NCBI GenBank assembly: GCA_040768745.1
Contig: JAXGMI010000003.1
Location: forward strand, 1-64,000
Direction: 5' to 3'
Source: Desulfomicrobium sp.
GTDB taxonomy: Bacteria; Desulfobacterota; Desulfovibrionia; Desulfovibrionales; Desulfomicrobiaceae
DNA: 64,000 bases
Part shown: piece by piece, positions 1 through 64,000 of the stretch
How the letters are laid out: each line of letters begins with the position of its first letter
Position numbering within the stretch: position 1 is the first letter of the stretch
The notes under the pieces: model-generated
Database searches by the model: none
Seen by the model: only the letters and a program-made list of their open reading frames with translations
Told to the model about the DNA's origin: nothing
Made by a program: the position numbers and the translations under genes

Positions 1-234
1 TTCATCCATACTCGCATCGACATGAATGACTTATGCTTCAAGACTATCTAACCACATTCAAAACAAAGTAAAAGCATGAAAGCAACCGTGAGCAGGTATG
101 ATTTTTTTGTTCATACTTTCTTGAAATATCACATGAAATCGATATGATATGAGCAAATTTTTTATTGCCTCTCTCGCCAAAAAACAAATCGACGCTAGCC
201 CTCTCTCTCTGGTCCTGATGTAACCCTCCCGCCC

Positions 235-398
235 ACCCTGAGCGCGCCCGGTCATCCTGAGCCCCCCGCTCACCCTGAGCGCGCCCGGTCATCCTGAGCC
301 CCCCGCTCACCCTGAGCGCGAAGCAGTCGAAGGGTCGAAGGGTCGAAGGGTCCAAGGGTCGAAGGGTCCAAGGGTCGGAAGGGTCGAAGGGTCGGAAG
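235..398 (+). repeat. REP-like/minisatellite cluster 1 (CACCCTGAGCGCG units plus GAAGGGTC octamer tandem array)
   Basis: Repeated caccctgagcgcgcccggtc / caccctgagcgcgaagcagtcgaagggtc units followed by tandem gaagggtc/caagggtc octamers; the same family recurs near 2418 and, inverted, near 5366. Confidence 0.85.
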
Positions 399-415
399 AC
401 CTGCGCCTAAAATAA

Positions 416-453
416 TGTAAAAAAATCCAACACCGTTGTCGAATAATCTTACA
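416..453. promoter_or_regulatory. Paired TGT-N11-ACA putative enhancer-binding-protein sites
   Basis: TGTAAAAAAATCCAACA (416-432) and TGTCGAATAATCTTACA (437-453), starts 21 bp apart; same architecture at 1088/1109 and 5587/5608. Confidence 0.65.
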
Positions 454-589
454 TAACTCATTTTTTGGGATGCCTGTCAAGGGCAGTTCTACAAAACGAA
501 AGGACATGTGGATCATGCCTTGAGAGAAACGATTCCCACTCCGCAGGGCCCAACCCTCAAGGGGCGAGGGGCTGCGGAGGTCGTGGGTA

Positions 590-678
590 ATCGGCTCCGC
601 GCGCCCGTGAAAGGTGGCGACGGATTGACCGGAGATGACGACCCGACATCATCGGCTCCGCGCGCCCGTGAAAGGTGG
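590..678 (+). repeat. 28-bp perfect direct repeat, two copies
   Basis: ATCGGCTCCGCGCGCCCGTGAAAGGTGG at 590-617 and 651-678 with a 33-nt spacer. Confidence 0.8.
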
Positions 679-1087
679 GCATCCCCGTTCCGCGCTTCCC
701 AGGACATGACGTTTGATTCGTCATCTCGAGGCGTCTTCGCCGTGGCGATCCATCTTTGTCCGATCGGGCGGTTAGGTCTTCATTGCATGCCAGGCTCTGC
801 GTGGGGCCCCTCGCAAGGACAGGACTTCATGATGGTTCCCCCGGCTTTTGCATGTGCAGAGAGACTCCTGCCGAGACTCACAAGCCCGCGGACGGTGAAA
901 CCTGATGAACCTGAAAATATTCTGCAGGACCGCGGATGAGCACCTTTGGCTGCACACCGGACACGCCGGATGGCGCTCCAGGTTCTGCAAAACCCGTCGC
1001 TTCCCTCCACCCGGACAAGCTGCCCTGGCGATCAGGCTTCCCCACCTCATCGCTCAGGCCAGCCGAACTCCCGCCGGTCCAACACAC

Positions 1088-1125
1088 TGTAAAAAACACC
1101 AGTATTCCTGTCGGGAAACTTTACA
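1088..1125 (+). promoter_or_regulatory. Putative upstream activator sequence for PEP-CTERM gene 1
   Basis: TGTAAAAAAC half-site at 1088 and TGTCGGGAAACTTTACA at 1109-1125, about 64 bp upstream of a sigma54 promoter. Confidence 0.7.
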
Positions 1126-1188
1126 TTTTTCTCCATGCCGGACCTGAAAAACAGTCTGCAACCCTCACCCGGCAACGATTCATGACTT

Positions 1189-1204
1189 TGGCATGGACTA
1201 TGCT
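1189..1204 (+). promoter_or_regulatory. Sigma54 (-24/-12) promoter
   Basis: TGGCATGGACTATGCT matches TGGCACG-N4-TTGCW with exact GG-N10-GC spacing, 50 bp before the start codon. Confidence 0.75.
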
Positions 1205-1253
1205 GAAAGCGTCATAACTTGAATAATGATGTCTCATCTTAACGGAGGTAGTT

Positions 1254-2108
1254 ATGCGGCGCATCACACAAATTCTGGCAATGGCCCTGGTCACCCTGCT
1301 GATGACAACCAGCGCATGGGCATGGACGTCCTGGACGTGGAATGTGGATACAATCGGGTACACGGCTTATGTAGGCTCCATTGTTCCCACCACTACCGTC
1401 AATTTTAATGAACTTGTCAACCTCACCAATGCGGGTGATTTTCCTGTACAGGCCTATATCACCCAGGATCTGGGGGGAAATGGCGTCCTCTCCGACGGCG
1501 ACACCTTTACTGAGTTCGGGGCAGTAAACGTTGTGGGAAAGGATTCCGCTGCGACGTTCTTTGACGCTGAAGGTAATCCAGCCTACATCTACTCCGTGTT
1601 CGAGAACCTGTCCGGCTACATTGATAACGTGGGCGTGGATCTGTCGGGTAACCCTGTTTACGACATTACCTTCACACCCACCGGCTCCGAGACCATCGAA
1701 CTCCGCTACACCGACGACCTGACCCTGACCACGTATGATGGCGTGATCGCTTCCTTCAATCTGATCAGGGCTGGCGCGACCGGCTTCGTGTTGGATGAAG
1801 GCGCAGGGCTCAACAGCGGGTTCAGTTTCACTATCGGAATGAAGGATGTCATGGTGGACGGTTTCTACGAATTCCCTATCGGATTCGCCGAGGACATCCT
1901 CGCAGATAACGGCCCCAATTCCATCCTGGGTTTCCTGGACTTCAACGCCAACATCATTGGAATCGACACCGAAAACCGAAATTCCTGGGAAATCACCGTC
2001 GAGAACTCGGGCACCATGCGGCATGTCGCCACCCCCGAGCCCGGCACCATGCTTCTCCTGGGCGTCGGCCTCCTGGGCCTGGGCGCAGTGGCCCGCCGCC
2101 GCAGATAA
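1254..2108 (+). CDS. PEP-CTERM sorting domain protein (possibly PepA-like)
   Basis: RBS GGAGG, signal peptide MRRITQILAMALVTLLMTTSAWA, C-terminal TPEPGTMLLLGVGLLGLGAVARRRR (PEP motif, TM helix, basic tail). Confidence 0.92.
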   Translation: MRRITQILAMALVTLLMTTSAWAWTSWTWNVDTIGYTAYVGSIVPTTTVNFNELVNLTNAGDFPVQAYITQDLGGNGVLSDGDTFTEFGAVNVVGKDSAATFFDAEGNPAYIYSVFENLSGYIDNVGVDLSGNPVYDITFTPTGSETIELRYTDDLTLTTYDGVIASFNLIRAGATGFVLDEGAGLNSGFSFTIGMKDVMVDGFYEFPIGFAEDILADNGPNSILGFLDFNANIIGIDTENRNSWEITVENSGTMRHVATPEPGTMLLLGVGLLGLGAVARRRR

Positions 2109-2132
2109 GCAGCTCAATCCTCCACAAGCAGC

Positions 2133-2164
2133 AGGCCGGGAAGCTCGACTTCCCGGCCTTTTTT
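2133..2164 (+). terminator. Rho-independent terminator
   Basis: Hairpin AGGCCGGGAAG-ctcga-CTTCCCGGCCT followed by a T run. Confidence 0.85.
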
Positions 2165-2417
2165 ACGTCCTGCGCCGGCCTGTTACATTTCCCGACAGAG
2201 ACGTACATCCACGGCAACCCGGCAAATCTTCCCCCAAAAATACGCCACGGACTGCGGCGCCAAAAGGATGCGCAACCCTCCCCGCTTGGATTCCAAAAAA
2301 CCTTCCCTCCGCTCGCGGAAGTTCCTCCCGAGCTCAATAAATAGGGACAGAGCCAACGCGGGGCAGCATGGCCACCCCTTCCCGGCCTGATCTCCGCTCG
2401 TCCTGAACGCCCCGTCT

Positions 2418-2637
2418 ACCCTGAGCCCCCCGCTCACTCCGAGCCCCCCGTTCACCCTGAGCGCGCCCGTTCACCCTGAGCGCGAAGCAGTCGAAGGGTC
2501 GAAGGGTCACTCTGAGCGCGCCCGGTCACCCTGAGCGCGAAGCAGTCGAAGGGTCGAAGGGTCCAAGGGTCACTCTGAGCGCGCCCGGTCACCCTGAGCG
2601 CGAAGCAGTCGAAGGGTCGAAGGGTCGAAGGGTCACC
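2418..2637 (+). repeat. REP-like/minisatellite cluster 2
   Basis: Three copies of caccctgagcgcgaagcagtcgaagggtcgaagggtc plus shorter ctgagcgcgcccg units. Confidence 0.85.
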
Positions 2638-2752
2638 CCATTCCCCCCTTACACAACCCGACTTTTCCTTGTCCGCTGGTTGACACTGGCCCATACATCC
2701 CGGAAAAATGACTCTGACCCTGAGAACCACCAATAACAACAAGGGGGCCTTC

Positions 2753-3550
2753 GTGCATTCGACCCAACGTTTTATCCTCAAGTTCCTCGGCCCGATGTGC
2801 AGCCTGGCATGGATTGCCATCCTCTTGTCTGCCGTCGCTCATGCCCAGCCCTCGGGCCGGGAAGTGGCCCAACTGGTTTATGACCGCTATGTGGGCGAGG
2901 ACGCGGTCTCGCGACAAATCATGGAACTCGTCCCGGCCGACGGGCAGAAACGGGTCCGGGAATTGACCATCACAGCGACGGCCCGCAACGGATCGCGCAG
3001 AACCCTGCTGCGTTTCACCTCCCCGGCGGACATCCAGGGCACCGGATTTCTGGCGGTGGAGGACGGCCAGGGCGGCACGGAGCAGTTCCTGTACCTGCCG
3101 GCCCTGAAGCGGACCCGCCGCATCATGACGGGGCAGAAAAGCCGCAGCTTCGTGAACACCGATTTCACCTACGAAGACATGGAGCGCCGGCCCGTGGACT
3201 ACTCCGAACACGCCATCATGGGCGAGGGAACCCTGAACAACGTCTCCTGCTGGATCCTGGAAAGCCGGCCCAAACCCGGCACCGAGTCCCAGTACTCCCT
3301 GGTCCGGGCCTGGGTGGCCAAGGATATCCACGTGACCCTGCGGACGGATTTTTTCGCTGGAGGTCAGGAGCCAGTCAAACGCTTCAGCGTACTGGCACTG
3401 GAAAACATCCAGGACGTCTGGACAGAAACCAAGGTGGTCATGGCGGACCTGCAATCAGGGCACAAAACCGTCCTGGAAACTTCGGAAATCAGGTACAACT
3501 CGGGAGTGCAGGACAGCTCCTTCACCCAGCAGGCCCTGGAGCACTGGTAG
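2753..3550 (+). CDS. Outer membrane lipoprotein-sorting (LolA-like) periplasmic protein
   Basis: Signal peptide ending AVAHA; motifs RFTSPADIQGTGFL, LYLPALKRTRRI, SFVNTDFTYEDM typical of the LolA-like family found with MMPL genes; start uncertain (2708 ATG or 2753 GTG). Confidence 0.85.
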   Translation: MHSTQRFILKFLGPMCSLAWIAILLSAVAHAQPSGREVAQLVYDRYVGEDAVSRQIMELVPADGQKRVRELTITATARNGSRRTLLRFTSPADIQGTGFLAVEDGQGGTEQFLYLPALKRTRRIMTGQKSRSFVNTDFTYEDMERRPVDYSEHAIMGEGTLNNVSCWILESRPKPGTESQYSLVRAWVAKDIHVTLRTDFFAGGQEPVKRFSVLALENIQDVWTETKVVMADLQSGHKTVLETSEIRYNSGVQDSSFTQQALEHW

Positions 3551-3698
3551 CAACCCTGCCGAGGCGCTGTTCCGCCTCCACAGTCCAGCCGGGGCGTCAG
3601 CGACGGCAAACGGGCCGTAAACGCAGGGATGCCGCCAGGTTTTTCTTGGACAATGTCAAGGATGCTCACACCCAGCTACGGATTTAGAACACGCAGTC

Positions 3699-3715
3699 TG
3701 TCGAAATATTTTACA
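3699..3715 (+). promoter_or_regulatory. Putative upstream activator sequence for PEP-CTERM gene 2
   Basis: TGTCGAAATATTTTACA; a second TGT-N11-ACA at 3654-3670. Confidence 0.7.
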
Positions 3716-3766
3716 CATCCCATCTTTGAGGAATGATTTATTCAATCGAAACAATATGTTGAATTA

Positions 3767-3782
3767 TGGCACACCATTTGCT
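3767..3782 (+). promoter_or_regulatory. Sigma54 (-24/-12) promoter
   Basis: TGGCACACCATTTGCT, near-perfect consensus. Confidence 0.8.
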
Positions 3783-3862
3783 TATTCATCCCTGTCTGTA
3801 CAGAGATGGGATTTTCTCACAAGCAAAATTTTCAAAGCACCTTTTTACAAATGGGGTGGGGT

Positions 3863-4657
3863 ATGAAGAAACTGATCATTACTCTGGTGGCACTGACGAC
3901 CCTGGGCCTCGCCGGGAACGCTTTTGCCTTGGTAACGTACTGGGATTACACCCTGTCCGCAATTTTCACTAACAGCAAGCTCGATAACGGTAATTCGTTG
4001 GGGGACGGGACGACCCTGATCTGGGGCCAAAGTACCGGCTACGGACGGAGTAGCCTGGTCATCGACCCATCCGTGATCGATGACACCGTAGAGACGTTCA
4101 TCGGCGGCGGCGTTATTCCCAATACCTACTGGGCCGACTCCGTCGACTTGACCCACAACAACAACCCGATCACCGGCTCGAGCTTGGCCACCACGACCTT
4201 GAAGGTGTCCGTTACTCTCGATCCTGCCGTGCCCGACAACCCTACCCTTCCTGTGCAGACCTTTGACTTCGACATCGACTTCACGGAAACGCCCAATATC
4301 GGCGAACCTCTAGAATGGGATATCTTTGCCCTGCTGTCCGGCTTCCCGAACTTCAACTTCATGTACGATGCGGGTGACGGCGACGGGATTCTTAAGTACT
4401 TCGTCAACGTCTTCCCGGGTGACGGCAGCTCCCTTTACTATCTGAACGAGGATCAACTCGCTCTGGCCGGACTGCCCGCGGGTGCGAAGATCCTGGGCTT
4501 CGCCACCAGAGAAAGGCAATCGACCACCCTGCCCTTCTCCTTCACCATCTCCACAGAGCCCTTTAACCACACTGTCCCCGAGCCTTCAACCGCAATCCTT
4601 CTTGGAGCCAGCCTGATGGGCATAGCCGCCTTTGGCCGCAAGATCCGCAAGAACTGA
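3863..4657 (+). CDS. PEP-CTERM protein, THxN-type
   Basis: Signal MKKLIITLVALTTLGLAGNAFA; LTHNNNPI and FTETPN motifs; C-terminal VPEPSTAILLGASLMGIAAFGRKIRKN. Confidence 0.92.
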   Translation: MKKLIITLVALTTLGLAGNAFALVTYWDYTLSAIFTNSKLDNGNSLGDGTTLIWGQSTGYGRSSLVIDPSVIDDTVETFIGGGVIPNTYWADSVDLTHNNNPITGSSLATTTLKVSVTLDPAVPDNPTLPVQTFDFDIDFTETPNIGEPLEWDIFALLSGFPNFNFMYDAGDGDGILKYFVNVFPGDGSSLYYLNEDQLALAGLPAGAKILGFATRERQSTTLPFSFTISTEPFNHTVPEPSTAILLGASLMGIAAFGRKIRKN

Positions 4658-5087
4658 TCCTTTTCCTCAAACCTGCATATCCACGACGGCCCGGGTGCAC
4701 AGCGCCCGGGCCGCTGCATTTTAAAGGATAACCACTCAGTTTATTTAATAAATTTGCTTAATTTTTATGGTTCATCCGGCTGGAGCGTACTTTTGACAAA
4801 ATGAAAGGACATGGGGTTAATCAAATCTTCACGCCAATAAAAACGAAGAGGATGAACCGCCATGTTGACCTGTCCGGCTATTTTTAGACCACTCGAAACC
4901 CGAGATAGGTTTCTCCCTCAACCACAAGGACCTCTTGAGCATTTGACCATGGAGTACGGATATCGGGGCTCCTACACCGGTTGCGTTACGGCAGGCCGAA
5001 GATCCCTTACGTACAGACGGGTGGAGACGCCCCCAGGGGCGCAGTCGCAGACGGACTGGGGCGAATTCTCCGGCGTGAGGGTCGCGT

Positions 5088-5348
5088 GCCTGGATGGCCC
5101 GGGATATCCACGTGACCCTGCGGGCGGATTTTTTCGCTGGAGGTCAGGAGCCAGTCAAACGCTTCAGCGTACTGGCACTGGAAAACATCCAGGAAGTCTG
5201 GACAGAAACCAAGGTGGTCATGGTGGACCTGCAATCAGGGCACAAAACCGTCCTGGAAACTTCGGAAATCAGGTACAACTCGGGAGTGCAGGACAGCTCC
5301 TTCACCCAACAGGCCCTGGAGCACTGGCAGCTCTCGGGCCAGTGTTAA
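5088..5348 (+). pseudogene. Duplicated 3' fragment of the LolA-like gene
   Basis: 5088-5327 aligns to 3308-3547 at offset 1780 with about 7 mismatches in 240 bp; the TAG stop is replaced by CAG; no 5' part. Confidence 0.9.
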
Positions 5349-5365
5349 GGACGCACTGATCAAGT

Positions 5366-5543
5366 CCTTCGACTGTTCTACCCTTCGACCCTTCGACTGC
5401 TTCGCGCTCAGGGTGGCCGGCGCGCTCAGGGCGAACGGGCGCTCAGACTGAGCGGGAAGGGTGAGCTTGTCGATTCCGTAGGGGGTGAGCTTGTCGAACC
5501 ATGATTCCGTCGCGCGGAGCCCGACTTTCGCGCGGAGCCCGAC
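5366..5543 (-). repeat. REP-like cluster 3, inverted relative to clusters 1 and 2
   Basis: cccttcgacccttcgactgcttcgcgctcagggtg is the reverse complement of the core unit; also gtgagcttgtcga x2 and tcgcgcggagcccgac x2. Confidence 0.8.
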
Positions 5544-5586
5544 ATTCGGTTTTGAGCCTGTCGAAAATTAGAATATTAGGATAAAC

Positions 5587-5624
5587 TGTAAGATTTTTTT
5601 GGAAGCTTGTCGGAATATCTTACA
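5587..5624 (+). promoter_or_regulatory. Paired putative enhancer sites upstream of the barrel/biosynthetic genes
   Basis: TGTAAGATTT half-site at 5587 and TGTCGGAATATCTTACA at 5608-5624 (21-bp offset; outer palindrome TGTAAG...CTTACA). Confidence 0.65.
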
Positions 5625-5898
5625 GTTTTGAATGACCTTCGCTTGACTTTTCTGATCGGAAAAAATGATCAAAGCTCTGCCCGGGAGTGCTGGCAGACCT
5701 CCGGACGCGCAACGATCACCCTAAAAAGCCTGGTGAACGGATGCATCCCACGTCCCGAATCGGTCCTTGCTGACTTTGCATCGCCTGCCGTTTCATTTAG
5801 ATTGACACCGTCGGCATGGGGTTGCAACTTACAAGACTGAAATCGAAACCGTGCCAAGACGTCGCATGCAGCAATGCGTCCATACCCAGGAGAATCGG

Positions 5899-7788
5899 AT
5901 GGTTCCTGAAGCCCGCCCCAGCAACCCGAACGTCAAGCAACCCCATGCCCGGCCAGCCCCGGATTTCCTCTGGCGGTTCCTCGGCGCCTTTCTGCTGCCC
6001 CTGCTGCTCCTCCTGAGCCCCGTCCCGGCCGCGCCAGCCTCGCCACCCGTCGTTGTTTCCGATCTGGCGCTGCCTGCCCACCACGACGAGCAAACTCTGA
6101 TCCTCACCCTGTCCGGCCAGCCGCACAGCGTGAGGTCATTCGTGATGAGCAAACCTTCACGCCTGGCTGTGGACATCGCCGCGGCCCGGCTCCAAGGCGA
6201 CAACCGCAGCCTGCCTGCCCAGCACGACCTGATCCACGGCGTCCGCATCGCACAGTTCAAGAAGGACACGGTGCGCGTCGTCCTGGACCTGAAACGGGAA
6301 GTCCGGCACCTGGTCTCCTCCCGCCCAGCGCCAGGAGACCCCACCAGGCACGAAATCATCGTCAATCTCCTCCCGCAAGCGCCCGATGCGGCCCTCCCTG
6401 GGCCGAGCCCTGCCCCGCTCCTGCCCCAGGCCGCCCTGGACCCGGCCGGCGGGATCGCATCCGAGCCGGCGCCCGCCCTGTCGTTGGCCAAGAGGGAGGG
6501 GGAGCAGAACAGGAAAATCGTCTTCTCCGCTGACGACAAATCCTCCCAGAGACCGCAGGAAGAGACCTCGCCCTGGGGGGCGATGGACTTCTCGGGATTT
6601 GCGATGGCCAAAGGAACCCAGGAAATGCACGAGTCCGGGGATTCCGAGCAGGCCAGGATGTTCCGCAACACGCTCCGGCTGGAGGGAAAATGGACCCCGC
6701 CGGCGTGGGCCAATGCCCAGCAGCCCAAGGGCGAGACCTCCAATACCTTCGTGCTGGCCTCGGTCCAGTCCGACTATCTGTGGTTCGGCCCGACCCCTTC
6801 CTCGGACGACTACGACCTGGAACTCTACGAAGGCTATCTGTTCCGGGCCACGCCGGACTGGGATCTGCGCCTGGGCCGGCAGATCGTGCGCTGGGGCAAG
6901 GCGGACCAGATCAGCCCGGTGGACAACATCAACCCCCAGGACATGCGCGAATTCTTCCTGCCCGACCTGGAGGACCGCAAGATCCCCAACTGGATGGCCA
7001 GGGTCCGCCTCTTTCCCGACCTGTTCACCCTGGAGGGCGTCTTCGTCCCCTTTTTCGAGGAAAACAGATTCGACTACACGGGCAGCAAGTTCGCCCTGCT
7101 GGGCAGCGAACCGAACAACCTGCGCATCAACGAATCCGAACCCGGCAACGGCCTGGACAATGCGGCCCTGGGCCTGCGCACGTCGACGACCGTGGCCGGC
7201 TGGGACTTCGCCCTGAGCTACCTGTACACCAGGGAAAAGTCCCCCCGCCTGCGCCTCGATCCCGCCTCGCCCGCAGGGCCGACCCTGCATGCCGACTACC
7301 CGCGGCAGCACATCTTCGGGTGGGAATTCGAGACAACCTTTGACAAATTCGGCTTCCGCGGAGAAGGGGCCTACTTCGACGGGCAGTCCATGACCACCGA
7401 AAGCCTCGACTCCGTGTCCACGCCCGTGCTGCATTCTGTTCTGGGCCTGGACTACATGGGCGAACAGGACTGGTACGCCAACGTGCAGCTGACCCATCAG
7501 CATGTTTTCGAGTACGAGTCGGACATCCTCTTCTCCAGGCGTGACAACTTCTACCTCAACGGGGAAGTCAACCGCGAGTTCTGGAGGGGCGACCTCATGC
7601 TCAAGCTGCGCTACGCCCTGGACATCCGGGACGGGGGGATGTTCCTGACCCCGGAGGCCATCCTGAAGTCGTTCAGAAACCTCGAACTCTCCCTGGGCGC
7701 CTACCTGTTCTTCGGCCCTTCGGACACCCTTTTCGGCCGCTACCAGGATAACGACCAAGCCTTCCTGAAGGCCACGTACCGTTTTTGA
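5899..7788 (+). CDS. AMIN-domain-fused outer membrane beta-barrel (DUF1302-like)
   Basis: Hydrophobic signal region; AMIN-like segment (PSRLAVDI...VRIAQF...VRVVLDLK); Pro/Ala linker; barrel motifs LRLGRQIVRWGKAD, DNINPQD; C-terminal aromatic KATYRF; start uncertain. Confidence 0.8.
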   Translation: MVPEARPSNPNVKQPHARPAPDFLWRFLGAFLLPLLLLLSPVPAAPASPPVVVSDLALPAHHDEQTLILTLSGQPHSVRSFVMSKPSRLAVDIAAARLQGDNRSLPAQHDLIHGVRIAQFKKDTVRVVLDLKREVRHLVSSRPAPGDPTRHEIIVNLLPQAPDAALPGPSPAPLLPQAALDPAGGIASEPAPALSLAKREGEQNRKIVFSADDKSSQRPQEETSPWGAMDFSGFAMAKGTQEMHESGDSEQARMFRNTLRLEGKWTPPAWANAQQPKGETSNTFVLASVQSDYLWFGPTPSSDDYDLELYEGYLFRATPDWDLRLGRQIVRWGKADQISPVDNINPQDMREFFLPDLEDRKIPNWMARVRLFPDLFTLEGVFVPFFEENRFDYTGSKFALLGSEPNNLRINESEPGNGLDNAALGLRTSTTVAGWDFALSYLYTREKSPRLRLDPASPAGPTLHADYPRQHIFGWEFETTFDKFGFRGEGAYFDGQSMTTESLDSVSTPVLHSVLGLDYMGEQDWYANVQLTHQHVFEYESDILFSRRDNFYLNGEVNREFWRGDLMLKLRYALDIRDGGMFLTPEAILKSFRNLELSLGAYLFFGPSDTLFGRYQDNDQAFLKATYRF

Positions 7789-8044
7789 CGTAGCCGCACC
7801 CGACAGCGGGCATCAGATCGCGCACCTGCCAGACCATTGGAGAGCAGGCATGGCGGCGTCCTGGGCAGACAGTCAGCATGGTTTTCCATGCAATGGCACC
7901 CTTTCCTGGTATGATTCTTGATAATGAATCTCATCGGCCCTGGGCGTCCCTGGATGCGGGATATCTGGAATTTGCAAAAGCCCATGAATCCAGGTAGAGG
8001 AACTCGGCTTTACCTTGGAACGACAAAATCTTCATAGAGAGAAC

Positions 8045-8929
8045 ATGGAACTGCAACGAACTGCCTGGCTGCCTTTTATCGGCACACTGCCTCCAAAAAC
8101 AAGCTTCGCCCCTGGTCGCCGTGATATCGACTACGTCTTCAAAATCGCGGACTCGATGGATGAGCTGCTGCAGGCCTTCCACCTTCTCTACCAGGAATAC
8201 CTGAGCGTCGGATATATCAGCGAAAAACCGGGCCAGGTCCTGTTCACCAAATACCACCTCTTGCCAGAGACCTGCGTCTTCATCGCCAAATCCCAGAAAA
8301 ACGTTCTTTCCACGACCACACTGGTCCATGATTCCGGGTTGTTCGGACTGCCCATGGACGGGCTGTACGGAGACGAACTCAGCACACTGCGCAAAAAGCG
8401 CCGCAACATCGTGGAGGTCGGATCGCTCGCTTCCGACAGGCATACGTTTTCCCGTTCCGGCATCAACAACTTCATGAAGCTTATTTTGCTGTATTGCGTA
8501 TTCTCCAATGTCGATGACGGTCTGGTCATGGTCAACCCCAGGCACGTGCAGCATTACAAAAGCAGATACGGATTCAACGTCTTCGGAGAAGAGAAATTCT
8601 ACCCCCAGGTCAATGCCCCTGCGGTGGCATTGCACGTTGATGTCCGGGCAATGCGAGAGAAGTTCAATAGCGCCTACTGCAACTTCCCATTCAGGCAGGA
8701 GTTGTACGCGAACTACCTGTCCATGAAGATCGTCCTCAGCAAGAACATACTCAACGCCTTCGATAACGACGCCACCGCGTACATGCATTCCAACCCCATG
8801 AATGCACGTTTCTTCAATCAGTTTCTGTGCGGAAAAAACGGGGACCTCTCTGAACTTCCCCTTGAATGCAAGAACTACCTCAGAAAAGTGTATCCTGGCA
8901 TCAAAATCGAGAACAGCATCGACCTGTAG
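8045..8929 (+). CDS. N-acyl amino acid synthase, FeeM-like GNAT (OxzA-like), copy 1
   Basis: Motifs ELLQAFHLLYQEY..VGY, LFGLPMDGLY, VEVGSLAS, MVNPRHV, NAPAVAL; alternative TTG start at 8015. Confidence 0.78.
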   Translation: MELQRTAWLPFIGTLPPKTSFAPGRRDIDYVFKIADSMDELLQAFHLLYQEYLSVGYISEKPGQVLFTKYHLLPETCVFIAKSQKNVLSTTTLVHDSGLFGLPMDGLYGDELSTLRKKRRNIVEVGSLASDRHTFSRSGINNFMKLILLYCVFSNVDDGLVMVNPRHVQHYKSRYGFNVFGEEKFYPQVNAPAVALHVDVRAMREKFNSAYCNFPFRQELYANYLSMKIVLSKNILNAFDNDATAYMHSNPMNARFFNQFLCGKNGDLSELPLECKNYLRKVYPGIKIENSIDL

Positions 8930-9124
8930 TGTTGCGCGATCCCCACCCTCTCCAGCATCTCGATTCCGCCGCCCTCTCCCTTGACACGCATCGTTGTTTC
9001 CCAGAGTGTTGAAAGCGATTATCATTTAATATATTATTTTCTGGGGCGCGGACTGGAAACTGCCCGACAGCCCGTCTGATCCTGTCTTTCACTCAGTCTT
9101 CTGGGCTGGGAACAAGGAGCAGCC

Positions 9125-10000
9125 ATGACCGACCAACCAGACCAACTCCTCCAGGAACGCCGCCGGTCCATCCGACTCCGCAGATCTTCCCTGCTCAAGG
9201 CCAAATTGGACGACATCGACCGGCCGAACATCAAGGTCGCCGAAACCCGGGACGAGTTGTCCCAGTCCTTTGCCCTGGTCTACCGGGAGTACCTCGCCTC
9301 CGGATACATCAAGACCCCCTCCCCGGCCGAAATGCACTTCAGCGTCTTCAACTTTCTGCCAGCCACCTGCGTTTTCATCTACAGAAGCTACCTCACGGTC
9401 ATCTCCACCTTGACCCAGATCTTCGACAGCGAGCTGTTCGGACTGCCCATGGACTCCCTGTATCGCGCGCAACTGGACGAACTGCGCGCCCAGGGCCGCA
9501 GGATCTCCGAGCTTTCCGCCCTGGCCACCCCGAGGGAGGTGCGCTGGTGCAACCTGATGGTCTTTTTGTGCAGGATGATGTTCGAATACTCCAGGATGAA
9601 GAAGATCGACGACATCTGCATCATGGTCAACCCCAAGCACGTCAGTTTCTACAAGACGTTGTTCCTGTTCGAGGACTTCGGCCCGGAGCGATTTTACGGA
9701 GCAGTGGGCGCTCCAGCCGTGGCCCTGCGCATCAACATGGACAGCATCCAGGAGAAAAGCCTGGAGAAATACAGGGATTTCGAAGTGGACGGCAATGTCC
9801 ACGACTTCTTCTGCAAGATAAATTCGACGATGCAGGAACTGCAATCCGGATGGTCCTTCTATGAAAAGAGGCATCCCATGCACCCTGAGGACGCCCGATT
9901 CTTCCTGGAGAGCAAAAAGGACATCCTTGAAAAGCTGACCCCACAGCAGCGGGAATACCTCGCCAACCTCTATCCTTTCCTGGCCCCGACCCGGGCATAG
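9125..10000 (+). CDS. N-acyl amino acid synthase, FeeM-like GNAT (OxzA-like), copy 2
   Basis: Paralog of 8045-8929: ELSQSFALVYREY..SGY, LFGLPMDSLY, ISELSALA, MVNPKHV, GAPAVAL; RBS AAGGAG. Confidence 0.8.
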   Translation: MTDQPDQLLQERRRSIRLRRSSLLKAKLDDIDRPNIKVAETRDELSQSFALVYREYLASGYIKTPSPAEMHFSVFNFLPATCVFIYRSYLTVISTLTQIFDSELFGLPMDSLYRAQLDELRAQGRRISELSALATPREVRWCNLMVFLCRMMFEYSRMKKIDDICIMVNPKHVSFYKTLFLFEDFGPERFYGAVGAPAVALRINMDSIQEKSLEKYRDFEVDGNVHDFFCKINSTMQELQSGWSFYEKRHPMHPEDARFFLESKKDILEKLTPQQREYLANLYPFLAPTRA

Positions 10001-10021
10001 CCGTTGTCCTGAGCAGAACAC

Positions 10022-12301
10022 ATGCGACACATCATCAGCCTCATCACCGGCTATCCACTCGCGTCCCTGATCCTGGCCCTGGCCCTGGCCGCGCCCTTTC
10101 TGGCCCAGCTGCCGGGCGTGCGGACCGTGGACAACGTGGACTACTTCACCGTGGAAGACGACCCGGATGTCGCCTTCTATGATTCCATCAAAGCAACCTT
10201 CGGAAACGATGAGTTCTTCGCCGTCGTCTTCACCAGCCCCAAGCTCTTCACGCCCGGCCTGTTGCGCATGGTTGCGGACCTCACCGCTGATCTCGAGTCC
10301 ATTCCCGAAGTCCGCAAGGTGCAGAGTCTGGCCAACGTGGACTACATTCTCGGCTCCGCAGAGTATTTCGAGGTGCGCCCCTTTCTGGAAAAGATCCCCG
10401 ACGATCCCGAGGCGTTGGGCATCCTCAGGGACCAGGCCCTGGGCAACCCCCTGTACGTGAGCAACCTCATCTCAAGGGACGGGCAGACCACGGCCATCGT
10501 GGTCTTCCCTAAATCCCACGACTCTTCCGACGGCACATTCCGCCAGCGCCTCCTGGAACAGACCAACAAGATGCTGCGAAACCACCAGGGGGTGGTGGAC
10601 AAATTCCACCTGGCCGGCTGGACCGTGACCAACTTCAGTCTCAGCCAGTACATGAAATCGGACGTGGCCACCTTCATTCCGGTCACCTATCTGTTCATCG
10701 CCGCAACCATCTGGCTGGCTTTCCGCAACCTGCGTCTGACAGCCCTGGCCATCGCCAACGTGTCCGCATGCACAGGCGCCACCATGGGCCTCTTCCCCCT
10801 GCTCGGCATCACCCTGAACAACGTGACCACCATCGTACCACCGCTGATCATGGCGTTGTCTTTGACTGACACGGTGCACATCCTTTCCCATCTGGACAAG
10901 GGACTGCTGGTCAAGCACGGGTCCCCAGCCAAGGCCCTGGACGCGGTCCTGCAGCGCGTCCTGGTCCCCTGTTTCCTGACCAGCCTGACTACGGCCGTGG
11001 GTTTCATCTCCCTGGTCACCAGCGACATCCCGCCCATCAAGGAGTTCGGCTACGTGGCCTCGGCCGGCATGGTCTTCGAATTCGTCTTCTCCTTCCTGCT
11101 CCTCCCCCCCATGCTGCTGTTGCTCTGCCCGGCACAGAAGATCTTCACCCATCACCGCCAGGACCTGGGGGTCAGCTCGTGGCTGGAACGACTCTTCCAT
11201 TTCGTCCGGGCCCACGCCCGAACCCTGTTTGTCGCCTTCATGCTCCTGCAAGGGATCGCGCTGTGGCTCGCCTCCACCATCCAGGTGGAAACCAACCTTC
11301 TGGAATACTTCAAACCCTCCAGCCCCCTGCGGCAGGAACTCAAGTACGTGGAGTCCACCCTGAGCGGGGTGGGCACTCTGGACATCTCCCTCAAGGCCAC
11401 GGAACGCGACGCCTTCAAGGATCCGGCCAACCTGGCCGTGCTGGAACGCATCCAAAGCTTCGCCGAAACGCTCCCCGGCGTGGACAGGAGCATGTCCTTT
11501 GTGGACTTTCTGAAAGACATGCACATGTCCTTCCACGACGAAAACCCGCAATTTTACCATATTCCGGACAGCCGGGAACTGGTCTCCCAGTACCTGCTGC
11601 TCTACGACTCCGACGACATCGCGGAGCTCATCACCACGGAGTACGACCACGCCCGCATCCTGCTGCGCATTTCCGAGTACGGCTCTGCGGGTCAGGCCGG
11701 AATCATCGCCGCCCTGCGGGACTTCATCGACAGCACGGAACAACGTGGACTGGACATCCGGGTCACTGGCCGGGCCGTGCAGGACGTGAACATCATCGAC
11801 GCCCTGGTCCAGGGGCAGGTGGAAAGTTTGGCCACGGCCGCGGGAATAATCACGGTGATCATGTTCTTTGCCATGCGCTCCCTGTCCATCGGCTTCCTGA
11901 GCCTCATTCCGAACGTCTTCCCCATCGCCCTGAACTTCGGAATCATGGGCGCCCTGGGCATCCCCCTGAACACCTCCACGGCGCTCATTTCCGCTGTGGC
12001 CCTGGGCATCGCCGTGGACGACACCATCCACTTCCTGACCGAATACAGGCTCAGCCGTGCCGACGGCCTCGCAATCCCGGAAGCCATACATCGCAGCATT
12101 CGGGAAAAGGGCATAGGCATCTGTGCCTCCTCGGTGATCCTGGTTGCTGGATTCGGCGTGCTTACCCTCAGCAGCTTCGTGCCCACCTTGACCTTCGGAG
12201 GGTTGAGCTCGGTGATCATGATCACGGCCTGGATCGGAGACATGATCCTGCTCCCGGCCGCCATGCTCGCCTTCCAGCGCAACAGGGCGCAAGCCCGCTG
12301 A
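10022..12301 (+). CDS. MMPL/RND family lipid exporter
   Basis: 759 aa with two repeats of TM, large periplasmic loop, 5 TM; LSLTDTVHIL and GIAVDDTIHFL signatures. Confidence 0.9.
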   Translation: MRHIISLITGYPLASLILALALAAPFLAQLPGVRTVDNVDYFTVEDDPDVAFYDSIKATFGNDEFFAVVFTSPKLFTPGLLRMVADLTADLESIPEVRKVQSLANVDYILGSAEYFEVRPFLEKIPDDPEALGILRDQALGNPLYVSNLISRDGQTTAIVVFPKSHDSSDGTFRQRLLEQTNKMLRNHQGVVDKFHLAGWTVTNFSLSQYMKSDVATFIPVTYLFIAATIWLAFRNLRLTALAIANVSACTGATMGLFPLLGITLNNVTTIVPPLIMALSLTDTVHILSHLDKGLLVKHGSPAKALDAVLQRVLVPCFLTSLTTAVGFISLVTSDIPPIKEFGYVASAGMVFEFVFSFLLLPPMLLLLCPAQKIFTHHRQDLGVSSWLERLFHFVRAHARTLFVAFMLLQGIALWLASTIQVETNLLEYFKPSSPLRQELKYVESTLSGVGTLDISLKATERDAFKDPANLAVLERIQSFAETLPGVDRSMSFVDFLKDMHMSFHDENPQFYHIPDSRELVSQYLLLYDSDDIAELITTEYDHARILLRISEYGSAGQAGIIAALRDFIDSTEQRGLDIRVTGRAVQDVNIIDALVQGQVESLATAAGIITVIMFFAMRSLSIGFLSLIPNVFPIALNFGIMGALGIPLNTSTALISAVALGIAVDDTIHFLTEYRLSRADGLAIPEAIHRSIREKGIGICASSVILVAGFGVLTLSSFVPTLTFGGLSSVIMITAWIGDMILLPAAMLAFQRNRAQAR

Positions 12302-12402
12302 AAAGGGCACAGAGAGTGGCAACCTGATCCTCCCCCACATCAACCAGGGGCATGACGCCGCGCCTTCCGGGCTTCTCCCCATGAACACGACAAGGACTTG
12401 CC

Positions 12403-14439
12403 ATGGGACGCGATGAACATCTGGCCACGTTGCAGACCCTGGGGCTTTCCACCCCATCCGCCTACCGGGACGCCGCCTTTTCCCGCAACATCGGCCTGCT
12501 CTCCCCCGGGGAGCAGGAACGCCTGGCCCGGGCCAGGGTGGCCATCCCCGGCATGGGCGGGGTGGGCGGGGTGCACCTCATCAATCTCGTGCGCACGGGC
12601 ATCGGTTGCTTCAGCCTGGCTGACTTCGACCGTTTCGACCCGGTCAACGTCAACCGCCAGTTCGGCGCCAGGGTGCCCGCATTCGGCCGGCCCAAGCTGG
12701 AGGTCATGATCGAGGAGGCCCTGAGCATCAATCCCTTCCTGGACATCGCCCCCTACCCCGCCGGCCTGACCCCCCAGAACCTGGAAGTCTTCCTGACCGG
12801 CGTGGACGTGGTCCTGGACGGGCTGGACTTCTTCCAGTTCGACATCCGCCGGGCCCTGTTCAACACGGCCCGGGCCATGGGCATACCGGTGATCACGGCC
12901 GGGCCCCTGGGCTACAGCTCGGCCTTGCTGGTCTTCAGCCCCCAGGGCATGGGGTTCGACCAGTACTTTGACATCAGCGACGGCATGGCGGACGAACAGA
13001 AATACCTGCGCTTCGCCATGGGCCTGGCGCCCAGGCCGACGCACATCAGATACATGGACCTGACCAGGGTGGACCTCAAAGGGGGCAAGGGGCCGTCCCT
13101 GAACATCGCCTGCCAGCTCTGCTCGTCCCTGGCCGCCACCGAGGCCGTGCGCATCATCCTGGGCAAGCCGGGACTCGAACCCGTGCCGCACTTCACCCAG
13201 TTCGATCCCTTCCTCAAAATCTATCGTCAGGGATGCCTGCGCCGGGGAAACCGCTCCCTGGTCCAGCGGGCCAAGCTCTGGTACGTGCAGAACGTTCTCC
13301 TCAAGTCCGCGGCCAAGGCCAGGGTCGACGCCGCAGAGCCGCCCCGGATCGCGGCAGCAGAGTTGCGAGGCCTGCCCGAGGCCGCAGCGGACTATCTGCT
13401 GTGCGCCGCCGTCCAGGCCCCTTCCGGGGACAATGTCCAGCCATGGGGATTCAGGACCACGGACAGCTCCGTGGACCTGCTCCTGAACCCCGACGTGGAC
13501 ACGTCCTTCTTCAACGTCCGCCAGGTCGCGTCCATCATCTCCTGCGGGGCTGCCATGGAAAACATCCGTTTGGCCTCCCTGACCCTGGGCATGGACGCCG
13601 CCGTCGACCTGCTGCCCGATCCCGGGCAGCACAACCTCATGGCCAGGTTCCGCCTGCAGCCGGGAAGCCCCGATCCCGACCCCCTGGCCCAGCACATCTG
13701 GACTCGCTGCACCAACCGCCGCCCCTACTCCAGATTGCCGATCCCGGAATGGGTACAGGCCGACCTCCAAGACCGCATCCAGGAAGTTCCCGAAGCCCAG
13801 CTGCACCTGCTGGCCGACAGGCCGCAGCTCCGGAAGCTGGCCAGGCTGGTCTACATGGCCGACCGGATCCGCACCGAACACCGGGGGCTGCACGAACATC
13901 TCAACTCCATGATCCGCTTCAGCGACATGGAGGCCCGCAAAACCAGGGATGGATTCCCCCTCGGGAACCTGGAGGCAGGACCCGCCGGAGAGGTGTTCCT
14001 GCGCCTGACCAGGCCATGGCCGGTCATGCGCGCCGTGAATGCCGTGGGGTTGGGGCGGATGGTGGCCATGCATTCGGCCCAGGGCATCCTGGCCAGCGGC
14101 GCGGCCGGAATGGTCGTCGTGTCCGGGCTGGAGCCCCGGGACTTCCTGCGCGGAGGACAGGCCCTGCAACGGGTCTGGCTGGCCCTGACCCACCACGGAC
14201 TCCAGATGCAGCCCATGGCCGCCATACCCCTGTTCTGGCTGCGTTGGCTGTGGGAGGGGCCCCAAAGCTTCTCGCCGGGCCATCAGAAATTGCTGGAAAA
14301 GGTGTGGAGCGGGTTCAAGGCGCTGTTCCCCGGTGCGGACTTCAGAACCCAGGGACTGGTCATGCTCTTCCGCACCGGCTACGGCCCGGGCATACGCCAC
14401 CGCACCCTGCGCAGGGAAGTTCCCGATTTCATGAGGTAG
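12403..14439 (+). CDS. ThiF adenylyltransferase-nitroreductase di-domain enzyme (OxzB-like)
   Basis: N-terminal FSRNIG...VAIPGMGGVG, DFDRFDPVNVNRQ (ThiF/E1 ATP site); C-terminal APSGDNVQPWGF, RCTNRRPY, GQALQRVWLALT (FMN nitroreductase fold). Confidence 0.85.
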   Translation: MGRDEHLATLQTLGLSTPSAYRDAAFSRNIGLLSPGEQERLARARVAIPGMGGVGGVHLINLVRTGIGCFSLADFDRFDPVNVNRQFGARVPAFGRPKLEVMIEEALSINPFLDIAPYPAGLTPQNLEVFLTGVDVVLDGLDFFQFDIRRALFNTARAMGIPVITAGPLGYSSALLVFSPQGMGFDQYFDISDGMADEQKYLRFAMGLAPRPTHIRYMDLTRVDLKGGKGPSLNIACQLCSSLAATEAVRIILGKPGLEPVPHFTQFDPFLKIYRQGCLRRGNRSLVQRAKLWYVQNVLLKSAAKARVDAAEPPRIAAAELRGLPEAAADYLLCAAVQAPSGDNVQPWGFRTTDSSVDLLLNPDVDTSFFNVRQVASIISCGAAMENIRLASLTLGMDAAVDLLPDPGQHNLMARFRLQPGSPDPDPLAQHIWTRCTNRRPYSRLPIPEWVQADLQDRIQEVPEAQLHLLADRPQLRKLARLVYMADRIRTEHRGLHEHLNSMIRFSDMEARKTRDGFPLGNLEAGPAGEVFLRLTRPWPVMRAVNAVGLGRMVAMHSAQGILASGAAGMVVVSGLEPRDFLRGGQALQRVWLALTHHGLQMQPMAAIPLFWLRWLWEGPQSFSPGHQKLLEKVWSGFKALFPGADFRTQGLVMLFRTGYGPGIRHRTLRREVPDFMR

Positions 14440-14568
14440 GAGACGGGTCAGAAACAGAAACGCACGAAACACATCGCGGCCTTCGTGCTGGCGGACTGGC
14501 CGGGAACATCCCGCTCGGCGCAATCAAATCAGGGTTTTTTTCATGTCCTTCCGGTTCAGGCTGAAACG

Positions 14569-14883
14569 TCAGGCCAGGGCTATCCCGCCCCAGATCACGC
14601 CAGCGACAACCCCGAAATTGAAGGCAAAAACCCAGCGTGTCCCGGTATGGTGGATCCGGTACACGGACACGGCCAGGGCAGCTATCCCGATGACCGTCAC
14701 CACGGCCCAGCCCAGACTGGCTCCGCCCCATTCCAGGATGGCTTTGGCCGCATAGACCTGCCCATAGCCCAGCAGCATGCCGTGGGCCACGGAGACGACG
14801 CCGAACTGGCTGAACAGGTCGTCCAGGGCCTGCATGGCTTGGCAGACAAGGATGGCGGCAACGGCCAGCATGAGTTCCTTCAT
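14569..14883 (-). CDS. Small hypothetical membrane protein
   Basis: About 104-aa ORF with several hydrophobic segments. Confidence 0.5.
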   Translation of the reverse strand: MKELMLAVAAILVCQAMQALDDLFSQFGVVSVAHGMLLGYGQVYAAKAILEWGGASLGWAVVTVIGIAALAVSVYRIHHTGTRWVFAFNFGVVAGVIWGGIALA

Positions 14884-15062
14884 TGAATCCCTTATCTCAC
14901 AGAGAGCCGATGCTGCGCAAGACGCGTCTCGTTCCACCGGGGCTGTGTGTCGTAAAACGTTTCACGCGGCCAAACTTCTCCAGTGTCCAGCACCCCTTTT
15001 TTCCCGTTCATCCTGAGCAGCGAGCACCGCGAGCATGTCGAAGGATGTCCCCGGAGCGCCCA

Positions 15063-17234
15063 TCACGGGTTTTCGGCCCCCAGCCGCACATCCAGGGCCG
15101 TGTTGCGCTGGCGACCCCGCTCGTTGGCCAGCCCCATGCGCAGGGCCCGGCGCGAGCCCACCAGCACAGCCAACCTGCGGGCCCGGGTCAGGCCGGTGTA
15201 GATCAGGTTCCGTTGCAGGAGCATGTAGTGTTGGGTGACCACGGGCATGACCACGGCCGGGTATTCGCTGCCCTGGCTCTTGTGCACGCTGATGGCGTAG
15301 GCCAGCCCGATCTCGTCCAGCTCGTCGAACCCGTACTCCACCTCCCGACCGTCGAACTCGGCCAGCAAGACCTCGTCCTCCAGGTCAAAACTTGTGATCC
15401 GGCCCAGGTCGCCGTTGAAGACGTCCTTGTCGTAGTTGTTGCGCAGCTGCAGGACGCGGTCCCCGCACCGGAAGGCGCGCTGGCCACGGACCAGCTCTTG
15501 GCCGGCGGGGTTGAGGCGCTCCTGCAGGGCCTGGTTCAGGACGATGGTGCCCACCTCGCCGCGGTGCATGGGGGTCAGGACCTGCACGTCCTGCATGGGG
15601 TCCAGGCCATAGGCCTCGGGGATGCGCTCGCAGACCATGCGCAGGACCAGGGCCTGCACCTCAGCGAGGTCCTCCTTCTCCACCCAGAAGAAATCGGCCC
15701 GTGGCGGCGGGTGCGGGCTGGCCAGCGGAAACTCGCCCTGGTTGATGCGGTGGGCGTTGACCACGATCATGCTCTCCCGGGCCTGCCGGAATATCTGGTG
15801 CAGACGCACGGCCGGAATGCGCCCGCTCTCCAGCATGTCGCCCAGCACGTTGCCCGCGCCCACGGACGGAAGCTGGTTCTCGTCCCCCACGAAAACCAGC
15901 CGGCAGGTCAGGGGCAGGGCCCGCAGAAGGCTCAGGCACAGTCCGCAGTCGAGCATGGAGACCTCGTCCACGACCACCACGTCGGCTGGCAGCTTCTTGT
16001 CCTCGTTGAACTCGAAGCCCGCTCCCTGCTGGTACTTGAGCAGGCGGTGCAGGGTGGTGGCCGTGAACCCCGTGGCCTCGGACAGGCGCTTGGCCGCCCG
16101 GCCCGTGGGCGCGGCCAGGGCGATGCGCAGGCCCAGGGCCTTCAGGGCCCGGACCACGACCCGGGTGATGGTCGTCTTGCCCGTGCCCGGCCCGCCGGTG
16201 ATGATGGCCACCTTGTGGGCGCACGCCGATTCCACGGCCTCGCGCTGCTCCGGGGAAAGCCGCAGGTCCAGGCGCTCCTCCTCGCGCTGGACCGCAGAGG
16301 CGATCCTGGCCGGGTCCAGGCGGGAGACATGTTCCAGCAGCCCCTGCAGGCGGGAGGCTATCTCGCGCTCGGCGCGGTAGAAATAGGACAGGTACACGGC
16401 CGAGGACACATGTTTCTGCGGGATGTCCTCCACCACCAGGCGCTTCTGCTCCACCAGGGCCCCGACCCGCTCCTCCACGAGCCCCGGGTCGTGGCAGCCC
16501 AGCAGCCTGGCCGCCTCCTCCACCAGGTTGACCCGGGGCAAAAACATGTGCCCGGCGCCCTCGGCCGTCTGGCGCAGGCAGTATTCCACCCCGGCCTCCA
16601 GGCGCTGGGGCGCGTCCGCGGCGAACCCGAGCTTCACGGCCATCTCGTCGGCCGTGCGGAAGCCGATGCCGTGGATGTCGTAGGCCAGGTCGTAGGGGTT
16701 CTGGCGCAGCTTCTGCACGGCGTTGATCCCGTAGTGGCGGAAGATGCGGTGGGCGAAGGTCGTGGCCACGCCGTGGGTCTGCAGAAAGAGCATCAGCCCG
16801 CGCACCTGGCGCTTCTCCTGCCAGGAGGACAGGACGGTCTTGAGCTTGGCCGGACCGATGCCCTCGACCTCCAGCAGGCGGTCAGGGTCGGCGTCGAGGA
16901 TGTCCAGCACCTGGCTGCCGAACCGGACGATGAGGCGTTCGGCCAGCTTCTCGCCGATGCCCTTGACCGCCCCGGACTCCAGAAAGCGGCGGATCCCGTT
17001 CAGGCTGGCCGGCAGGACGTGCTCGCAGGCCTCGGCCTTGAACTGGCGGCCGAACTTGGGGTGCTCGATCCACTCCCCGTTCAGGCGCAGGGACTCGCCC
17101 GGGGCCACGTCGCCGAGCACGCCCACGACCGTCACCTGCCCGGGCTCGGACGGGGTCTGCAGGCGGGCGATGGCGTAGCCGTTCTCAGGGTTGTGGTAGA
17201 TGACGGTGACGAGTTCACCGTGGATGGTGGGCAT
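15063..17234 (-). CDS. recD2: ATP-dependent RecD-like helicase RecD2
   Basis: N-terminal YHNPENGY...HPKFGRQF, HhH repeats, Walker A GGPGTGKT, DEVSM, YAISVHKSQGSEY. Confidence 0.93.
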   Translation of the reverse strand: MPTIHGELVTVIYHNPENGYAIARLQTPSEPGQVTVVGVLGDVAPGESLRLNGEWIEHPKFGRQFKAEACEHVLPASLNGIRRFLESGAVKGIGEKLAERLIVRFGSQVLDILDADPDRLLEVEGIGPAKLKTVLSSWQEKRQVRGLMLFLQTHGVATTFAHRIFRHYGINAVQKLRQNPYDLAYDIHGIGFRTADEMAVKLGFAADAPQRLEAGVEYCLRQTAEGAGHMFLPRVNLVEEAARLLGCHDPGLVEERVGALVEQKRLVVEDIPQKHVSSAVYLSYFYRAEREIASRLQGLLEHVSRLDPARIASAVQREEERLDLRLSPEQREAVESACAHKVAIITGGPGTGKTTITRVVVRALKALGLRIALAAPTGRAAKRLSEATGFTATTLHRLLKYQQGAGFEFNEDKKLPADVVVVDEVSMLDCGLCLSLLRALPLTCRLVFVGDENQLPSVGAGNVLGDMLESGRIPAVRLHQIFRQARESMIVVNAHRINQGEFPLASPHPPPRADFFWVEKEDLAEVQALVLRMVCERIPEAYGLDPMQDVQVLTPMHRGEVGTIVLNQALQERLNPAGQELVRGQRAFRCGDRVLQLRNNYDKDVFNGDLGRITSFDLEDEVLLAEFDGREVEYGFDELDEIGLAYAISVHKSQGSEYPAVVMPVVTQHYMLLQRNLIYTGLTRARRLAVLVGSRRALRMGLANERGRQRNTALDVRLGAENP

Positions 17235-17434
17235 GGGGGAGCGCTCTCATGGGCTGCTCGGAATTTGCAAGGGTGTTGCCTGAGGACGTTCCATCCCCCT
17301 GCCGGCTGGATTTTCGTGCAGGCCTGCCCTCCCCTGCGGGATGGGCCGGCCTCTCGGCCGTGAACCGCCCGGGGCCGCCCGGACCGGGAGCATCGTTGCA
17401 CGGCCGCTTCAGCATGGCAGGGTCCGGGCACCCC

Positions 17435-18040
17435 CTACAGGGTCTGGCGGAATTTCAGGGACTGTTTGAGCGTCTCGCGGTCCACGTACTTGATCTCCGC
17501 CCCCAGCGGGATGCCCTGGGCCAGGCGGGTCACGGCCACGGCAGGGAAGTCCCGGCCCACCAGGGCGTGCACGTAGGAGCTGGTGGCCTCGGCCTCCATG
17601 GTGGAACCCAGGGCCAGGATGACCTCGTGCACCTGCCCTTCGCGCAGGATGGAATTCAGCCGGGGCATCTCCAGGGCCTGGGCGTCCACCCCGTCCAGGG
17701 GGGACAGGAGCCCGCCCAGGATCAGGTAGCGGCCCTGGTAGAACCCGGCCTCCTCCATGACCATGAGGCTGTCCCATTCCGAGACCAGGCAGAGCTGGTC
17801 AACCCTGCGCTTGGGGTCCGCGCAGATATGGCAGGGGTCCGCGTCGGCCAGGCCGCAACAGCGCGAGCAGATGTGCAGGGCGTCGCGCAGGCCCTCAATG
17901 TTCCGGCCCAGGGCTCGCACGGACTCGGGCGGCCACTTGAGCAGGGTCAGGGCCATGCGCAGGGCGCTTTTGGGCCCCACCCCGGGCAGGGCCGAAAACT
18001 GATCCACGATCTTTTGCAACGGGGCTGGCAGGCGCTGCAC
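17435..18040 (-). CDS. recR: Recombination mediator RecR
   Basis: LPGVGPKSALR HhH, C4 zinc finger, Toprim region, RLAQGIPLG. Confidence 0.96.
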   Translation of the reverse strand: MQRLPAPLQKIVDQFSALPGVGPKSALRMALTLLKWPPESVRALGRNIEGLRDALHICSRCCGLADADPCHICADPKRRVDQLCLVSEWDSLMVMEEAGFYQGRYLILGGLLSPLDGVDAQALEMPRLNSILREGQVHEVILALGSTMEAEATSSYVHALVGRDFPAVAVTRLAQGIPLGAEIKYVDRETLKQSLKFRQTL

Positions 18041-18048
18041 AGGGGCTC

Positions 18049-18351
18049 CTAGAACAGGCCCGGGATCTTCATGCCGCCGGTCAGCTGGCTCATCTCCGCC
18101 TGCATCATGTCCTTGCCTTTCTTCAGGGCCTCGTTCACCGCGGACAGGATCAGGTCCTGGAGCATGTCCACATCCCCGCTCTCCATGACCGCGGGGTCGA
18201 TCCGCACGGCCAGGACTTCGCCGGAGCAGTTGGCCTTGACCGCGACCATGCCCCCGCCGACGCTGGCCTCCACTTCCTTCTTGCCCATCTCCTCCTGGGT
18301 CTTGAGCATTTTCTTCTGCATGAGCTGGGCCTGTCTGATCAGTTCATTCAT
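18049..18351 (-). CDS. ybaB: YbaB/EbfC nucleoid-associated protein
   Basis: QAQLMQKKM...GGGMV...MLQDLILSAVNEA; lies between dnaX and recR. Confidence 0.95.
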   Translation of the reverse strand: MNELIRQAQLMQKKMLKTQEEMGKKEVEASVGGGMVAVKANCSGEVLAVRIDPAVMESGDVDMLQDLILSAVNEALKKGKDMMQAEMSQLTGGMKIPGLF

Positions 18352-20210
18352 GTATCGTTCTCCTTGGGATGTGCGTTTGTCACCGGCCGGACCTCCATGA
18401 TCCGGGCCTGAAAGCGGCCCTGGACCTCCTGCACCACGGGGTCCGCCAGGGCCATGTCCTTGAGTTCGGCCCGCGTCTTGCGCGGGGCTTCGACCACCGT
18501 TTCCATCCGCAGGGTCAGACTGGTGCCGAAATACTGCCGGGCCAGGTCCGCCAGGCGGGACAGGCTGCCCTGCATGCGCTCGCGCAAAAAGGCGTGGGGG
18601 GTGGCCAGCACAAGCTCCCCGCCCACCACCTGCCCCCTGGCCTTGTCCAGACCCAGGAAGGGGCGGCCCCCGTCGGAGGCGGAGGCGCAGAACCTGACGA
18701 ACCCGCTCCAGTTTTGCCCGCTGCCTGCGGCCGCGCCAGGCCCCGCCGCAGGCCCGCCCGCGGACCCTCCGGGGGCCGGCGCAAAGGGGGCCTGTCTCTC
18801 CCGGATCTGGGACTCTGGCCGTGATGTGGCAGCGGCAAAGGCCGGCCGGCCGGGCTGGCTCTGGGGAGCCGCTGCGCCGGGACCCGAAGCCGGCTGGGCA
18901 GGGGTCGCGACGGTGGGTTCAGGGCTGCCCGCCTGTGGGCCGGGACCGGACCTGGATGGAGTATGCGGGCGGGACGGGACCCGGGGAGCGGAATGCTCCG
19001 CGGCATTGTGGCCGGCTCGCCCGGCCGGGTCCGGTCCCTGGCCAGGGTTTTGGCCCGGCCCGCCGGCAGCCGGACGGGATTGGGCGCATCTGGCCTCGGC
19101 CGAACCCACGGCCAGCAGATCGGGCAGGCTGGCCAGGTTCAAGAGCAGCAGTTCCAGGGCCAGGGCCGGCTCCATGCTGGTCAGGATTTTGCGCTGGCTG
19201 TCCAGGGTCATCTGCCAGGCGGCATGCAGGTGGGACAGGGAGAATCGCGGGGCCCAGGCTGCCCAGACATCGACCTCCTCGGCGGGCAGGTCGATGATGG
19301 AGCGGACGTCGGGACCCAGCTGCTGCAGCACGAAGAGATTGCGCCAGCAGGAAGCCAGCTCGCGCAGAAAAAAGCCCAGATCCACGCCCTGGTCAAGGAT
19401 CCCGGTCAGCAGGGCGTGCAGCCCCAGGAGATCCCGGCCGTGCACGCACTCGACCAGGCGGACGAAGACCTCCTGCCCGGCCAGGCCCAGGACCTCGCGC
19501 ACGTCATGCAAGGTCAGGGAGGCCGAGCCCAGGGCCAGGACCTGGGACAGGAGGGACATGCTGTCCCGCACCGACCCTGCCCCCCGGCGGGCGATGAGAT
19601 GCACGGCCGGGGCCTCGGCCGCCACGCCCTCCCTGGCCAGGACCCAGTCCAGGTGGGCGGCCAGCCGGGCCTGGGGCAGGCGTTTGAAGACGAAATGCTG
19701 GCAGCGGCTGAGGATGGTCTGTGGGAATTTCTCCGGCTCGGTGGTGGCCAGGATGAAGGTCACGTGCCCGGGCGGCTCCTCCAAGGTCTTCAGCAACGCG
19801 TTGAAGGCCGCCTTGGAGAGCATGTGCGCCTCGTCGATGATGATGACCTTGTAGCGGCACTCCAGGGGGGCATAGCCCACGTCCTCCTTCAGGCGGCGGA
19901 CATTGTCCACGCCGGTGTTGGAGGCGCCGTCGATCTCCACCACGTCCACGGCCGCGCCCAGGGTGATCTGCCGGCAGACCGGGCACTGGTTGCAGGGCTC
20001 GGCGGCGGGGCCGCTCTGGCAATTCAGGGCCTTGGCGAAGATGCGGGCCAGGGTGGTCTTGCCCACGCCGCGGGTCCCGCTGAACAGGTAGGCCGGGGCC
20101 ACCCGGTCCGTGGCCGCGGCCCGGGAGAGGATGTGCTTGACCGCGTCCTGGCCGGCCACGTCGGCGAACGTCTGGGGGCGGTAGCGGGCGGTGAGGCTGT
20201 CCTGGCTCAT
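18348..20210 (-). CDS. dnaX: DNA polymerase III subunit gamma/tau
   Basis: RYRPQTF, GTRGVGKTT, zinc motif, IIDEAHML, SRC; long Pro/Ala/Gly linker. Confidence 0.96.
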   Translation of the reverse strand: MSQDSLTARYRPQTFADVAGQDAVKHILSRAAATDRVAPAYLFSGTRGVGKTTLARIFAKALNCQSGPAAEPCNQCPVCRQITLGAAVDVVEIDGASNTGVDNVRRLKEDVGYAPLECRYKVIIIDEAHMLSKAAFNALLKTLEEPPGHVTFILATTEPEKFPQTILSRCQHFVFKRLPQARLAAHLDWVLAREGVAAEAPAVHLIARRGAGSVRDSMSLLSQVLALGSASLTLHDVREVLGLAGQEVFVRLVECVHGRDLLGLHALLTGILDQGVDLGFFLRELASCWRNLFVLQQLGPDVRSIIDLPAEEVDVWAAWAPRFSLSHLHAAWQMTLDSQRKILTSMEPALALELLLLNLASLPDLLAVGSAEARCAQSRPAAGGPGQNPGQGPDPAGRAGHNAAEHSAPRVPSRPHTPSRSGPGPQAGSPEPTVATPAQPASGPGAAAPQSQPGRPAFAAATSRPESQIRERQAPFAPAPGGSAGGPAAGPGAAAGSGQNWSGFVRFCASASDGGRPFLGLDKARGQVVGGELVLATPHAFLRERMQGSLSRLADLARQYFGTSLTLRMETVVEAPRKTRAELKDMALADPVVQEVQGRFQARIMEVRPVTNAHPKENDT

Positions 20211-20367
20211 GGAGTCCGGGGTTCGGGGTTAGACGGTGGGGGGAAAACGGGCAGGGGTTTGCCGGGGTTTGCGGTCCTCCCGGCGAGAACCCTGCAAAGG
20301 CCATCCCCCTGCGCGAGGCCCATGCCGGACCCTGCGCAGGAGGGGGAAACACAGGGGCCCGGTCCGC

Positions 20368-21300
20368 CTACGAACCGGACACAGAGTAGCGGGTCAGCCA
20401 TTTGCCGTATTTGGGGTTCTCGCCGTGCAGGACCTTGAAATAGGCCTCCTGCAGGGCTCCCGTGACCGGGCCGCGGCAGCCCTGCCCGATGATCCGGCGG
20501 TCCACTTCCCGGATGGGGGTCACCTCGGCGGCCGTGCCGCTGAAAAAGGCCTCGTCGGCGCTGTACAGCTCGTCGCGGGTGAAACGGTCCTCGACCACGG
20601 TGTAGCCCAGATCATCGGCCAGCAGCATGATGGCCTCGCGGGTGATGCCGGCCAGGATGGAGCCCAGGGGCGGGGTCTTGATCACCCCGTTGCGCACAAG
20701 GAAGATGTTCTCGCCCGTGGCCTCGGACACGTAGCCCTCGGTGTCGAGCATGAGGGCCTCGTTGTAGCCCTCGGCCAGGGCCTCCCGCTTGGCCAGGACG
20801 GAATTGACGTAGTTGCCGCAGGTCTTGGACTTGGTCATCATGATGTTGACGTGGTGGCGGGTGAAGGTCGAGGTCTTGACCCGGATCCCCTTTTCCAGCG
20901 CCTCGGCGCCCAGGTACGCACCCCAGGGCCAGGTGGCGATGATGGTTTGGATGGGGTTGTTCCCGGGAAAGACGCCCATGACGCCTGCGCCGATGAAACT
21001 CAAGGGGCGGATGTAGGCTTCGGCCATCTTGTTGGCCACCAGGGTGTCGACGATGGCCGCGCAGATCTCCTCCCGGGAGAAGGGAATGACCATCTCGTTG
21101 ATCTTGGCCGAAAGGAAGAGCCGGTCCACGTGCTCCTCCAGCCTGAACACCGCGGACCCTCCGTCAGCCGTGACGTAGGAGCGGATGCCCTCGAACACCC
21201 CCACCCCGTAGTGCAGGGTGTGGGTCAGGACATGCACCTGCGCCTCGTCCCAGGGCACGAGCTTGCCGTCGAACCAGATCTTGTCAGCTTTCTGAACCAT
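20368..21300 (-). CDS. ilvE: Branched-chain amino acid aminotransferase
   Basis: [37 protein letters not shown]. Confidence 0.95.
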
Positions 21301-21416
21301 ATATCCTCCTTGAGGGCTTGATGCGGACCGGAAAGGGGCTGCCGGCGAAATACCCGCAGCGCCCGGAAACACTAGGGCAATGGGCCTGCCCGGTCAAGGG
21401 AGGCCGGCCGGGGAAC

Positions 21417-22751
21417 CTATCTCTGCGTGTCGTGGCTGGAACGGAAGACCATGCGCACGGGGGTCTTGTCCAGCAGGAAGACCTTGCGCAGCTGGTTCTC
21501 CAGGTAGCGCACATAGCTGCCCCCGAACAGGTTCTCGTCGTTGACGAAGAAGACGAAGGTCGGCGGCCTGGTCTCGGCCTGGGTCATGTAGTAGATCTTG
21601 CCCCGACGCCCGCCCACGACCGGGGGCTGATGGCGCTCGGCCACCAGCTTGACCAGGCGGTTCAGTTCCCCGGTGCCCAGACGCCGCCCGCACTGCTCCC
21701 AGAGCTTGTCCACCAGGGGCAGCAGCCCGCCCAGGCCGGCCATGGACACGGAGGAAGCGTACAGCACAGGCACGTGGGCGCAGAAGGCGAAATCCTCGGT
21801 CAGGCCCTTCTTGGCCTGGGCCAGCTGATCCTTGGTCAGCAGGTCGATCTTGTTGACCAGGATGACGAAAGGGATCTTCTCCGCGTCCAGAAAGGACAGC
21901 AGCCGTTTGTCCTGCCCCACCACTCCGGACATGACGTCCAGGACCAGAACGACCACGTCGGCCCGCCTGGCCGCCTGCAAGGCGTGCACCACACTGAAGT
22001 ATTCAAGGGACTCCGTGACCCTGGACTTGCGGCGCACCCCGGCCGTGTCCACGAAGGTGTAGACCTTGCCCCCGCGCTCCACGGCCACGTCCACGCAGTC
22101 CCGGGTGGTGCCGGCTTCTGAGCTGACCATGAGCCTCTTCTTGCCCAGCAGGGCGTTGATGGTGGACGACTTGCCCGCGTTGGGCCTGCCTAAAAGGGCG
22201 ATCTTGAGGCCCCTGGCTGCTTGGGCCGTCTCCCCGTCCGCCCCGGCCAAGGGCAGGACGGACTCGATGACCTCCCGCAGATCGCCCATGCCGAACCCTT
22301 GGGCAGCGGACACGCAATGCAGGGGAAACCCCAGGGCGTAGAATTCGGCGGACAGGGCCTCCTCCTGCTCCGGGCCGTCGACCTTGTTCACGACCACGCG
22401 CACCTCTCTGCCGGACTGGCGCAGGTATTGGGACACCTGCTCGTCCTGGGGGTGCAGTCCCTGGCGGCCGTCGACCACGAAGAGGATGAGGTCAGCGTTC
22501 TCCATGGCCTCGCGGGCCTGCTGGAAGATGTCCATCTCGATCTCGTCGCTGGAGTCCGGGACGATGCCGCCCGTGTCCACCAGGGTGTAGAGCCTTTCCT
22601 CCCCGCGCACGGTGCAGAAGATGGAGTCCCGGGTCACCCCGGGCATGTCGTGGGTGATGGACACCCGCTTTTTGAGCAGGCGGTTGAAAAGGGTGGACTT
22701 GCCGACGTTGGGACGGCCGATGAGGGCCACCAAGGGGAGCAGCTCGTTCAT
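21417..22751 (-). CDS. der: Ribosome biogenesis GTPase Der (EngA)
   Basis: Two G domains (GRPNVGKS...[12 protein letters not shown]...DTAG) and a KH-like tail ([10 protein letters not shown]). Confidence 0.96.
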
Positions 22752-23791
22752 GTGCAGGCTCTCTGGCCGATGGTTGCGGCAATAGAGGTGTAGGGGGGGT
22801 AAAGGACCCCGAGCTCGGTGATGATCCCGGTGATCAGGGCGCTCTCGGTCACGTCGAAGGCAAAGTTGAAGACCGGGACTTGGTCCGGCGTGATCCGGGC
22901 CCCGCCCACGTGGGTCACCTCCAGCGGCGTGCGCTCCTCGATGGGGATGAGCCCGCCGTCGGCGGTGTCCAGGTCGAAGGTGGAGCTGGGCGCGGCCACA
23001 TAAAAGGGGATGCCGTAATGCCGGGCCAGGATGGCCACCCCGGAGGTGCCGATCTTGTTGGCCACGTCCCCGTTGGCCACGATGCGGTCCGCCCCGACCA
23101 CGACCTTGTCCACCAGGCCCCGGCGCATGAGGAGAGAGCAGGCGTTGTCACAGGCCACGGTCACGGGAATGCCGTCCTTGTGCAGCTCGTAGGCCGTCAG
23201 CCTCGCCCCCTGCAGGAAGGGCCTGGTCTCGTTGGCGATGACCGCGATCCGCTTGCCCATGTCCACCGCGCCCCGGATCACGCCCAGGGCCGTGCCGTAC
23301 CCGGCCGTGGCCAAGGCCCCGGCGTTGCAGTGGGTCATGACCGTGTCCCCGTCATTGAGGAGCGCGCCCCCGAAGCGGCCCATGGCCTTGTTGGCGGCGA
23401 TGTCGTCGGCCTGGATCTTCCTGGCCAGGGCCAGCCAAACCCCGGCCAGGAGGCGGGGATCATGGGCACCGCCCCAGGCCGTGCGCATCTCGCCCACGGC
23501 CCAGGCCAGGTTGACGGCCGTGGGCCGGGCCTGGGCCAGGAGATTGAGCAGGCGTCCCAGCTCGTTCATCCAGTACGCACCGGCCGTTAGGGCCTGCCTG
23601 AGGGCGATGCAGCAGCCGTAGGCCGCGCTGACGCCGATGGCCGGGGCCCCGCGCACGACCATGGTCTGCAGGGCGAAGACCACGTCCTCCACCGTGCGGC
23701 AGACAAACGTCTCCTCCACCAGGGGCAACTTGCGCTGGTCAAGCAGGAGCAGGGCACAGTTTTCTGCGTCGAATCGAATGTGGTCTTCCAT
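22748..23791 (-). CDS. mtnA: S-methyl-5-thioribose-1-phosphate isomerase
   Basis: [44 protein letters not shown]. Confidence 0.95.
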
Positions 23792-23801
23792 GTGATTCCT
23801 C

Positions 23802-23891
23802 GGAAAAGAGAATGGGAATTATGGGAGGTCTGGGATGTATGGGTCTTTATGCATGAGTCCCATGACTCACATAATTCCCATTCTCTTTTCC
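23802..23891. repeat. 90-bp palindromic element with perfect 22-bp arms
   Basis: GGAAAAGAGAATGGGAATTATG ... CATAATTCCCATTCTCTTTTCC with internal 9-bp (a)tggg-type units. Confidence 0.8.
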
Positions 23892-23950
23892 CAAAAAAAA
23901 CCGGGCCACCAAGCAGCCCGGTTTCCACGAGACAGGGTGGCGCGGCGGCC

Positions 23951-24232
23951 TCAGGAGCGCTCGGTCACTTCCACCAGGTGGTAGCCGAACTGGGTCTTGA
24001 CCGGACCATGGACCACCCCCACGGCTTCGTTGAAGCAGACGTGGTCGAATTCAGGCACCATCTGACCCGGTCCGAAGGTGCCCAGATCGCCGCCGCGGCG
24101 GCCTGAAGGGCACTGGGAATAATTGCGGGCGAGTTCGGCGAAGTCTCCGCCTTCCTCGGTGATCTTCTTCTTCAGGGTCTGGCAGACCTCTTCGGTCGCC
24201 ACCAGGATGTGACGGGCACGTGCTTTGGCCAT
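23951..24232 (-). CDS. ppiC: Parvulin peptidyl-prolyl isomerase
   Basis: ARHILV, SQCPSGRRGGDLG, QMVPEFD, VKTQFGYHL. Confidence 0.93.
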   Translation of the reverse strand: MAKARARHILVATEEVCQTLKKKITEEGGDFAELARNYSQCPSGRRGGDLGTFGPGQMVPEFDHVCFNEAVGVVHGPVKTQFGYHLVEVTERS

Positions 24233-24431
24233 GGTGAACTCCTTGATTTTTTCGTGGCCCTAACCCGATGCCCGACACTTGGCAAGGGCGGCGGACGCTC
24301 CACTTCCCTCTGCACAGGCCGCGGCCGGATCCGAGTCTACACGGCCCATGCGGCCTTGACCCGGGGTTTACGGACCGGGAGGAAATCCTTATGGGAGTCG
24401 CGGATCCAGGGACTCTTTCACGGAAATTTCC

Positions 24432-26105
24432 ATGCCTACACCTTGTTTCGTCATCGGCATCGACACCGGTGGAACCTACACCGACGCCGTGGTCCTCGAC
24501 CAGGGGTCGGGCCGCGTCCTGACCAGCGCCAAGGTCCCGACCACGGCCCACAACCCGGCCCTGGCCATCGGGCTGGCCCTGGAAGAGGTGCTCCGGGATT
24601 CGTCCGTCGAGCCCGGCGCCATCTCCCTGGTCTGCGTTTCCACCACCCTGGCCACCAACGCCCTGGTGGAGAACAAGGGGGCAGAGGTCGGGCTCTTCGT
24701 CATCGGCCACGACAAGCGCATGGACGTCCCCGCGACGGAGCTGCGCTACATCCCGGGAGGGCACAAGGCCAAAGGCGTGGAGGCCGAACCCCTGGGCATG
24801 GAATTTTTACTGCAGGGCATCCTGGAGATGCGGCCCAAGGTGGATGCCTACGCCATCTGCTCCCTGCTGGCCGTGGACGACCCGACGCACGAACTGGTGG
24901 CGGCCAAAGCCGTCCAACTCATGGACAGGACCAAGCCCGTGTTCTGCTCCCACCAGGCCAGCTCCCGACCCGGCATGCAGGAGCGGGCCACCACGGCCAT
25001 CCTCAACGCCCGCCTGCTCCCCGTGATGCAGGATTTCCTGCGCAGCATCGGGGCGTCCATGCAGGCCCTGGGCTTGTCCTGCCCCGTGCGCATCGTGCGC
25101 GGCGACTGCCAGGCCATGGACCTGGAGCAGGCCCTGCTCCATTCCTCGGCCACGGTGGCCAGCGGACCCGCGGCCACGGCCCTGTTCGGCAGCCACGCCG
25201 AGCCAGGGCAGACGGTTCTGGTCGTGGACGTGGGGGGAACCACCACGGACATCACCCTCATCCGCGACGGGGGCCCCGTCATCCGCGAGGAGGGAATGAC
25301 CATCGGCGCCTGGCGCACCCATGTGCAGGCCGTGGAGATGTACACCGTGGGCCTGGGCGGGGACAGCCTGGTCCGCCTCCAGGACGGGCGCATTGTCCTG
25401 GGTCCGGATCGGGTCGTGCCCCTGTGCCAGGCCCACCTGTACGCCCAGGGGGCAGTCTTGGGCACCCTGACCGACCCGGCGGCCTGGATCGGCCCTGATC
25501 TTCTGGCCCAGTGCGTCTTCCCGTTGCTGGACGCGCCCGCCACCGGCAGCGGCGATCCCCTCCTGGACTGGCTCGCCCGCCACGGACCAGCCACCCCCAA
25601 ACAGCTGCGCGAGGAACTGGGCATGGCCGAAGCCAGTCTGGAGAAGGCCGTCGCCAGGCTCTCCTCCCGCCGCCAGGTCTCGGCCTGCGGCTTCACCCCC
25701 ACCGATGCCCTGCACGTGCTGGGCACCCTGGGTCTGGGCCGCGAGGAGCCCGCCAGGCGAGGCGCGGAAGCCCTGGCCTTGCTCCTGGGCCTCGGGGTCC
25801 GCGAATTCTGCCGGCTGGTCCTCGACAACGCCCGGGACACCCTGACCTCGGCCATCCTCTGCGCCCTGGGCACCCGTGAAGTCGGCCCGGCCCTGGCCCG
25901 CTTCCTGAACCAGGATGAACCCAGCCCCCTGCTCGACATTTCCGTCCGCCTGCGCCCGCGCATGGTCGGCATCGGCGCGGCGGCACCCTTTCTTTTGCCG
26001 GAGGTGGCCCGAAAGCTCGGCACTGTGGTCACCTTCCCGGACCATTACCAGGTCGGCAACGCCGTGGGCGCGGCCATCATGCGCCCCAACACAGAAAACC
26101 GATGA
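24432..26105 (+). CDS. Hydantoinase/oxoprolinase family protein
   Basis: GIDTGGTYTDAV, STTLATNALVE, SGPAAT, VDVGGTTTDI, GLGGDS, FTPTDALHV. Confidence 0.85.
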   Translation: MPTPCFVIGIDTGGTYTDAVVLDQGSGRVLTSAKVPTTAHNPALAIGLALEEVLRDSSVEPGAISLVCVSTTLATNALVENKGAEVGLFVIGHDKRMDVPATELRYIPGGHKAKGVEAEPLGMEFLLQGILEMRPKVDAYAICSLLAVDDPTHELVAAKAVQLMDRTKPVFCSHQASSRPGMQERATTAILNARLLPVMQDFLRSIGASMQALGLSCPVRIVRGDCQAMDLEQALLHSSATVASGPAATALFGSHAEPGQTVLVVDVGGTTTDITLIRDGGPVIREEGMTIGAWRTHVQAVEMYTVGLGGDSLVRLQDGRIVLGPDRVVPLCQAHLYAQGAVLGTLTDPAAWIGPDLLAQCVFPLLDAPATGSGDPLLDWLARHGPATPKQLREELGMAEASLEKAVARLSSRRQVSACGFTPTDALHVLGTLGLGREEPARRGAEALALLLGLGVREFCRLVLDNARDTLTSAILCALGTREVGPALARFLNQDEPSPLLDISVRLRPRMVGIGAAAPFLLPEVARKLGTVVTFPDHYQVGNAVGAAIMRPNTENR

Positions 26106-26115
26106 AGGAGCAGCC

Positions 26116-26448
26116 ATGGAATACAGAGAACAATGTTTTGCCGCGGCCATGGAAATCTGCAGCGAGAGCGAGATGGCGGAGGTGGTGCACGCCTGGATCC
26201 CTGGCGGGCCGGGGTTCGTGGTCCACGCCTGGGCCGAGGTCGAGGACGCGGTCTACGACCTGACCCAGAGCGATCGGCCCATGCGCAAGGCCGAGTACTA
26301 CGCGCTCATGGGAGTGCGGCCGGAGCTGACCCGCCGCTACGGCCGGGTGGAGTACTTCACCCTCATGGCCGAGACCGGCAGCATGGGACCCTTCGACAAG
26401 GCCTTCTTCTTCGCCCGCCAGACGGCATTTCTCCCGGCGGCCAGATAA
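26116..26448 (+). CDS. Hypothetical protein
   Basis: RBS AAGGAG; 110-aa ORF with host-like codon usage (VHAWAE...VYDLT). Confidence 0.65.
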   Translation: MEYREQCFAAAMEICSESEMAEVVHAWIPGGPGFVVHAWAEVEDAVYDLTQSDRPMRKAEYYALMGVRPELTRRYGRVEYFTLMAETGSMGPFDKAFFFARQTAFLPAAR

Positions 26449-26624
26449 CCCGGGCATGCGCGTTTCCCTTTCGGGCCGCTGTCCCGTGAAGAGAAAGGGA
26501 ATCCCACCGTGGTCCCCCCATGGCGACCAAAAGGGCGTCCACACGGTGAGGCCTGGCCTTCCGGGCCATGTCCGGTGGCAGCCTCTGCCCTGAATCCAGA
26601 GGGAGCCCTGCGCGGAGGTGCGCT

Positions 26625-27044
26625 GTGAACGTTTTCCCGACTCTCCTGCCGATCTTCATCCTCGTCCTGACCGGCTTCGTGCTCCGCAAGGCCGAATTTC
26701 CCAGCTGCACCTTCTGGCCTCAGGCCGAACGGATGACCTACTATGTCCTCTTTCCCGCCCTGCTCGTGGGCAAGCTGACCACCATGCATGTCGGGGAGCA
26801 GCCGGTGCTGCTCATGGCCGCGTCCCTCTTCGCCGCCATCAGCCTGGTCGCCCTCATCCTCATGGCGGCCCGGCCCCTGGTGCAGCGCGATGAGCCCTCC
26901 TTCACCTCGGTCTTCCAGGGGGCCATCCGTCCAAACACCTATGTGGCCCTGTCGGCCGTGGGCAAGCTGCTCGGCGACGAGGGGCTGATCCTGTCGGCCG
27001 TGGCCCTGGGGACCATGCCACTGGTCCTGGGCATGCTGCTCTGA
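26625..27044 (+). pseudogene. AEC (auxin efflux carrier) family transporter, internally deleted
   Basis: N-terminal AEC motifs (YYVLFPALL, FQGAIRPNTY) joined to a C-terminal-like TMPLVLGMLL; only 139 aa against the usual ~300. Confidence 0.7.
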
Positions 27045-27095
27045 CCACCCCGCCCTCTTCCGCTGAGTGCGTATGTTCATTTCAAGGAGAACGAC

Positions 27096-27461
27096 ATGCC
27101 CGACCTGAATTTCATGAAGATCGACCAGAGCGTCAGAGACCGCAAGCGCCTGCACCTGACGTTTCTCAAGAACGTCAAGACCTACGCCCCGTTCCTGGAA
27201 CTGGAGGAAAAGGCCTTTGCCGACGGCGCCCTGAACAGGAAGACCAAGGAACTCATGGCCCTGTCCATCTCCATCGTCACCAAGTGCGAGCCGTGCATGG
27301 AGTGGCATCTGGACCAGGCCATGCAGCACGGCGCCACGGACCAGGAGATCTACGAGACCATCGACGTGGCCGTCGAAATGGGCGGCGGCCAGGCCGGGGC
27401 CTACGCCCGCTTCGTGCTGAAGGCCATGGAGTATTTCAAGGGGAAGCAAAAATCTGGGTGA
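27096..27461 (+). CDS. Carboxymuconolactone decarboxylase/AhpD family protein
   Basis: GALNRKTKELMAL...KCEPCMEWH (CxxC). Confidence 0.88.
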   Translation: MPDLNFMKIDQSVRDRKRLHLTFLKNVKTYAPFLELEEKAFADGALNRKTKELMALSISIVTKCEPCMEWHLDQAMQHGATDQEIYETIDVAVEMGGGQAGAYARFVLKAMEYFKGKQKSG

Positions 27462-27506
27462 CCTCGGTCATTTTGATGGGCGATCCCAGATTTTCCCCAA
27501 AGACTT

Positions 27507-28676
27507 TCAGGACAGCCGACCCTTGAAATCCTCGTAGCCGAAGCTGCGCACCACGCGCATGGAACCGTCCTCGGGTTCGAAGACCGCGATGCTTGGCAGC
27601 TGGATGCCGTTGAAGGTATTGGTCTTGACCATGGAGTAGTGGGCCATGTCCGTGAAGACCAGGCGGTCGCCGGGGGCCAGGGGCCGGTCGAAGGAGTACT
27701 CGCCGGCCACGTCCCCGGCCAGGCAGGACAGGCCGCCCAGGCGGTAGGTGTGAGCCTTCTCGCCGGGCAGGCCCGAGCCGACGATGTGCGGGCGGTACGG
27801 CATTTCCAGCACGTCGGGCATGTGCGCCGGGACCGAGGTGTCCAGGATGGCGATGGGCATGTCGGCCTGCGTCACGTCGAGGACCGTGGAAACCAGATAG
27901 CCCGAGTTCAGGGCCACGGCCTCGCCCGGCTCCAGGTAGACCTGCATGCCGTGGCGCTGCTTGAAGTCGTTAATGAGCCGGCACAAAAGGTCCGTGTCGT
28001 AGTCAGGCCGGGTGATATGGTGGCCCCCACCGAAGTTGACGTACTCCATGCGCGAGAAGAATTCCCCGAAGCCTTTTTCAGCGGCCGCGATGGTCCGCTC
28101 CAGGCAGTCGGCGTTCTGTTCGCAGAGGTTGTGCCAGTGCAGGCCCGTCACCCCGTGCAGCAGACCGGGACGGAAGTCCCGCCGCCGCACCCCCAGACGC
28201 GAACCCGGCGAGCACGGGTCGTAGATGGGCACCGCGCCCTCGGAGTGCTCGGGGTTGATGCGCACGCCGAGTTCGATCTCCCGCCCGAGGCGCGTGGCCT
28301 CTTCGGCGATGAGGCCCCGGAAGGCCTCCAGCTGGCGGAAGGAGTTGAAGACGATGTGGTCGGCCGTGGCACAGAGGTCCACGATGTCGGCCTGGGAGTA
28401 GCCGGCCGCAAAGACGTGCACCTCGCGGCCGAACTCCTCGCGGCCCAGCCTGGCCTCGTGGGGCGAGCTGGCGCAGACCCCGTCCAGCACCTGCCGCAGG
28501 ACCGGAAAGACGCTCCACATGGCAAAGCCTTTCAGGGCCAGCAGGATCCTGCAGCCCGTGCGGGCCTTGACCCCGGCCAGCACGTCCAGGTTCTGCCGGA
28601 TGAGCCCCAGGTCCACCACAAAGGATGGCGTGGCGATTTGGTGCGGGTCGAAACGGTACGCCGTGCGCCCGTCCAT
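27507..28676 (-). CDS. nspC: Carboxynorspermidine decarboxylase
   Basis: LLALKGF, YDPCSPGSRLG, GLHWHNLCEQ, NFGGGHHIT, HMPDVLEMPY, SCLAGD. Confidence 0.93.
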   Translation of the reverse strand: MDGRTAYRFDPHQIATPSFVVDLGLIRQNLDVLAGVKARTGCRILLALKGFAMWSVFPVLRQVLDGVCASSPHEARLGREEFGREVHVFAAGYSQADIVDLCATADHIVFNSFRQLEAFRGLIAEEATRLGREIELGVRINPEHSEGAVPIYDPCSPGSRLGVRRRDFRPGLLHGVTGLHWHNLCEQNADCLERTIAAAEKGFGEFFSRMEYVNFGGGHHITRPDYDTDLLCRLINDFKQRHGMQVYLEPGEAVALNSGYLVSTVLDVTQADMPIAILDTSVPAHMPDVLEMPYRPHIVGSGLPGEKAHTYRLGGLSCLAGDVAGEYSFDRPLAPGDRLVFTDMAHYSMVKTNTFNGIQLPSIAVFEPEDGSMRVVRSFGYEDFKGRLS

Positions 28677-29866
28677 CACAGTTCGGTCACGATCCAGGGC
28701 AGGCCGTGGATATTGAGCTGCTCCATGAACGGGTCGGGATCGAGCTGCTCCATGTTGAAAACACCCGCCCCCCGCCACGCGCCGGTCAGCATCAGCATGG
28801 CCCCGATCATGGCCGGCACGCCCGTGGTGTAGGAAATGGCCTGGGAGCCGACCTCGCGGTAGGCCTCCTCGTGGCTGCAGATGTTGTAGATGTAGGTCTT
28901 GCGCCCACGCCCGTCCTTGACGCCCTTCGTGACGCAGCCGATGCAGGTCCGGCCCTTGGTCAGGGGCCCCAGGGATCCGGGCTCGGGCAGCACGGCCTTG
29001 AGGAACTGCAGGGGCACGATCTTCCGGCCCTGGAAGTCCACGGGCTCGATGGAGGTCATGCCCACGTTCTCCAGCACGCGCAGATGGGTCAGGTAGTTGT
29101 CGGAAAAGGTCATCCAGAAGCGGGCCCGCTTCAAACCCCGGATGTTCTGCACCAGGGATTCGAGCTCCTCGTGGTACATGAGATAGCACTTCCTGGGCCC
29201 GATGCCCTCGGGGAAGTCGTAGGTCATGCCCCAGGACAGCGGGTCGGTCTCCACCCACTCTCCCCGCTCCCAGTAGCGGCCGCGCTGGGTGATCTCGCGG
29301 ATGTTGATCTCGGGGTTGAAGTTCGTGGCAAAGGGCTGGCCGTGGTCGCCGGCGTTGCAGTCGATGATGTCCAGCTCATGGATTTCGTCGAACAGGTGCT
29401 TCTGGGCGTAGGCGCAGTACACGTTGGTCACGCCCGGGTCGAAACCGGAGCCCAAGAGGGCCATGAGGCCCTTTTCCCTGAAGCGGTCCTGGTAGGCCCA
29501 CTGCCATTTGTATTCGAACCTGGCCTCGTCCAGGGGTTCGTAGTTGGCCGTGTCCAGGTAGTCCACGCCGGTCTCCAGGCAGGCGTCCATGATGGCCAGA
29601 TCCTGGTAGGGCAGGGCCACGTTGATCACCAGCCTGGGACCGAAGGATTTGATGAGGGCCACGGTCTCGGCCACGTTGTCGGCGTTGAGCGCCGCCGTGC
29701 GGATGGTCCGGCCGGTTTTTGCCAGCACTGAGGCGGCGATGGCCTCGCACTTGGACGCGGTCCGGCTGGCCAGCATGATCTCGCTGAAGACCTCGAGCAC
29801 CTGGGCGCATTTGTGGGCCACCACATGGCCGACGCCGCCGGCGCCGATGATGAGCACTCTGGACAT
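28676..29866 (-). CDS. Carboxynorspermidine dehydrogenase (saccharopine dehydrogenase family)
   Basis: IIGAGGVG, NVALPYQD, YLDTANYE, GFDPGVTN, FATNFNPEINIREI; stop overlaps the nspC start. Confidence 0.92.
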   Translation of the reverse strand: MSRVLIIGAGGVGHVVAHKCAQVLEVFSEIMLASRTASKCEAIAASVLAKTGRTIRTAALNADNVAETVALIKSFGPRLVINVALPYQDLAIMDACLETGVDYLDTANYEPLDEARFEYKWQWAYQDRFREKGLMALLGSGFDPGVTNVYCAYAQKHLFDEIHELDIIDCNAGDHGQPFATNFNPEINIREITQRGRYWERGEWVETDPLSWGMTYDFPEGIGPRKCYLMYHEELESLVQNIRGLKRARFWMTFSDNYLTHLRVLENVGMTSIEPVDFQGRKIVPLQFLKAVLPEPGSLGPLTKGRTCIGCVTKGVKDGRGRKTYIYNICSHEEAYREVGSQAISYTTGVPAMIGAMLMLTGAWRGAGVFNMEQLDPDPFMEQLNIHGLPWIVTEL

Positions 29867-29895
29867 GGCGATCCTCCTCACGCAAACGGGGTTGA

Positions 29896-31863
29896 TTACG
29901 AGCCGGGCAGGGATCCGCCGGCACACGCCTCGGGATTGTCGCAATCCCGGCCCACGTTCAGATAGGTGTAGCCCCGCATCCCCCGCTCGTAGGCGCGCAT
30001 GATCATGAACCGTTCCTGGGGGCTGATCTTGCCTTCGCGCACGCCCAGCTCCGCCACCTTGCGGAAGTTCTCCAGCACCTGCTTGGGCTCGAATTCCACG
30101 TACGAGAGCACATCGGCCACGCTGTCCCCTTCCAGCTCCCGGATGAGGTCGTAGGTACCGTCCTCGTTGATGCGCACACTGACCACGTTGGTGTCCCCGA
30201 ACAGGTTGTGCAGGTCCCCCAGGGTCTCCTGGTAGGCCCCGACCAGAAACGCGCCTAGGTAGTACGGCTCGCAGTGATTGAGGGTGTGCAGCTCCAGCAC
30301 GCGCTTCACACCGTGGATGTCGATGAAGTTGTCCAGTTTTCCGTCGCTGTCGCAGGTGATGTCGGCCAGGATGGCCTGCTCCGTGGGCATCTCGTCCAGC
30401 CGGTGCAAGGGCATGATGGGGAAGAGGTGGCTGATGGCCCAGGCGTCAGGCAGGGACTGGAACACGCTCATGTTGCAGTAGTAGATGCTGGCCAGGGCCA
30501 AGTCCACGTCCCTGAGGGCCGAGGGCGGGTTCTTCATCTCGGGCAGCTTTTCGGCGATGCTGCGGATCACGGCCCAGAAAATGGTGTCGCTCACGGCCCG
30601 CTGACGCAGACTGCACTGGCCCAGACGGAAGAGCTGGCGGATCTGGTCCCGGTAGTAGATGGCGTCGTTGTAGCACTCCTGCATGTTCTTGAGGGACAGG
30701 GAGTTGTAGACGTCCAGCAGGTTGTGCACGGCCTCGGGGTCGTCCTCGTCCAGGGCTTTGGGCACGGCCCGGTTTTCCAGACGGCTGACGTCCATGACGT
30801 TGAAGAGCAGGACCGAGTAGTAGGCCACCGTGGCCCGGCCGGACTCGGTGATGATATGGGGGTGGGGCAGGTCGTGCTCGTCCACCGTGGCCATGACGGA
30901 CTCGACAATGTCGGTGCAGTACTCCTCCAGGGTGTAGTTGCGGCTGCTGGCAAAATTGGTATGGGACCCGTCATAGTCCACGGCCAGCCCGCCGCCCAGG
31001 TCCAGAAAGCCCATGGCGCAGCCTTCCTTGGCCAGTTCGGCGTACATGCGCGCGGCCTCGTGCACCGCGGTGCGGATGTCGCGGATGTTGGGGATCTGGG
31101 AACCGAGGTGGAAATGTAGGAGCTGCACGCAGTCGAGCATGGACTGGGAGCGCATCAGGTCGATGACGTCCACCACCTCCGACGTGGACAGGCCGAAGAT
31201 GGACAGGTCCCCGGCCGATTCAGCCCAGTGCCCGCCGGCCTGGGTGGAGACCTTGATGCGCACGCCGATGCGCGGCTTGATGTTCAGGACCCGAGACCGC
31301 TCCAGGATGAGCGGCAGCTCGCTGGGCATTTCCAGGACCAGAAAAGACAGGAAGCCCATTTTGCAGGCGTAGAGCGCCAGATCGATGTAGTCCTGGTCCT
31401 TGTAGCCGTTGCAGACCAGGCAGGCCTTGGGATTGCGCAGAAAGGACAGGGCTGCGATGAGCTCGGCCTTGCTGCCCACTTCGAACCCGTGGTTGAAGGG
31501 CCCGCCGACCTTGGCGATCTCCTCCAGGACCTGCTGCTGCTGGTTGACCTTGACCGGATACACGCCCCGGAATTCACCCTGGTATTGCAGCTCGTTGATG
31601 GACTTGGCAAAGGATGCGTGCAGGAGCGAAATCTGGGCATCGAGCAGGTTTTCGATGCGCAGGAGCACGGGCAGGCCCAGGCCGCGTTCCTGCAGCCCGC
31701 TGATGATGGACTGGATGGGCACGCAGATTTCCTTGTCCGGGAACGGGGTGATGCCCAGCTTGCCTTCGGGCGTGACCTTGAAATAGCCCCCGCCCCAGTT
31801 GTCCACGCCGTAGAGCTCCACAGAACGGTCCACGGTCCATTTTTCAAGATTTCGAGAGCGCAT
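29896..31863 (-). CDS. speA: Biosynthetic arginine decarboxylase
   Basis: VYPVKVNQ, EVGSKAEL, LHFHLGSQI, DLGGGLAVDYDG, DITCDSDG, GAYQETLGDLHNLFG. Confidence 0.95.
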   Translation of the reverse strand: MRSRNLEKWTVDRSVELYGVDNWGGGYFKVTPEGKLGITPFPDKEICVPIQSIISGLQERGLGLPVLLRIENLLDAQISLLHASFAKSINELQYQGEFRGVYPVKVNQQQQVLEEIAKVGGPFNHGFEVGSKAELIAALSFLRNPKACLVCNGYKDQDYIDLALYACKMGFLSFLVLEMPSELPLILERSRVLNIKPRIGVRIKVSTQAGGHWAESAGDLSIFGLSTSEVVDVIDLMRSQSMLDCVQLLHFHLGSQIPNIRDIRTAVHEAARMYAELAKEGCAMGFLDLGGGLAVDYDGSHTNFASSRNYTLEEYCTDIVESVMATVDEHDLPHPHIITESGRATVAYYSVLLFNVMDVSRLENRAVPKALDEDDPEAVHNLLDVYNSLSLKNMQECYNDAIYYRDQIRQLFRLGQCSLRQRAVSDTIFWAVIRSIAEKLPEMKNPPSALRDVDLALASIYYCNMSVFQSLPDAWAISHLFPIMPLHRLDEMPTEQAILADITCDSDGKLDNFIDIHGVKRVLELHTLNHCEPYYLGAFLVGAYQETLGDLHNLFGDTNVVSVRINEDGTYDLIRELEGDSVADVLSYVEFEPKQVLENFRKVAELGVREGKISPQERFMIMRAYERGMRGYTYLNVGRDCDNPEACAGGSLPGS

Positions 31864-32079
31864 CCAGATCCTCCTCCGTCACGGGCATGCAGTGCGGTCC
31901 GCTCCAATACAGCGGGCCAGCGCCCCCTCTAATCAGGGGGGGGCACAGCGTCAACAAAACTTGTACCGTGGCCGGCGCGGGCCGGGGAATGACCTGTGGC
32001 ACGGGTCGTGAAATTCTTCTTGGCCTTGTGGACTGCCCTGGGCTATCAGCCTTGTGCCCCTTGACCAGCCGGAGTGCCC

Positions 32080-32640
32080 ATGTCCCTTCCCGAAATCCTG
32101 CTCATTGCCATCGCACTGGCCATGGACGCCTTTGCCGTGGCCGTGGCCTCGGGGGTGGCGCTGAAAATCGTCACCGCCCGCCAGACGTTCCGCCTGTCCT
32201 GGCATTTCGGCTTGTTCCAGGCCCTCATGCCGATCCTGGGATGGTTCGGAGGCTTTGCCGTGCGCGAGTATTTCCTGCGCTTCGGACACTGGATCGCCTT
32301 TGGCCTGCTCCTGTATATCGGAGGACACATGCTCTGGGAAGGCCTGCACCACGACGAGGAGGACGTCTGCCAGGACCCGACCCAGGGCTCGCGCCTCATT
32401 ATGCTTTCCGTGGCCACCAGCATCGACGCCCTGGCCGTGGGCTTCACCCTGGCCATGCTGGACATCTCCGTCTGGACCCCCGCCGCAATCATCGGGACGG
32501 TGGCCTTTGCTTTCACCGCTGCCGGGCTTCACCTGGGCAAGACCGTCGGCTGCCGCACCCGTCTCGGACAGCGCGCCGAGGTCCTCGGCGGGGGGGTGCT
32601 TCTGGCCATCGGGACCAAGATCCTGTGGCAGGCGCTGTGA
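32080..32640 (+). CDS. mntP: Manganese efflux pump MntP
   Basis: AIALAMDAFAVA, FGLFQALMP, VATSIDALAVG. Confidence 0.92.
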   Translation: MSLPEILLIAIALAMDAFAVAVASGVALKIVTARQTFRLSWHFGLFQALMPILGWFGGFAVREYFLRFGHWIAFGLLLYIGGHMLWEGLHHDEEDVCQDPTQGSRLIMLSVATSIDALAVGFTLAMLDISVWTPAAIIGTVAFAFTAAGLHLGKTVGCRTRLGQRAEVLGGGVLLAIGTKILWQAL

Positions 32641-32874
32641 GGTCCGAATTGTTCCCGCTTTCCCCATGGCGGTTGCGCAGGAAGCCCCGAGGCGGAGCCG
32701 GCCACCCCTGACCTCCCAAGGCGCGCGGATCCGCGCACCGCATCCTCCCCGTATCCCCATGGCCCCGGGCCTGATGCCTTTGACCGATGTCCATGTTGGA
32801 TCTAGGCAAACAGGGCCCTCTGGCATATCATTTTATATTTTCCCAACCATCAGTCCCAGACCAGGGAGGCCCCC

Positions 32875-34818
32875 ATGTTTGGCTGGACCGGAAGGATTCT
32901 CGACATCGATTTGTCATCGGGCGCGATTCGCGAGCAAAGCCTTTCCCTGGACCTGGCTCGGGCCTTTCTGGGTGGACGCGGCCTGAATTCCAAGGTCCTT
33001 TTCGACCGCATCCCCCCCGGACTCGATCCCCTCTCCCCCGACAACGTCTACTGCATCGCGCCCGGCCCCCTGTCCGGCACGGCCCTGGGCATGACCAGCC
33101 GGGTGGAGGTCTCCACCCTTTCGCCCTATTCGGGCATCCTGGGAGACGGCAATGCGGGCGAGCGCTTCGCCTCGGTCATGAAGCACGCCCGGGCCGACCA
33201 GATCATCATCACTGGGCGGGCCAAGGCCCCCTGCTACCTGCTGGTCACGCCGGAATCGGCGCAACTCCTCGACGCCCTCGACCTCTGGGGTAAGGGTACC
33301 TGGGAGACGACAGACGCGCTGGTGGCCCGGCACGGTTCCAGGGCCTCGGTGGCTTGCATCGGGCAGGCCGGGGAGAACCTGGTCCGCTTCGCCTCCACCA
33401 TCGTAGACAGGTATGCCTCGGCCGCGCGGGGCAGCGGGGCGGTGCTGGGCTCCAAGAACCTCAAGGCCATCGTGGTGGCGGGTGACCACCGGGTGGGCCT
33501 GGCCGACCCCGAGGCCTTCCTGGAACTGGCCAAGCTTGACCGGGAATACTTCGCCAAAGACGACTTCCAGCGCAACGTGGCCAGCCGATACGGCTCGCAC
33601 CACGGCGTGACCAACTGGCGGCCTGGATTCCGCAACTACTTAAAATATCTGGAACCCGACCAGATTCCGCCCCAGCTTCGGCCCGAGGCCTGGAAGCGGT
33701 TCGAGACCGGCCGAACGGGCTGCGGCAACTGCCCCGTACGCTGCAAGAACGTCTACGAGATCCCCTCCGGCACGAGGCAGGGCGAGCACGGCGAAGCCCT
33801 GGAGTACGAGTCCATCTTCTGCATGGGCACCAATTGCGGCGTGACGGACCCCGTGGCCATCATGGAGATGAGCAACCTGGGCGACATCTACGGCATGGAC
33901 GTCATTCCCCTGGGCAACGCCATGGCCCTGGCCAAGGACCTGTATGCCCGCGGCCTCCTGACCCGGGAGCAGACCGGGGGCCTCGATCTGTCCTGGGAAA
34001 ACGCGGCCGACCAGGTCGAACTCGTCCACCGCACGGCCCTGCGCCAAGGGTTCGGCAACATTCTGGCCGAGGGCATGCTGTCCTTGGCCAAAATTCTGGG
34101 CGGCAGGGCCATGGACTATTGCTACCACGTCAAGGGGTTGAGCCGCGGCCCCTACCCGGCCGGCCTCTTCGCCCTGGCCCACGCCACCTCCACCCGCGGG
34201 GCCGACCATCTGCGCGGCCGCAGCTGGGCCTACGGCGAGAACGATCCGGACCTCTTCCCCAGGCTGCAGGCCTCGGGCGCCCTGCGGGCGGACATGGACG
34301 ATCCGGTGCAGGCCATCATCCTGTCCGAGAGGGTCTGCACCCTGGCTGACAGCGTGGGCCGCTGCAAGGGGGCCGTCAACTCCTGGGCCAACGCCGTACC
34401 CCTGGCCTGGAAGGAGCCCCTCCTGGGCGGGCTGGCCCGCCTGCTGACGGCGGCCACCGGCGAGCCCTTCGACGAGGAGGGCCTCCTCCGCGCCGCGGAC
34501 CGCATCTACACCCTGGAAAAGGCCTTCAACGCCCGCCGGGGCATCACCAGCGTCCACGACTCCATCCCCCTGCACCCCGATCACTTCAGCCCCGAGGACA
34601 TGGAGCGCGAACGCGCCAGGCACCGCGACCTGCTCCAGCGCTACTACGCCCTGCAGGGCCAGGACCCGGCCACCGGCGTCCCCACCCGGGAGCGCATGGA
34701 CGAACTGGGTCTGGCGGACGAGGGCAGACGCCTGCACGACGACGGCCCCTACAGTCCGTGGACGGGCCCGGCGCTGTGGCCCCTGCACAGATATCCGCAC
34801 GGAGGCTCCCGGGCCTAG
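32875..34818 (+). CDS. aor: Aldehyde:ferredoxin oxidoreductase (W-dependent AOR family)
   Basis: GWTGRILDIDL, FLGGRGL, IGQAGENLVRFA, GSKNLKAI, CGNCPVRC, EYE, DIYGMD, TRGADHL. Confidence 0.9.
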   Translation: MFGWTGRILDIDLSSGAIREQSLSLDLARAFLGGRGLNSKVLFDRIPPGLDPLSPDNVYCIAPGPLSGTALGMTSRVEVSTLSPYSGILGDGNAGERFASVMKHARADQIIITGRAKAPCYLLVTPESAQLLDALDLWGKGTWETTDALVARHGSRASVACIGQAGENLVRFASTIVDRYASAARGSGAVLGSKNLKAIVVAGDHRVGLADPEAFLELAKLDREYFAKDDFQRNVASRYGSHHGVTNWRPGFRNYLKYLEPDQIPPQLRPEAWKRFETGRTGCGNCPVRCKNVYEIPSGTRQGEHGEALEYESIFCMGTNCGVTDPVAIMEMSNLGDIYGMDVIPLGNAMALAKDLYARGLLTREQTGGLDLSWENAADQVELVHRTALRQGFGNILAEGMLSLAKILGGRAMDYCYHVKGLSRGPYPAGLFALAHATSTRGADHLRGRSWAYGENDPDLFPRLQASGALRADMDDPVQAIILSERVCTLADSVGRCKGAVNSWANAVPLAWKEPLLGGLARLLTAATGEPFDEEGLLRAADRIYTLEKAFNARRGITSVHDSIPLHPDHFSPEDMERERARHRDLLQRYYALQGQDPATGVPTRERMDELGLADEGRRLHDDGPYSPWTGPALWPLHRYPHGGSRA

Positions 34819-35015
34819 CATCCCCGGACCGATGCTGACCAGAACCTCGACGTGGGGGCAATCCAAGAGTGTCTGTTCAACCAGTCCTGCCGCATGGGTC
34901 TGGAAATCCTCCCAGGACAAAGAACCCGCGTACTCCACGTCTGGACGAACGGCCCCCCTTCAACGTATCAGGATGCAGTCCTTCGACCACCTCAAGCCAG
35001 ATGATCAGGATAGCC

Positions 35016-38000
35016 ATGCACCCCCTGCTCCTACGCCAAATCGAACAGGCCCTGCTGGATCTGAGCGCATGCCCCGCTGCGGTGGCGGCCGTGCTCCAGC
35101 TCGTCAGCGAGACCTACCAGGCATTCGATGACGAAAAAACTGTGTGCAGGGAGATGGAGCGACTGGACCACATCATCGAATTCCTGCCCGATGCCATCTT
35201 CGCGGTGGACAATGAGCACCGGGTCATCGCCTGGAACAAGGCCATGGCAGTCATGACCGGCGTACCCAAGCAGGAAATCCTGGGCACGGGGGGCTTCGAA
35301 TACGCCATCCCCTTCTACGGCCACCCCCGCCCCGTTCTGCTGGATTTCATCGCCAAGGATCCCAGTCAGAGCTACCCCATGTACAGTCCGGAGCAGACTC
35401 AGAACCAGACCCGGGCCACGGAGGTGTTCGTCCCGGCCTTGCACGGAGGGCGGGGGGCTTTTGTGTGGACCAAGGCCAGCCCCCTGTATGACCGGCAGGG
35501 CAGGATCGCCGGGGCCATCCAGAGCATCCGGGACATCACGGAAAAAAAGCGGTCCGAAATCACCACCAGGGTACTCTACCTCGTCTCCACGGCGGCCAGC
35601 ACCCCCATGGACAACGCGGAACTCTTCTCGCAGGTGAACGACCTCCTGGTCTGGCACCTGGATATCCAGATCCTGCACATCGCCCTGCCTGACTTCGAAA
35701 TCGACACCTACACCTTCTCCTGCCTTGACCAGGATTCCTGTGCCAGCGCCGAAATTCTCACCCGTCTCGCGGACCTGGCGGCCAAGGTCCAGCAGACCAT
35801 GCAGCCCACCATCTTCACGGAACGGCCCAACCTGACCGAAACGGGCTATCTTGGACAGACGGTCTGGTTCGCCTCCCCCCTCAAGTACGGAAGCCGGATC
35901 CTGGGCTCCGTGGTCATCGTGCTGCCGGAAGACAATCTGCATTTCAGCACCAGGGACGCACCCATCCTTGCTTCAGTGGCCGACCACCTGGCCCTGGCCA
36001 TTTCCCGCAATGCCACGGAACAGGCCCTGCGCAGAAGCGAGGAGAAGCACCGCCTGATCTTTGAAAACGCGACCGAGGGCATTTTCCAGGCGTCCCTGGA
36101 TCACGACCTCCTGAACGCCAATCCCGCCCTGGCCCGCATCCTCGGATATCCGGATGTGGAAAGCCTCATGCGGCACCGGAAGGGATTTCTCAGGCACCTG
36201 CTGTCCGACAAGGATCGGCTCACCCTGATGGACCAGGTCCTCAACCAGGGCCGGATCGACAATTTCGAGACCTCCATGAGTGAGGGAAACAAGACCCGGG
36301 GATGGCTGTCCATCAACATGCGAACCGTGCAGCACCCGGATGGGTCCATCGCCTATCTCGAAGGATCCATGCGCAACGTCTCCCAACGCAAGGAGGCGGA
36401 ACAGAAACTGGCGGTCCAGAAAAGCCTTTTCCAGCAACTCTTCGACAACTCGCCCCAGGGCATTCTTCTGCTCGGGGCGGACGGGGCCCCGCAGAACCTG
36501 AATCTGAGCTTCACGGCCATGTTCGGGTTCACCCGGGACGACGTGGACTCCCTCTTCGAGGTCCTCCTGCCCCCTGACAGCCTGGAGGAAAACTACTCCT
36601 TCCTGGCAAAGGTCCTGCAAGGCACCGCCCAGAGCCAGGAAACCCTCCGCCGCCACAAGGACGGACATGTCATTCCCGTGTCCATGCTCGGCTACCCCTA
36701 CCTGCTGGACGGCAAAATAGCCGGGGCCTTCTTCATCTTCAGCGACATTTCGGAGCGCAAGGACTATGAGAACAGACTGACCACCCAGGCCCTGCGCGAC
36801 AACCTGACCGGCTTGCCCAACCGGGTCCTGTTCATGGATCGCCTGAACCGGGCCATGGAGCGTCAGAAACGCAACCCAGGGTACCGCTTCGCCGTGCTCA
36901 TGATCGATTTGGACAGCTTCAAGCGGGTCAACGACACCCTTGGCCACCAGGCCGGGGACTCGCTCCTCAAGGAAGTCGCCAACCGCCTGACCAGGGGGCT
37001 GCGCGCCATTGACACCGTGGCCCGCATGGGCGGGGACGAATTCGCCATCATCCTGGAGGACTTCCACACCAACCGCCAGGCCATCGACATCGCGCACCGT
37101 CTCCTGAACGACGTCCGCCAGCCCATGCAGATCCAGGACCGGGAGATCCAGGTCAGCGCCTCCATCGGCATAGTGCTGCGCACTTCCCATTACCAGAGTC
37201 CAGACGAAATGATCCGCGATGCGGACATCTGCATGTACCGCTCCAAGGAGATGGGCAAAAACCAGTTCAAGATCTTCAGCAAGAGCATGTACGAAAAGGT
37301 GCTGCAGGCCGTGGAGATGGAGAACGACCTCCGCCGGGCCCTGGTCAACGAGGAATTCGAGCTCTTCTTCCAGCCCATCTTCACGGTCTCCACCGGCCAT
37401 CTGCGGGGGTTCGAGGCATTGGTGCGCTGGAATCACCCGCGCCATGGCCTGCTCACCCCGGGGTCCTTCATCCCCCTGGCCGAGGAGGCCGGGCTGGTCT
37501 CGGACATCGGCAAATGGGTTCTCTCCCAGGGATGCCGAACCCTGGTTCGATGGCAGGCCATGGAGGCCGAACAGATGCCCTACCTGTCCCTCAATCTTTC
37601 GCCCAAGGATTTCCTGCAGCCCAACCTCGCCAGCGACATCGCCGCCCTGCTCCAGCAGACGCGGCTGGATCCCAGCCACCTCAAGCTGGAGATCACGGAA
37701 ACCGCGGTCATGGACAATCCCGAGCAGACCACCTCCAAACTGGAAAAACTGCAGAAGCTGGGGGTGCAGATCGCCATGGATGATTTCGGCACTGGCTACT
37801 CCTCCCTGTCCTATCTGCAGCGCCTGCCCATCGACATCCTGAAGATCGACCGGTCCTTTGTGCAGACCATGCTGGAAAACCCGAGCAACCTGGAGATCAT
37901 CAAGGCCATCATCGGGCTGGGCAAAATCCTGGACCTGCGCATCGTGGCCGAAGGCGTGGAAACCCAGGACCAACTCCAGATCCTGCAGGATCTGGGATGC

Positions 38001-38087
38001 GACCTGGCCCAGGGGTATCTGCTGGGAAGACCCATGCCCCTGGAATCGGCCGAGGAATTGCTGGCCAAAAATCCGGCCCGGCAATGA
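35016..38087 (+). CDS. PAS/GAF-GGDEF-EAL c-di-GMP signalling protein
   Basis: Multiple PAS/PAC segments, GAF, DNLTGLPNR, RAID I-site 5 aa before GGDEF, FEALVRW, DDFGTGYSSL. Confidence 0.92.
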   Translation: MHPLLLRQIEQALLDLSACPAAVAAVLQLVSETYQAFDDEKTVCREMERLDHIIEFLPDAIFAVDNEHRVIAWNKAMAVMTGVPKQEILGTGGFEYAIPFYGHPRPVLLDFIAKDPSQSYPMYSPEQTQNQTRATEVFVPALHGGRGAFVWTKASPLYDRQGRIAGAIQSIRDITEKKRSEITTRVLYLVSTAASTPMDNAELFSQVNDLLVWHLDIQILHIALPDFEIDTYTFSCLDQDSCASAEILTRLADLAAKVQQTMQPTIFTERPNLTETGYLGQTVWFASPLKYGSRILGSVVIVLPEDNLHFSTRDAPILASVADHLALAISRNATEQALRRSEEKHRLIFENATEGIFQASLDHDLLNANPALARILGYPDVESLMRHRKGFLRHLLSDKDRLTLMDQVLNQGRIDNFETSMSEGNKTRGWLSINMRTVQHPDGSIAYLEGSMRNVSQRKEAEQKLAVQKSLFQQLFDNSPQGILLLGADGAPQNLNLSFTAMFGFTRDDVDSLFEVLLPPDSLEENYSFLAKVLQGTAQSQETLRRHKDGHVIPVSMLGYPYLLDGKIAGAFFIFSDISERKDYENRLTTQALRDNLTGLPNRVLFMDRLNRAMERQKRNPGYRFAVLMIDLDSFKRVNDTLGHQAGDSLLKEVANRLTRGLRAIDTVARMGGDEFAIILEDFHTNRQAIDIAHRLLNDVRQPMQIQDREIQVSASIGIVLRTSHYQSPDEMIRDADICMYRSKEMGKNQFKIFSKSMYEKVLQAVEMENDLRRALVNEEFELFFQPIFTVSTGHLRGFEALVRWNHPRHGLLTPGSFIPLAEEAGLVSDIGKWVLSQGCRTLVRWQAMEAEQMPYLSLNLSPKDFLQPNLASDIAALLQQTRLDPSHLKLEITETAVMDNPEQTTSKLEKLQKLGVQIAMDDFGTGYSSLSYLQRLPIDILKIDRSFVQTMLENPSNLEIIKAIIGLGKILDLRIVAEGVETQDQLQILQDLGCDLAQGYLLGRPMPLESAEELLAKNPARQ

Positions 38088-38091
38088 AACC

Positions 38092-38847
38092 ATGAACCCG
38101 CGCCATCAGCCACGTGCCGTCCACGACTCCCCGTTCAGGTCCTATCGTGCTGCACAGCAGCCCGACCTGATCTCTTTCCAGATCGTCATCGAACAGACCG
38201 ATCTCTGGGTCGCGGCCCGCAGGGATCTGTCCGTTCTCGTGGCCGACGAGGTCCGCCTGCTGCGCGCCCAGATTCAAGCCTATGCAACCATTCACCCCGA
38301 ATTCATCCCGGCCCTCAGTCCCCTGACGGCCGATCCCCGCGCACCCGAAGTCATCCAGCGCATGTGCCGGGCCGCCCAGCTGACGGGAGTGGGCCCCATG
38401 GCCGCGGTGGCCGGAACCATCGCCCAGCTGGTGGCGGAGAAATTCCAAAACCAGTCGCCCGACATCCTGGTCGAAAACGGTGGGGATACCTATCTCTGTT
38501 CCACCCGTGACCGGCATATCGGCATCCTGAGCGTGCCCGGGGAAGGCCTGCGCCTGTGCGTGCCCGTGCAGGCCAGGGAATTTCCCTGTTCGTTCTGCGC
38601 CTCTTCGGCCAAAATCGGCCATTCGCTCAGTTTCGGAAACGCCGACCTGGTGGTCACCCGGTCCCGCGACGCGGCCCTGGCCGATGCCGCAGCCACGGCC
38701 CTGGCCAATCTGCTTAAAAATGCCGCGGCCATGGACAGGGTTCTGGCCCTGGCTCAGCAATGGGAAGCAACGGGACTGGACGGTGTTTTCGCCCAGTGTG
38801 AAGGCAGGGTCGGGGTCTGGGGCAGGATGCAGCTGGATGTACTGTAG
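38092..38847 (+). CDS. UPF0280/ApbE-like protein
   Basis: GVGPMAAVAG, VENGGD, IGHSLSFGNAD, ADAAATALAN. Confidence 0.85.
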   Translation: MNPRHQPRAVHDSPFRSYRAAQQPDLISFQIVIEQTDLWVAARRDLSVLVADEVRLLRAQIQAYATIHPEFIPALSPLTADPRAPEVIQRMCRAAQLTGVGPMAAVAGTIAQLVAEKFQNQSPDILVENGGDTYLCSTRDRHIGILSVPGEGLRLCVPVQAREFPCSFCASSAKIGHSLSFGNADLVVTRSRDAALADAAATALANLLKNAAAMDRVLALAQQWEATGLDGVFAQCEGRVGVWGRMQLDVL

Positions 38848-38914
38848 GGACTGGGCTCCGGCTCCCTGCTGGACAATGCCGGATACCCCGTTGTACGGCG
38901 CGGATTCATGGAAT

Positions 38915-38948
38915 AAAAACGCCCCGCTTTTTCTCAAAGCGGGGCGTT
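38915..38948 (-). terminator. Intrinsic terminator (probably bidirectional)
   Basis: AACGCCCCGCTTT-ttctc-AAAGCGGGGCGTT hairpin with a U-tract on the minus strand. Confidence 0.8.
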
Positions 38949-39190
38949 GCATTTCATCTCACAATTTTTTTGTTCTGTGTCAGTTCACTATTCTTGTTTG
39001 TAGTTTGAAATTCTTCCTGACCAAAATCAGCGCTTGTTGACGGTCACACCGTCTGGTTTGCCAGGGCGAGACTATATATTCTTCACCTCACTGGCCTTGG
39101 TGGAAGCGCTACTTTCGTCCACTCCACTTGCCGTTTGATGAGTCCAATGGTCTTCCCTCCGTTGAGGTTTGTCCAACTGAATTCAGGCTT
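38915..39190 (-). ncRNA. Candidate small RNA, family unknown
   Basis: Minus-strand TGGACA-N17-TATAGG (39226-39198) upstream, terminator downstream, no credible ORF, lower GC, several GGA motifs. Confidence 0.3.
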
Positions 39191-39420
39191 CAATTTCCCT
39201 ATAGGCCCGAAACAAACCCTTGTCCAGAGGTAAAATACAAATTGGCACAAACACATCCTCCGATTATCCCCCAGAATAATAATCATGCGTTAATTCCGAT
39301 ATGATACAAAAAAAACATGGCCTCGCCGCAGGGATGGATCAAAAAGCACCCCCTTGTTGGGGCAGTCCAGCTGGGCCGCATGTTCTTTGCCTTTGCCCCA
39401 TCCTTTGCTAGACAGGCTCC

Positions 39421-42051
39421 ATGACCGAGCCACAAGAACTCTCCCCGGCCCCCTCCACCGGGCCCAGGGCGTCTACCCTCCTGGTCACGACCGGTCTGGT
39501 CCTCCTTGGGCTGTGGGCCGCTCTGCCATGGGCGGCCTCCCGGGTCATTCCCATGCTCGCAGCCGACACGGCCATGGCCCCCCTGACCCTGGACGTCAGA
39601 AGGATCGGGCCGTTCGGCCTGGATCTGGCACAAATTGCAGGGGGGCCGCAGTCCTCCGTCCGCATCAAGAACCTGCAGGTGGACTGGAGCGTTGCGGGTC
39701 TGTTGCAGGGCAAGGTGGACGACGTGCGGGTCGTGGGTCTGGAAGTCCAGGTCCGGGAAACGGGCGGGAAATGGGAGGTTCCCTGCCTGACGGGAGGCCC
39801 TGAGTCCAGAGCCCACGGGTCTGCCCTGTTCCTGCCCGGGATCGAACGACTTGCCGTGGACGGTCGGGTCAACCTGGATGGCCGGGCATTGACCATGAGC
39901 CTCCCCTTTGCCGTCAACGGCTCCCTGGAACGGGGCGGGAGCGCTGTTCTGGACCTGCACGCAGCCCTGTCCGGACAGGACATGCAGGCCCGGATCCAGG
40001 CCAATCTTGCAGACAAGACCCTCCGCCTGAGCTGTTCCCTGCCCGATGCCTCCATCGCGGCCCTGACCCGACTGATCCCGGGGCGCAAGGACACACCCAC
40101 CAGCGGCTGGGTGCAGGTCCAGGCCGAGCTCGGCCTGGACCGGGACGGTAGGCCGCGCGTGGAGACAAGGCTTGAGGCGCGGGACTTCCAGGCCATGCTC
40201 GGCGCCGATCTTCTGGCCCAGGAGGGCAATGCCAGCGCGCAATTTGCCTGGCAGGAGGGCGAGCCCCACCTCATCATTTCTCCCGTCCGCCTGCGCTCAC
40301 CCCTGCCGGTGACAGTAGCCCTGCGCGACATTCGCGCCGATGTCGCAGCCAAGAACGTTGCCTTTTCCTGGGGGATCGAGCTGGGAAAGATGCCCGGACT
40401 GGCATGGACGACCACCCCCCGGCTGGCCGGGCAGACCAGCATCCAGTTCACGGACCAGGGCTTTGAGGCCCAAACCACGGCCGAACTCGGCCCCATCCGG
40501 ACCTCCCTGCCCAGCCATGCAGGCCTCTCGGCCAGCCTGGATCCAAGTCCGCTGCGCATCGCCATTTCATCCAACGCCACGGCAACGCATATGGACGCCA
40601 ATCTCGCCCTGGACGCCCTGAACCTGACCCGGGACAACCAAAGCGCCCGGCTCGCGGATTTGAACCTGCGCGCCAGCGCCTCCCTCAGTTCCGGCCGGAT
40701 CGTGGGTACGGCCAGCCTGGACGGGGGCAGGCTGGAGGCGAACCAGCCGGGCGCACGCCTGACCACCAACAGTCTCGGCGGCCAATGCGCATTCGACCTG
40801 GGAGACAACCAAACTGTCAGCGGGGTCGTGAGCGCCAGCGCCAGGGCCGTGTCGGGTCAGACAGCCGCCAATGTGAGCCTGCGTCTGCCCCTCGCCTGGC
40901 CCGCTCCGAGCGCCACGGCCGGACAGGCGCAGGCAGATCTGCAGTTCAGGGGCAAGACCGTGGCCAGAGGAGCGTCCTCTCTGCGTCAGAGCGCGCAGGG
41001 AATCGTGCTGGACGGGACGTTATCCCTGCTGCCCGTGGCCGTGCGCGCCGCCCTCAAGGGGCTGCTCGATCTGCGCAACCCCGCTTCCAGCTGGGTGCAG
41101 GTCAAGGCCGGCCAGAGCGTGTCCCTGCCCGGGAATCTGGCCCAGCTGGCCCCGACCCTGAAATCCCTGACCGGCAGCGCAAGACTGGACCTTGAAGCCC
41201 GCTGGGACACAGCCCGGGGCGGGCCCTCCTTCCCGGTGGAAGTGCGGCTGTCCGGTGCGACCCTGACCCATGGCCAGACCAAGACGACCCTGACCAACGC
41301 GAATCTGGGGCTTGCTTTTCCCGACCTGCTCGCCTTCCGGTCCGCTCCAGCCCAGCGCCTGCACTTCGACCGTCTGCAGCTGGGCTCCGTGGTCCTGGAA
41401 AAAGGGGACCTCCGCTTTCAGTTCGAAGCCCTGCACAGCATCCTGATCGAAGGGTGCCACGCCAGCTGGGCCGGTGGCCGCGTGGGCAGCCATGCCTTCC
41501 GCATCGACCCGGGGACCGAGGACTATACGGTTGAACTGTATTGCGATCGGGTCCAATTGGCCCAGGCCCTGAGCCAGTTCGGCATGACCAAAGCCCAGGG
41601 GGGCGGTACGGCCAACGGCCGCATCCCGGTCCGCTATAGCCGGGGCTCCATCAGCTTCGATGACGGCTTTCTCTATTCCACTCCCGGAGAAAACGGGGTA
41701 TTGCGCATCCCGGGCACCGAGATGCTCACCGCCGGCGTGCCGCCCGATTCGCCCCAGTTTGCCCAGCTGGACCTGGCCTCGGAAGCCCTCAAGGATTTCG
41801 CCTACGAATGGGCCAAGGTCGGCCTGAACACCCAAGATCAGGAGCTGCTCCTGGCCCTGCAGCTGGACGGCAGGCCGACACAGCCGCTGCCCTTTGCCTT
41901 CAACCGGGACATCGGCGGATTCACCCGCGTCACCGGGGAATCCCCGGGCTCGACCTTCCAGGGCATCCGCCTGGACGTGAATTTCCGCCTGCCTTTGGAT
42001 CAACTTCTGCAATACCGGAAGGTTCTCCAACTGATGAAAAACGGAGGTTAA
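39421..42051 (+). CDS. ydbH: YdbH (AsmA-like) intermembrane lipid transport protein
   Basis: N-terminal TM, long beta-rich body, C-terminal GRIPV...GVLRI...ALKDFAY...LQLDG; followed by ynbE and ydbL. Confidence 0.8.
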   Translation: MTEPQELSPAPSTGPRASTLLVTTGLVLLGLWAALPWAASRVIPMLAADTAMAPLTLDVRRIGPFGLDLAQIAGGPQSSVRIKNLQVDWSVAGLLQGKVDDVRVVGLEVQVRETGGKWEVPCLTGGPESRAHGSALFLPGIERLAVDGRVNLDGRALTMSLPFAVNGSLERGGSAVLDLHAALSGQDMQARIQANLADKTLRLSCSLPDASIAALTRLIPGRKDTPTSGWVQVQAELGLDRDGRPRVETRLEARDFQAMLGADLLAQEGNASAQFAWQEGEPHLIISPVRLRSPLPVTVALRDIRADVAAKNVAFSWGIELGKMPGLAWTTTPRLAGQTSIQFTDQGFEAQTTAELGPIRTSLPSHAGLSASLDPSPLRIAISSNATATHMDANLALDALNLTRDNQSARLADLNLRASASLSSGRIVGTASLDGGRLEANQPGARLTTNSLGGQCAFDLGDNQTVSGVVSASARAVSGQTAANVSLRLPLAWPAPSATAGQAQADLQFRGKTVARGASSLRQSAQGIVLDGTLSLLPVAVRAALKGLLDLRNPASSWVQVKAGQSVSLPGNLAQLAPTLKSLTGSARLDLEARWDTARGGPSFPVEVRLSGATLTHGQTKTTLTNANLGLAFPDLLAFRSAPAQRLHFDRLQLGSVVLEKGDLRFQFEALHSILIEGCHASWAGGRVGSHAFRIDPGTEDYTVELYCDRVQLAQALSQFGMTKAQGGGTANGRIPVRYSRGSISFDDGFLYSTPGENGVLRIPGTEMLTAGVPPDSPQFAQLDLASEALKDFAYEWAKVGLNTQDQELLLALQLDGRPTQPLPFAFNRDIGGFTRVTGESPGSTFQGIRLDVNFRLPLDQLLQYRKVLQLMKNGG

Positions 42052-42052
42052 T

Positions 42053-42256
42053 GTGCGTTCGTGCCTGCTTGTTCCCGTTTTCTGCCTGGGTCTGTGGATC
42101 CTGCCCGCGTGCAACACCAGGCATGAGGTGCAGATGGCCCCGGTGGAAGTCAAGCCCATCCACATCACCATCGACGTCAATGTCCGGGTCCAGAAGGACC
42201 TGGAAGACTTTTTCGGCGACATCGACAAGGCCGAGCAACAACTCAACCGGAAATAG
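42053..42256 (+). CDS. ynbE: YnbE-like lipoprotein
   Basis: Lipobox LPAC; KPIHITIDVNVRV...LEDFF. Confidence 0.8.
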   Translation: MRSCLLVPVFCLGLWILPACNTRHEVQMAPVEVKPIHITIDVNVRVQKDLEDFFGDIDKAEQQLNRK

Positions 42257-42265
42257 GGAAGACCC

Positions 42266-42637
42266 ATGGGACTCAAACATATTTGGACCTTCGCCATCGT
42301 GGCCGTGGCCGCCTTGTTCCTCTGCACGACCAATGCCCTGGGAGACGACATCAAGGACCGCATGAAGGCGCGTCTGCCCGTCATCAATGAACTCAAAGCC
42401 CAGGGGCTGGTAGGTGAAAACAATCAGGGGCTGCTGGAATTCCGGACCGGGCACACGCCCCAGGCCGATGTCGTGGCCGCCGAAAACCAGGATCGCAGGC
42501 AGGTCTACAAGGCCATCGCCGCCCGCCAGAACGCCACCCCCGAATTCGTCGGCCAGACCAGGGCCGCCCAGATCGCGGACAAGGAGCCTTCCGGATTCTG
42601 GATCCAGAACGCAGACGGATCCTGGACCAAAAAATAA
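42266..42637 (+). CDS. ydbL: YdbL (DUF1318) protein
   Basis: LKAQGLVGENNQGLL, ENQDRRQVYKAIA, WIQNADGSW. Confidence 0.85.
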   Translation: MGLKHIWTFAIVAVAALFLCTTNALGDDIKDRMKARLPVINELKAQGLVGENNQGLLEFRTGHTPQADVVAAENQDRRQVYKAIAARQNATPEFVGQTRAAQIADKEPSGFWIQNADGSWTKK

Positions 42638-42967
42638 ATGCCGGGATGCGGCGGCAGGGTGAAAAACGGCACTTTTCCGCCGCTGTCCCCACGACCCGTC
42701 CGCTCCGACCCGCCCTTTTCTGGTCCGTCCGGAAGTTCGTGGTGCCGGGATTCCGGGCGGTTTCAGGATCAGATCCGCGTTCCGGGACCGGACCGGCCCC
42801 CGCACGCACGAGTCCCGTCTTGACCATCGGCCCGCAACCTGCTCTTGCAGCCTCCGTCCGGAACCTGCCAGGCCGCGTTTCTTGACCCGGAACAGTCCAG
42901 GCAGTAGAGCTGCCGGGCTGCATGGGGCCAGCCCCTCAATTCACTGTCCCGCATTAAGGAAAGCAAC

Positions 42968-43843
42968 ATGAACCCCCGCGTCCTGCGCGCCAATATCCTG
43001 CTTCTGCTGACCGCCCTGATCTGGGGCGCCGCTTTCGTGGCTCAGCGCATGGGCATGGACCATATGGGCCCCCTGACCTTCAACGGAATCCGCTTCGCCA
43101 TCGGGTCCCTGGCCCTGCTGCCCTTGATCCGTCACATGGGGGGACGCAGGACAACCCAAGCTCCGGGCCTTTCGGGAATGCTCCGCAGCGGCATGCTCAT
43201 GGGCGGCCTCCTCTTCCTGGGCGCCTGGCTGCAGCAGTTCGGCCTGTGCTACACCACGGCCGGCAAGGCCGGGTTCATCACCGGTCTCTACGTGGTGTTC
43301 GTCCCCCTGATCGGCATTTTCCTGGGCCACCGCTATGGGTTTGGCACCTGGGCCGGGTCGGCACTGGCCATGGCCGGGATGTACCTCCTGAGCGTCACCG
43401 AGAGCATGTCCATCGGCAAGGGGGATCTGCTGGTCCTTGCCTCAGCTTTTTTCTGGGCCGCGCATGTCATTGTGGTCGGCAAACTGACCCGGGGCATCGC
43501 CGCCGTGGACGCCGTCATACTGTCCTCCATCCAGTTCGCCACCTGCAGTCTGGCCAGTCTGGCCGGAGCGGTCGTGGTCGAAGACATCACCCTGGCCGGC
43601 CTGCGGGGAGGAATCATCCCCCTCCTCTACGGAGGGTTGATGAGCGTGGGCGTGGCCTACACCCTGCAGGTCGTGGCCCAGCGTGACGCCCGGCCCGCCC
43701 CGGCGGCCATCATTTTGAGCCTGGAGGCCGTGTTTGCAGTGCTGACCGGCTGGCTGCTGCTGGGGGAAACACTGACGCTCCAGGCCCTGATCGGCTGTGC
43801 CCTGATGCTGGGTGGAATGATCTGGTCCCAGATCAGACCCTGA
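42968..43843 (+). CDS. DMT/EamA family transporter
   Basis: ALIWGAAFVAQ, TTAGKAGFITGLYVV, AYTLQVVAQ; about 10 TM. Confidence 0.9.
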   Translation: MNPRVLRANILLLLTALIWGAAFVAQRMGMDHMGPLTFNGIRFAIGSLALLPLIRHMGGRRTTQAPGLSGMLRSGMLMGGLLFLGAWLQQFGLCYTTAGKAGFITGLYVVFVPLIGIFLGHRYGFGTWAGSALAMAGMYLLSVTESMSIGKGDLLVLASAFFWAAHVIVVGKLTRGIAAVDAVILSSIQFATCSLASLAGAVVVEDITLAGLRGGIIPLLYGGLMSVGVAYTLQVVAQRDARPAPAAIILSLEAVFAVLTGWLLLGETLTLQALIGCALMLGGMIWSQIRP

Positions 43844-43869
43844 ACAACGACGCACCCCTGAGACGCACC

Positions 43870-44721
43870 ATGCAAGTCAGACACCTCTTCTCGAGCCTGT
43901 CCACCCGCTGCCGCCGGCATCCCCGGATCGCCCTCATCGCCCTGGCAGCCGTCATTGTGGCCCTTGTCGCTGCGCAGAGACTTTTTCCATGCCTTTTCCG
44001 GCAATTCCCCGCCCTGCACGAGATTTCCCCTCCGCGGCCGATCCCTGCCATTCCCAAAAACCTGTCCGGGCTGACCTGGAACGAGGAAACCGCCACCCTG
44101 TTTGCCGTGACGAACCAGCCCGAGCTCGTCTTTGAGCTGACTCCCCAGGGACAGGTCCTGCGGCAGGTCAGGCTGCGCGGCTTCGAGGACACCGAAGGCA
44201 TTGCGCACATCAAGGGCACCCTCTTCGCGGTGGTGGAAGAACGCAGGGCCATCCTCGACATCTTCCACATTCCGGACAATGCCACGGAGGTGGATCACAC
44301 CGGGGCCCAGCGCCTGCAACTCGGCCCGGAAGACCCGAAAAACAAGGGCTTCGAGAGTCTGGCGTACGATCCCGGGACCAGGACCCTGCACACAATGCGC
44401 GAAGGCAGGCCCTTTGTCCGCCTCTCCATTCCCCTGGACGGGCACTTCCGCCCCGGGAGCATCCAGCACAGCCCCCTCCCCGAGCTCAATGTGCGGGACG
44501 TGGCGTCGGTCATCCGCGAACCAGACGGAACCCTGTGGATCCTGAGCGAGAAATCCTCGTGCATCGTCCTGTTGGGTGGGGATGGCCGTGTGCTGCGCAC
44601 GTTCAAGCTCGACGTGGACCCGGAGTCCTTCAGGCCCGAAGGCATCACCCGCGCCCCGGACGGCAGGATTTTTCTCGTCGGCGAGCCCAACATCCTGGCA
44701 GAATACGCCCTGCCGCACTGA
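43870..44721 (+). CDS. SdiA-regulated (YjiK-like) beta-propeller protein
   Basis: NLSGLTWN, DTEGIA, NKGFESLAYD, PEGIT...VGEPN. Confidence 0.8.
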   Translation: MQVRHLFSSLSTRCRRHPRIALIALAAVIVALVAAQRLFPCLFRQFPALHEISPPRPIPAIPKNLSGLTWNEETATLFAVTNQPELVFELTPQGQVLRQVRLRGFEDTEGIAHIKGTLFAVVEERRAILDIFHIPDNATEVDHTGAQRLQLGPEDPKNKGFESLAYDPGTRTLHTMREGRPFVRLSIPLDGHFRPGSIQHSPLPELNVRDVASVIREPDGTLWILSEKSSCIVLLGGDGRVLRTFKLDVDPESFRPEGITRAPDGRIFLVGEPNILAEYALPH

Positions 44722-44838
44722 AAAGCCGAGCGCTTCCCGGTCATCAGCCCGGCCCCCGGCCCATTTCCCTCTTGCATTGCCGGGTGAAAAGCGTAGTCCA
44801 CCCATGCTGATTGACTGAACAATGAGGAGGAGATCAGA

Positions 44839-46437
44839 GTGGTGGAACTGTTCAACAATCCCGTTTTCCTGCTTCTGGCCGTCATCCTGTGCGGCTACGG
44901 ACTTGGCCGGATCAGGCTCAAAACGCTCTCGCTGGGCTCCGCGGCCATCATCTTTGCCGGGCTGGCCTTCGGTCTGGCCGATTACGGACTCCCTCCCGTA
45001 CTCCAATCCCTGGGCCTGTCCCTCTTCATTTTTGCCGTCGGTCAGCAGGCCGGGCCTGGTTTTGTGCATTCCATGCGGCGTGAAGGCTTTACCCTGATCC
45101 TGGGGACCCTGGGCATGATCGCCGTGGGCCTGGGGGTGGCCCTGCTCCTCAAATCCTGGCTCGGATTCTCCCCCGACATAACGGCCGGCCTTTTCGCCGG
45201 GGCCCTGACCTCCACCCCGTCCCTGGCCGTGGCCGTGGAAATGTCCCACGACAGCCAGGCTCCGGCAGCCTACGGCGTGACCTATCTTTTCAGCGTGATC
45301 GGGGTTGTCCTGCTGGTCAGGCTCATGCCCTGGGCCCTGGGCGTGTCCATCCGTCAGGAAGAGGAACGGCTGGAGCAGGAAATGGCCCTGCTCCACCCGC
45401 AGGTGGACTTCACGCACTTGCGGGTCACCAATCAGAACCTGTGTGCAGGGCCGCTCCGTCAGGTCCTGCCCGAGGGCATGGCCGGGGTGACCATCACCCG
45501 GGTGCTGCGCAGCGGGGCCCGCGCACCGGAGCTGGCCACGGCCGAGAGCGTGCTGAACATAGGTGATCTGGTGCGGGTGGTCGGAACGAGGGACATGTTG
45601 CACCAGGCCGAGGTCATCATCGGCCCGGCCGTGGAGGCGGACCTGACCTTCAATTCCCTGCTGGTCAAAAAGGAAATCCTGCTCTCGCGCAAGGACGTGG
45701 CCGGAAAGACCCTGCGCGCCCTGAATCTGACCCATGTCTACGGGGTGCAGGTCTCGCGGATCACCAGGAACGGGTTCGACTGCCCGGCCGGGGCCAATGT
45801 CCGTCTGCGCCAGGGCGACGTCGTGCACGTGGTCGGGCACCCCGAGGCCCTGGAAAACGTCAAGAAACTGCTGGGCGACGACGTGCGGGAACTCTATGTG
45901 GTCAGCGTGGCCGTTATCCTATCCGGCCTGTTCTGCGGCATGCTCCTCGGAACAATCCCCCTCTATCTGCCCGGCCTGGGCCTTTTCACCCTCGGTCCCA
46001 CCGGGGGGATACTCCTGGCCGGACTTGGATTCGGGGCCATTCGCCAGATCGGCCCAATGGTCACCGAGCTGCCGCCCACGGCCACGACCATGCTGCGCGA
46101 CCTGGGGTTGGGCCTCTTCCTGGCCGCGGTCGGAACCAAGGCCGGAGCCACCCTGGTCCCGACCATGACCCAGTACGGACCGGCCCTGATCCTGGCCGGG
46201 GCGGCCGTCACCGTCTCCACCGCCCTGGCCGGCGCCGCCTTGTGCTTGCTTGCCTTACGCGTTCCGTTCCTGCGCACCCTCGGCGTCGTCGCCGGAGGCA
46301 TGACCTCCACCACCGGCCTGGACGCGGCCGCCGGCGTGAGCCCCACCACCTATGCGGCCACGGCCTTCGCCACGGTCTATCCTGTGGCCCTCATCGGCAA
46401 GATAGTGGCCACCAAGATCATCATGCTCCTGGGATGA
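44839..46437 (+). CDS. Aspartate:alanine exchanger family (YidE/YbjL) transporter with TrkA-C domains
   Basis: GLSLFIFAVG..AGPGF, AGALTSTPSL, two soluble RCK-C domains, GGMTST. Confidence 0.88.
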   Translation: MVELFNNPVFLLLAVILCGYGLGRIRLKTLSLGSAAIIFAGLAFGLADYGLPPVLQSLGLSLFIFAVGQQAGPGFVHSMRREGFTLILGTLGMIAVGLGVALLLKSWLGFSPDITAGLFAGALTSTPSLAVAVEMSHDSQAPAAYGVTYLFSVIGVVLLVRLMPWALGVSIRQEEERLEQEMALLHPQVDFTHLRVTNQNLCAGPLRQVLPEGMAGVTITRVLRSGARAPELATAESVLNIGDLVRVVGTRDMLHQAEVIIGPAVEADLTFNSLLVKKEILLSRKDVAGKTLRALNLTHVYGVQVSRITRNGFDCPAGANVRLRQGDVVHVVGHPEALENVKKLLGDDVRELYVVSVAVILSGLFCGMLLGTIPLYLPGLGLFTLGPTGGILLAGLGFGAIRQIGPMVTELPPTATTMLRDLGLGLFLAAVGTKAGATLVPTMTQYGPALILAGAAVTVSTALAGAALCLLALRVPFLRTLGVVAGGMTSTTGLDAAAGVSPTTYAATAFATVYPVALIGKIVATKIIMLLG

Positions 46438-46449
46438 TCGCGGTCCTCT

Positions 46450-46928
46450 TCAGTTTCCTGACCCGCCCTTGACCACGGGCCCGTCAGCCGCGCCCGTGTT
46501 CTCGGGCATGGGTGCGGCCACGACTTCGCCGCGGACGCTGACCTGGCCCAGAGCCAGGATCTCCACCACCGCCGCGATCTTCCTGCCGCGACGCTCCTTG
46601 ACTGCGCCCCGCGGCTCCAGCTCCGGCCCCAGGGGCGTGGCCGCAGAAAGTCCAGGCGCAGCAAGGCGGTCACGAACCGGGGCACCACCCCATGGCCAGG
46701 GCAGACAGAGGCCGTGGCCACGCCGTGACAGTCCACCAGCGAGGCCAGAAGCCCGCCGTATACGAATCCTGGCAGGGCGATGTGCTCCGGCCGGGGCGTG
46801 AACCGGGCCAGGCATTGATCCCCGTCCCAAAGGAAGGTGATGTGCAGCCCGTGCCTGTTATTTTTGCCGCACCCTTAGCAATGGCTCAACTCCTCGCCAT
46901 AACGGTGCTGCACCGGAAGGACGGTCAT
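46450..46928 (-). pseudogene. PaaI-family thioesterase pseudogene
   Basis: MTVLPVQHRYGEELSHC*GCGKNNRHGLH...GFVYGGLLASLVDCHG...FVTALLRLDFLRP, then a frameshift into TPLGPELE...; in-frame TAA at 46877-46875. Confidence 0.8.
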
Positions 46929-47066
46929 GGCTTCCTTTTGACCGTGAAAAGGACACAACCCATGCCTCCAAGGCCGCGGCCCAGGGGGCCCGGCGTTGCC
47001 TCTGCCGGATGGCTCATGCCCGCGCTCCGGCCGCGGGACATGCCGCCACCCGTCTTCATCCCAGCC

Positions 47067-47336
47067 CTACTGCTTCTTCTGCCCCGACAGCCATTCTATG
47101 ATGGCTGTGTGCTCTTCCTGGCTCACAACCGGAGCTTTCTTCTTGGCCAGCATCCGGTCCACGGTCACTGTCCAGGCGGCCTTGTCCTTGACACCGTAGG
47201 CAGCCTTGACCCTGGCCAGGTCGTGACAGGCCGCGCAGGTCTTCTCCACCAGAGGACCGCCGTCCCCTGCAAGGGCGAAAACCGGCATCAGACAAAGCAC
47301 CATCGCCACCATCCACACACCTGCTGTCCTTTTCAT
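47067..47336 (-). CDS. Small periplasmic monoheme c-type cytochrome
   Basis: Signal peptide, CAACH heme motif, candidate distal Met (VDRM). Confidence 0.8.
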   Translation of the reverse strand: MKRTAGVWMVAMVLCLMPVFALAGDGGPLVEKTCAACHDLARVKAAYGVKDKAAWTVTVDRMLAKKKAPVVSQEEHTAIIEWLSGQKKQ

Positions 47337-47465
47337 GTTTGCTCCTGCATTGAACGTGCAATGACACCGTGGAAACTCCTGTAGCGCAGCATTGCTCTGA
47401 TGAAAAGACAGGGGAGAAAATGGCAGACACGGACTCTCGGCATCCCGGAGGTTTTCTGCCCGTTC

Positions 47466-48842
47466 TCACGCGTCGTCAGGCTGCCTGCTGTTTCCCCGCG
47501 CAAGGGAGAGGAACACACCGGCCACGCAGAGACCTGCACAGACCTCGAAGATGATGCGCATGCTGACCAGGAACTGCGCAACCGTGTCGGCGCCCACAGG
47601 CCGCCCCTGCATGGTGAAGCCGAAAACCACGCTGGCGACACCCATGGACAAGGACATGCCGAAGGTGCGCATGGTCGCCACAAGGCTGGAGGCGATGCTG
47701 TAATCCTTGGGAGAGACACTGCCCATGATGACGTTCATGTTGGGCGAGGCGAAAAGGGCGAACCCCAACCCCATCAGGGCCAGCATCCCCACGACCGTCC
47801 AGACCCCCGTGTCCTCCCTGACGAAGCCCAGGCCCAGCAGGCCGACCCCGCACAGGGCCATGCCCAGGGTGGCCATGAACCCCGCGTTGAAACGGTCGGA
47901 CAGCACCCCGGCCACAGGGGAGAGCACGGCCTGCACCGCGGGTTGCACGACGAGCACGAGCCCGGCGTGCACCGGCAAGAATCCCTTGACCACCTGCAGA
48001 TAGAGACTGAGCAGGAATCCCACCGCAAAGGTGCCGGAGTAGTTGATCATGGTTGCCAGGGTGGACATCAGAAAAACCCGGTTTCCTGTGAACAGCCGCA
48101 GGCTGACCACCGGATGCTCGGCCCGACGAAGATGGCGCACCAGGAAGATCATGGCTGCTGCGGCCAGTCCGAGCATGGTCAACCCCCACCGGGGTTCGGC
48201 CAGGCCGGTCAGGCCTTTGATCCCGGTCAGCACCACGGCTGCGTACAGCACGGTTCCCGCCACATCGAAGGTCTCGTCCCGGGCCGGACGCCATTCCTGG
48301 TCAATCCGGCAGGCCAGGATCCAGGCCAGAATTCCGGGAATGAGGCAGAGGTAGAACACGGCCCGCCATCCGGCCCAATCCGTCAGCAGGCCGCCCAGAA
48401 GCGGACCCACCGAGAGTCCGACATAGACGCAGCCGATGACGATGCCCATGGCCCGGCCCCGATCCTTGGCCGGGTAAAGGCTGGTGACAATGGCAATGCC
48501 GGTGGAGTTGATCATGGCCGCCCCGATGCCCTGCAGCACACGCAAAAAGATCAGGGCTCCGATGGACCAGGACAGGGACACCAGCATAGTGGACAGGGTG
48601 AACCAGGCCGTGCCCCACACAAAAACCCTCCGGCGGCCGACGATGTCCGCTATGCGCCCGATGGGCAGCAGAATCACGGAAAGGGAGAGCACATAGCCTC
48701 CCACAACCCAGCTCAATTCCACGGCTGTGGCGGAAAGGGCGGTCTGGATGGTCGGCAGGGCGATGCCCACGGCGGACATCATGAACGGGACGAGAAAACT
48801 GGCCACGGCCGAGGCGGCCAAAGCGGTGGAACGAGTGGACAT
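47466..48842 (-). CDS. MFS transporter (DHA2-like, 14 TM)
   Basis: GRIADIVGRRRVF motif A, RVLQGIGAAM, GPLLGGLL. Confidence 0.92.
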   Translation of the reverse strand: MSTRSTALAASAVASFLVPFMMSAVGIALPTIQTALSATAVELSWVVGGYVLSLSVILLPIGRIADIVGRRRVFVWGTAWFTLSTMLVSLSWSIGALIFLRVLQGIGAAMINSTGIAIVTSLYPAKDRGRAMGIVIGCVYVGLSVGPLLGGLLTDWAGWRAVFYLCLIPGILAWILACRIDQEWRPARDETFDVAGTVLYAAVVLTGIKGLTGLAEPRWGLTMLGLAAAAMIFLVRHLRRAEHPVVSLRLFTGNRVFLMSTLATMINYSGTFAVGFLLSLYLQVVKGFLPVHAGLVLVVQPAVQAVLSPVAGVLSDRFNAGFMATLGMALCGVGLLGLGFVREDTGVWTVVGMLALMGLGFALFASPNMNVIMGSVSPKDYSIASSLVATMRTFGMSLSMGVASVVFGFTMQGRPVGADTVAQFLVSMRIIFEVCAGLCVAGVFLSLARGNSRQPDDA

Positions 48843-48991
48843 GGACCCTCCGGAACGACCCGACATGGGTAGCCTGACAGGCCGGCCAGGGCAAGCATGC
48901 CGATCCAGGGCAAAATCGGCGGATCAGGGCCTGGAGCCCTCTTGTTTTCAGCAAATCGATGATCTATCGGCTTGGGGCGCAAGGAGGCTGT

Positions 48992-49906
48992 ATGCTGCAA
49001 TCCATGAATGAACTGCGGGACCGCGCTCTGGCCCTGCCCCGTCAGACCGTGGCCGTGGCCTGCGCCCACGACAAGGAAGCCATGAAGGCCGTGGCGCAGG
49101 CCCATTCGCTGGGCCTGGCCCATTTCGTTCTCGTGGGCAACACGGACAAGATCAAAACCATTGCCGATAAATTGGAACTGAACCTGGACAGCTTCGAGCT
49201 GGTCGAAGCCCGCGGCGAAGAGGCCGGAGCGGCCAGCGCCGTCAAGGTGGTCGCCTCGGGGCGGGCCCAGATCCTCCTCAAAGGCTTCCTCGACTCTTCC
49301 GTCCTGCTCAAGGCCGTGCTGGACCGCAGCACAGGTCTGCGCGACGGAGGCATGGTCAGCCATACCGTGGTCATGGACGTGCCGGGATTCCCCAAACTCT
49401 ATCTTTTGACCGACGCGGCCATGAACATCCGGCCGGACTTGGAGGCCAAGCGGCAGATCGTGCTCAACGCCGTGAAGGTCGCCAACGCGCTGGGCAATCA
49501 CGATCCCATTGTCGGCGTGCTCTGCGAGTCCGAAAAGGTCAATCCCAAGATGCCGGCGACCATGGACGCCTCGGCCCTGGTGGAAATGAACCGCAACGGC
49601 GGTCTGCCAGGCTGCAGGGTCGGCGGGCCCTATGCCCTGGACAACGCCATCAGCGAGGTGGCCGCCCGGCACAAAGGCATGAAAGACCCCTTGGCCGGCA
49701 GGGCCGACATCCTGCTGGCCCCTGATCTGGCGGCAGGCAACATCTTCTACAAATGCCTCATGTACTTCGCCCGGGCCAGGTCCGCCGGCGTGGTCATGGG
49801 CACCAAGGCCCCCGTGCTGCTCAATTCCAGGGCAGATTCCCACGAGACAAAGATCAACGCCGTGGCCCTGGGCATCCTCATCGCCGCTGCCGGGGGCAGG
49901 GCGTGA
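48992..49906 (+). CDS. ptb: Phosphate butyryl/acyltransferase
   Basis: LLKG, LTDAAMNIRP, GPYALDNAIS, PDLAAGN, NSRADS. Confidence 0.9.
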   Translation: MLQSMNELRDRALALPRQTVAVACAHDKEAMKAVAQAHSLGLAHFVLVGNTDKIKTIADKLELNLDSFELVEARGEEAGAASAVKVVASGRAQILLKGFLDSSVLLKAVLDRSTGLRDGGMVSHTVVMDVPGFPKLYLLTDAAMNIRPDLEAKRQIVLNAVKVANALGNHDPIVGVLCESEKVNPKMPATMDASALVEMNRNGGLPGCRVGGPYALDNAISEVAARHKGMKDPLAGRADILLAPDLAAGNIFYKCLMYFARARSAGVVMGTKAPVLLNSRADSHETKINAVALGILIAAAGGRA

Positions 49907-50976
49907 TCCCGCGCATCCTGGTCATCAATCCCGGCTCCACGTCCACGAAGATCGCTGTCTTTGCCGGGGAAGCACCGGTCTTCGTCGAGACCATACGCCA
50001 CGAGGCCGCGGACCTGGCCCGCTTCGGCCAGATCATGGACCAGGAGGGGTACCGGCGGGACCTCATCCTGTCCGGCCTGGACAGACATGGAATGACTCTT
50101 GCCGACCTGGCGGCAGTCATCGGCCGGGGCGGGCTGATGCGCCCCATCCCCGGCGGGGTCTACGCCGTGGACAAAGGCATGCTGGCCGACCTGAAATCCT
50201 GCCGTTTCGGCGTCCACGCCTCGAACCTCGGGGCCATCCTGGCCCGCGACCTGGCGGACGCAGCCGATATCCCGGCCTTCATCGCCGACCCTGTGGTGGT
50301 GGACGAACTGGGCCCCCTGGCCCGCTATTCCGGCCATCCGGCCATCACCCGGCGCAGCGTCTTCCACGCCCTCAACCACAAGGCCGTGGCCCGGCGGGCC
50401 TCGGTGGAGCTCGGGCAGCCCTATGAGCGTCTGCGGCTGGTCATCGCCCATCTGGGCGGCGGCGTGAGTGTGGGCGCCCATGAAAACGGGCGGGTGGTCG
50501 ATGTCAACAATGCCCTGGACGGCGAGGGGCCATTTTCTCCGGAGCGCAGCGGTGGCCTGCCCGCCGCGCAGGTGGTGGACTGGTGCACCGCTGCGGACGC
50601 GGACGAAAAAACGATCCGCCTGCGCATTGCCGGGCAGGGCGGATTTCTGGCCTATCTCGGCACGGCCAGCGGCCTTGAGATCCAGAACCGCATCCAGGCC
50701 GGAGACGAGAGCGCCCGGGAGGTGCACGCGGCACTGGCCTATCAGGTGGCCAAGGAAATCGGATCCATGGGGGCAGTCCTCAGCGGACGGGTCGACGCCG
50801 TCATCCTCACCGGCGGACTCGTCGGCGACCAGGACCTGGTGCGCCTCATCGCCTCCAGGATTGGGTTTCTTGGCCGGATCCTGGTCTATCCGGGAGAGGA
50901 CGAGATGGGCGCCCTGGCTCAGGCCGCTCACCGTGTGCTGTGCGGAACCGAACAGGCCCTGACCTATCCGGGCTGA
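49903..50976 (+). CDS. buk: Butyrate kinase
   Basis: INPGSTSTKIA, GRGG, HASNLG, DPVVVDE, FHALNHKAV, HLGGGVSV, PGEDEM. Confidence 0.94.
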   Translation: MIPRILVINPGSTSTKIAVFAGEAPVFVETIRHEAADLARFGQIMDQEGYRRDLILSGLDRHGMTLADLAAVIGRGGLMRPIPGGVYAVDKGMLADLKSCRFGVHASNLGAILARDLADAADIPAFIADPVVVDELGPLARYSGHPAITRRSVFHALNHKAVARRASVELGQPYERLRLVIAHLGGGVSVGAHENGRVVDVNNALDGEGPFSPERSGGLPAAQVVDWCTAADADEKTIRLRIAGQGGFLAYLGTASGLEIQNRIQAGDESAREVHAALAYQVAKEIGSMGAVLSGRVDAVILTGGLVGDQDLVRLIASRIGFLGRILVYPGEDEMGALAQAAHRVLCGTEQALTYPG

Positions 50977-51120
50977 AGCGGGCCTCGTTCTCCCGCGGGC
51001 GACCTGCCACCTGGATGCCTGCCGGATCACCCCTGCTTCGCATGCGGGCAACCTTCCTGGCCAGGGCTGGCTGGAAGCCAGCATCATTTTTCCATGGGCC
51101 GCAAATTCTGGCCAGAGGCC

Positions 51121-51147
51121 AAAAAAAACCCTGCCGGGGCAGGGTTT
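51121..51147 (-). terminator. Intrinsic terminator of the RRM gene
   Basis: AAACCCTGCC-gg-GGCAGGGTTT with an A-run on the plus strand (U-tract on minus). Confidence 0.7.
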
Positions 51148-51166
51148 GTGGCTCAGATCGACGCGA

Positions 51167-51436
51167 CTACCATCTGGGCCGGCGTTCACGCTCGGGACGG
51201 GGACGGGCTTCGTTGACCTTCAGGGAACGTCCGCCGTAATCGGCGCCGTCCAGGGCGGCGATGGCCTCATCCGCCCCGCTTTCCATCTCCACGAAACCAA
51301 ACCCGCGGGCTCTGCCTGTCTCACGGTCGGAAATGAGTTTGACATTTGCAACCTGGCCATACGTGGCGAACAGGTTTTCCACATCCTGCTCGGTGGCACT
51401 CCAGGGCAGGTTTCCGACATAAATGTTCTTCGACAT
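51167..51436 (-). CDS. Single-RRM RNA-binding protein
   Basis: RNP2 IYVGNL, RNP1 RGFGFVEM, LKVNEARPR. Confidence 0.94.
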   Translation of the reverse strand: MSKNIYVGNLPWSATEQDVENLFATYGQVANVKLISDRETGRARGFGFVEMESGADEAIAALDGADYGGRSLKVNEARPRPERERRPRW

Positions 51437-51683
51437 AATACACTCGTCTCCTTGAAAAAAACTGAAAATTCCAGGTCGAGTCTCCCATCGGATCTGTCGC
51501 GCCTTTGGGTCCGAACCCTTCCCGTCTCCACACACCCTGCACCAACCGACCTCCGATTGATACATGGGGATGGCCATTACGTGCTTCTGGGCAAAGAGGC
51601 AAGGGTTTCTTTCAGAACGACAGTCATTTTCTCCCTCTTTGCCGGCCCTTCCTTCCGCCCGGCAACCGACATGGACCCGATGC

Positions 51684-51718
51684 GGGCATTCTGCTTGCAA
51701 TAACTAACAAGAGTTATT
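51684..51718 (+). promoter_or_regulatory. Candidate promoter/operator of the glycyl radical operon
   Basis: GGGCATTCTGCTTGCA (GG-N10-GC, sigma54-like) overlapping the palindrome AATAACT-N6-AGTTATT (51699-51718). Confidence 0.45.
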
Positions 51719-51728
51719 ACTGAATTTC

Positions 51729-52649
51729 ATGGCCAGTTCCACATCCATGACCGGCACCCTCTTCGCCATCAAACGCTACGCCTTGCACGACGGGCCGGAC
51801 CTGCGCATAAGCGTGTTCTTCAAGGGCTGTCCCCTGTCCTGCCTGTGGTGCCACAACCCCGAAGGCATGCGGTCTGGACCGGAAGCCCATACCTCACCTG
51901 AAAAATGCGTGGCCTGCGGGGCGTGCCTGCTGGCTTGTCCGCACAATGCGCTGCGCGCCGCGGGCCAGACCCTGATCCGGGACCCCTCCGCCTGCCCGGC
52001 CTGCGGGGCATGCGCCGAGGTCTGCCCGTCCCTGGCCCACGAAGTCGTGGGCCGGACGTGGACCGTGGGGGCCGTGCTCGACGAAATCGAGAAGGACGCG
52101 CCTTTTTTTGAAGGCACCTGCGGCGGGGTGACGTTCTCCGGCGGAGAGCCCCTGGACCAGCCCGAATTTCTGGAGGCCCTGCTGGTCGAGTGCGGCCGCC
52201 GGGGCTGGCACCGGGCCCTGGATACCAGTGGCTTCGCACCCTGGGAAACCCTGGACCGCATCAGACGGCATGTCGATCTTTTCCTGTTTGACTTGAAGCA
52301 CATGGATGCGCGGAAGCATCGCGCATGCACGGGAGTGGACAACGCACTGATCCTCGGCAATCTCCGCATTCTGGCGGATCTGGGCTCCCCTCTCCAGCTG
52401 CGCCTGCCCCTCATTCCGGGCCTGAACGACGACGAGGCCAATCTGCGCAGCACCGGACTCTTCGCCGCTTCCCTGCCCGGGGTGCGCAGCATCGACGTGC
52501 TGCCCTACCACTCCGCGGCCAGGGGCAAATACAAAAAACTTGGCCTCGCCTACCCTGCGGACCGCATCCCGCCGGCAAATGCCGAAATGGTGTCCCGGGC
52601 CGCAACGATTCTGCAGAACTGCGGTCTTTCAGTCCGCATCGGAGGATAG
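51729..52649 (+). CDS. Glycyl-radical enzyme activating enzyme (radical SAM with ferredoxin insert)
   Basis: HDGP, GCPLSCLWCHNPE, two CxxCxxCxxxC motifs, GGVTFSGGEP, LPYH. Confidence 0.95.
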   Translation: MASSTSMTGTLFAIKRYALHDGPDLRISVFFKGCPLSCLWCHNPEGMRSGPEAHTSPEKCVACGACLLACPHNALRAAGQTLIRDPSACPACGACAEVCPSLAHEVVGRTWTVGAVLDEIEKDAPFFEGTCGGVTFSGGEPLDQPEFLEALLVECGRRGWHRALDTSGFAPWETLDRIRRHVDLFLFDLKHMDARKHRACTGVDNALILGNLRILADLGSPLQLRLPLIPGLNDDEANLRSTGLFAASLPGVRSIDVLPYHSAARGKYKKLGLAYPADRIPPANAEMVSRAATILQNCGLSVRIGG

Positions 52650-55010
52650 ATGACTCCTCGCATTGACCGCCTGCGCCAGCAGAGCTTTGACGCCGAACCC
52701 TCCATTTCCATCGAGCGGGCCCTGCTGGAAACCCGCTTTTACCGCGACAATTACGGCCGCCACTCCCTGCCCGTGCTGCGCGCCCTGGTATTCAGGGATC
52801 TGTGCGAGAAGAAGGCCCTGTACCTCGGCCGGGACGAACTCATCGTCGGCGAACGGGGTCCCCGGCCCAAATGCGTGCCGACCTTTCCGGAACTGACCTG
52901 CCACACTGCCGATGACCTGCACGTGCTGAGCACCCGGCCCATGACCCGCTACCACGTCAGCCAGGAGGACATCGCGGCTTACGAGAGCGACGTCATCCCC
53001 TACTGGACAGGCCGCTCCATGCGCGACCGCGTCTTCTCCCAGGTCCCGGAGGAATGGCGCGCCGCCTACGAGGCCGGTCTCTTCACCGAATTCATGGAGC
53101 AGCGCGCCCCCGGCCACACGGCCCTGGACGGTACCATCTACTCCGCGGGCATGCTCGATTTCAAGGCGCGCATCGCCGGGCGCATGAATCGCCTGGACTA
53201 CCTGAACGATCCCCTGGCCGCCGACCGGGCCGAACAGCTCCGGGCCATGGACATTGCCTGCGATGCCGCCATCGTCTTTGCCGAACGCCACGCCGACCTG
53301 GCCTGGGAACAGGCCAAAAGCGAGACAGATCCCCTCCGCAGGGCCGAACTGGTCCGCATCGCAGACGTCTGCCGGCATGTCCCGGCCAACGCCCCGCGCG
53401 ATTTCTGGGAGGCCCTGCAGATGTACTGGTTCGTGCATCTGGGCATCATCACGGAGCTCAATGGGTGGGACGCCATGACCCCCGGCCACCTCGACCAGCA
53501 TCTGGCCCCGTTCTACGCCAAAGGACTGGCCGAGGGGACCCTGACCCGCGAGGAGGCCAAGGAGCTGCTGTCCTGTCTGTGGATCAAGGTCAACAACCAC
53601 CCGGCCCCGCCCAAGGTCGGCGTCACGGCCAAGGAGAGCGGCACCTACAACGACTTCACCAACATCAACCTGGGCGGTGTGCAGCGTGATGGCTCCGACG
53701 GCTCAAGCGAACTGTCCTATCTCATTCTGGAGGTGGTGGACGAGCTGAAACTCCTCCAGCCCCAGACCAGCGTGCACATCAGCCAGAAGACCCCGGACCG
53801 CTTCCTCAAAGCCGCGGCCAAGGTCATCAGAAACGGATACGGGTATCCGTCCATTTTCAACACCGACGCCGTGATCATGGAGCAGATCCGTGTCGGCAAG
53901 AGCGTGGAGGACGCGCGGGAGGGTGGCTGTTCCGGATGCATCGAGACCGGGGCCTTCGGCAAAGAGGCCTACATCCTGACCGGGTATCTGAACGTGCCCA
54001 AAGTCCTGGAACTGGCCCTGAATGACGGCCGCGATCAGCTCACCGGCCGGCAGATAGGCCCGCGCACAGGCGACGCGCGGGCATTCGCCACCTTCGAGGA
54101 CCTCTATGCGGCCTTCGCCCGCCAGCTCGACTGGGTGGTGGACCTCAAGGTCCGGGTCAACAACTACATCGAGCGCATGTATGCAGCCCATTCTCCTGCT
54201 CCCTTTTTGTCCGTGGTCATCCACGACTGCATCGAAAAAGGGCAGGACTACTACAACGGCGGCCCGCGCTACAACACCAACTACATCCAGTGCTGCGGCA
54301 TCGGCACGGTCACGGACAGCCTGTCCGCCATCAAAACCCATGTTTATGACGCCAGAACCGTTTCCATGGACCAACTTCTGGCTGCCCTGGCGGACAATTT
54401 CGCGAACCAGGAATCCCTCCGGCTCAGGCTCTGGAACAAGACCCCGTTCTTCGGAAATGACGACGACCGGGCCGACGACATCATGCGCAGGGTCTACGAC
54501 AGCCTGTTTCAGACCATCGACGGACGGCCCAACACCAAGGGCACGACCTACCACCTGAACATGCTCTCCACCACATGCCATGTCTATTTCGGCAAGATGC
54601 TCGGGGCCTCGGCCAACGGACGTCTGGCTGGCCAGCCAGAATCCGACGGGACCTCCCCCTCCCACGGGGCGGACAGGAACGGTCCCACGGCCGTGGTCAA
54701 GTCCCTGGCCAAAATGGACCAGATCAAATCCGGCGGCACGCTGCTGAACCAGCGTTTCCTGCCCGGCGTACTGAAGACCGATCAGGACCTGGACAAGCTC
54801 GCCCTGCTGGTGCGCGCCTATTTCCGCCTTGGCGGCCATCATATCCAGTTCAACGTGGTGGACACCGATACCCTGCGCAAGGCCCAGGCCCGGCCGGAGG
54901 AATACCGCAATCTGCTGGTCCGTGTGGCCGGCTACAGCGACTACTTCGTGGACCTGGATCTGGACCACCAGGAGGAGATCATCCGACGCACGGGCCAGGA
55001 CATGGGCTGA
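52650..55010 (+). CDS. hypD: trans-4-hydroxy-L-proline dehydratase-type glycyl radical enzyme
   Basis: Motifs recalled from HypD: FTEFMEQRAPGHT, WDA, PAPPKVG.T.KES.TY.DF, SGCIETG.FGKEAY.LTGY, TTCH.YFG, RVAGYS. Confidence 0.88.
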   Translation: MTPRIDRLRQQSFDAEPSISIERALLETRFYRDNYGRHSLPVLRALVFRDLCEKKALYLGRDELIVGERGPRPKCVPTFPELTCHTADDLHVLSTRPMTRYHVSQEDIAAYESDVIPYWTGRSMRDRVFSQVPEEWRAAYEAGLFTEFMEQRAPGHTALDGTIYSAGMLDFKARIAGRMNRLDYLNDPLAADRAEQLRAMDIACDAAIVFAERHADLAWEQAKSETDPLRRAELVRIADVCRHVPANAPRDFWEALQMYWFVHLGIITELNGWDAMTPGHLDQHLAPFYAKGLAEGTLTREEAKELLSCLWIKVNNHPAPPKVGVTAKESGTYNDFTNINLGGVQRDGSDGSSELSYLILEVVDELKLLQPQTSVHISQKTPDRFLKAAAKVIRNGYGYPSIFNTDAVIMEQIRVGKSVEDAREGGCSGCIETGAFGKEAYILTGYLNVPKVLELALNDGRDQLTGRQIGPRTGDARAFATFEDLYAAFARQLDWVVDLKVRVNNYIERMYAAHSPAPFLSVVIHDCIEKGQDYYNGGPRYNTNYIQCCGIGTVTDSLSAIKTHVYDARTVSMDQLLAALADNFANQESLRLRLWNKTPFFGNDDDRADDIMRRVYDSLFQTIDGRPNTKGTTYHLNMLSTTCHVYFGKMLGASANGRLAGQPESDGTSPSHGADRNGPTAVVKSLAKMDQIKSGGTLLNQRFLPGVLKTDQDLDKLALLVRAYFRLGGHHIQFNVVDTDTLRKAQARPEEYRNLLVRVAGYSDYFVDLDLDHQEEIIRRTGQDMG

Positions 55011-55177
55011 CCAGGGCAGTCTCGGCGGGGAGAGGCGCCCTCCGGACAGCCTTTCCGCCCCCGATGCCGGCCTCTGCTTGCATTTTCCGCTTTTTTGACC
55101 CAAAGGCAAAATATGCTTTCGGCCGAATTGGCCCCCAATCATCCGTTTCCATACACATCAAAAAACAAGGAGCTCCC

Positions 55178-55918
55178 ATGAAACGTATCCTGTTCTTCGC
55201 CCTGCTGGCCCTGGCCTTGTGCGCGACAACGGCGTCGGCCAAAAAGCTGATCGTGGCCACGGACACCAACTTCCCGCCCTTTGAATTCAAGGACCCCCAA
55301 TCCGGGAAGCACACCGGCTTCGACGTGGAACTCTGGGACGCCATCGCCAAGCAGATCGGAGCCGAGTACGAACTGCAGCCCATGGATTTCAACGGCATCA
55401 TTCCCGGTCTGCAGTCCGGCCAGCTGGACGTGGGCATCGCCGGCATGACCATCAAGCCGGAACGCGCCAAGGTAGTGGACTTCTCCGATCCCTACTACAA
55501 CGCGGGTCTCCTGATCCTGGTCAAGGCCGACAACACGACGATCACCGACGTGAAGAGCCTGGCAGGAAAGATCGTGTCCACCAAGCTCGGCACAACCAGC
55601 GAGGATTTCGCCAAGAAGGAAGCCGGGGCCAAGGAAGTCAAACTCTTCCCCAACAATGACGCCATGTTCATGGAACTGATGGCCGGAGGAGCCGACGCGG
55701 TCATCTTCGACTCCCCCGTGGTCTCCGACTTCATGCGTACGGCCGGCAAAGGCCAGGTCAAGGTGGTCGGCCCCTTGTACATGGGCCAGTCCTACGGCAT
55801 CGCCTTTCCCAAGGGCAGCGACCTCCCGGCCAAGACCAACGCGGCCCTGAAGAAACTCAGGGACAGCGGCGCCTACCGCGATCTGTACATCAAATGGTTC
55901 GGCACCGAACCCAAATAA
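55178..55918 (+). CDS. glnH: Polar amino acid (glutamine-like) ABC transporter substrate-binding protein
   Basis: Signal peptide, VATDTNFPPFEF, GFDVELWDAIA, MDFNGIIPGLQ, FSDPYY. Confidence 0.85.
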   Translation: MKRILFFALLALALCATTASAKKLIVATDTNFPPFEFKDPQSGKHTGFDVELWDAIAKQIGAEYELQPMDFNGIIPGLQSGQLDVGIAGMTIKPERAKVVDFSDPYYNAGLLILVKADNTTITDVKSLAGKIVSTKLGTTSEDFAKKEAGAKEVKLFPNNDAMFMELMAGGADAVIFDSPVVSDFMRTAGKGQVKVVGPLYMGQSYGIAFPKGSDLPAKTNAALKKLRDSGAYRDLYIKWFGTEPK

Positions 55919-55969
55919 CCTCCGCCAGCCCAGGGAGGCGGGCCATCCTGCCTCCCTTTCGAGACGTCC

Positions 55970-56638
55970 ATGGCCTTTCAGTTCCAACCCCACATCGTCG
56001 TCGAAACCCTGCCCATGCTCATGCGCGGGGTGTGGTACACGGTCTACCTGACTGTCGGCGGACTCTTTTTCGGCTTTCTGCTGGGCGTGACCGCCGGACT
56101 CATGAAGCTGGCCCGGCCGGTCCTGGCCCGCAAGCTCTCCGGGATGTACGTTGAACTCATCCGCGGCACCCCCATGCTGGTGCAGGCCATGTTCCTCTAC
56201 TACGGGGTGCCCATGGCCGTGGGTCTGCGCATCCCCCCGCTGGTGGCCGGAATCATCGTCATCGCCGTCAACTCCGGGGCCTACATCGCGGAAATCGTGC
56301 GCGGGGCCATCCAGTCCATCAACATCGGCCAGACCGAGGCCGGACGTTCCATCGGCCTGACCAGGGCCCAGACCATGCGCTACATCATCTGGCCCCAGGC
56401 CTTCCGGCGCATGATCCCGCCCCTGGGCAACCAGTTCATCATCAGCCTGAAGGACACCTCCCTGCTCATGGTCATCGGCGTGGGCGAGCTGCTGCGCACG
56501 GGGCAGGAGATCGTGGCCGTCAATTTCCGGGCCTTCGAGGTCTACATGGCCGTGGCCATAGTCTACCTGGCCATGACCATGAGCATCGCCAAAGCCCTGC
56601 GCATGCTTGAACACAGGCTGACCACCAGGACCAGATGA
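55970..56638 (+). CDS. glnP: Polar amino acid ABC transporter permease
   Basis: [36 protein letters not shown]. Confidence 0.85.
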
Positions 56639-56645
56639 CAGCACC

Positions 56646-57386
56646 ATGATCACAATCAAGAATCTGCACAAACAATTCGGGGACCTGGAAGTTCTCAAAG
56701 GCATTGATCTGGAGATCAAGGCGGGGGAGGTGATCTGCGTCATCGGGCCGTCGGGTTCGGGCAAATCCACGGTGCTCCGCTGCATCAACCGCCTGGAAAC
56801 GCCCACCTCGGGCACCGTCATTGTCGACGGCCACGACATCATGGACCCCAGGACCGACATCAACTACGTCCGCACCGAAGCGGGCATGGTCTTCCAGCAG
56901 TTCAACCTTTTCCCGCACATGAGCGTACTGGAAAACGTGACCCTGGGCCCCCTCAAGGTCCGCAAGATAAAACCCGAAGATGCCAGACACCTGGGCTACG
57001 ACCTGCTGGCCAAGGTCGGCCTGGCAGCCAAGGCCGAGAACTATCCGGATCAGCTTTCGGGCGGCCAGAAACAACGCGTGGCCATCGCCCGGGCCCTGGC
57101 TCTGCAACCCAAGGTCATCCTCTTCGACGAGCCCACCTCGGCCCTGGACCCGGAACTGGTCGGGGAAGTGCTGGAAGTGATGAAAAAGCTGGCGGCCGAG
57201 GGCATGACCATGGTTGTGGTCACCCACGAAATGGGATTCGCCCGCGAGGTGGCCGACAGGGTCATCTTCATCGACCAGGGCGTGATCCAGGAGGAAGGGC
57301 CTCCGCACGAATTTTTCACCAACCCCAGACACCCCCGCCTGCGCGATTTTCTGGGCAAGGTCGTGCACAAATGCGCGGACGACTGA
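56646..57386 (+). CDS. glnQ: Polar amino acid ABC transporter ATPase
   Basis: [38 protein letters not shown]. Confidence 0.9.
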
Positions 57387-57392
57387 ACTTCC

Positions 57393-58109
57393 CTAGGCTT
57401 TGCTGACTTCGGTTTCGATGCGGCCCACGAGCCGGGTGAAAACCTCTGGAACCGGGGCGGCGACAGTCATGCCCTGCCCTGAAAAGGGATGCACGAAGGT
57501 GATGGAGCGGGCGTGCAGGGCCAGCCGGGGAAAGCCGTCCTTCACCCCGTATTTTCTGTCTCCGACCACCGCATGCCCCAGGTCGGCCATCTGCACCCGG
57601 ATCTGGTGTTTGCGCCCGGTCAGGAGGGCAATCTCAAGCAGGCTGTACTCCCCTCTGGTCTGCACAACCCGCCATGCGGTCTGGGCCAGCTTTCCCGCGG
57701 ACGTGTCCCGCGTCGCATAGACCTTGTGCACCCCGCTCTCCACCAGATACGAAATGGCTGTCCCCCCCGGCCTGTCCATGGTGCCGTGCACCACGGCCAG
57801 ATACTCCTTTGTGGTCCCCACCCATCCGTCCTGCAGGGCCCGCTTGGCTGCCTCAGTCCTGGCGAAGAGCACGATGCCCGAGGTATCGCGGTCCAGGCGG
57901 TGGACGATGAACAGGCGGCTCCTGGACTTGGGGTTGCCCTTTCTGACGTAGTCCGTCAGGGCGAAGTAGGCAGTGCGAACCTTTTCTGTGTCCGTGGCCA
58001 TGGTCAGCATCCCGGCGGGCTTGTCCACGACCAGGACGTCCCTGTCTTCGTACATGATGACAAGGTCGGGTGGCAGATGCCTTGACCCCGGGCGGACTGG
58101 CTGTGACAT
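57393..58109 (-). CDS. RluA-family pseudouridine synthase
   Basis: VDKPAG, HRLDRDTSG, TGRKHQIRVQ, GDRKYG, LALHA. Confidence 0.92.
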   Translation of the reverse strand: MSQPVRPGSRHLPPDLVIMYEDRDVLVVDKPAGMLTMATDTEKVRTAYFALTDYVRKGNPKSRSRLFIVHRLDRDTSGIVLFARTEAAKRALQDGWVGTTKEYLAVVHGTMDRPGGTAISYLVESGVHKVYATRDTSAGKLAQTAWRVVQTRGEYSLLEIALLTGRKHQIRVQMADLGHAVVGDRKYGVKDGFPRLALHARSITFVHPFSGQGMTVAAPVPEVFTRLVGRIETEVSKA

Positions 58110-58122
58110 GGCGCTCCTCATG

Positions 58123-58154
58123 AAAAAAAACGCGCGGAAACCCATTCCGCGCGT
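58123..58154 (-). terminator. Intrinsic terminator after bfr
   Basis: ACGCGCGGAA-accca-TTCCGCGCGT with an adjacent A8 run. Confidence 0.75.
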
Positions 58155-58180
58155 CTGCACAACAGCAATGAACCCGAAGC

Positions 58181-58723
58181 CTAGTTGCCGCCGCTGATCA
58201 GAAATCCCTTGGTGGAGGGACCAGTGGAAGAGGAGGTGCCGGCGATCTTGGACAGGTACGTGTCTCCCAACGTCTCGATGTGGTTGCCCACGTTGTCAAA
58301 GTAGTTCATGTGGGCCTGCTCCTCCTCGATGATGGTCTCGAACAGCTTGGCGCTGATGGCGTCCCCATTGTCTCGGCAGGTCAGCAGCAACTGGCTGTAC
58401 ACGTCAATGGTGTCATCCTCGAGCTGGGTGTCGTAGGGATAGATGGACCGCACATCCTGGGCCTTTTTCAGATCGCCATCGTAGGAAGTGACGGGTTCAC
58501 CACCCAGTTCCTTGACCCGCTCGGCGAACATTTCGGCGTGCCGCATCTCGTCGATGGCGATCAGCTTCATCTTGGCGGCCAGTTCGCCGTAATCCATGCT
58601 GTCCAGATTGTAGTGCTGGTTCATGTACTGGGTGATGGCAAACAGCTCCATGGCCCGGGCCTTGTTCAACACTTCTACAACGCGCGCCTTGCGCTCTTCC
58701 TTGGACGGACGTGCTTTGCTCAT
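58181..58723 (-). CDS. bfr: Bacterioferritin
   Basis: ELFAITQYM..H, IDEMRHAE, EDDTI..Y, EEEQAH ferroxidase centre. Confidence 0.9.
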   Translation of the reverse strand: MSKARPSKEERKARVVEVLNKARAMELFAITQYMNQHYNLDSMDYGELAAKMKLIAIDEMRHAEMFAERVKELGGEPVTSYDGDLKKAQDVRSIYPYDTQLEDDTIDVYSQLLLTCRDNGDAISAKLFETIIEEEQAHMNYFDNVGNHIETLGDTYLSKIAGTSSSTGPSTKGFLISGGN

Positions 58724-58909
58724 GATTTTCCTCCGATATGACAAAACAAGTTGCTGTTTCAAAAAACTCGGTCTGCGTGATGTCTAGCAAAGGGGCTCAG
58801 CCGGGGGCAAGTCATTTATGCCCGATCGTTGGGTGTGGGAAGCCTTGATGGAGGCAGCGTTCAGGAGTAAGCAACACTCCTCTCCCGATTCGGAAAGCCA
58901 GGAACATCC

Positions 58910-59788
58910 ATGCTCGTCTATGCCCAACTTGTCAGTTCCGTCTTTTTCTGGGGTGCCACCTGGATCTCCGGCCGCGTCCTGGCCCAGGACATGGGACCAT
59001 TTTCCGCGGCCCTGCTGCGCTTCGTGACGGCTTCGGCCTTCCTGCTCTTCTGGTCCTGGCGCGTGAACGGGTCCTTCCCCGCACTGCCGAAAAAAGACAT
59101 CCTGCCTGTGGCCTTCCTGGGCCTGACCGGCATCTTCCTCTACAACGCCTTCTTCTTCACGGGCCTGCAGACTGTCCCGGCCGGACGCGCGGCCCTGATC
59201 ATCGCCTCGGTGCCCGTGATCATCAGCATCGTCTCGGCCATGATGCTCGGAGAGCCCCTGACGCGATCCAAGATCGTCGGAACACTGCTGTCCCTGACGG
59301 GAGCGTCCATCGTCCTCTCCGGGGGCAATCCCCTGGGTCTTTTCCGGGGCGGCCTGTCCCGCGGAGACCTCATGATCCTGGGCTGCGTGGCCGCCTGGAC
59401 CGCCTACTCCGTGGCCGGCAGCCGGGTCATGAAGCGGGTCAACCCCCTCATGGCCGTGACCTGGTCCTGCATCCTCGGCACCCTCATGCTCGTCGCGCCC
59501 GCCCTGACCTTCGGGCTGATCGGGGACATCGGCCGGGCCAGCCTCGTGGACTGGGGCAACATCCTCTTCCTGGGCGTCGTGGCCACGGGCGTGGCCTTCA
59601 CCTGGTACTACGCCGGCATCCGCGCCATCGGCGCCGCCCGGGCCGGCATCTTCATCAACCTGGTGCCCGTTTTCGCCATCGCCATGGGCTACGTCATCCT
59701 GGACGAACCCGTCACCTCCTCCCTGCTCACTGGCGGCGCCATGGTTATCTCCGGGGTCTGGCTGGCCAATCGGCCCTCCTCTTCCTGA
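58910..59788 (+). CDS. DMT/EamA family transporter
   Basis: FFWGATWISGR, GIFLYNAFFFTGL, RAGIFINLVPV. Confidence 0.9.
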   Translation: MLVYAQLVSSVFFWGATWISGRVLAQDMGPFSAALLRFVTASAFLLFWSWRVNGSFPALPKKDILPVAFLGLTGIFLYNAFFFTGLQTVPAGRAALIIASVPVIISIVSAMMLGEPLTRSKIVGTLLSLTGASIVLSGGNPLGLFRGGLSRGDLMILGCVAAWTAYSVAGSRVMKRVNPLMAVTWSCILGTLMLVAPALTFGLIGDIGRASLVDWGNILFLGVVATGVAFTWYYAGIRAIGAARAGIFINLVPVFAIAMGYVILDEPVTSSLLTGGAMVISGVWLANRPSSS

Positions 59789-59868
59789 AGAAGAAGTTAC
59801 GCTCGAAGGTTTTTAGGTCCCATCGGTCGTACAGGACCCATAGAGCCTATTTCGCCAATGCAAAAGCG

Positions 59869-61998
59869 CTACTGTGATCGCATAGTCAGCCCTATGCGGC
59901 GGCGCTTCACGTCCACCTCCAGCACCGTGACCTGCACCTGCTGGCCCGTGCGGACCACTTCCGAGGGATCGCGCACATAACGGTCGGCCAGGTTGCTGAT
60001 GTGCACCAGGCCGTCCTGATGCACGCCCACGTCCACGAAGGCCCCGAAGCGCGTCACGTTGGTCACGATGCCCGGCACGCCCATGCCCGGGTGCAGGTCC
60101 GCAATGTCGTGCACGTCGGCGAAGCGGAAGACCTGAAAGGCCGGGCGCGGGTCGCGTCCCGGCTTCTCCAGCTCGGCCAGGATGTCCTTCAGGGTGGGCA
60201 GCCCCACTTCATCCCCCACGTACCGCGCAAGATCGATGCGCCTGCGCTGACCTTCGTCCCGCAAGAGTTCCGCAACCCCGCAGCCGACATCCCTGGCCAT
60301 GCGCCCGACCAGTTCGTAGCGCTCGGGGTGGATGGCGCTGCCGTCCAAAGGATTCTTGCCGCCACGGATGCGCAGAAATCCCGCGCACTGCTCGAAGGCC
60401 TTGGGCCCCAGACGCTTGACCTTGAGCAGCCCGCGTCGGTCCGTGAAGGGTCCGTTCTCCTTGCGGTACTCGACGATATGGGCGGCCAGGACCGGGCCCA
60501 GGCCCGAGACATGGGCCAGGAGTTCCGGGCTGGCCGTGTTCACGTCCACGCCGACCTGGTTGACGCAGGACACGACCACGTCGTCGAGACTTTTCTTCAG
60601 GGCCGCCTGGTCCACGTCATGCTGGTACTGGCCCACGCCGATGGACTTGGGGTCGATCTTGACCAGCTCGGCCAGAGGATCCATGAGCCGGCGGCCGATG
60701 GACACCGCGCCACGGTAGGTCAGGTCCAGATCCGGAAATTCCCGCCGCGCGATCTCCGACGCCGAATAGACCGAGGCACCGGCCTCGTTGACGAGGATGA
60801 CGTCCACGTCCGCGGGCAGGCCAAGCCCCCTGACGAACGCCTCGGTCTCGCGGCCGCCCGTACCGTTGCCGATGGCAACCGCCTGCACGGCGTGGGTCCT
60901 GACCATGGAGACGATGATCCGCCCGGCCTCTTCGGCCTGCCCTTTGCCGCCGACAGGGAATATCGTCTGCCAGTGCAGGAGACTCCCCTGTTCGTCCAGA
61001 CAGACGAGCTTGGCCCCGGTGCGCAGACCCGGATCCAGGGCCAGAATGCGGCGGGGTCCGAGCGGCGGAGCCAGCAACAGCTCGCGCAGGTTGGCGGCGA
61101 ACACGGCGATGGCCTCCGCGTCGGACCGCCCCTTCAGCCCGCCCCACAGCTCCGTCTCCAGGGACGGAGCCAGCAGGCGGGAGTAGCCGTCGGACGCGGC
61201 CTCCTCCACGACTTGGCCGCAAGGTCCTTTCGGGACGGGAAAGGTCCGCAGCAGCAGAGACAGGGCTTCGTCCTGGTCCGGACGCAGGGCAAGGGACAGC
61301 ACCTTCTCCCGCTCGCCGCGCAGCATGGCCAGAATGCGGTGTCCCGGAGCGGTGCGCGCGGCCTCGCGCCAGTCGAAATAATCGCGGTACTTCTCCCCCG
61401 CCTCGTCCTGGCCCTTGCGCACGGCGGAGACGATGACGCCCTTGGCCGCGAACAGGGCGCGCAGCCCCTCGCGGCAGCGCCTGTCCTCGCTGACGGTCTC
61501 GGCGATAATGTCCCGCGCCCCGGCCAGGGCGGCCGCAGCGTCAGGCACGTCCTTTTCGGGATCGACGAACTCCGCGGCCGCGACGCCCGGATTTACGCCG
61601 CCGGCCAGGATCGCCCGCGCCAGAGGCTCCAGGCCCCTCTCCCTGGCCATGGTCGCCCGCGTGCGCTTCTTGGGCCGGTACGGGAGGTACACGTCCTCCA
61701 GTTCGGCCAGGGTCGCGGACCGCAGCACGGCCTGTTCCAGCTCCGCGCCCAGCAGATCGCGCTCGCGCAGGCTGCCCAGGACCGCCTCCCGGCGCTTGTC
61801 CAGCTCACGGGCCGCGTCCAGGGTGTCACGGAGGTTCTGGATGGCCACCTCGTCGAGCCCTCCGGTGCGCTCCTTGCGGTAGCGGGCGATGAAGGGCACC
61901 GTGCCGCCCTCGTCCAGCAGTTCGGCCACGCTCCTGACCTGGGCCTCGGAAATGGACACGGCCTTGCCGACGCGCTGAAAAATATCCGGTTCCGGCAT
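59869..61998 (-). CDS. tex: Tex-family RNA-binding transcription accessory protein
   Basis: TVPFIARYRKE, EDVYLPYRPKKRT, EAGASVYSAS, KSIGVGQYQHD, HhH, S1 (FGAFVDVGVHQDGLVHIS). Confidence 0.95.
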   Translation of the reverse strand: MPEPDIFQRVGKAVSISEAQVRSVAELLDEGGTVPFIARYRKERTGGLDEVAIQNLRDTLDAARELDKRREAVLGSLRERDLLGAELEQAVLRSATLAELEDVYLPYRPKKRTRATMARERGLEPLARAILAGGVNPGVAAAEFVDPEKDVPDAAAALAGARDIIAETVSEDRRCREGLRALFAAKGVIVSAVRKGQDEAGEKYRDYFDWREAARTAPGHRILAMLRGEREKVLSLALRPDQDEALSLLLRTFPVPKGPCGQVVEEAASDGYSRLLAPSLETELWGGLKGRSDAEAIAVFAANLRELLLAPPLGPRRILALDPGLRTGAKLVCLDEQGSLLHWQTIFPVGGKGQAEEAGRIIVSMVRTHAVQAVAIGNGTGGRETEAFVRGLGLPADVDVILVNEAGASVYSASEIARREFPDLDLTYRGAVSIGRRLMDPLAELVKIDPKSIGVGQYQHDVDQAALKKSLDDVVVSCVNQVGVDVNTASPELLAHVSGLGPVLAAHIVEYRKENGPFTDRRGLLKVKRLGPKAFEQCAGFLRIRGGKNPLDGSAIHPERYELVGRMARDVGCGVAELLRDEGQRRRIDLARYVGDEVGLPTLKDILAELEKPGRDPRPAFQVFRFADVHDIADLHPGMGVPGIVTNVTRFGAFVDVGVHQDGLVHISNLADRYVRDPSEVVRTGQQVQVTVLEVDVKRRRIGLTMRSQ

Positions 61999-62300
61999 GA
62001 AAACTCCTTGAGGTTGTGATCGAAGGGCCTACCGCTTCGAGGACGGCGACATCTGGCCGCTGGTCCTCGCGGTCGTGGCCCTCTCGCCCGCTGTGGCCGC
62101 AGCCCTGCGCATGCTCCATTAGCCCGTTGTTCCTTCCCGGGTCCCCACCCATGCAAAGCAGGCCGACGCGTACGCCAGCGGCATTGGATCGCGGCGGAAA
62201 GGAAAGAGACTGTGCCGGAACAATCGCGGCTGCGAAGACAAGGGGGGAAACAGGCTGAAGAACGTCGACCGACCGGTCCCGCCCTAAAAAGCCGCGGCGC

Positions 62301-63344
62301 CTAGTACGCCCCGCCCTGCTGCCTCCATCCCTTGAGCAGGCCGAAACATCCGGCCAGCATCATGTCCCCGCCCGGGGCCAGGAATTCCACCCTGGCGTCG
62401 GCCAGCAGGGCCCGCCTGGGACCCAGAACCACGATGCGCTCGAACCCATGGGTCAGGTCCGGCACGGTCACGCAGCCGTGGCCGCCGTCGTCGAAGACCT
62501 CCGTGTTGCCCAACTCTCCGCGCCGGAAGCGGGCCAGATGATCGAGCAGCCTGGCTTCGTCCAGATGGCCGGTGTGGTGTTCGTAGACCCCGAGTACGCG
62601 AGAGCCGAGGACCAGGAAGGCGATGGTGTGGCTGTTGCCGACATTGACCACGAGCACCCCGTCCGTGGCCGCCGAGCGCGCCACGGACGGATCGAAGAGG
62701 GCCCCCAGCAGGGCGGCGGAGCCCGTGTCGGCCACGAGCCCCACGCCGATGGAGCGGCGCAGGCAGGCCAGGCGGGTCATCTCCTCGGGTGGGTCGGCGT
62801 ACAGCAGGCGGGAGATGTCCCCCCCGTCCTCGTTCATGAACCGCTCCCAGTAGGCGAAACGCGAGATGCGGTTGCTCTTGCCAGGGTGGAAGCCGTGGTC
62901 CTGCACGCAGGCCAGGACAAGGTCGGGCTGAGGCAGGCCCGCGTGCTGCAGGAGGCCGCGCCAGAAGCCGGGATCGAAGTCCGTCAGCAGCACCTGGGAG
63001 GCGGAAAGGGGCGGGACGGACGTGATCTCGATGCCGTGGGCGCGCACCTGGTCCAGGTCGTCGCCCAGGGCCAGGGCGGCCTCGGGGTGGGCGTAGACCT
63101 TCAGGCCGGCGTCCTGGTGGGCCTTGACCGCCCGCCAAAACCCGCCGCCCATGTTCTGGCCGTGCAGATAGACGTCGCGACCGGCCTTTGTCAGCTCCCG
63201 GATGCGGGCCGCGACCGTGCGGGCTGGAGAGGGCAGAATGAACTTGGGGCAGTTCTCCAGCTCCAGGCCTTCCTGATACAGCAGCACGTCCTGGGTGCCG
63301 CTGCCGATGTCGAGAATGAGACAGATTGTTGATTGCATGTTCAC
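62301..63344 (-). CDS. DUF1786 family protein
   Basis: DIGSGTQDVL, ENCPKFILPSP, VQDHG..P..SNR, NVGNSHT, YEHHT, DGGHG, APGGDMMLAGCFGL. Confidence 0.82.
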   Translation of the reverse strand: MNMQSTICLILDIGSGTQDVLLYQEGLELENCPKFILPSPARTVAARIRELTKAGRDVYLHGQNMGGGFWRAVKAHQDAGLKVYAHPEAALALGDDLDQVRAHGIEITSVPPLSASQVLLTDFDPGFWRGLLQHAGLPQPDLVLACVQDHGFHPGKSNRISRFAYWERFMNEDGGDISRLLYADPPEEMTRLACLRRSIGVGLVADTGSAALLGALFDPSVARSAATDGVLVVNVGNSHTIAFLVLGSRVLGVYEHHTGHLDEARLLDHLARFRRGELGNTEVFDDGGHGCVTVPDLTHGFERIVVLGPRRALLADARVEFLAPGGDMMLAGCFGLLKGWRQQGGAY

Positions 63345-63525
63345 AGTTCCTCAAAATGTTCGTGGATGTCTTGGCCTCATGCATGACCGCGTCGAGCGCC
63401 AGCCACACAGTGATGGCGGTGGATGTGGCAGTTGATTTTGATGAGGTTGCAACGTGTGTCTCAACCGTGTTGCCGAAATTCTTCCACTTCGAGTCTTTAA
63501 AACTTCTTGGTGGATCCACCCGGCT

Positions 63526-64000
63526 TTACGCATTTTCCCGATGCCCCAGGTCTGCAAGCAGCTCGTATGGGCTGCGGATGCCGACGCCGGTGTGCTTCGC
63601 CGTGTGCAGATAAATCTCGGTCGTGGAAATGTCCGCATGTCCCAGGAGGTCCTGCAAATCGCGAATCCCTGTTCCAGTGGCCAATAAATGCGTTGCAAAG
63701 CTGTGGCGCAACACATGGGGCGTGACGCGCTTGTCGAATCCTGCCCGCTCCGCCGCCTGGCGAATCGCTTTCTGAAATGTCGTATCCAGCACATGATGAC
63801 GGCGGATGAGGCCGTTTCTGTGGTCGCGCATCAGACTTCGAGATGGCCAGAACCAAAACCACGTGAACTTTTCGCCCGCTTTTGGCCACTTGCGTTCAAG
63901 GGCCTGGGGCAGTTCCACAGCCGGCAGATTGGCCATGCGGTCCTTGGCGTGCAGAAGGCGCAAGCGCTCGCGGTGAGCTCGCAATGGAACAACAAGCTGG
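63526..64000 (-). CDS. intI: Integron integrase (tyrosine recombinase), C-terminal part; 5' end lies outside the window
   Basis: IntI-specific insertion [14 protein letters not shown]...WFWFWPS...[28 protein letters not shown]; frame stays open to the window edge. Confidence 0.85.

Follow-up and report, generated by a model that had tools for sequence, protein, structure and literature searches.

What a set of acyl-amino-acid synthase and transport genes does beside genes for PEP-CTERM surface proteins was the question raised by the island at positions 1088..14439 of the window, by which we mean the whole 64,000-nucleotide stretch of Desulfomicrobium DNA analysed (Table 1). The first-pass annotation described eight co-oriented genes here, and Pfam matches over cut-off together with uninterrupted open reading frames confirmed this: all eight are intact and lie on the + strand. 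The longest open reading frame of the LolA-like gene begins at 2708, with GTG 2753 the likely start, and ATG 5899 is a possible alternative start of the barrel gene. PEP-CTERM protein 1 showed a weak likeness to PepA in a profile search, under the cut-off, and the THxN-family protein has a different ectodomain in one related strain. The duplicated 3' fragment of the LolA-like gene, omitted by the first-pass annotation, reads as a pseudogene scar; contigs of runs X3 and X4 skip it. Contigs of two RNA runs from one study (X17 and X18) cover the genes for both PEP-CTERM proteins, the LolA-like carrier, the barrel, the MMPL transporter and the ThiF-nitroreductase; being contigs without a silent-stretch control, they neither show nor rank expression.

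Table 1. Features of the island and its upstream region, with positions in the window.
Feature	Position	Strand	Basis or remark
PrsR-type enhancer box	437..453	+	26.9 bits; second site at 416-432
PrsR box	1109..1125	+	sigma-54 -24/-12 match 63 nt downstream, about 1190-1205
PEP-CTERM surface protein 1	1254..2108	+	Pfam PEP-CTERM over cut-off; signal peptide
Terminator-like hairpin after PEP-CTERM gene 1	2133-2159	+	predicted
Sigma-70-like promoter (TTGACA) before LolA-like gene	2680..2709	+	sequence match
LolA-like periplasmic carrier (PF17131)	2753..3550	+	LolA_like E 6e-57
PrsR box	3699..3715	+	sigma-54 match about 3769-3784
THxN-family PEP-CTERM protein	3863..4657	+	NF038125 and Pfam PEP-CTERM over cut-off
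Terminator-like hairpin after THxN PEP-CTERM gene	4687-4713	+	predicted
Duplicated 3' fragment of LolA-like gene	5085..5331	+	247 nt, 96% identical to 3305-3551
PrsR box, top score in genome	5608..5624	+	28.0 bits; upstream of barrel gene
AMIN domain fused to DUF1302 outer-membrane barrel	5851..7788	+	AMIN E 8e-11; DUF1302 E 8e-21
FeeM-type N-acyl amino acid synthase 1	8045..8929	+	FeeM E 8e-46; longest ORF from 8015
FeeM-type N-acyl amino acid synthase 2	9125..10000	+	FeeM E 9e-45
MMPL/HAE3-like RND inner-membrane transporter	10022..12301	+	MMPL E 2e-24
ThiF-nitroreductase fusion (OxzB architecture)	12403..14439	+	ThiF E 6e-42; Nitroreductase E 2e-5

The two synthases, 36% identical to each other, match FeeM (PF21926) at 156 and 153 bits against a cut-off of 27. 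A conserved Glu, which we take to be the catalytic residue, is kept in 22 of 22 aligned rows, both synthases included (Glu129 in synthase 2), and aligns with Glu96 of chain 2G0B. Neither protein matches TIGR03694 (ExoAT) at E 0.01, and no TIGR03694 member was found in the organism's own genome; by these profile comparisons the acyltransferases are FeeM-type and fall outside that exosortase-linked family. They lie upstream of the fusion gene with the MMPL gene in between, an N-acyltransferase arrangement of the OxzB type. In the fusion protein, a PRK08223-type ThiF domain precedes an Acg-like flavin oxidase of the nitroreductase family in one chain, and the predicted model matches the ThiF and Acg folds. 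The ThiF features GxGGxG, D74/D76, NxNRQ, K98 and D139 and the nitroreductase features APSGDNxQ, R435/R439 and Q603 are identical in all 20 aligned homologues and, judged by this alignment, the ATP-binding and FMN-binding motifs are intact; Asp217/Arg540/Gln651 of TrzS are matched by motif only. The protein scored over the cut-off for PRK08223 (357 > 266), slightly under that for PRK14851 (1122 < 1170), and below the curated cut-off of the TrzS/Rv1355c family NF005901 (273.7 vs 476 bits). AclA (PDB 9EGB) turned up as a ThiF neighbour, and our search found no paper on it.

By family membership, the two FeeM-type enzymes would N-acylate an amino acid with a fatty acyl group, Tyr and Phe being the likeliest substrates. 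By analogy with OxzB, TyzBC and TrzS, the ThiF domain would adenylate the carboxylate and close an oxazolone ring, which the flavin domain could desaturate given O2 or another acceptor. Counting against this scheme, the host lineage is anaerobic and known oxidases of oxazolone pathways require O2; the saturated ring builds up under O2 limitation. The tailoring enzyme of the module is swappable: in one relative (G020), the place of the missing ThiF-nitroreductase is taken by a flavoprotein of the p-cresol-methylhydroxylase type together with a glycosyltransferase, a hint of a tyrosine substrate. At ten transporter-linked loci ThiF is retained, and the DNA examined there showed no nitroreductase.

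Three further genes encode a putative transport route. The MMPL transporter contains the transmembrane Asp motifs DTVH and DDTIH; its top match is TIGR00921, yet under the cut-off (174 vs 352), and a sequence search returned no related solved structure. The LolA-like carrier has a signal peptide without a lipobox. The barrel is predicted to be OprD/Occ-like, with 18 strands and a C-terminal Phe, and a fold search returned the general 18-strand porin class only (best Z 21.5, rmsd 3.7, 307 aligned), which gives no functional assignment. The docking model of carrier and barrel scored 0.62, compared with 0.00 for the best control; the docking mark is reached by 116/157 solved pairs and 2/215 mismatched pairs. 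Docking runs had at least 76% of contacts in common, with partner pLDDT of at least 87. The invariant P64 and R96 of the 238-aa mature LolA-like model lie within the predicted interface, and conservation on the barrel side is no higher than in the rest of the barrel (0.38 vs 0.39). The carrier is thus predicted to dock on the barrel. AMIN domains hold proteins to the cell wall. The proton-driven MMPL pump would extract the lipid from the inner membrane, and the soluble carrier would ferry it over the periplasm to the periplasmic face of the barrel, whose AMIN domain would tether it to the cell wall.

The phylogeny of these proteins follows the enzymes. Enzyme-linked MMPL transporters form their own clade (17 rows, support 98), as do enzyme-linked LolA-like proteins (10 rows, support 97), and other lineages have a different LolA clade and a barrel with a MacB/FtsX ABC pump. 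In the reverse test, 20 of the 27 close LolA homologues had an acyltransferase or ThiF gene next to them, against none of the 18 distant homologues (10/15 vs 0/7 after clustering). From these trees and neighbourhoods, the transporter appears to be a dedicated subclade tied to the enzymes. The trio is dispensable, being missing beside the enzymes in two relatives (G011 and G023) and on pDV of D. vulgaris Hildenborough.

We then considered regulation, for which the first-pass annotation had proposed one upstream motif shared across the island. A matrix trained on sites upstream of PEP-CTERM genes was scanned over 3.09 Mb, yielding 8 sites of at least 25 bits, four within the island (437, 1109, 3699 and 5608) and four near PEP-CTERM genes elsewhere in the genome. 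The motif is real, beyond chance, and by its sequence it is the known PrsR box (Haft motif 1); the genome carries xrtA, epsI, prsK and prsR. Upstream of both PEP-CTERM genes, motif 1 has a sigma-54 site 30-90 nt downstream of it (1109/1190 and 3699/3769), suggesting that the box drives their sigma-54 promoters, and this pair is missing before the transporter and enzyme genes in the window. No canonical sigma-54 promoter lies downstream of the top-scoring box, the LolA-like gene is preceded only by a weaker reversed box (15.8 bits), and no box score above 2 bits was obtained upstream of FeeM1, FeeM2, MMPL or the ThiF-nitroreductase gene. Sigma-54-like sites precede FeeM2 in some relatives only, and the TTGAC hexamer upstream of the LolA-like gene is kept in 8 of 9 aligned relatives. 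The motif therefore does not stand before every gene. Because terminator-like hairpins lie behind both PEP-CTERM genes, the island is probably not a single transcript, and one operon under one motif was rejected on account of these hairpins and the absence of the box before the enzymes. The box at the cassette head, present in 10/10 relatives, was also rejected as a sign of co-regulation: Kazakov et al. assigned the identical 17-mer to the divergent gene, a reverse sigma-54 match points toward that gene, and the LolA-like gene has its own sigma-70-like promoter. By comparison with relatives, the first box in Table 1 probably serves a divergent gene past the contig start. DVUA0033-0035, the inferred old tags of the D. 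vulgaris fusion gene, are in neither regulon supplement. The proposal that a single motif co-regulates the entire island is not supported.

To place the cassette in its genomic context, we examined related loci. All six cassette genes are present in 8 of 24 genus relatives, inside an exosortase/EPS locus. In the 7 of them in which a single contig spans both, 40-45 kb separate the cassette from xrtA, and the cassette is oriented divergently to the prsT-wza EPS genes. In the organism's own assembly, prsT, wza and wzz were not found and no overlap joins the ends of contigs C2 and C3; as these genes are missing from the assembly, we infer their place in the gap between the two. Among 80 ThiF-homologue loci, an acyltransferase gene occurs at 63, a PEP-CTERM gene at 49 (own-genome chance 3.5%), LolA plus barrel at 16, MMPL at 18 and all parts together at only 6, although these counts overstate independence because the sampled loci and genomes are related. 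No PEP-CTERM gene was found at 31 of the loci, including a clade of six from Desulfobacterales, and the non-core neighbour that occurs most often is a TIGR03694-like GNAT gene (32/80). In a phylum sample, 18 of 19 genomes with this ThiF have an exosortase, compared with 148 of 400 overall. The co-location with PEP-CTERM and exosortase genes expected from the first-pass annotation is thus conserved in other genomes, and the module is optional. No root or event order is claimed for the ThiF tree, whose outgroup is not a single clade. A locus of the same type, encoding a FeeM-ThiF-nitroreductase fusion, lies on the plasmid of D. vulgaris Hildenborough, which is associated with biofilms.

Separate publications cover OxzAB/TyzABC chemistry, the link between synthases and PEP-CTERM genes, and exporters of the AmeABCD type. 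As in OxzAB, according to the available text of the preprint (bioRxiv 10.1101/2020.06.11.147165), an N-acyltransferase gene lies upstream of a ThiF-nitroreductase fusion. ATP-binding and flavin motifs are shared with OxzAB, TyzABC and TrzAS (PMC10404671, PMC12856293), Acg being the nearest solved oxidase fold, and an MmpL gene neighbours the tyz genes as well. Unlike OxzAB, the island has two FeeM-type synthases, an exosortase locus, a full inner-membrane, periplasmic and outer-membrane transport set, and a host that is anaerobic and deltaproteobacterial; the available preprint text reports 56 OxzB proteins, from Alpha-, Beta- and Gammaproteobacteria. TIGR03694 synthases, in the accessible part of Craig, Cherry and Brady (2011), likewise stand beside PEP-CTERM/exosortase genes, and relative to that account the island differs in its PF21926 enzymes and its added tailoring and export genes. 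The stieleriacine and thalassotalic acid clusters (PMC7293339, PMC12479983), for which a biofilm link was proposed before, also combine several synthases with ThiF and nitroreductase and have PEP-CTERM and EPS genes close by, but their ThiF and nitroreductase are separate genes, the isolated products are ring-open dehydrotyrosines, and the MMPL/LolA/barrel set is absent from the Planctomycete loci examined. AmeABCD of Castellaniella defragrans (HAE3 RND, DUF1302, LolA-superfamily DUF1329 and COG4447; PMC6394551) exports hydrophobic compounds and, like the island, whose cargo is predicted to be a hydrophobic lipid, encodes an HAE3-type pump, a LolA-fold periplasmic protein and a DUF1302 outer-membrane protein in one cassette. 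The island differs in its compact PF17131 carrier, in the AMIN domain fused to its barrel, in having no AmeC (COG4447) ORF between 1088 and 14439, and in being linked to biosynthesis rather than catabolism. The XrtA/PrsK-PrsR regulon (PMC1569441; D. vulgaris DVUA0057, PMC3333781, PMC4641369) likewise has this 17-nt box and sigma-54 promoters upstream of its PEP-CTERM genes; the cassette's own genes differ in having no box-plus-sigma-54 pair in the window. The full combination was new to the first-pass annotation, and our literature search likewise found no paper on the union of these elements.

We give a slightly better than even chance to the reading that the cassette makes, likely cyclises and exports an acyl-amino-acid lipid as a free surface amphiphile, an accessory of biofilms or flocs. 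The six genes likely make a fatty-acylated amino-acid lipid, which the cassette is predicted to pass across both membranes. The lipid, or the hydrolysed N-acyl (dehydro)amino acid, would reach the surface, where PEP-CTERM proteins and EPS would build the matrix. Loss of an exosortase-linked synthase abolishes a polysaccharide band in Methylomonas LW13 (PMC11072679), while mycobacterial oxazolones were found in cell pellets and not supernatants, which counts against this reading. Of the integrated make-activate-export system first proposed, the make-and-export logic is supported, as are the enzyme-tied transporter subclade and the predicted docking, and the one-motif co-regulation is not. Among the functions first suggested, a matrix component is the likeliest; a general lipid anchor of PEP-CTERM proteins is unlikely because most sampled exosortase and PrsK genomes are without the enzymes. 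An anchor donor would be expected wherever exosortase and PEP-CTERM proteins are, and in a survey scored on ThiF only 18 of 148 exosortase genomes have it, as do 3 of 58 PrsK genomes (TIGR03694 in 4/58). Relative G006 has exosortases and one PEP-CTERM gene with no FeeM or ThiF-nitroreductase match, and in G020 the trio and seven PEP-CTERM genes are present although the fusion is missing. The lipid is probably an optional extra.

The same distribution makes it quite improbable that the oxazolone is exported to serve as an activated acyl donor for the lipidation of PEP-CTERM proteins or EPS amino sugars. Established chemistry points the same way, since an oxazolone is an electrophile and a sortase-like intermediate needs a nucleophile. 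Such a donor would nonetheless suit the PEP-CTERM gene within 3 kb of ThiF at 38 of the 80 loci, the ready hydrolysis and alcoholysis of oxazolones, the saturated ring that accumulates when O2 is limiting, the ten loci without a detected nitroreductase, and an exosortase acceptor described as unknown (PMC1569441). A long shot of this kind is that a ThiF-made azlactone, LolA-shielded and barrel-delivered, acylates surface amines on EPS or PEP-CTERM proteins; if true, ATP-powered lipidation would occur outside the cytoplasm in bacteria with exosortase systems, and O2 would shift the product in anaerobes from a reactive saturated ring to a desaturated one. We also consider unlikely, if less remote, a stieleriacine-like diffusible signal or antimicrobial leaving through the exporter, its PEP-CTERM link reflecting shared biofilm timing rather than structure. 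Stieleriacines affect how other species form biofilms, and a PEP-CTERM gene lies in the stieleriacine cluster (PMC7293339), a Stieleria locus (L121) is among the ThiF homologues, and oxazolones are inducible by antibiotics; against this, no receptor or regulator recurs near the acyltransferase rate among clustered neighbours of the 80 loci, added oxazolones gave no phenotype in the available text of de Rond et al., and a chaperone-to-barrel route would better suit a membrane-retained lipid. That the trio only adjoins the enzymes, and instead imports other hydrophobic compounds or pumps them out in detoxification, seems very unlikely: the enzyme-linked trio groups in clades of its own and follows the distribution of the enzymes, and the MMPL gene sits between FeeM2 and the fusion gene with gaps of 21 nt and 101 nt, even though AmeABCD serves monoterpene tolerance and trios at ~30% identity lie beside TonB receptors, O-methyltransferases or NRPS in genomes without the enzymes. 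Variable gene order around the cassette, local repeats, the duplicated fragment and the strain-variable PEP-CTERM slot would fit a recombination hotspot gathering functionally unrelated surface genes, which we hold to be highly improbable, as the ThiF-PEP-CTERM link recurs in Desulfobacterota, Nitrospirota, Planctomycetota, Acidobacteriota and Alpha-, Beta- and Gammaproteobacteria, and distant trio paralogues have PEP-CTERM genes nearby in only 1 of 18 loci.

The role of bacterial N-acyl oxazolones has been termed a major unresolved question (PMC12856293). The cassette, read as making and exporting a surface lipid, bears on why acyl-amino-acid synthases adjoin exosortase genes, and offers oxazolones a candidate route and destination, the outer membrane and biofilm surface, with a specific carrier-barrel interface. 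Because a related fusion is carried on the plasmid of D. vulgaris Hildenborough, a tractable model, a direct test is possible in sulfate reducers that matter for sludge flocs and corrosion biofilms.

The window forms the beginning of contig C3 in the 3.09-Mb Desulfomicrobium sp. genome, whose proteins have their nearest matches among Desulfomicrobium entries, and the ORF map placed eight co-oriented ORFs in the island. The gene families proposed for them in the first-pass annotation, two PEP-CTERM proteins, a LolA-like carrier, an AMIN-DUF1302 barrel, two FeeM-like acyltransferases (FeeM1 and FeeM2), an MMPL transporter, and a ThiF-nitroreductase, were borne out for all eight, with every Pfam match above cut-off. 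NCBIfam searches assigned the second PEP-CTERM protein to the THxN family and matched the ThiF-nitroreductase to PRK08223 above cut-off and to PRK14851 slightly below it; neither acyltransferase of the window matched TIGR03694, the exosortase-linked N-acyl amino acid synthase family (ExoAT). All these genes are single-copy in the genome, except that the 3' end of LolA is duplicated at 96% identity. The genome encodes seven PEP-CTERM genes and one exosortase, and the end of contig C2 carries xrtA, epsI, prsK, and prsR. No overlap was found between the C2 and C3 ends, and the assembly yielded no match for prsT, wza, or wzz; C2 is therefore putatively placed next to C3 by comparison with relatives.

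Features of the island, its surroundings, and compared loci
Sequence	Position	Strand	Feature
Window	1254-14439		Eight co-oriented ORFs
Window	1109; 3699		PrsR boxes; downstream sigma-54 matches, spacing as expected
Window	5608		PrsR box; no sigma-54 match downstream
Window	225-401; 2393-2642; 5366-5442		GC-rich repeat, 8-nt tandem unit, direct and inverted copies
Window	3551-4537		Replaced by 1042 other letters in sequencing run X4
Window	4663-6089		Replaced by 556 other letters in run X4
Window	14569-14937	-	122-aa hydrophobic ORF, no family match, between island and recD2
L002 (own genome, C2 end)	6871-8514		547-aa ORF, no Pfam or NCBIfam match, flanked by PEP-CTERM gene and trigger factor
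L002 (own genome, C2 end)	13600-17750		Between epsI and prsK, some 4 kb with small genes that look toxin-antitoxin-like by eye, and a methyltransferase-like remnant
L034 (relative G020)	4230-9377		Transporter trio with FeeM pair
L126 (D. vulgaris plasmid, NC_005863.1)	19107-22076		DVU_RS16045, 989-aa FeeM-ThiF-nitroreductase triple fusion

The GC-rich repeat coincides with the junctions of a gene-order difference from relatives, and its exact 24-nt core occurs in five copies, all within the island and none elsewhere in the genome. Run X3 has the same second joint as run X4. The replaced stretches correspond to a strain-to-strain exchange of the THxN PEP-CTERM ectodomain and to absence of the LolA duplicate. 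Small ORFs resembling the 122-aa ORF occur near the island in relatives G005, G011, and G023.

Among 24 same-genus genomes, the ThiF-nitroreductase was present in 11, all of which encode an exosortase, and FeeM in 13. The six-gene cassette LolA-barrel-FeeM1-FeeM2-MMPL-ThiF-nitroreductase was found in the order of the window in six same-genus genomes; G005 has one FeeM, and the G019 cassette is split over two contigs. In all seven genomes with both on one contig, xrtA lies 40-45 kb from the cassette, which is divergent from prsT-sugar transferase-wza-wzz and has PEP-CTERM genes at its far end. Partial forms comprised the enzymes without the transporter trio (MMPL, carrier, and barrel) in G011 and G023, and the trio with FeeM but without the ThiF-nitroreductase in G017 (at a contig end) and G020. 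In G020, MMPL is adjoined by a GT2 glycosyltransferase gene and by one for a p-cresol-methylhydroxylase-type flavoprotein, a family to which FeeG presumably belongs. This locus possibly directs synthesis of a glycosylated enamide by a FeeG-like route; FeeG is reported to decarboxylate N-acyl tyrosines oxidatively (PMC8762209).

The island motif, 17 nt in length, corresponds to motif 1 in Haft et al. 2006 (PMC1569441) and, in D. vulgaris, to the DVUA0057/PrsR site (PMC3333781, PMC4641369). A genome-wide scan with a matrix derived from regions upstream of PEP-CTERM genes gave eight sites scoring at least 25 bits, four of them inside the island. The sole site upstream of LolA is a weaker, reversed box, the gene is preceded by a sigma-70-like promoter, and the scan found no box in the window upstream of the four genes after the barrel; the earlier proposal that one shared motif co-regulates the whole island is therefore not supported. 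All 10 relatives examined have a strong box 90-190 nt upstream of LolA, but Kazakov et al. attribute this 17-mer to the divergent gene, which from its position would be prsT. Sigma-54-like sites lie upstream of FeeM2 in several relatives, and one lies upstream of the D. vulgaris fusion gene DVU_RS16045; FeeM2 of the window has none. Given the divergent-gene assignment, the sigma-70-like LolA promoter, and the missing box and sigma-54 sites, the window gives no support for the cassette being controlled directly by PrsR.

To examine wider prevalence, we confirmed at least 450 ThiF-homologue loci, the best 80 of which cover Desulfobacterota, Nitrospirota, Planctomycetota, Acidobacteriota, and Pseudomonadota. 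Among these best 80, profiles built in this analysis detected an acyltransferase at 63, LolA with barrel at 16, MMPL at 18, and the complete set at 6. PEP-CTERM genes were present at 49 of the 80 (39 with a profile trained on Desulfomicrobium sequences only), within 3 kb at 38, compared with 3.5% of random 22-kb windows of the own genome, a loose control because other genomes have more PEP-CTERM genes. The 31 loci without PEP-CTERM include short contigs and six from one Desulfobacterales clade. FeeM fused to a cyclic-nucleotide-binding domain adjoins the ThiF gene at L064-L067, L075, and L081, and at L050, L091, and L092 (verified by Pfam for L050, L065, and L092); no PEP-CTERM marker was found at the six Desulfobacterales loci. 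DVU_RS16045, annotated merely as ThiF family, sits between prsT and THxN PEP-CTERM genes.

In a 400-genome phylum sample, ThiF homologues occurred in 19 genomes (seven from one family, many matching by the ThiF half only) and TIGR03694 in 12. An exosortase was present in 18 of the 19, covering 9/9 families, versus 148/400 overall. The converse is weak: ThiF occurs in 18/148 exosortase genomes and 3/58 PrsK genomes (two PrsK candidates scored per genome). The enzymes thus associate with exosortases as an optional addition.

The reverse search from LolA used 80 metagenome loci, of which 35 shorter than 9 kb were excluded. An acyltransferase or ThiF lay near 20/27 close LolA homologues (41% identity or more) versus 0/18 distant ones (10/15 versus 0/7 after clustering at 70% identity), and PEP-CTERM or XrtA-system genes near 17/27 versus 1/18; distant homologues kept the barrel in 18/18 and MMPL in 16/18. 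FastTree separated the enzyme-linked MMPL and LolA clades from family paralogues, with long branches flagged, and in other lineages a MacB/FtsX pump is paired with different LolA clades. Distant trios in same-family genomes (L029-L030, L036-L042) lie by TonB-dependent receptors and O-methyltransferases, one by an NRPS.

The barrel was modelled as an 18-stranded, OprD/Occ-channel-like structure (pLDDT 87), and AMIN is likewise fused to four of ten further barrels inspected; solved relatives of the carrier are structural-genomics single chains only. The carrier-barrel model scored 0.62 (best of three controls, 0.00), a mark attained by 116/157 solved and 2/215 mismatched pairs, counts that are rough because our own alignments were used. 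Runs shared at least 76% of contacts, with partner pLDDT of at least 87. The barrel contacts, short turns and both termini, are read as a putative periplasmic face; the predicted interface includes the invariant carrier residues P64 and R96, and its barrel side is not unusually conserved. The model supports predicted carrier-barrel binding, and AmeABCD, an HAE3-type exporter, is a characterised precedent (PMC6394551).

The window ThiF-nitroreductase shares its architecture with characterised oxazolone enzymes, retains the motifs, and has a predicted fold resembling ThiF plus Acg. OxzA and OxzB produce tyrazolones and phenazolones (bioRxiv 10.1101/2020.06.11.147165), and OxzB is treated in a ThiF review (PMC12596934). 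TyzABC and TrzAS give the same kind of products with an O2-dependent oxidase, and mmpL9 adjoins tyz (PMC10404671, PMC12856293); the products were located in pellets (PMC10404671), and O2 limitation led to accumulation of a saturated cyclised intermediate (PMC12856293). Since related clusters yielded ring-open N-acyl dehydrotyrosines (PMC12479983), the surface product may, by analogy, be a hydrolysed form.

The synthase-PEP-CTERM link has been published (Craig 2011); the stieleriacine cluster includes a PEP-CTERM gene, with a proposed biofilm link (PMC7293339), an ExoAT mutant has a matrix phenotype (PMC11072679), and a table of the Rubrivivax EPS locus lists ThiF genes without comment there (PMC3684757). 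Our full-text literature search, covering few subscription journals, found no paper uniting oxazolone enzymes, the MMPL/LolA-like/DUF1302 set, and PEP-CTERM genes. That the cassette product acts as a signal appears unlikely, and that it covalently lipidates surface polymers more unlikely still; the most likely reading, at slightly better than even odds, is that the cassette delivers a free lipid, either an acyl amino acid or an oxazolone, to the outer surface. Collectively, this is a real and conserved cassette, optional within exosortase loci and assembled from known parts, with a predicted role in making and exporting a lipid.
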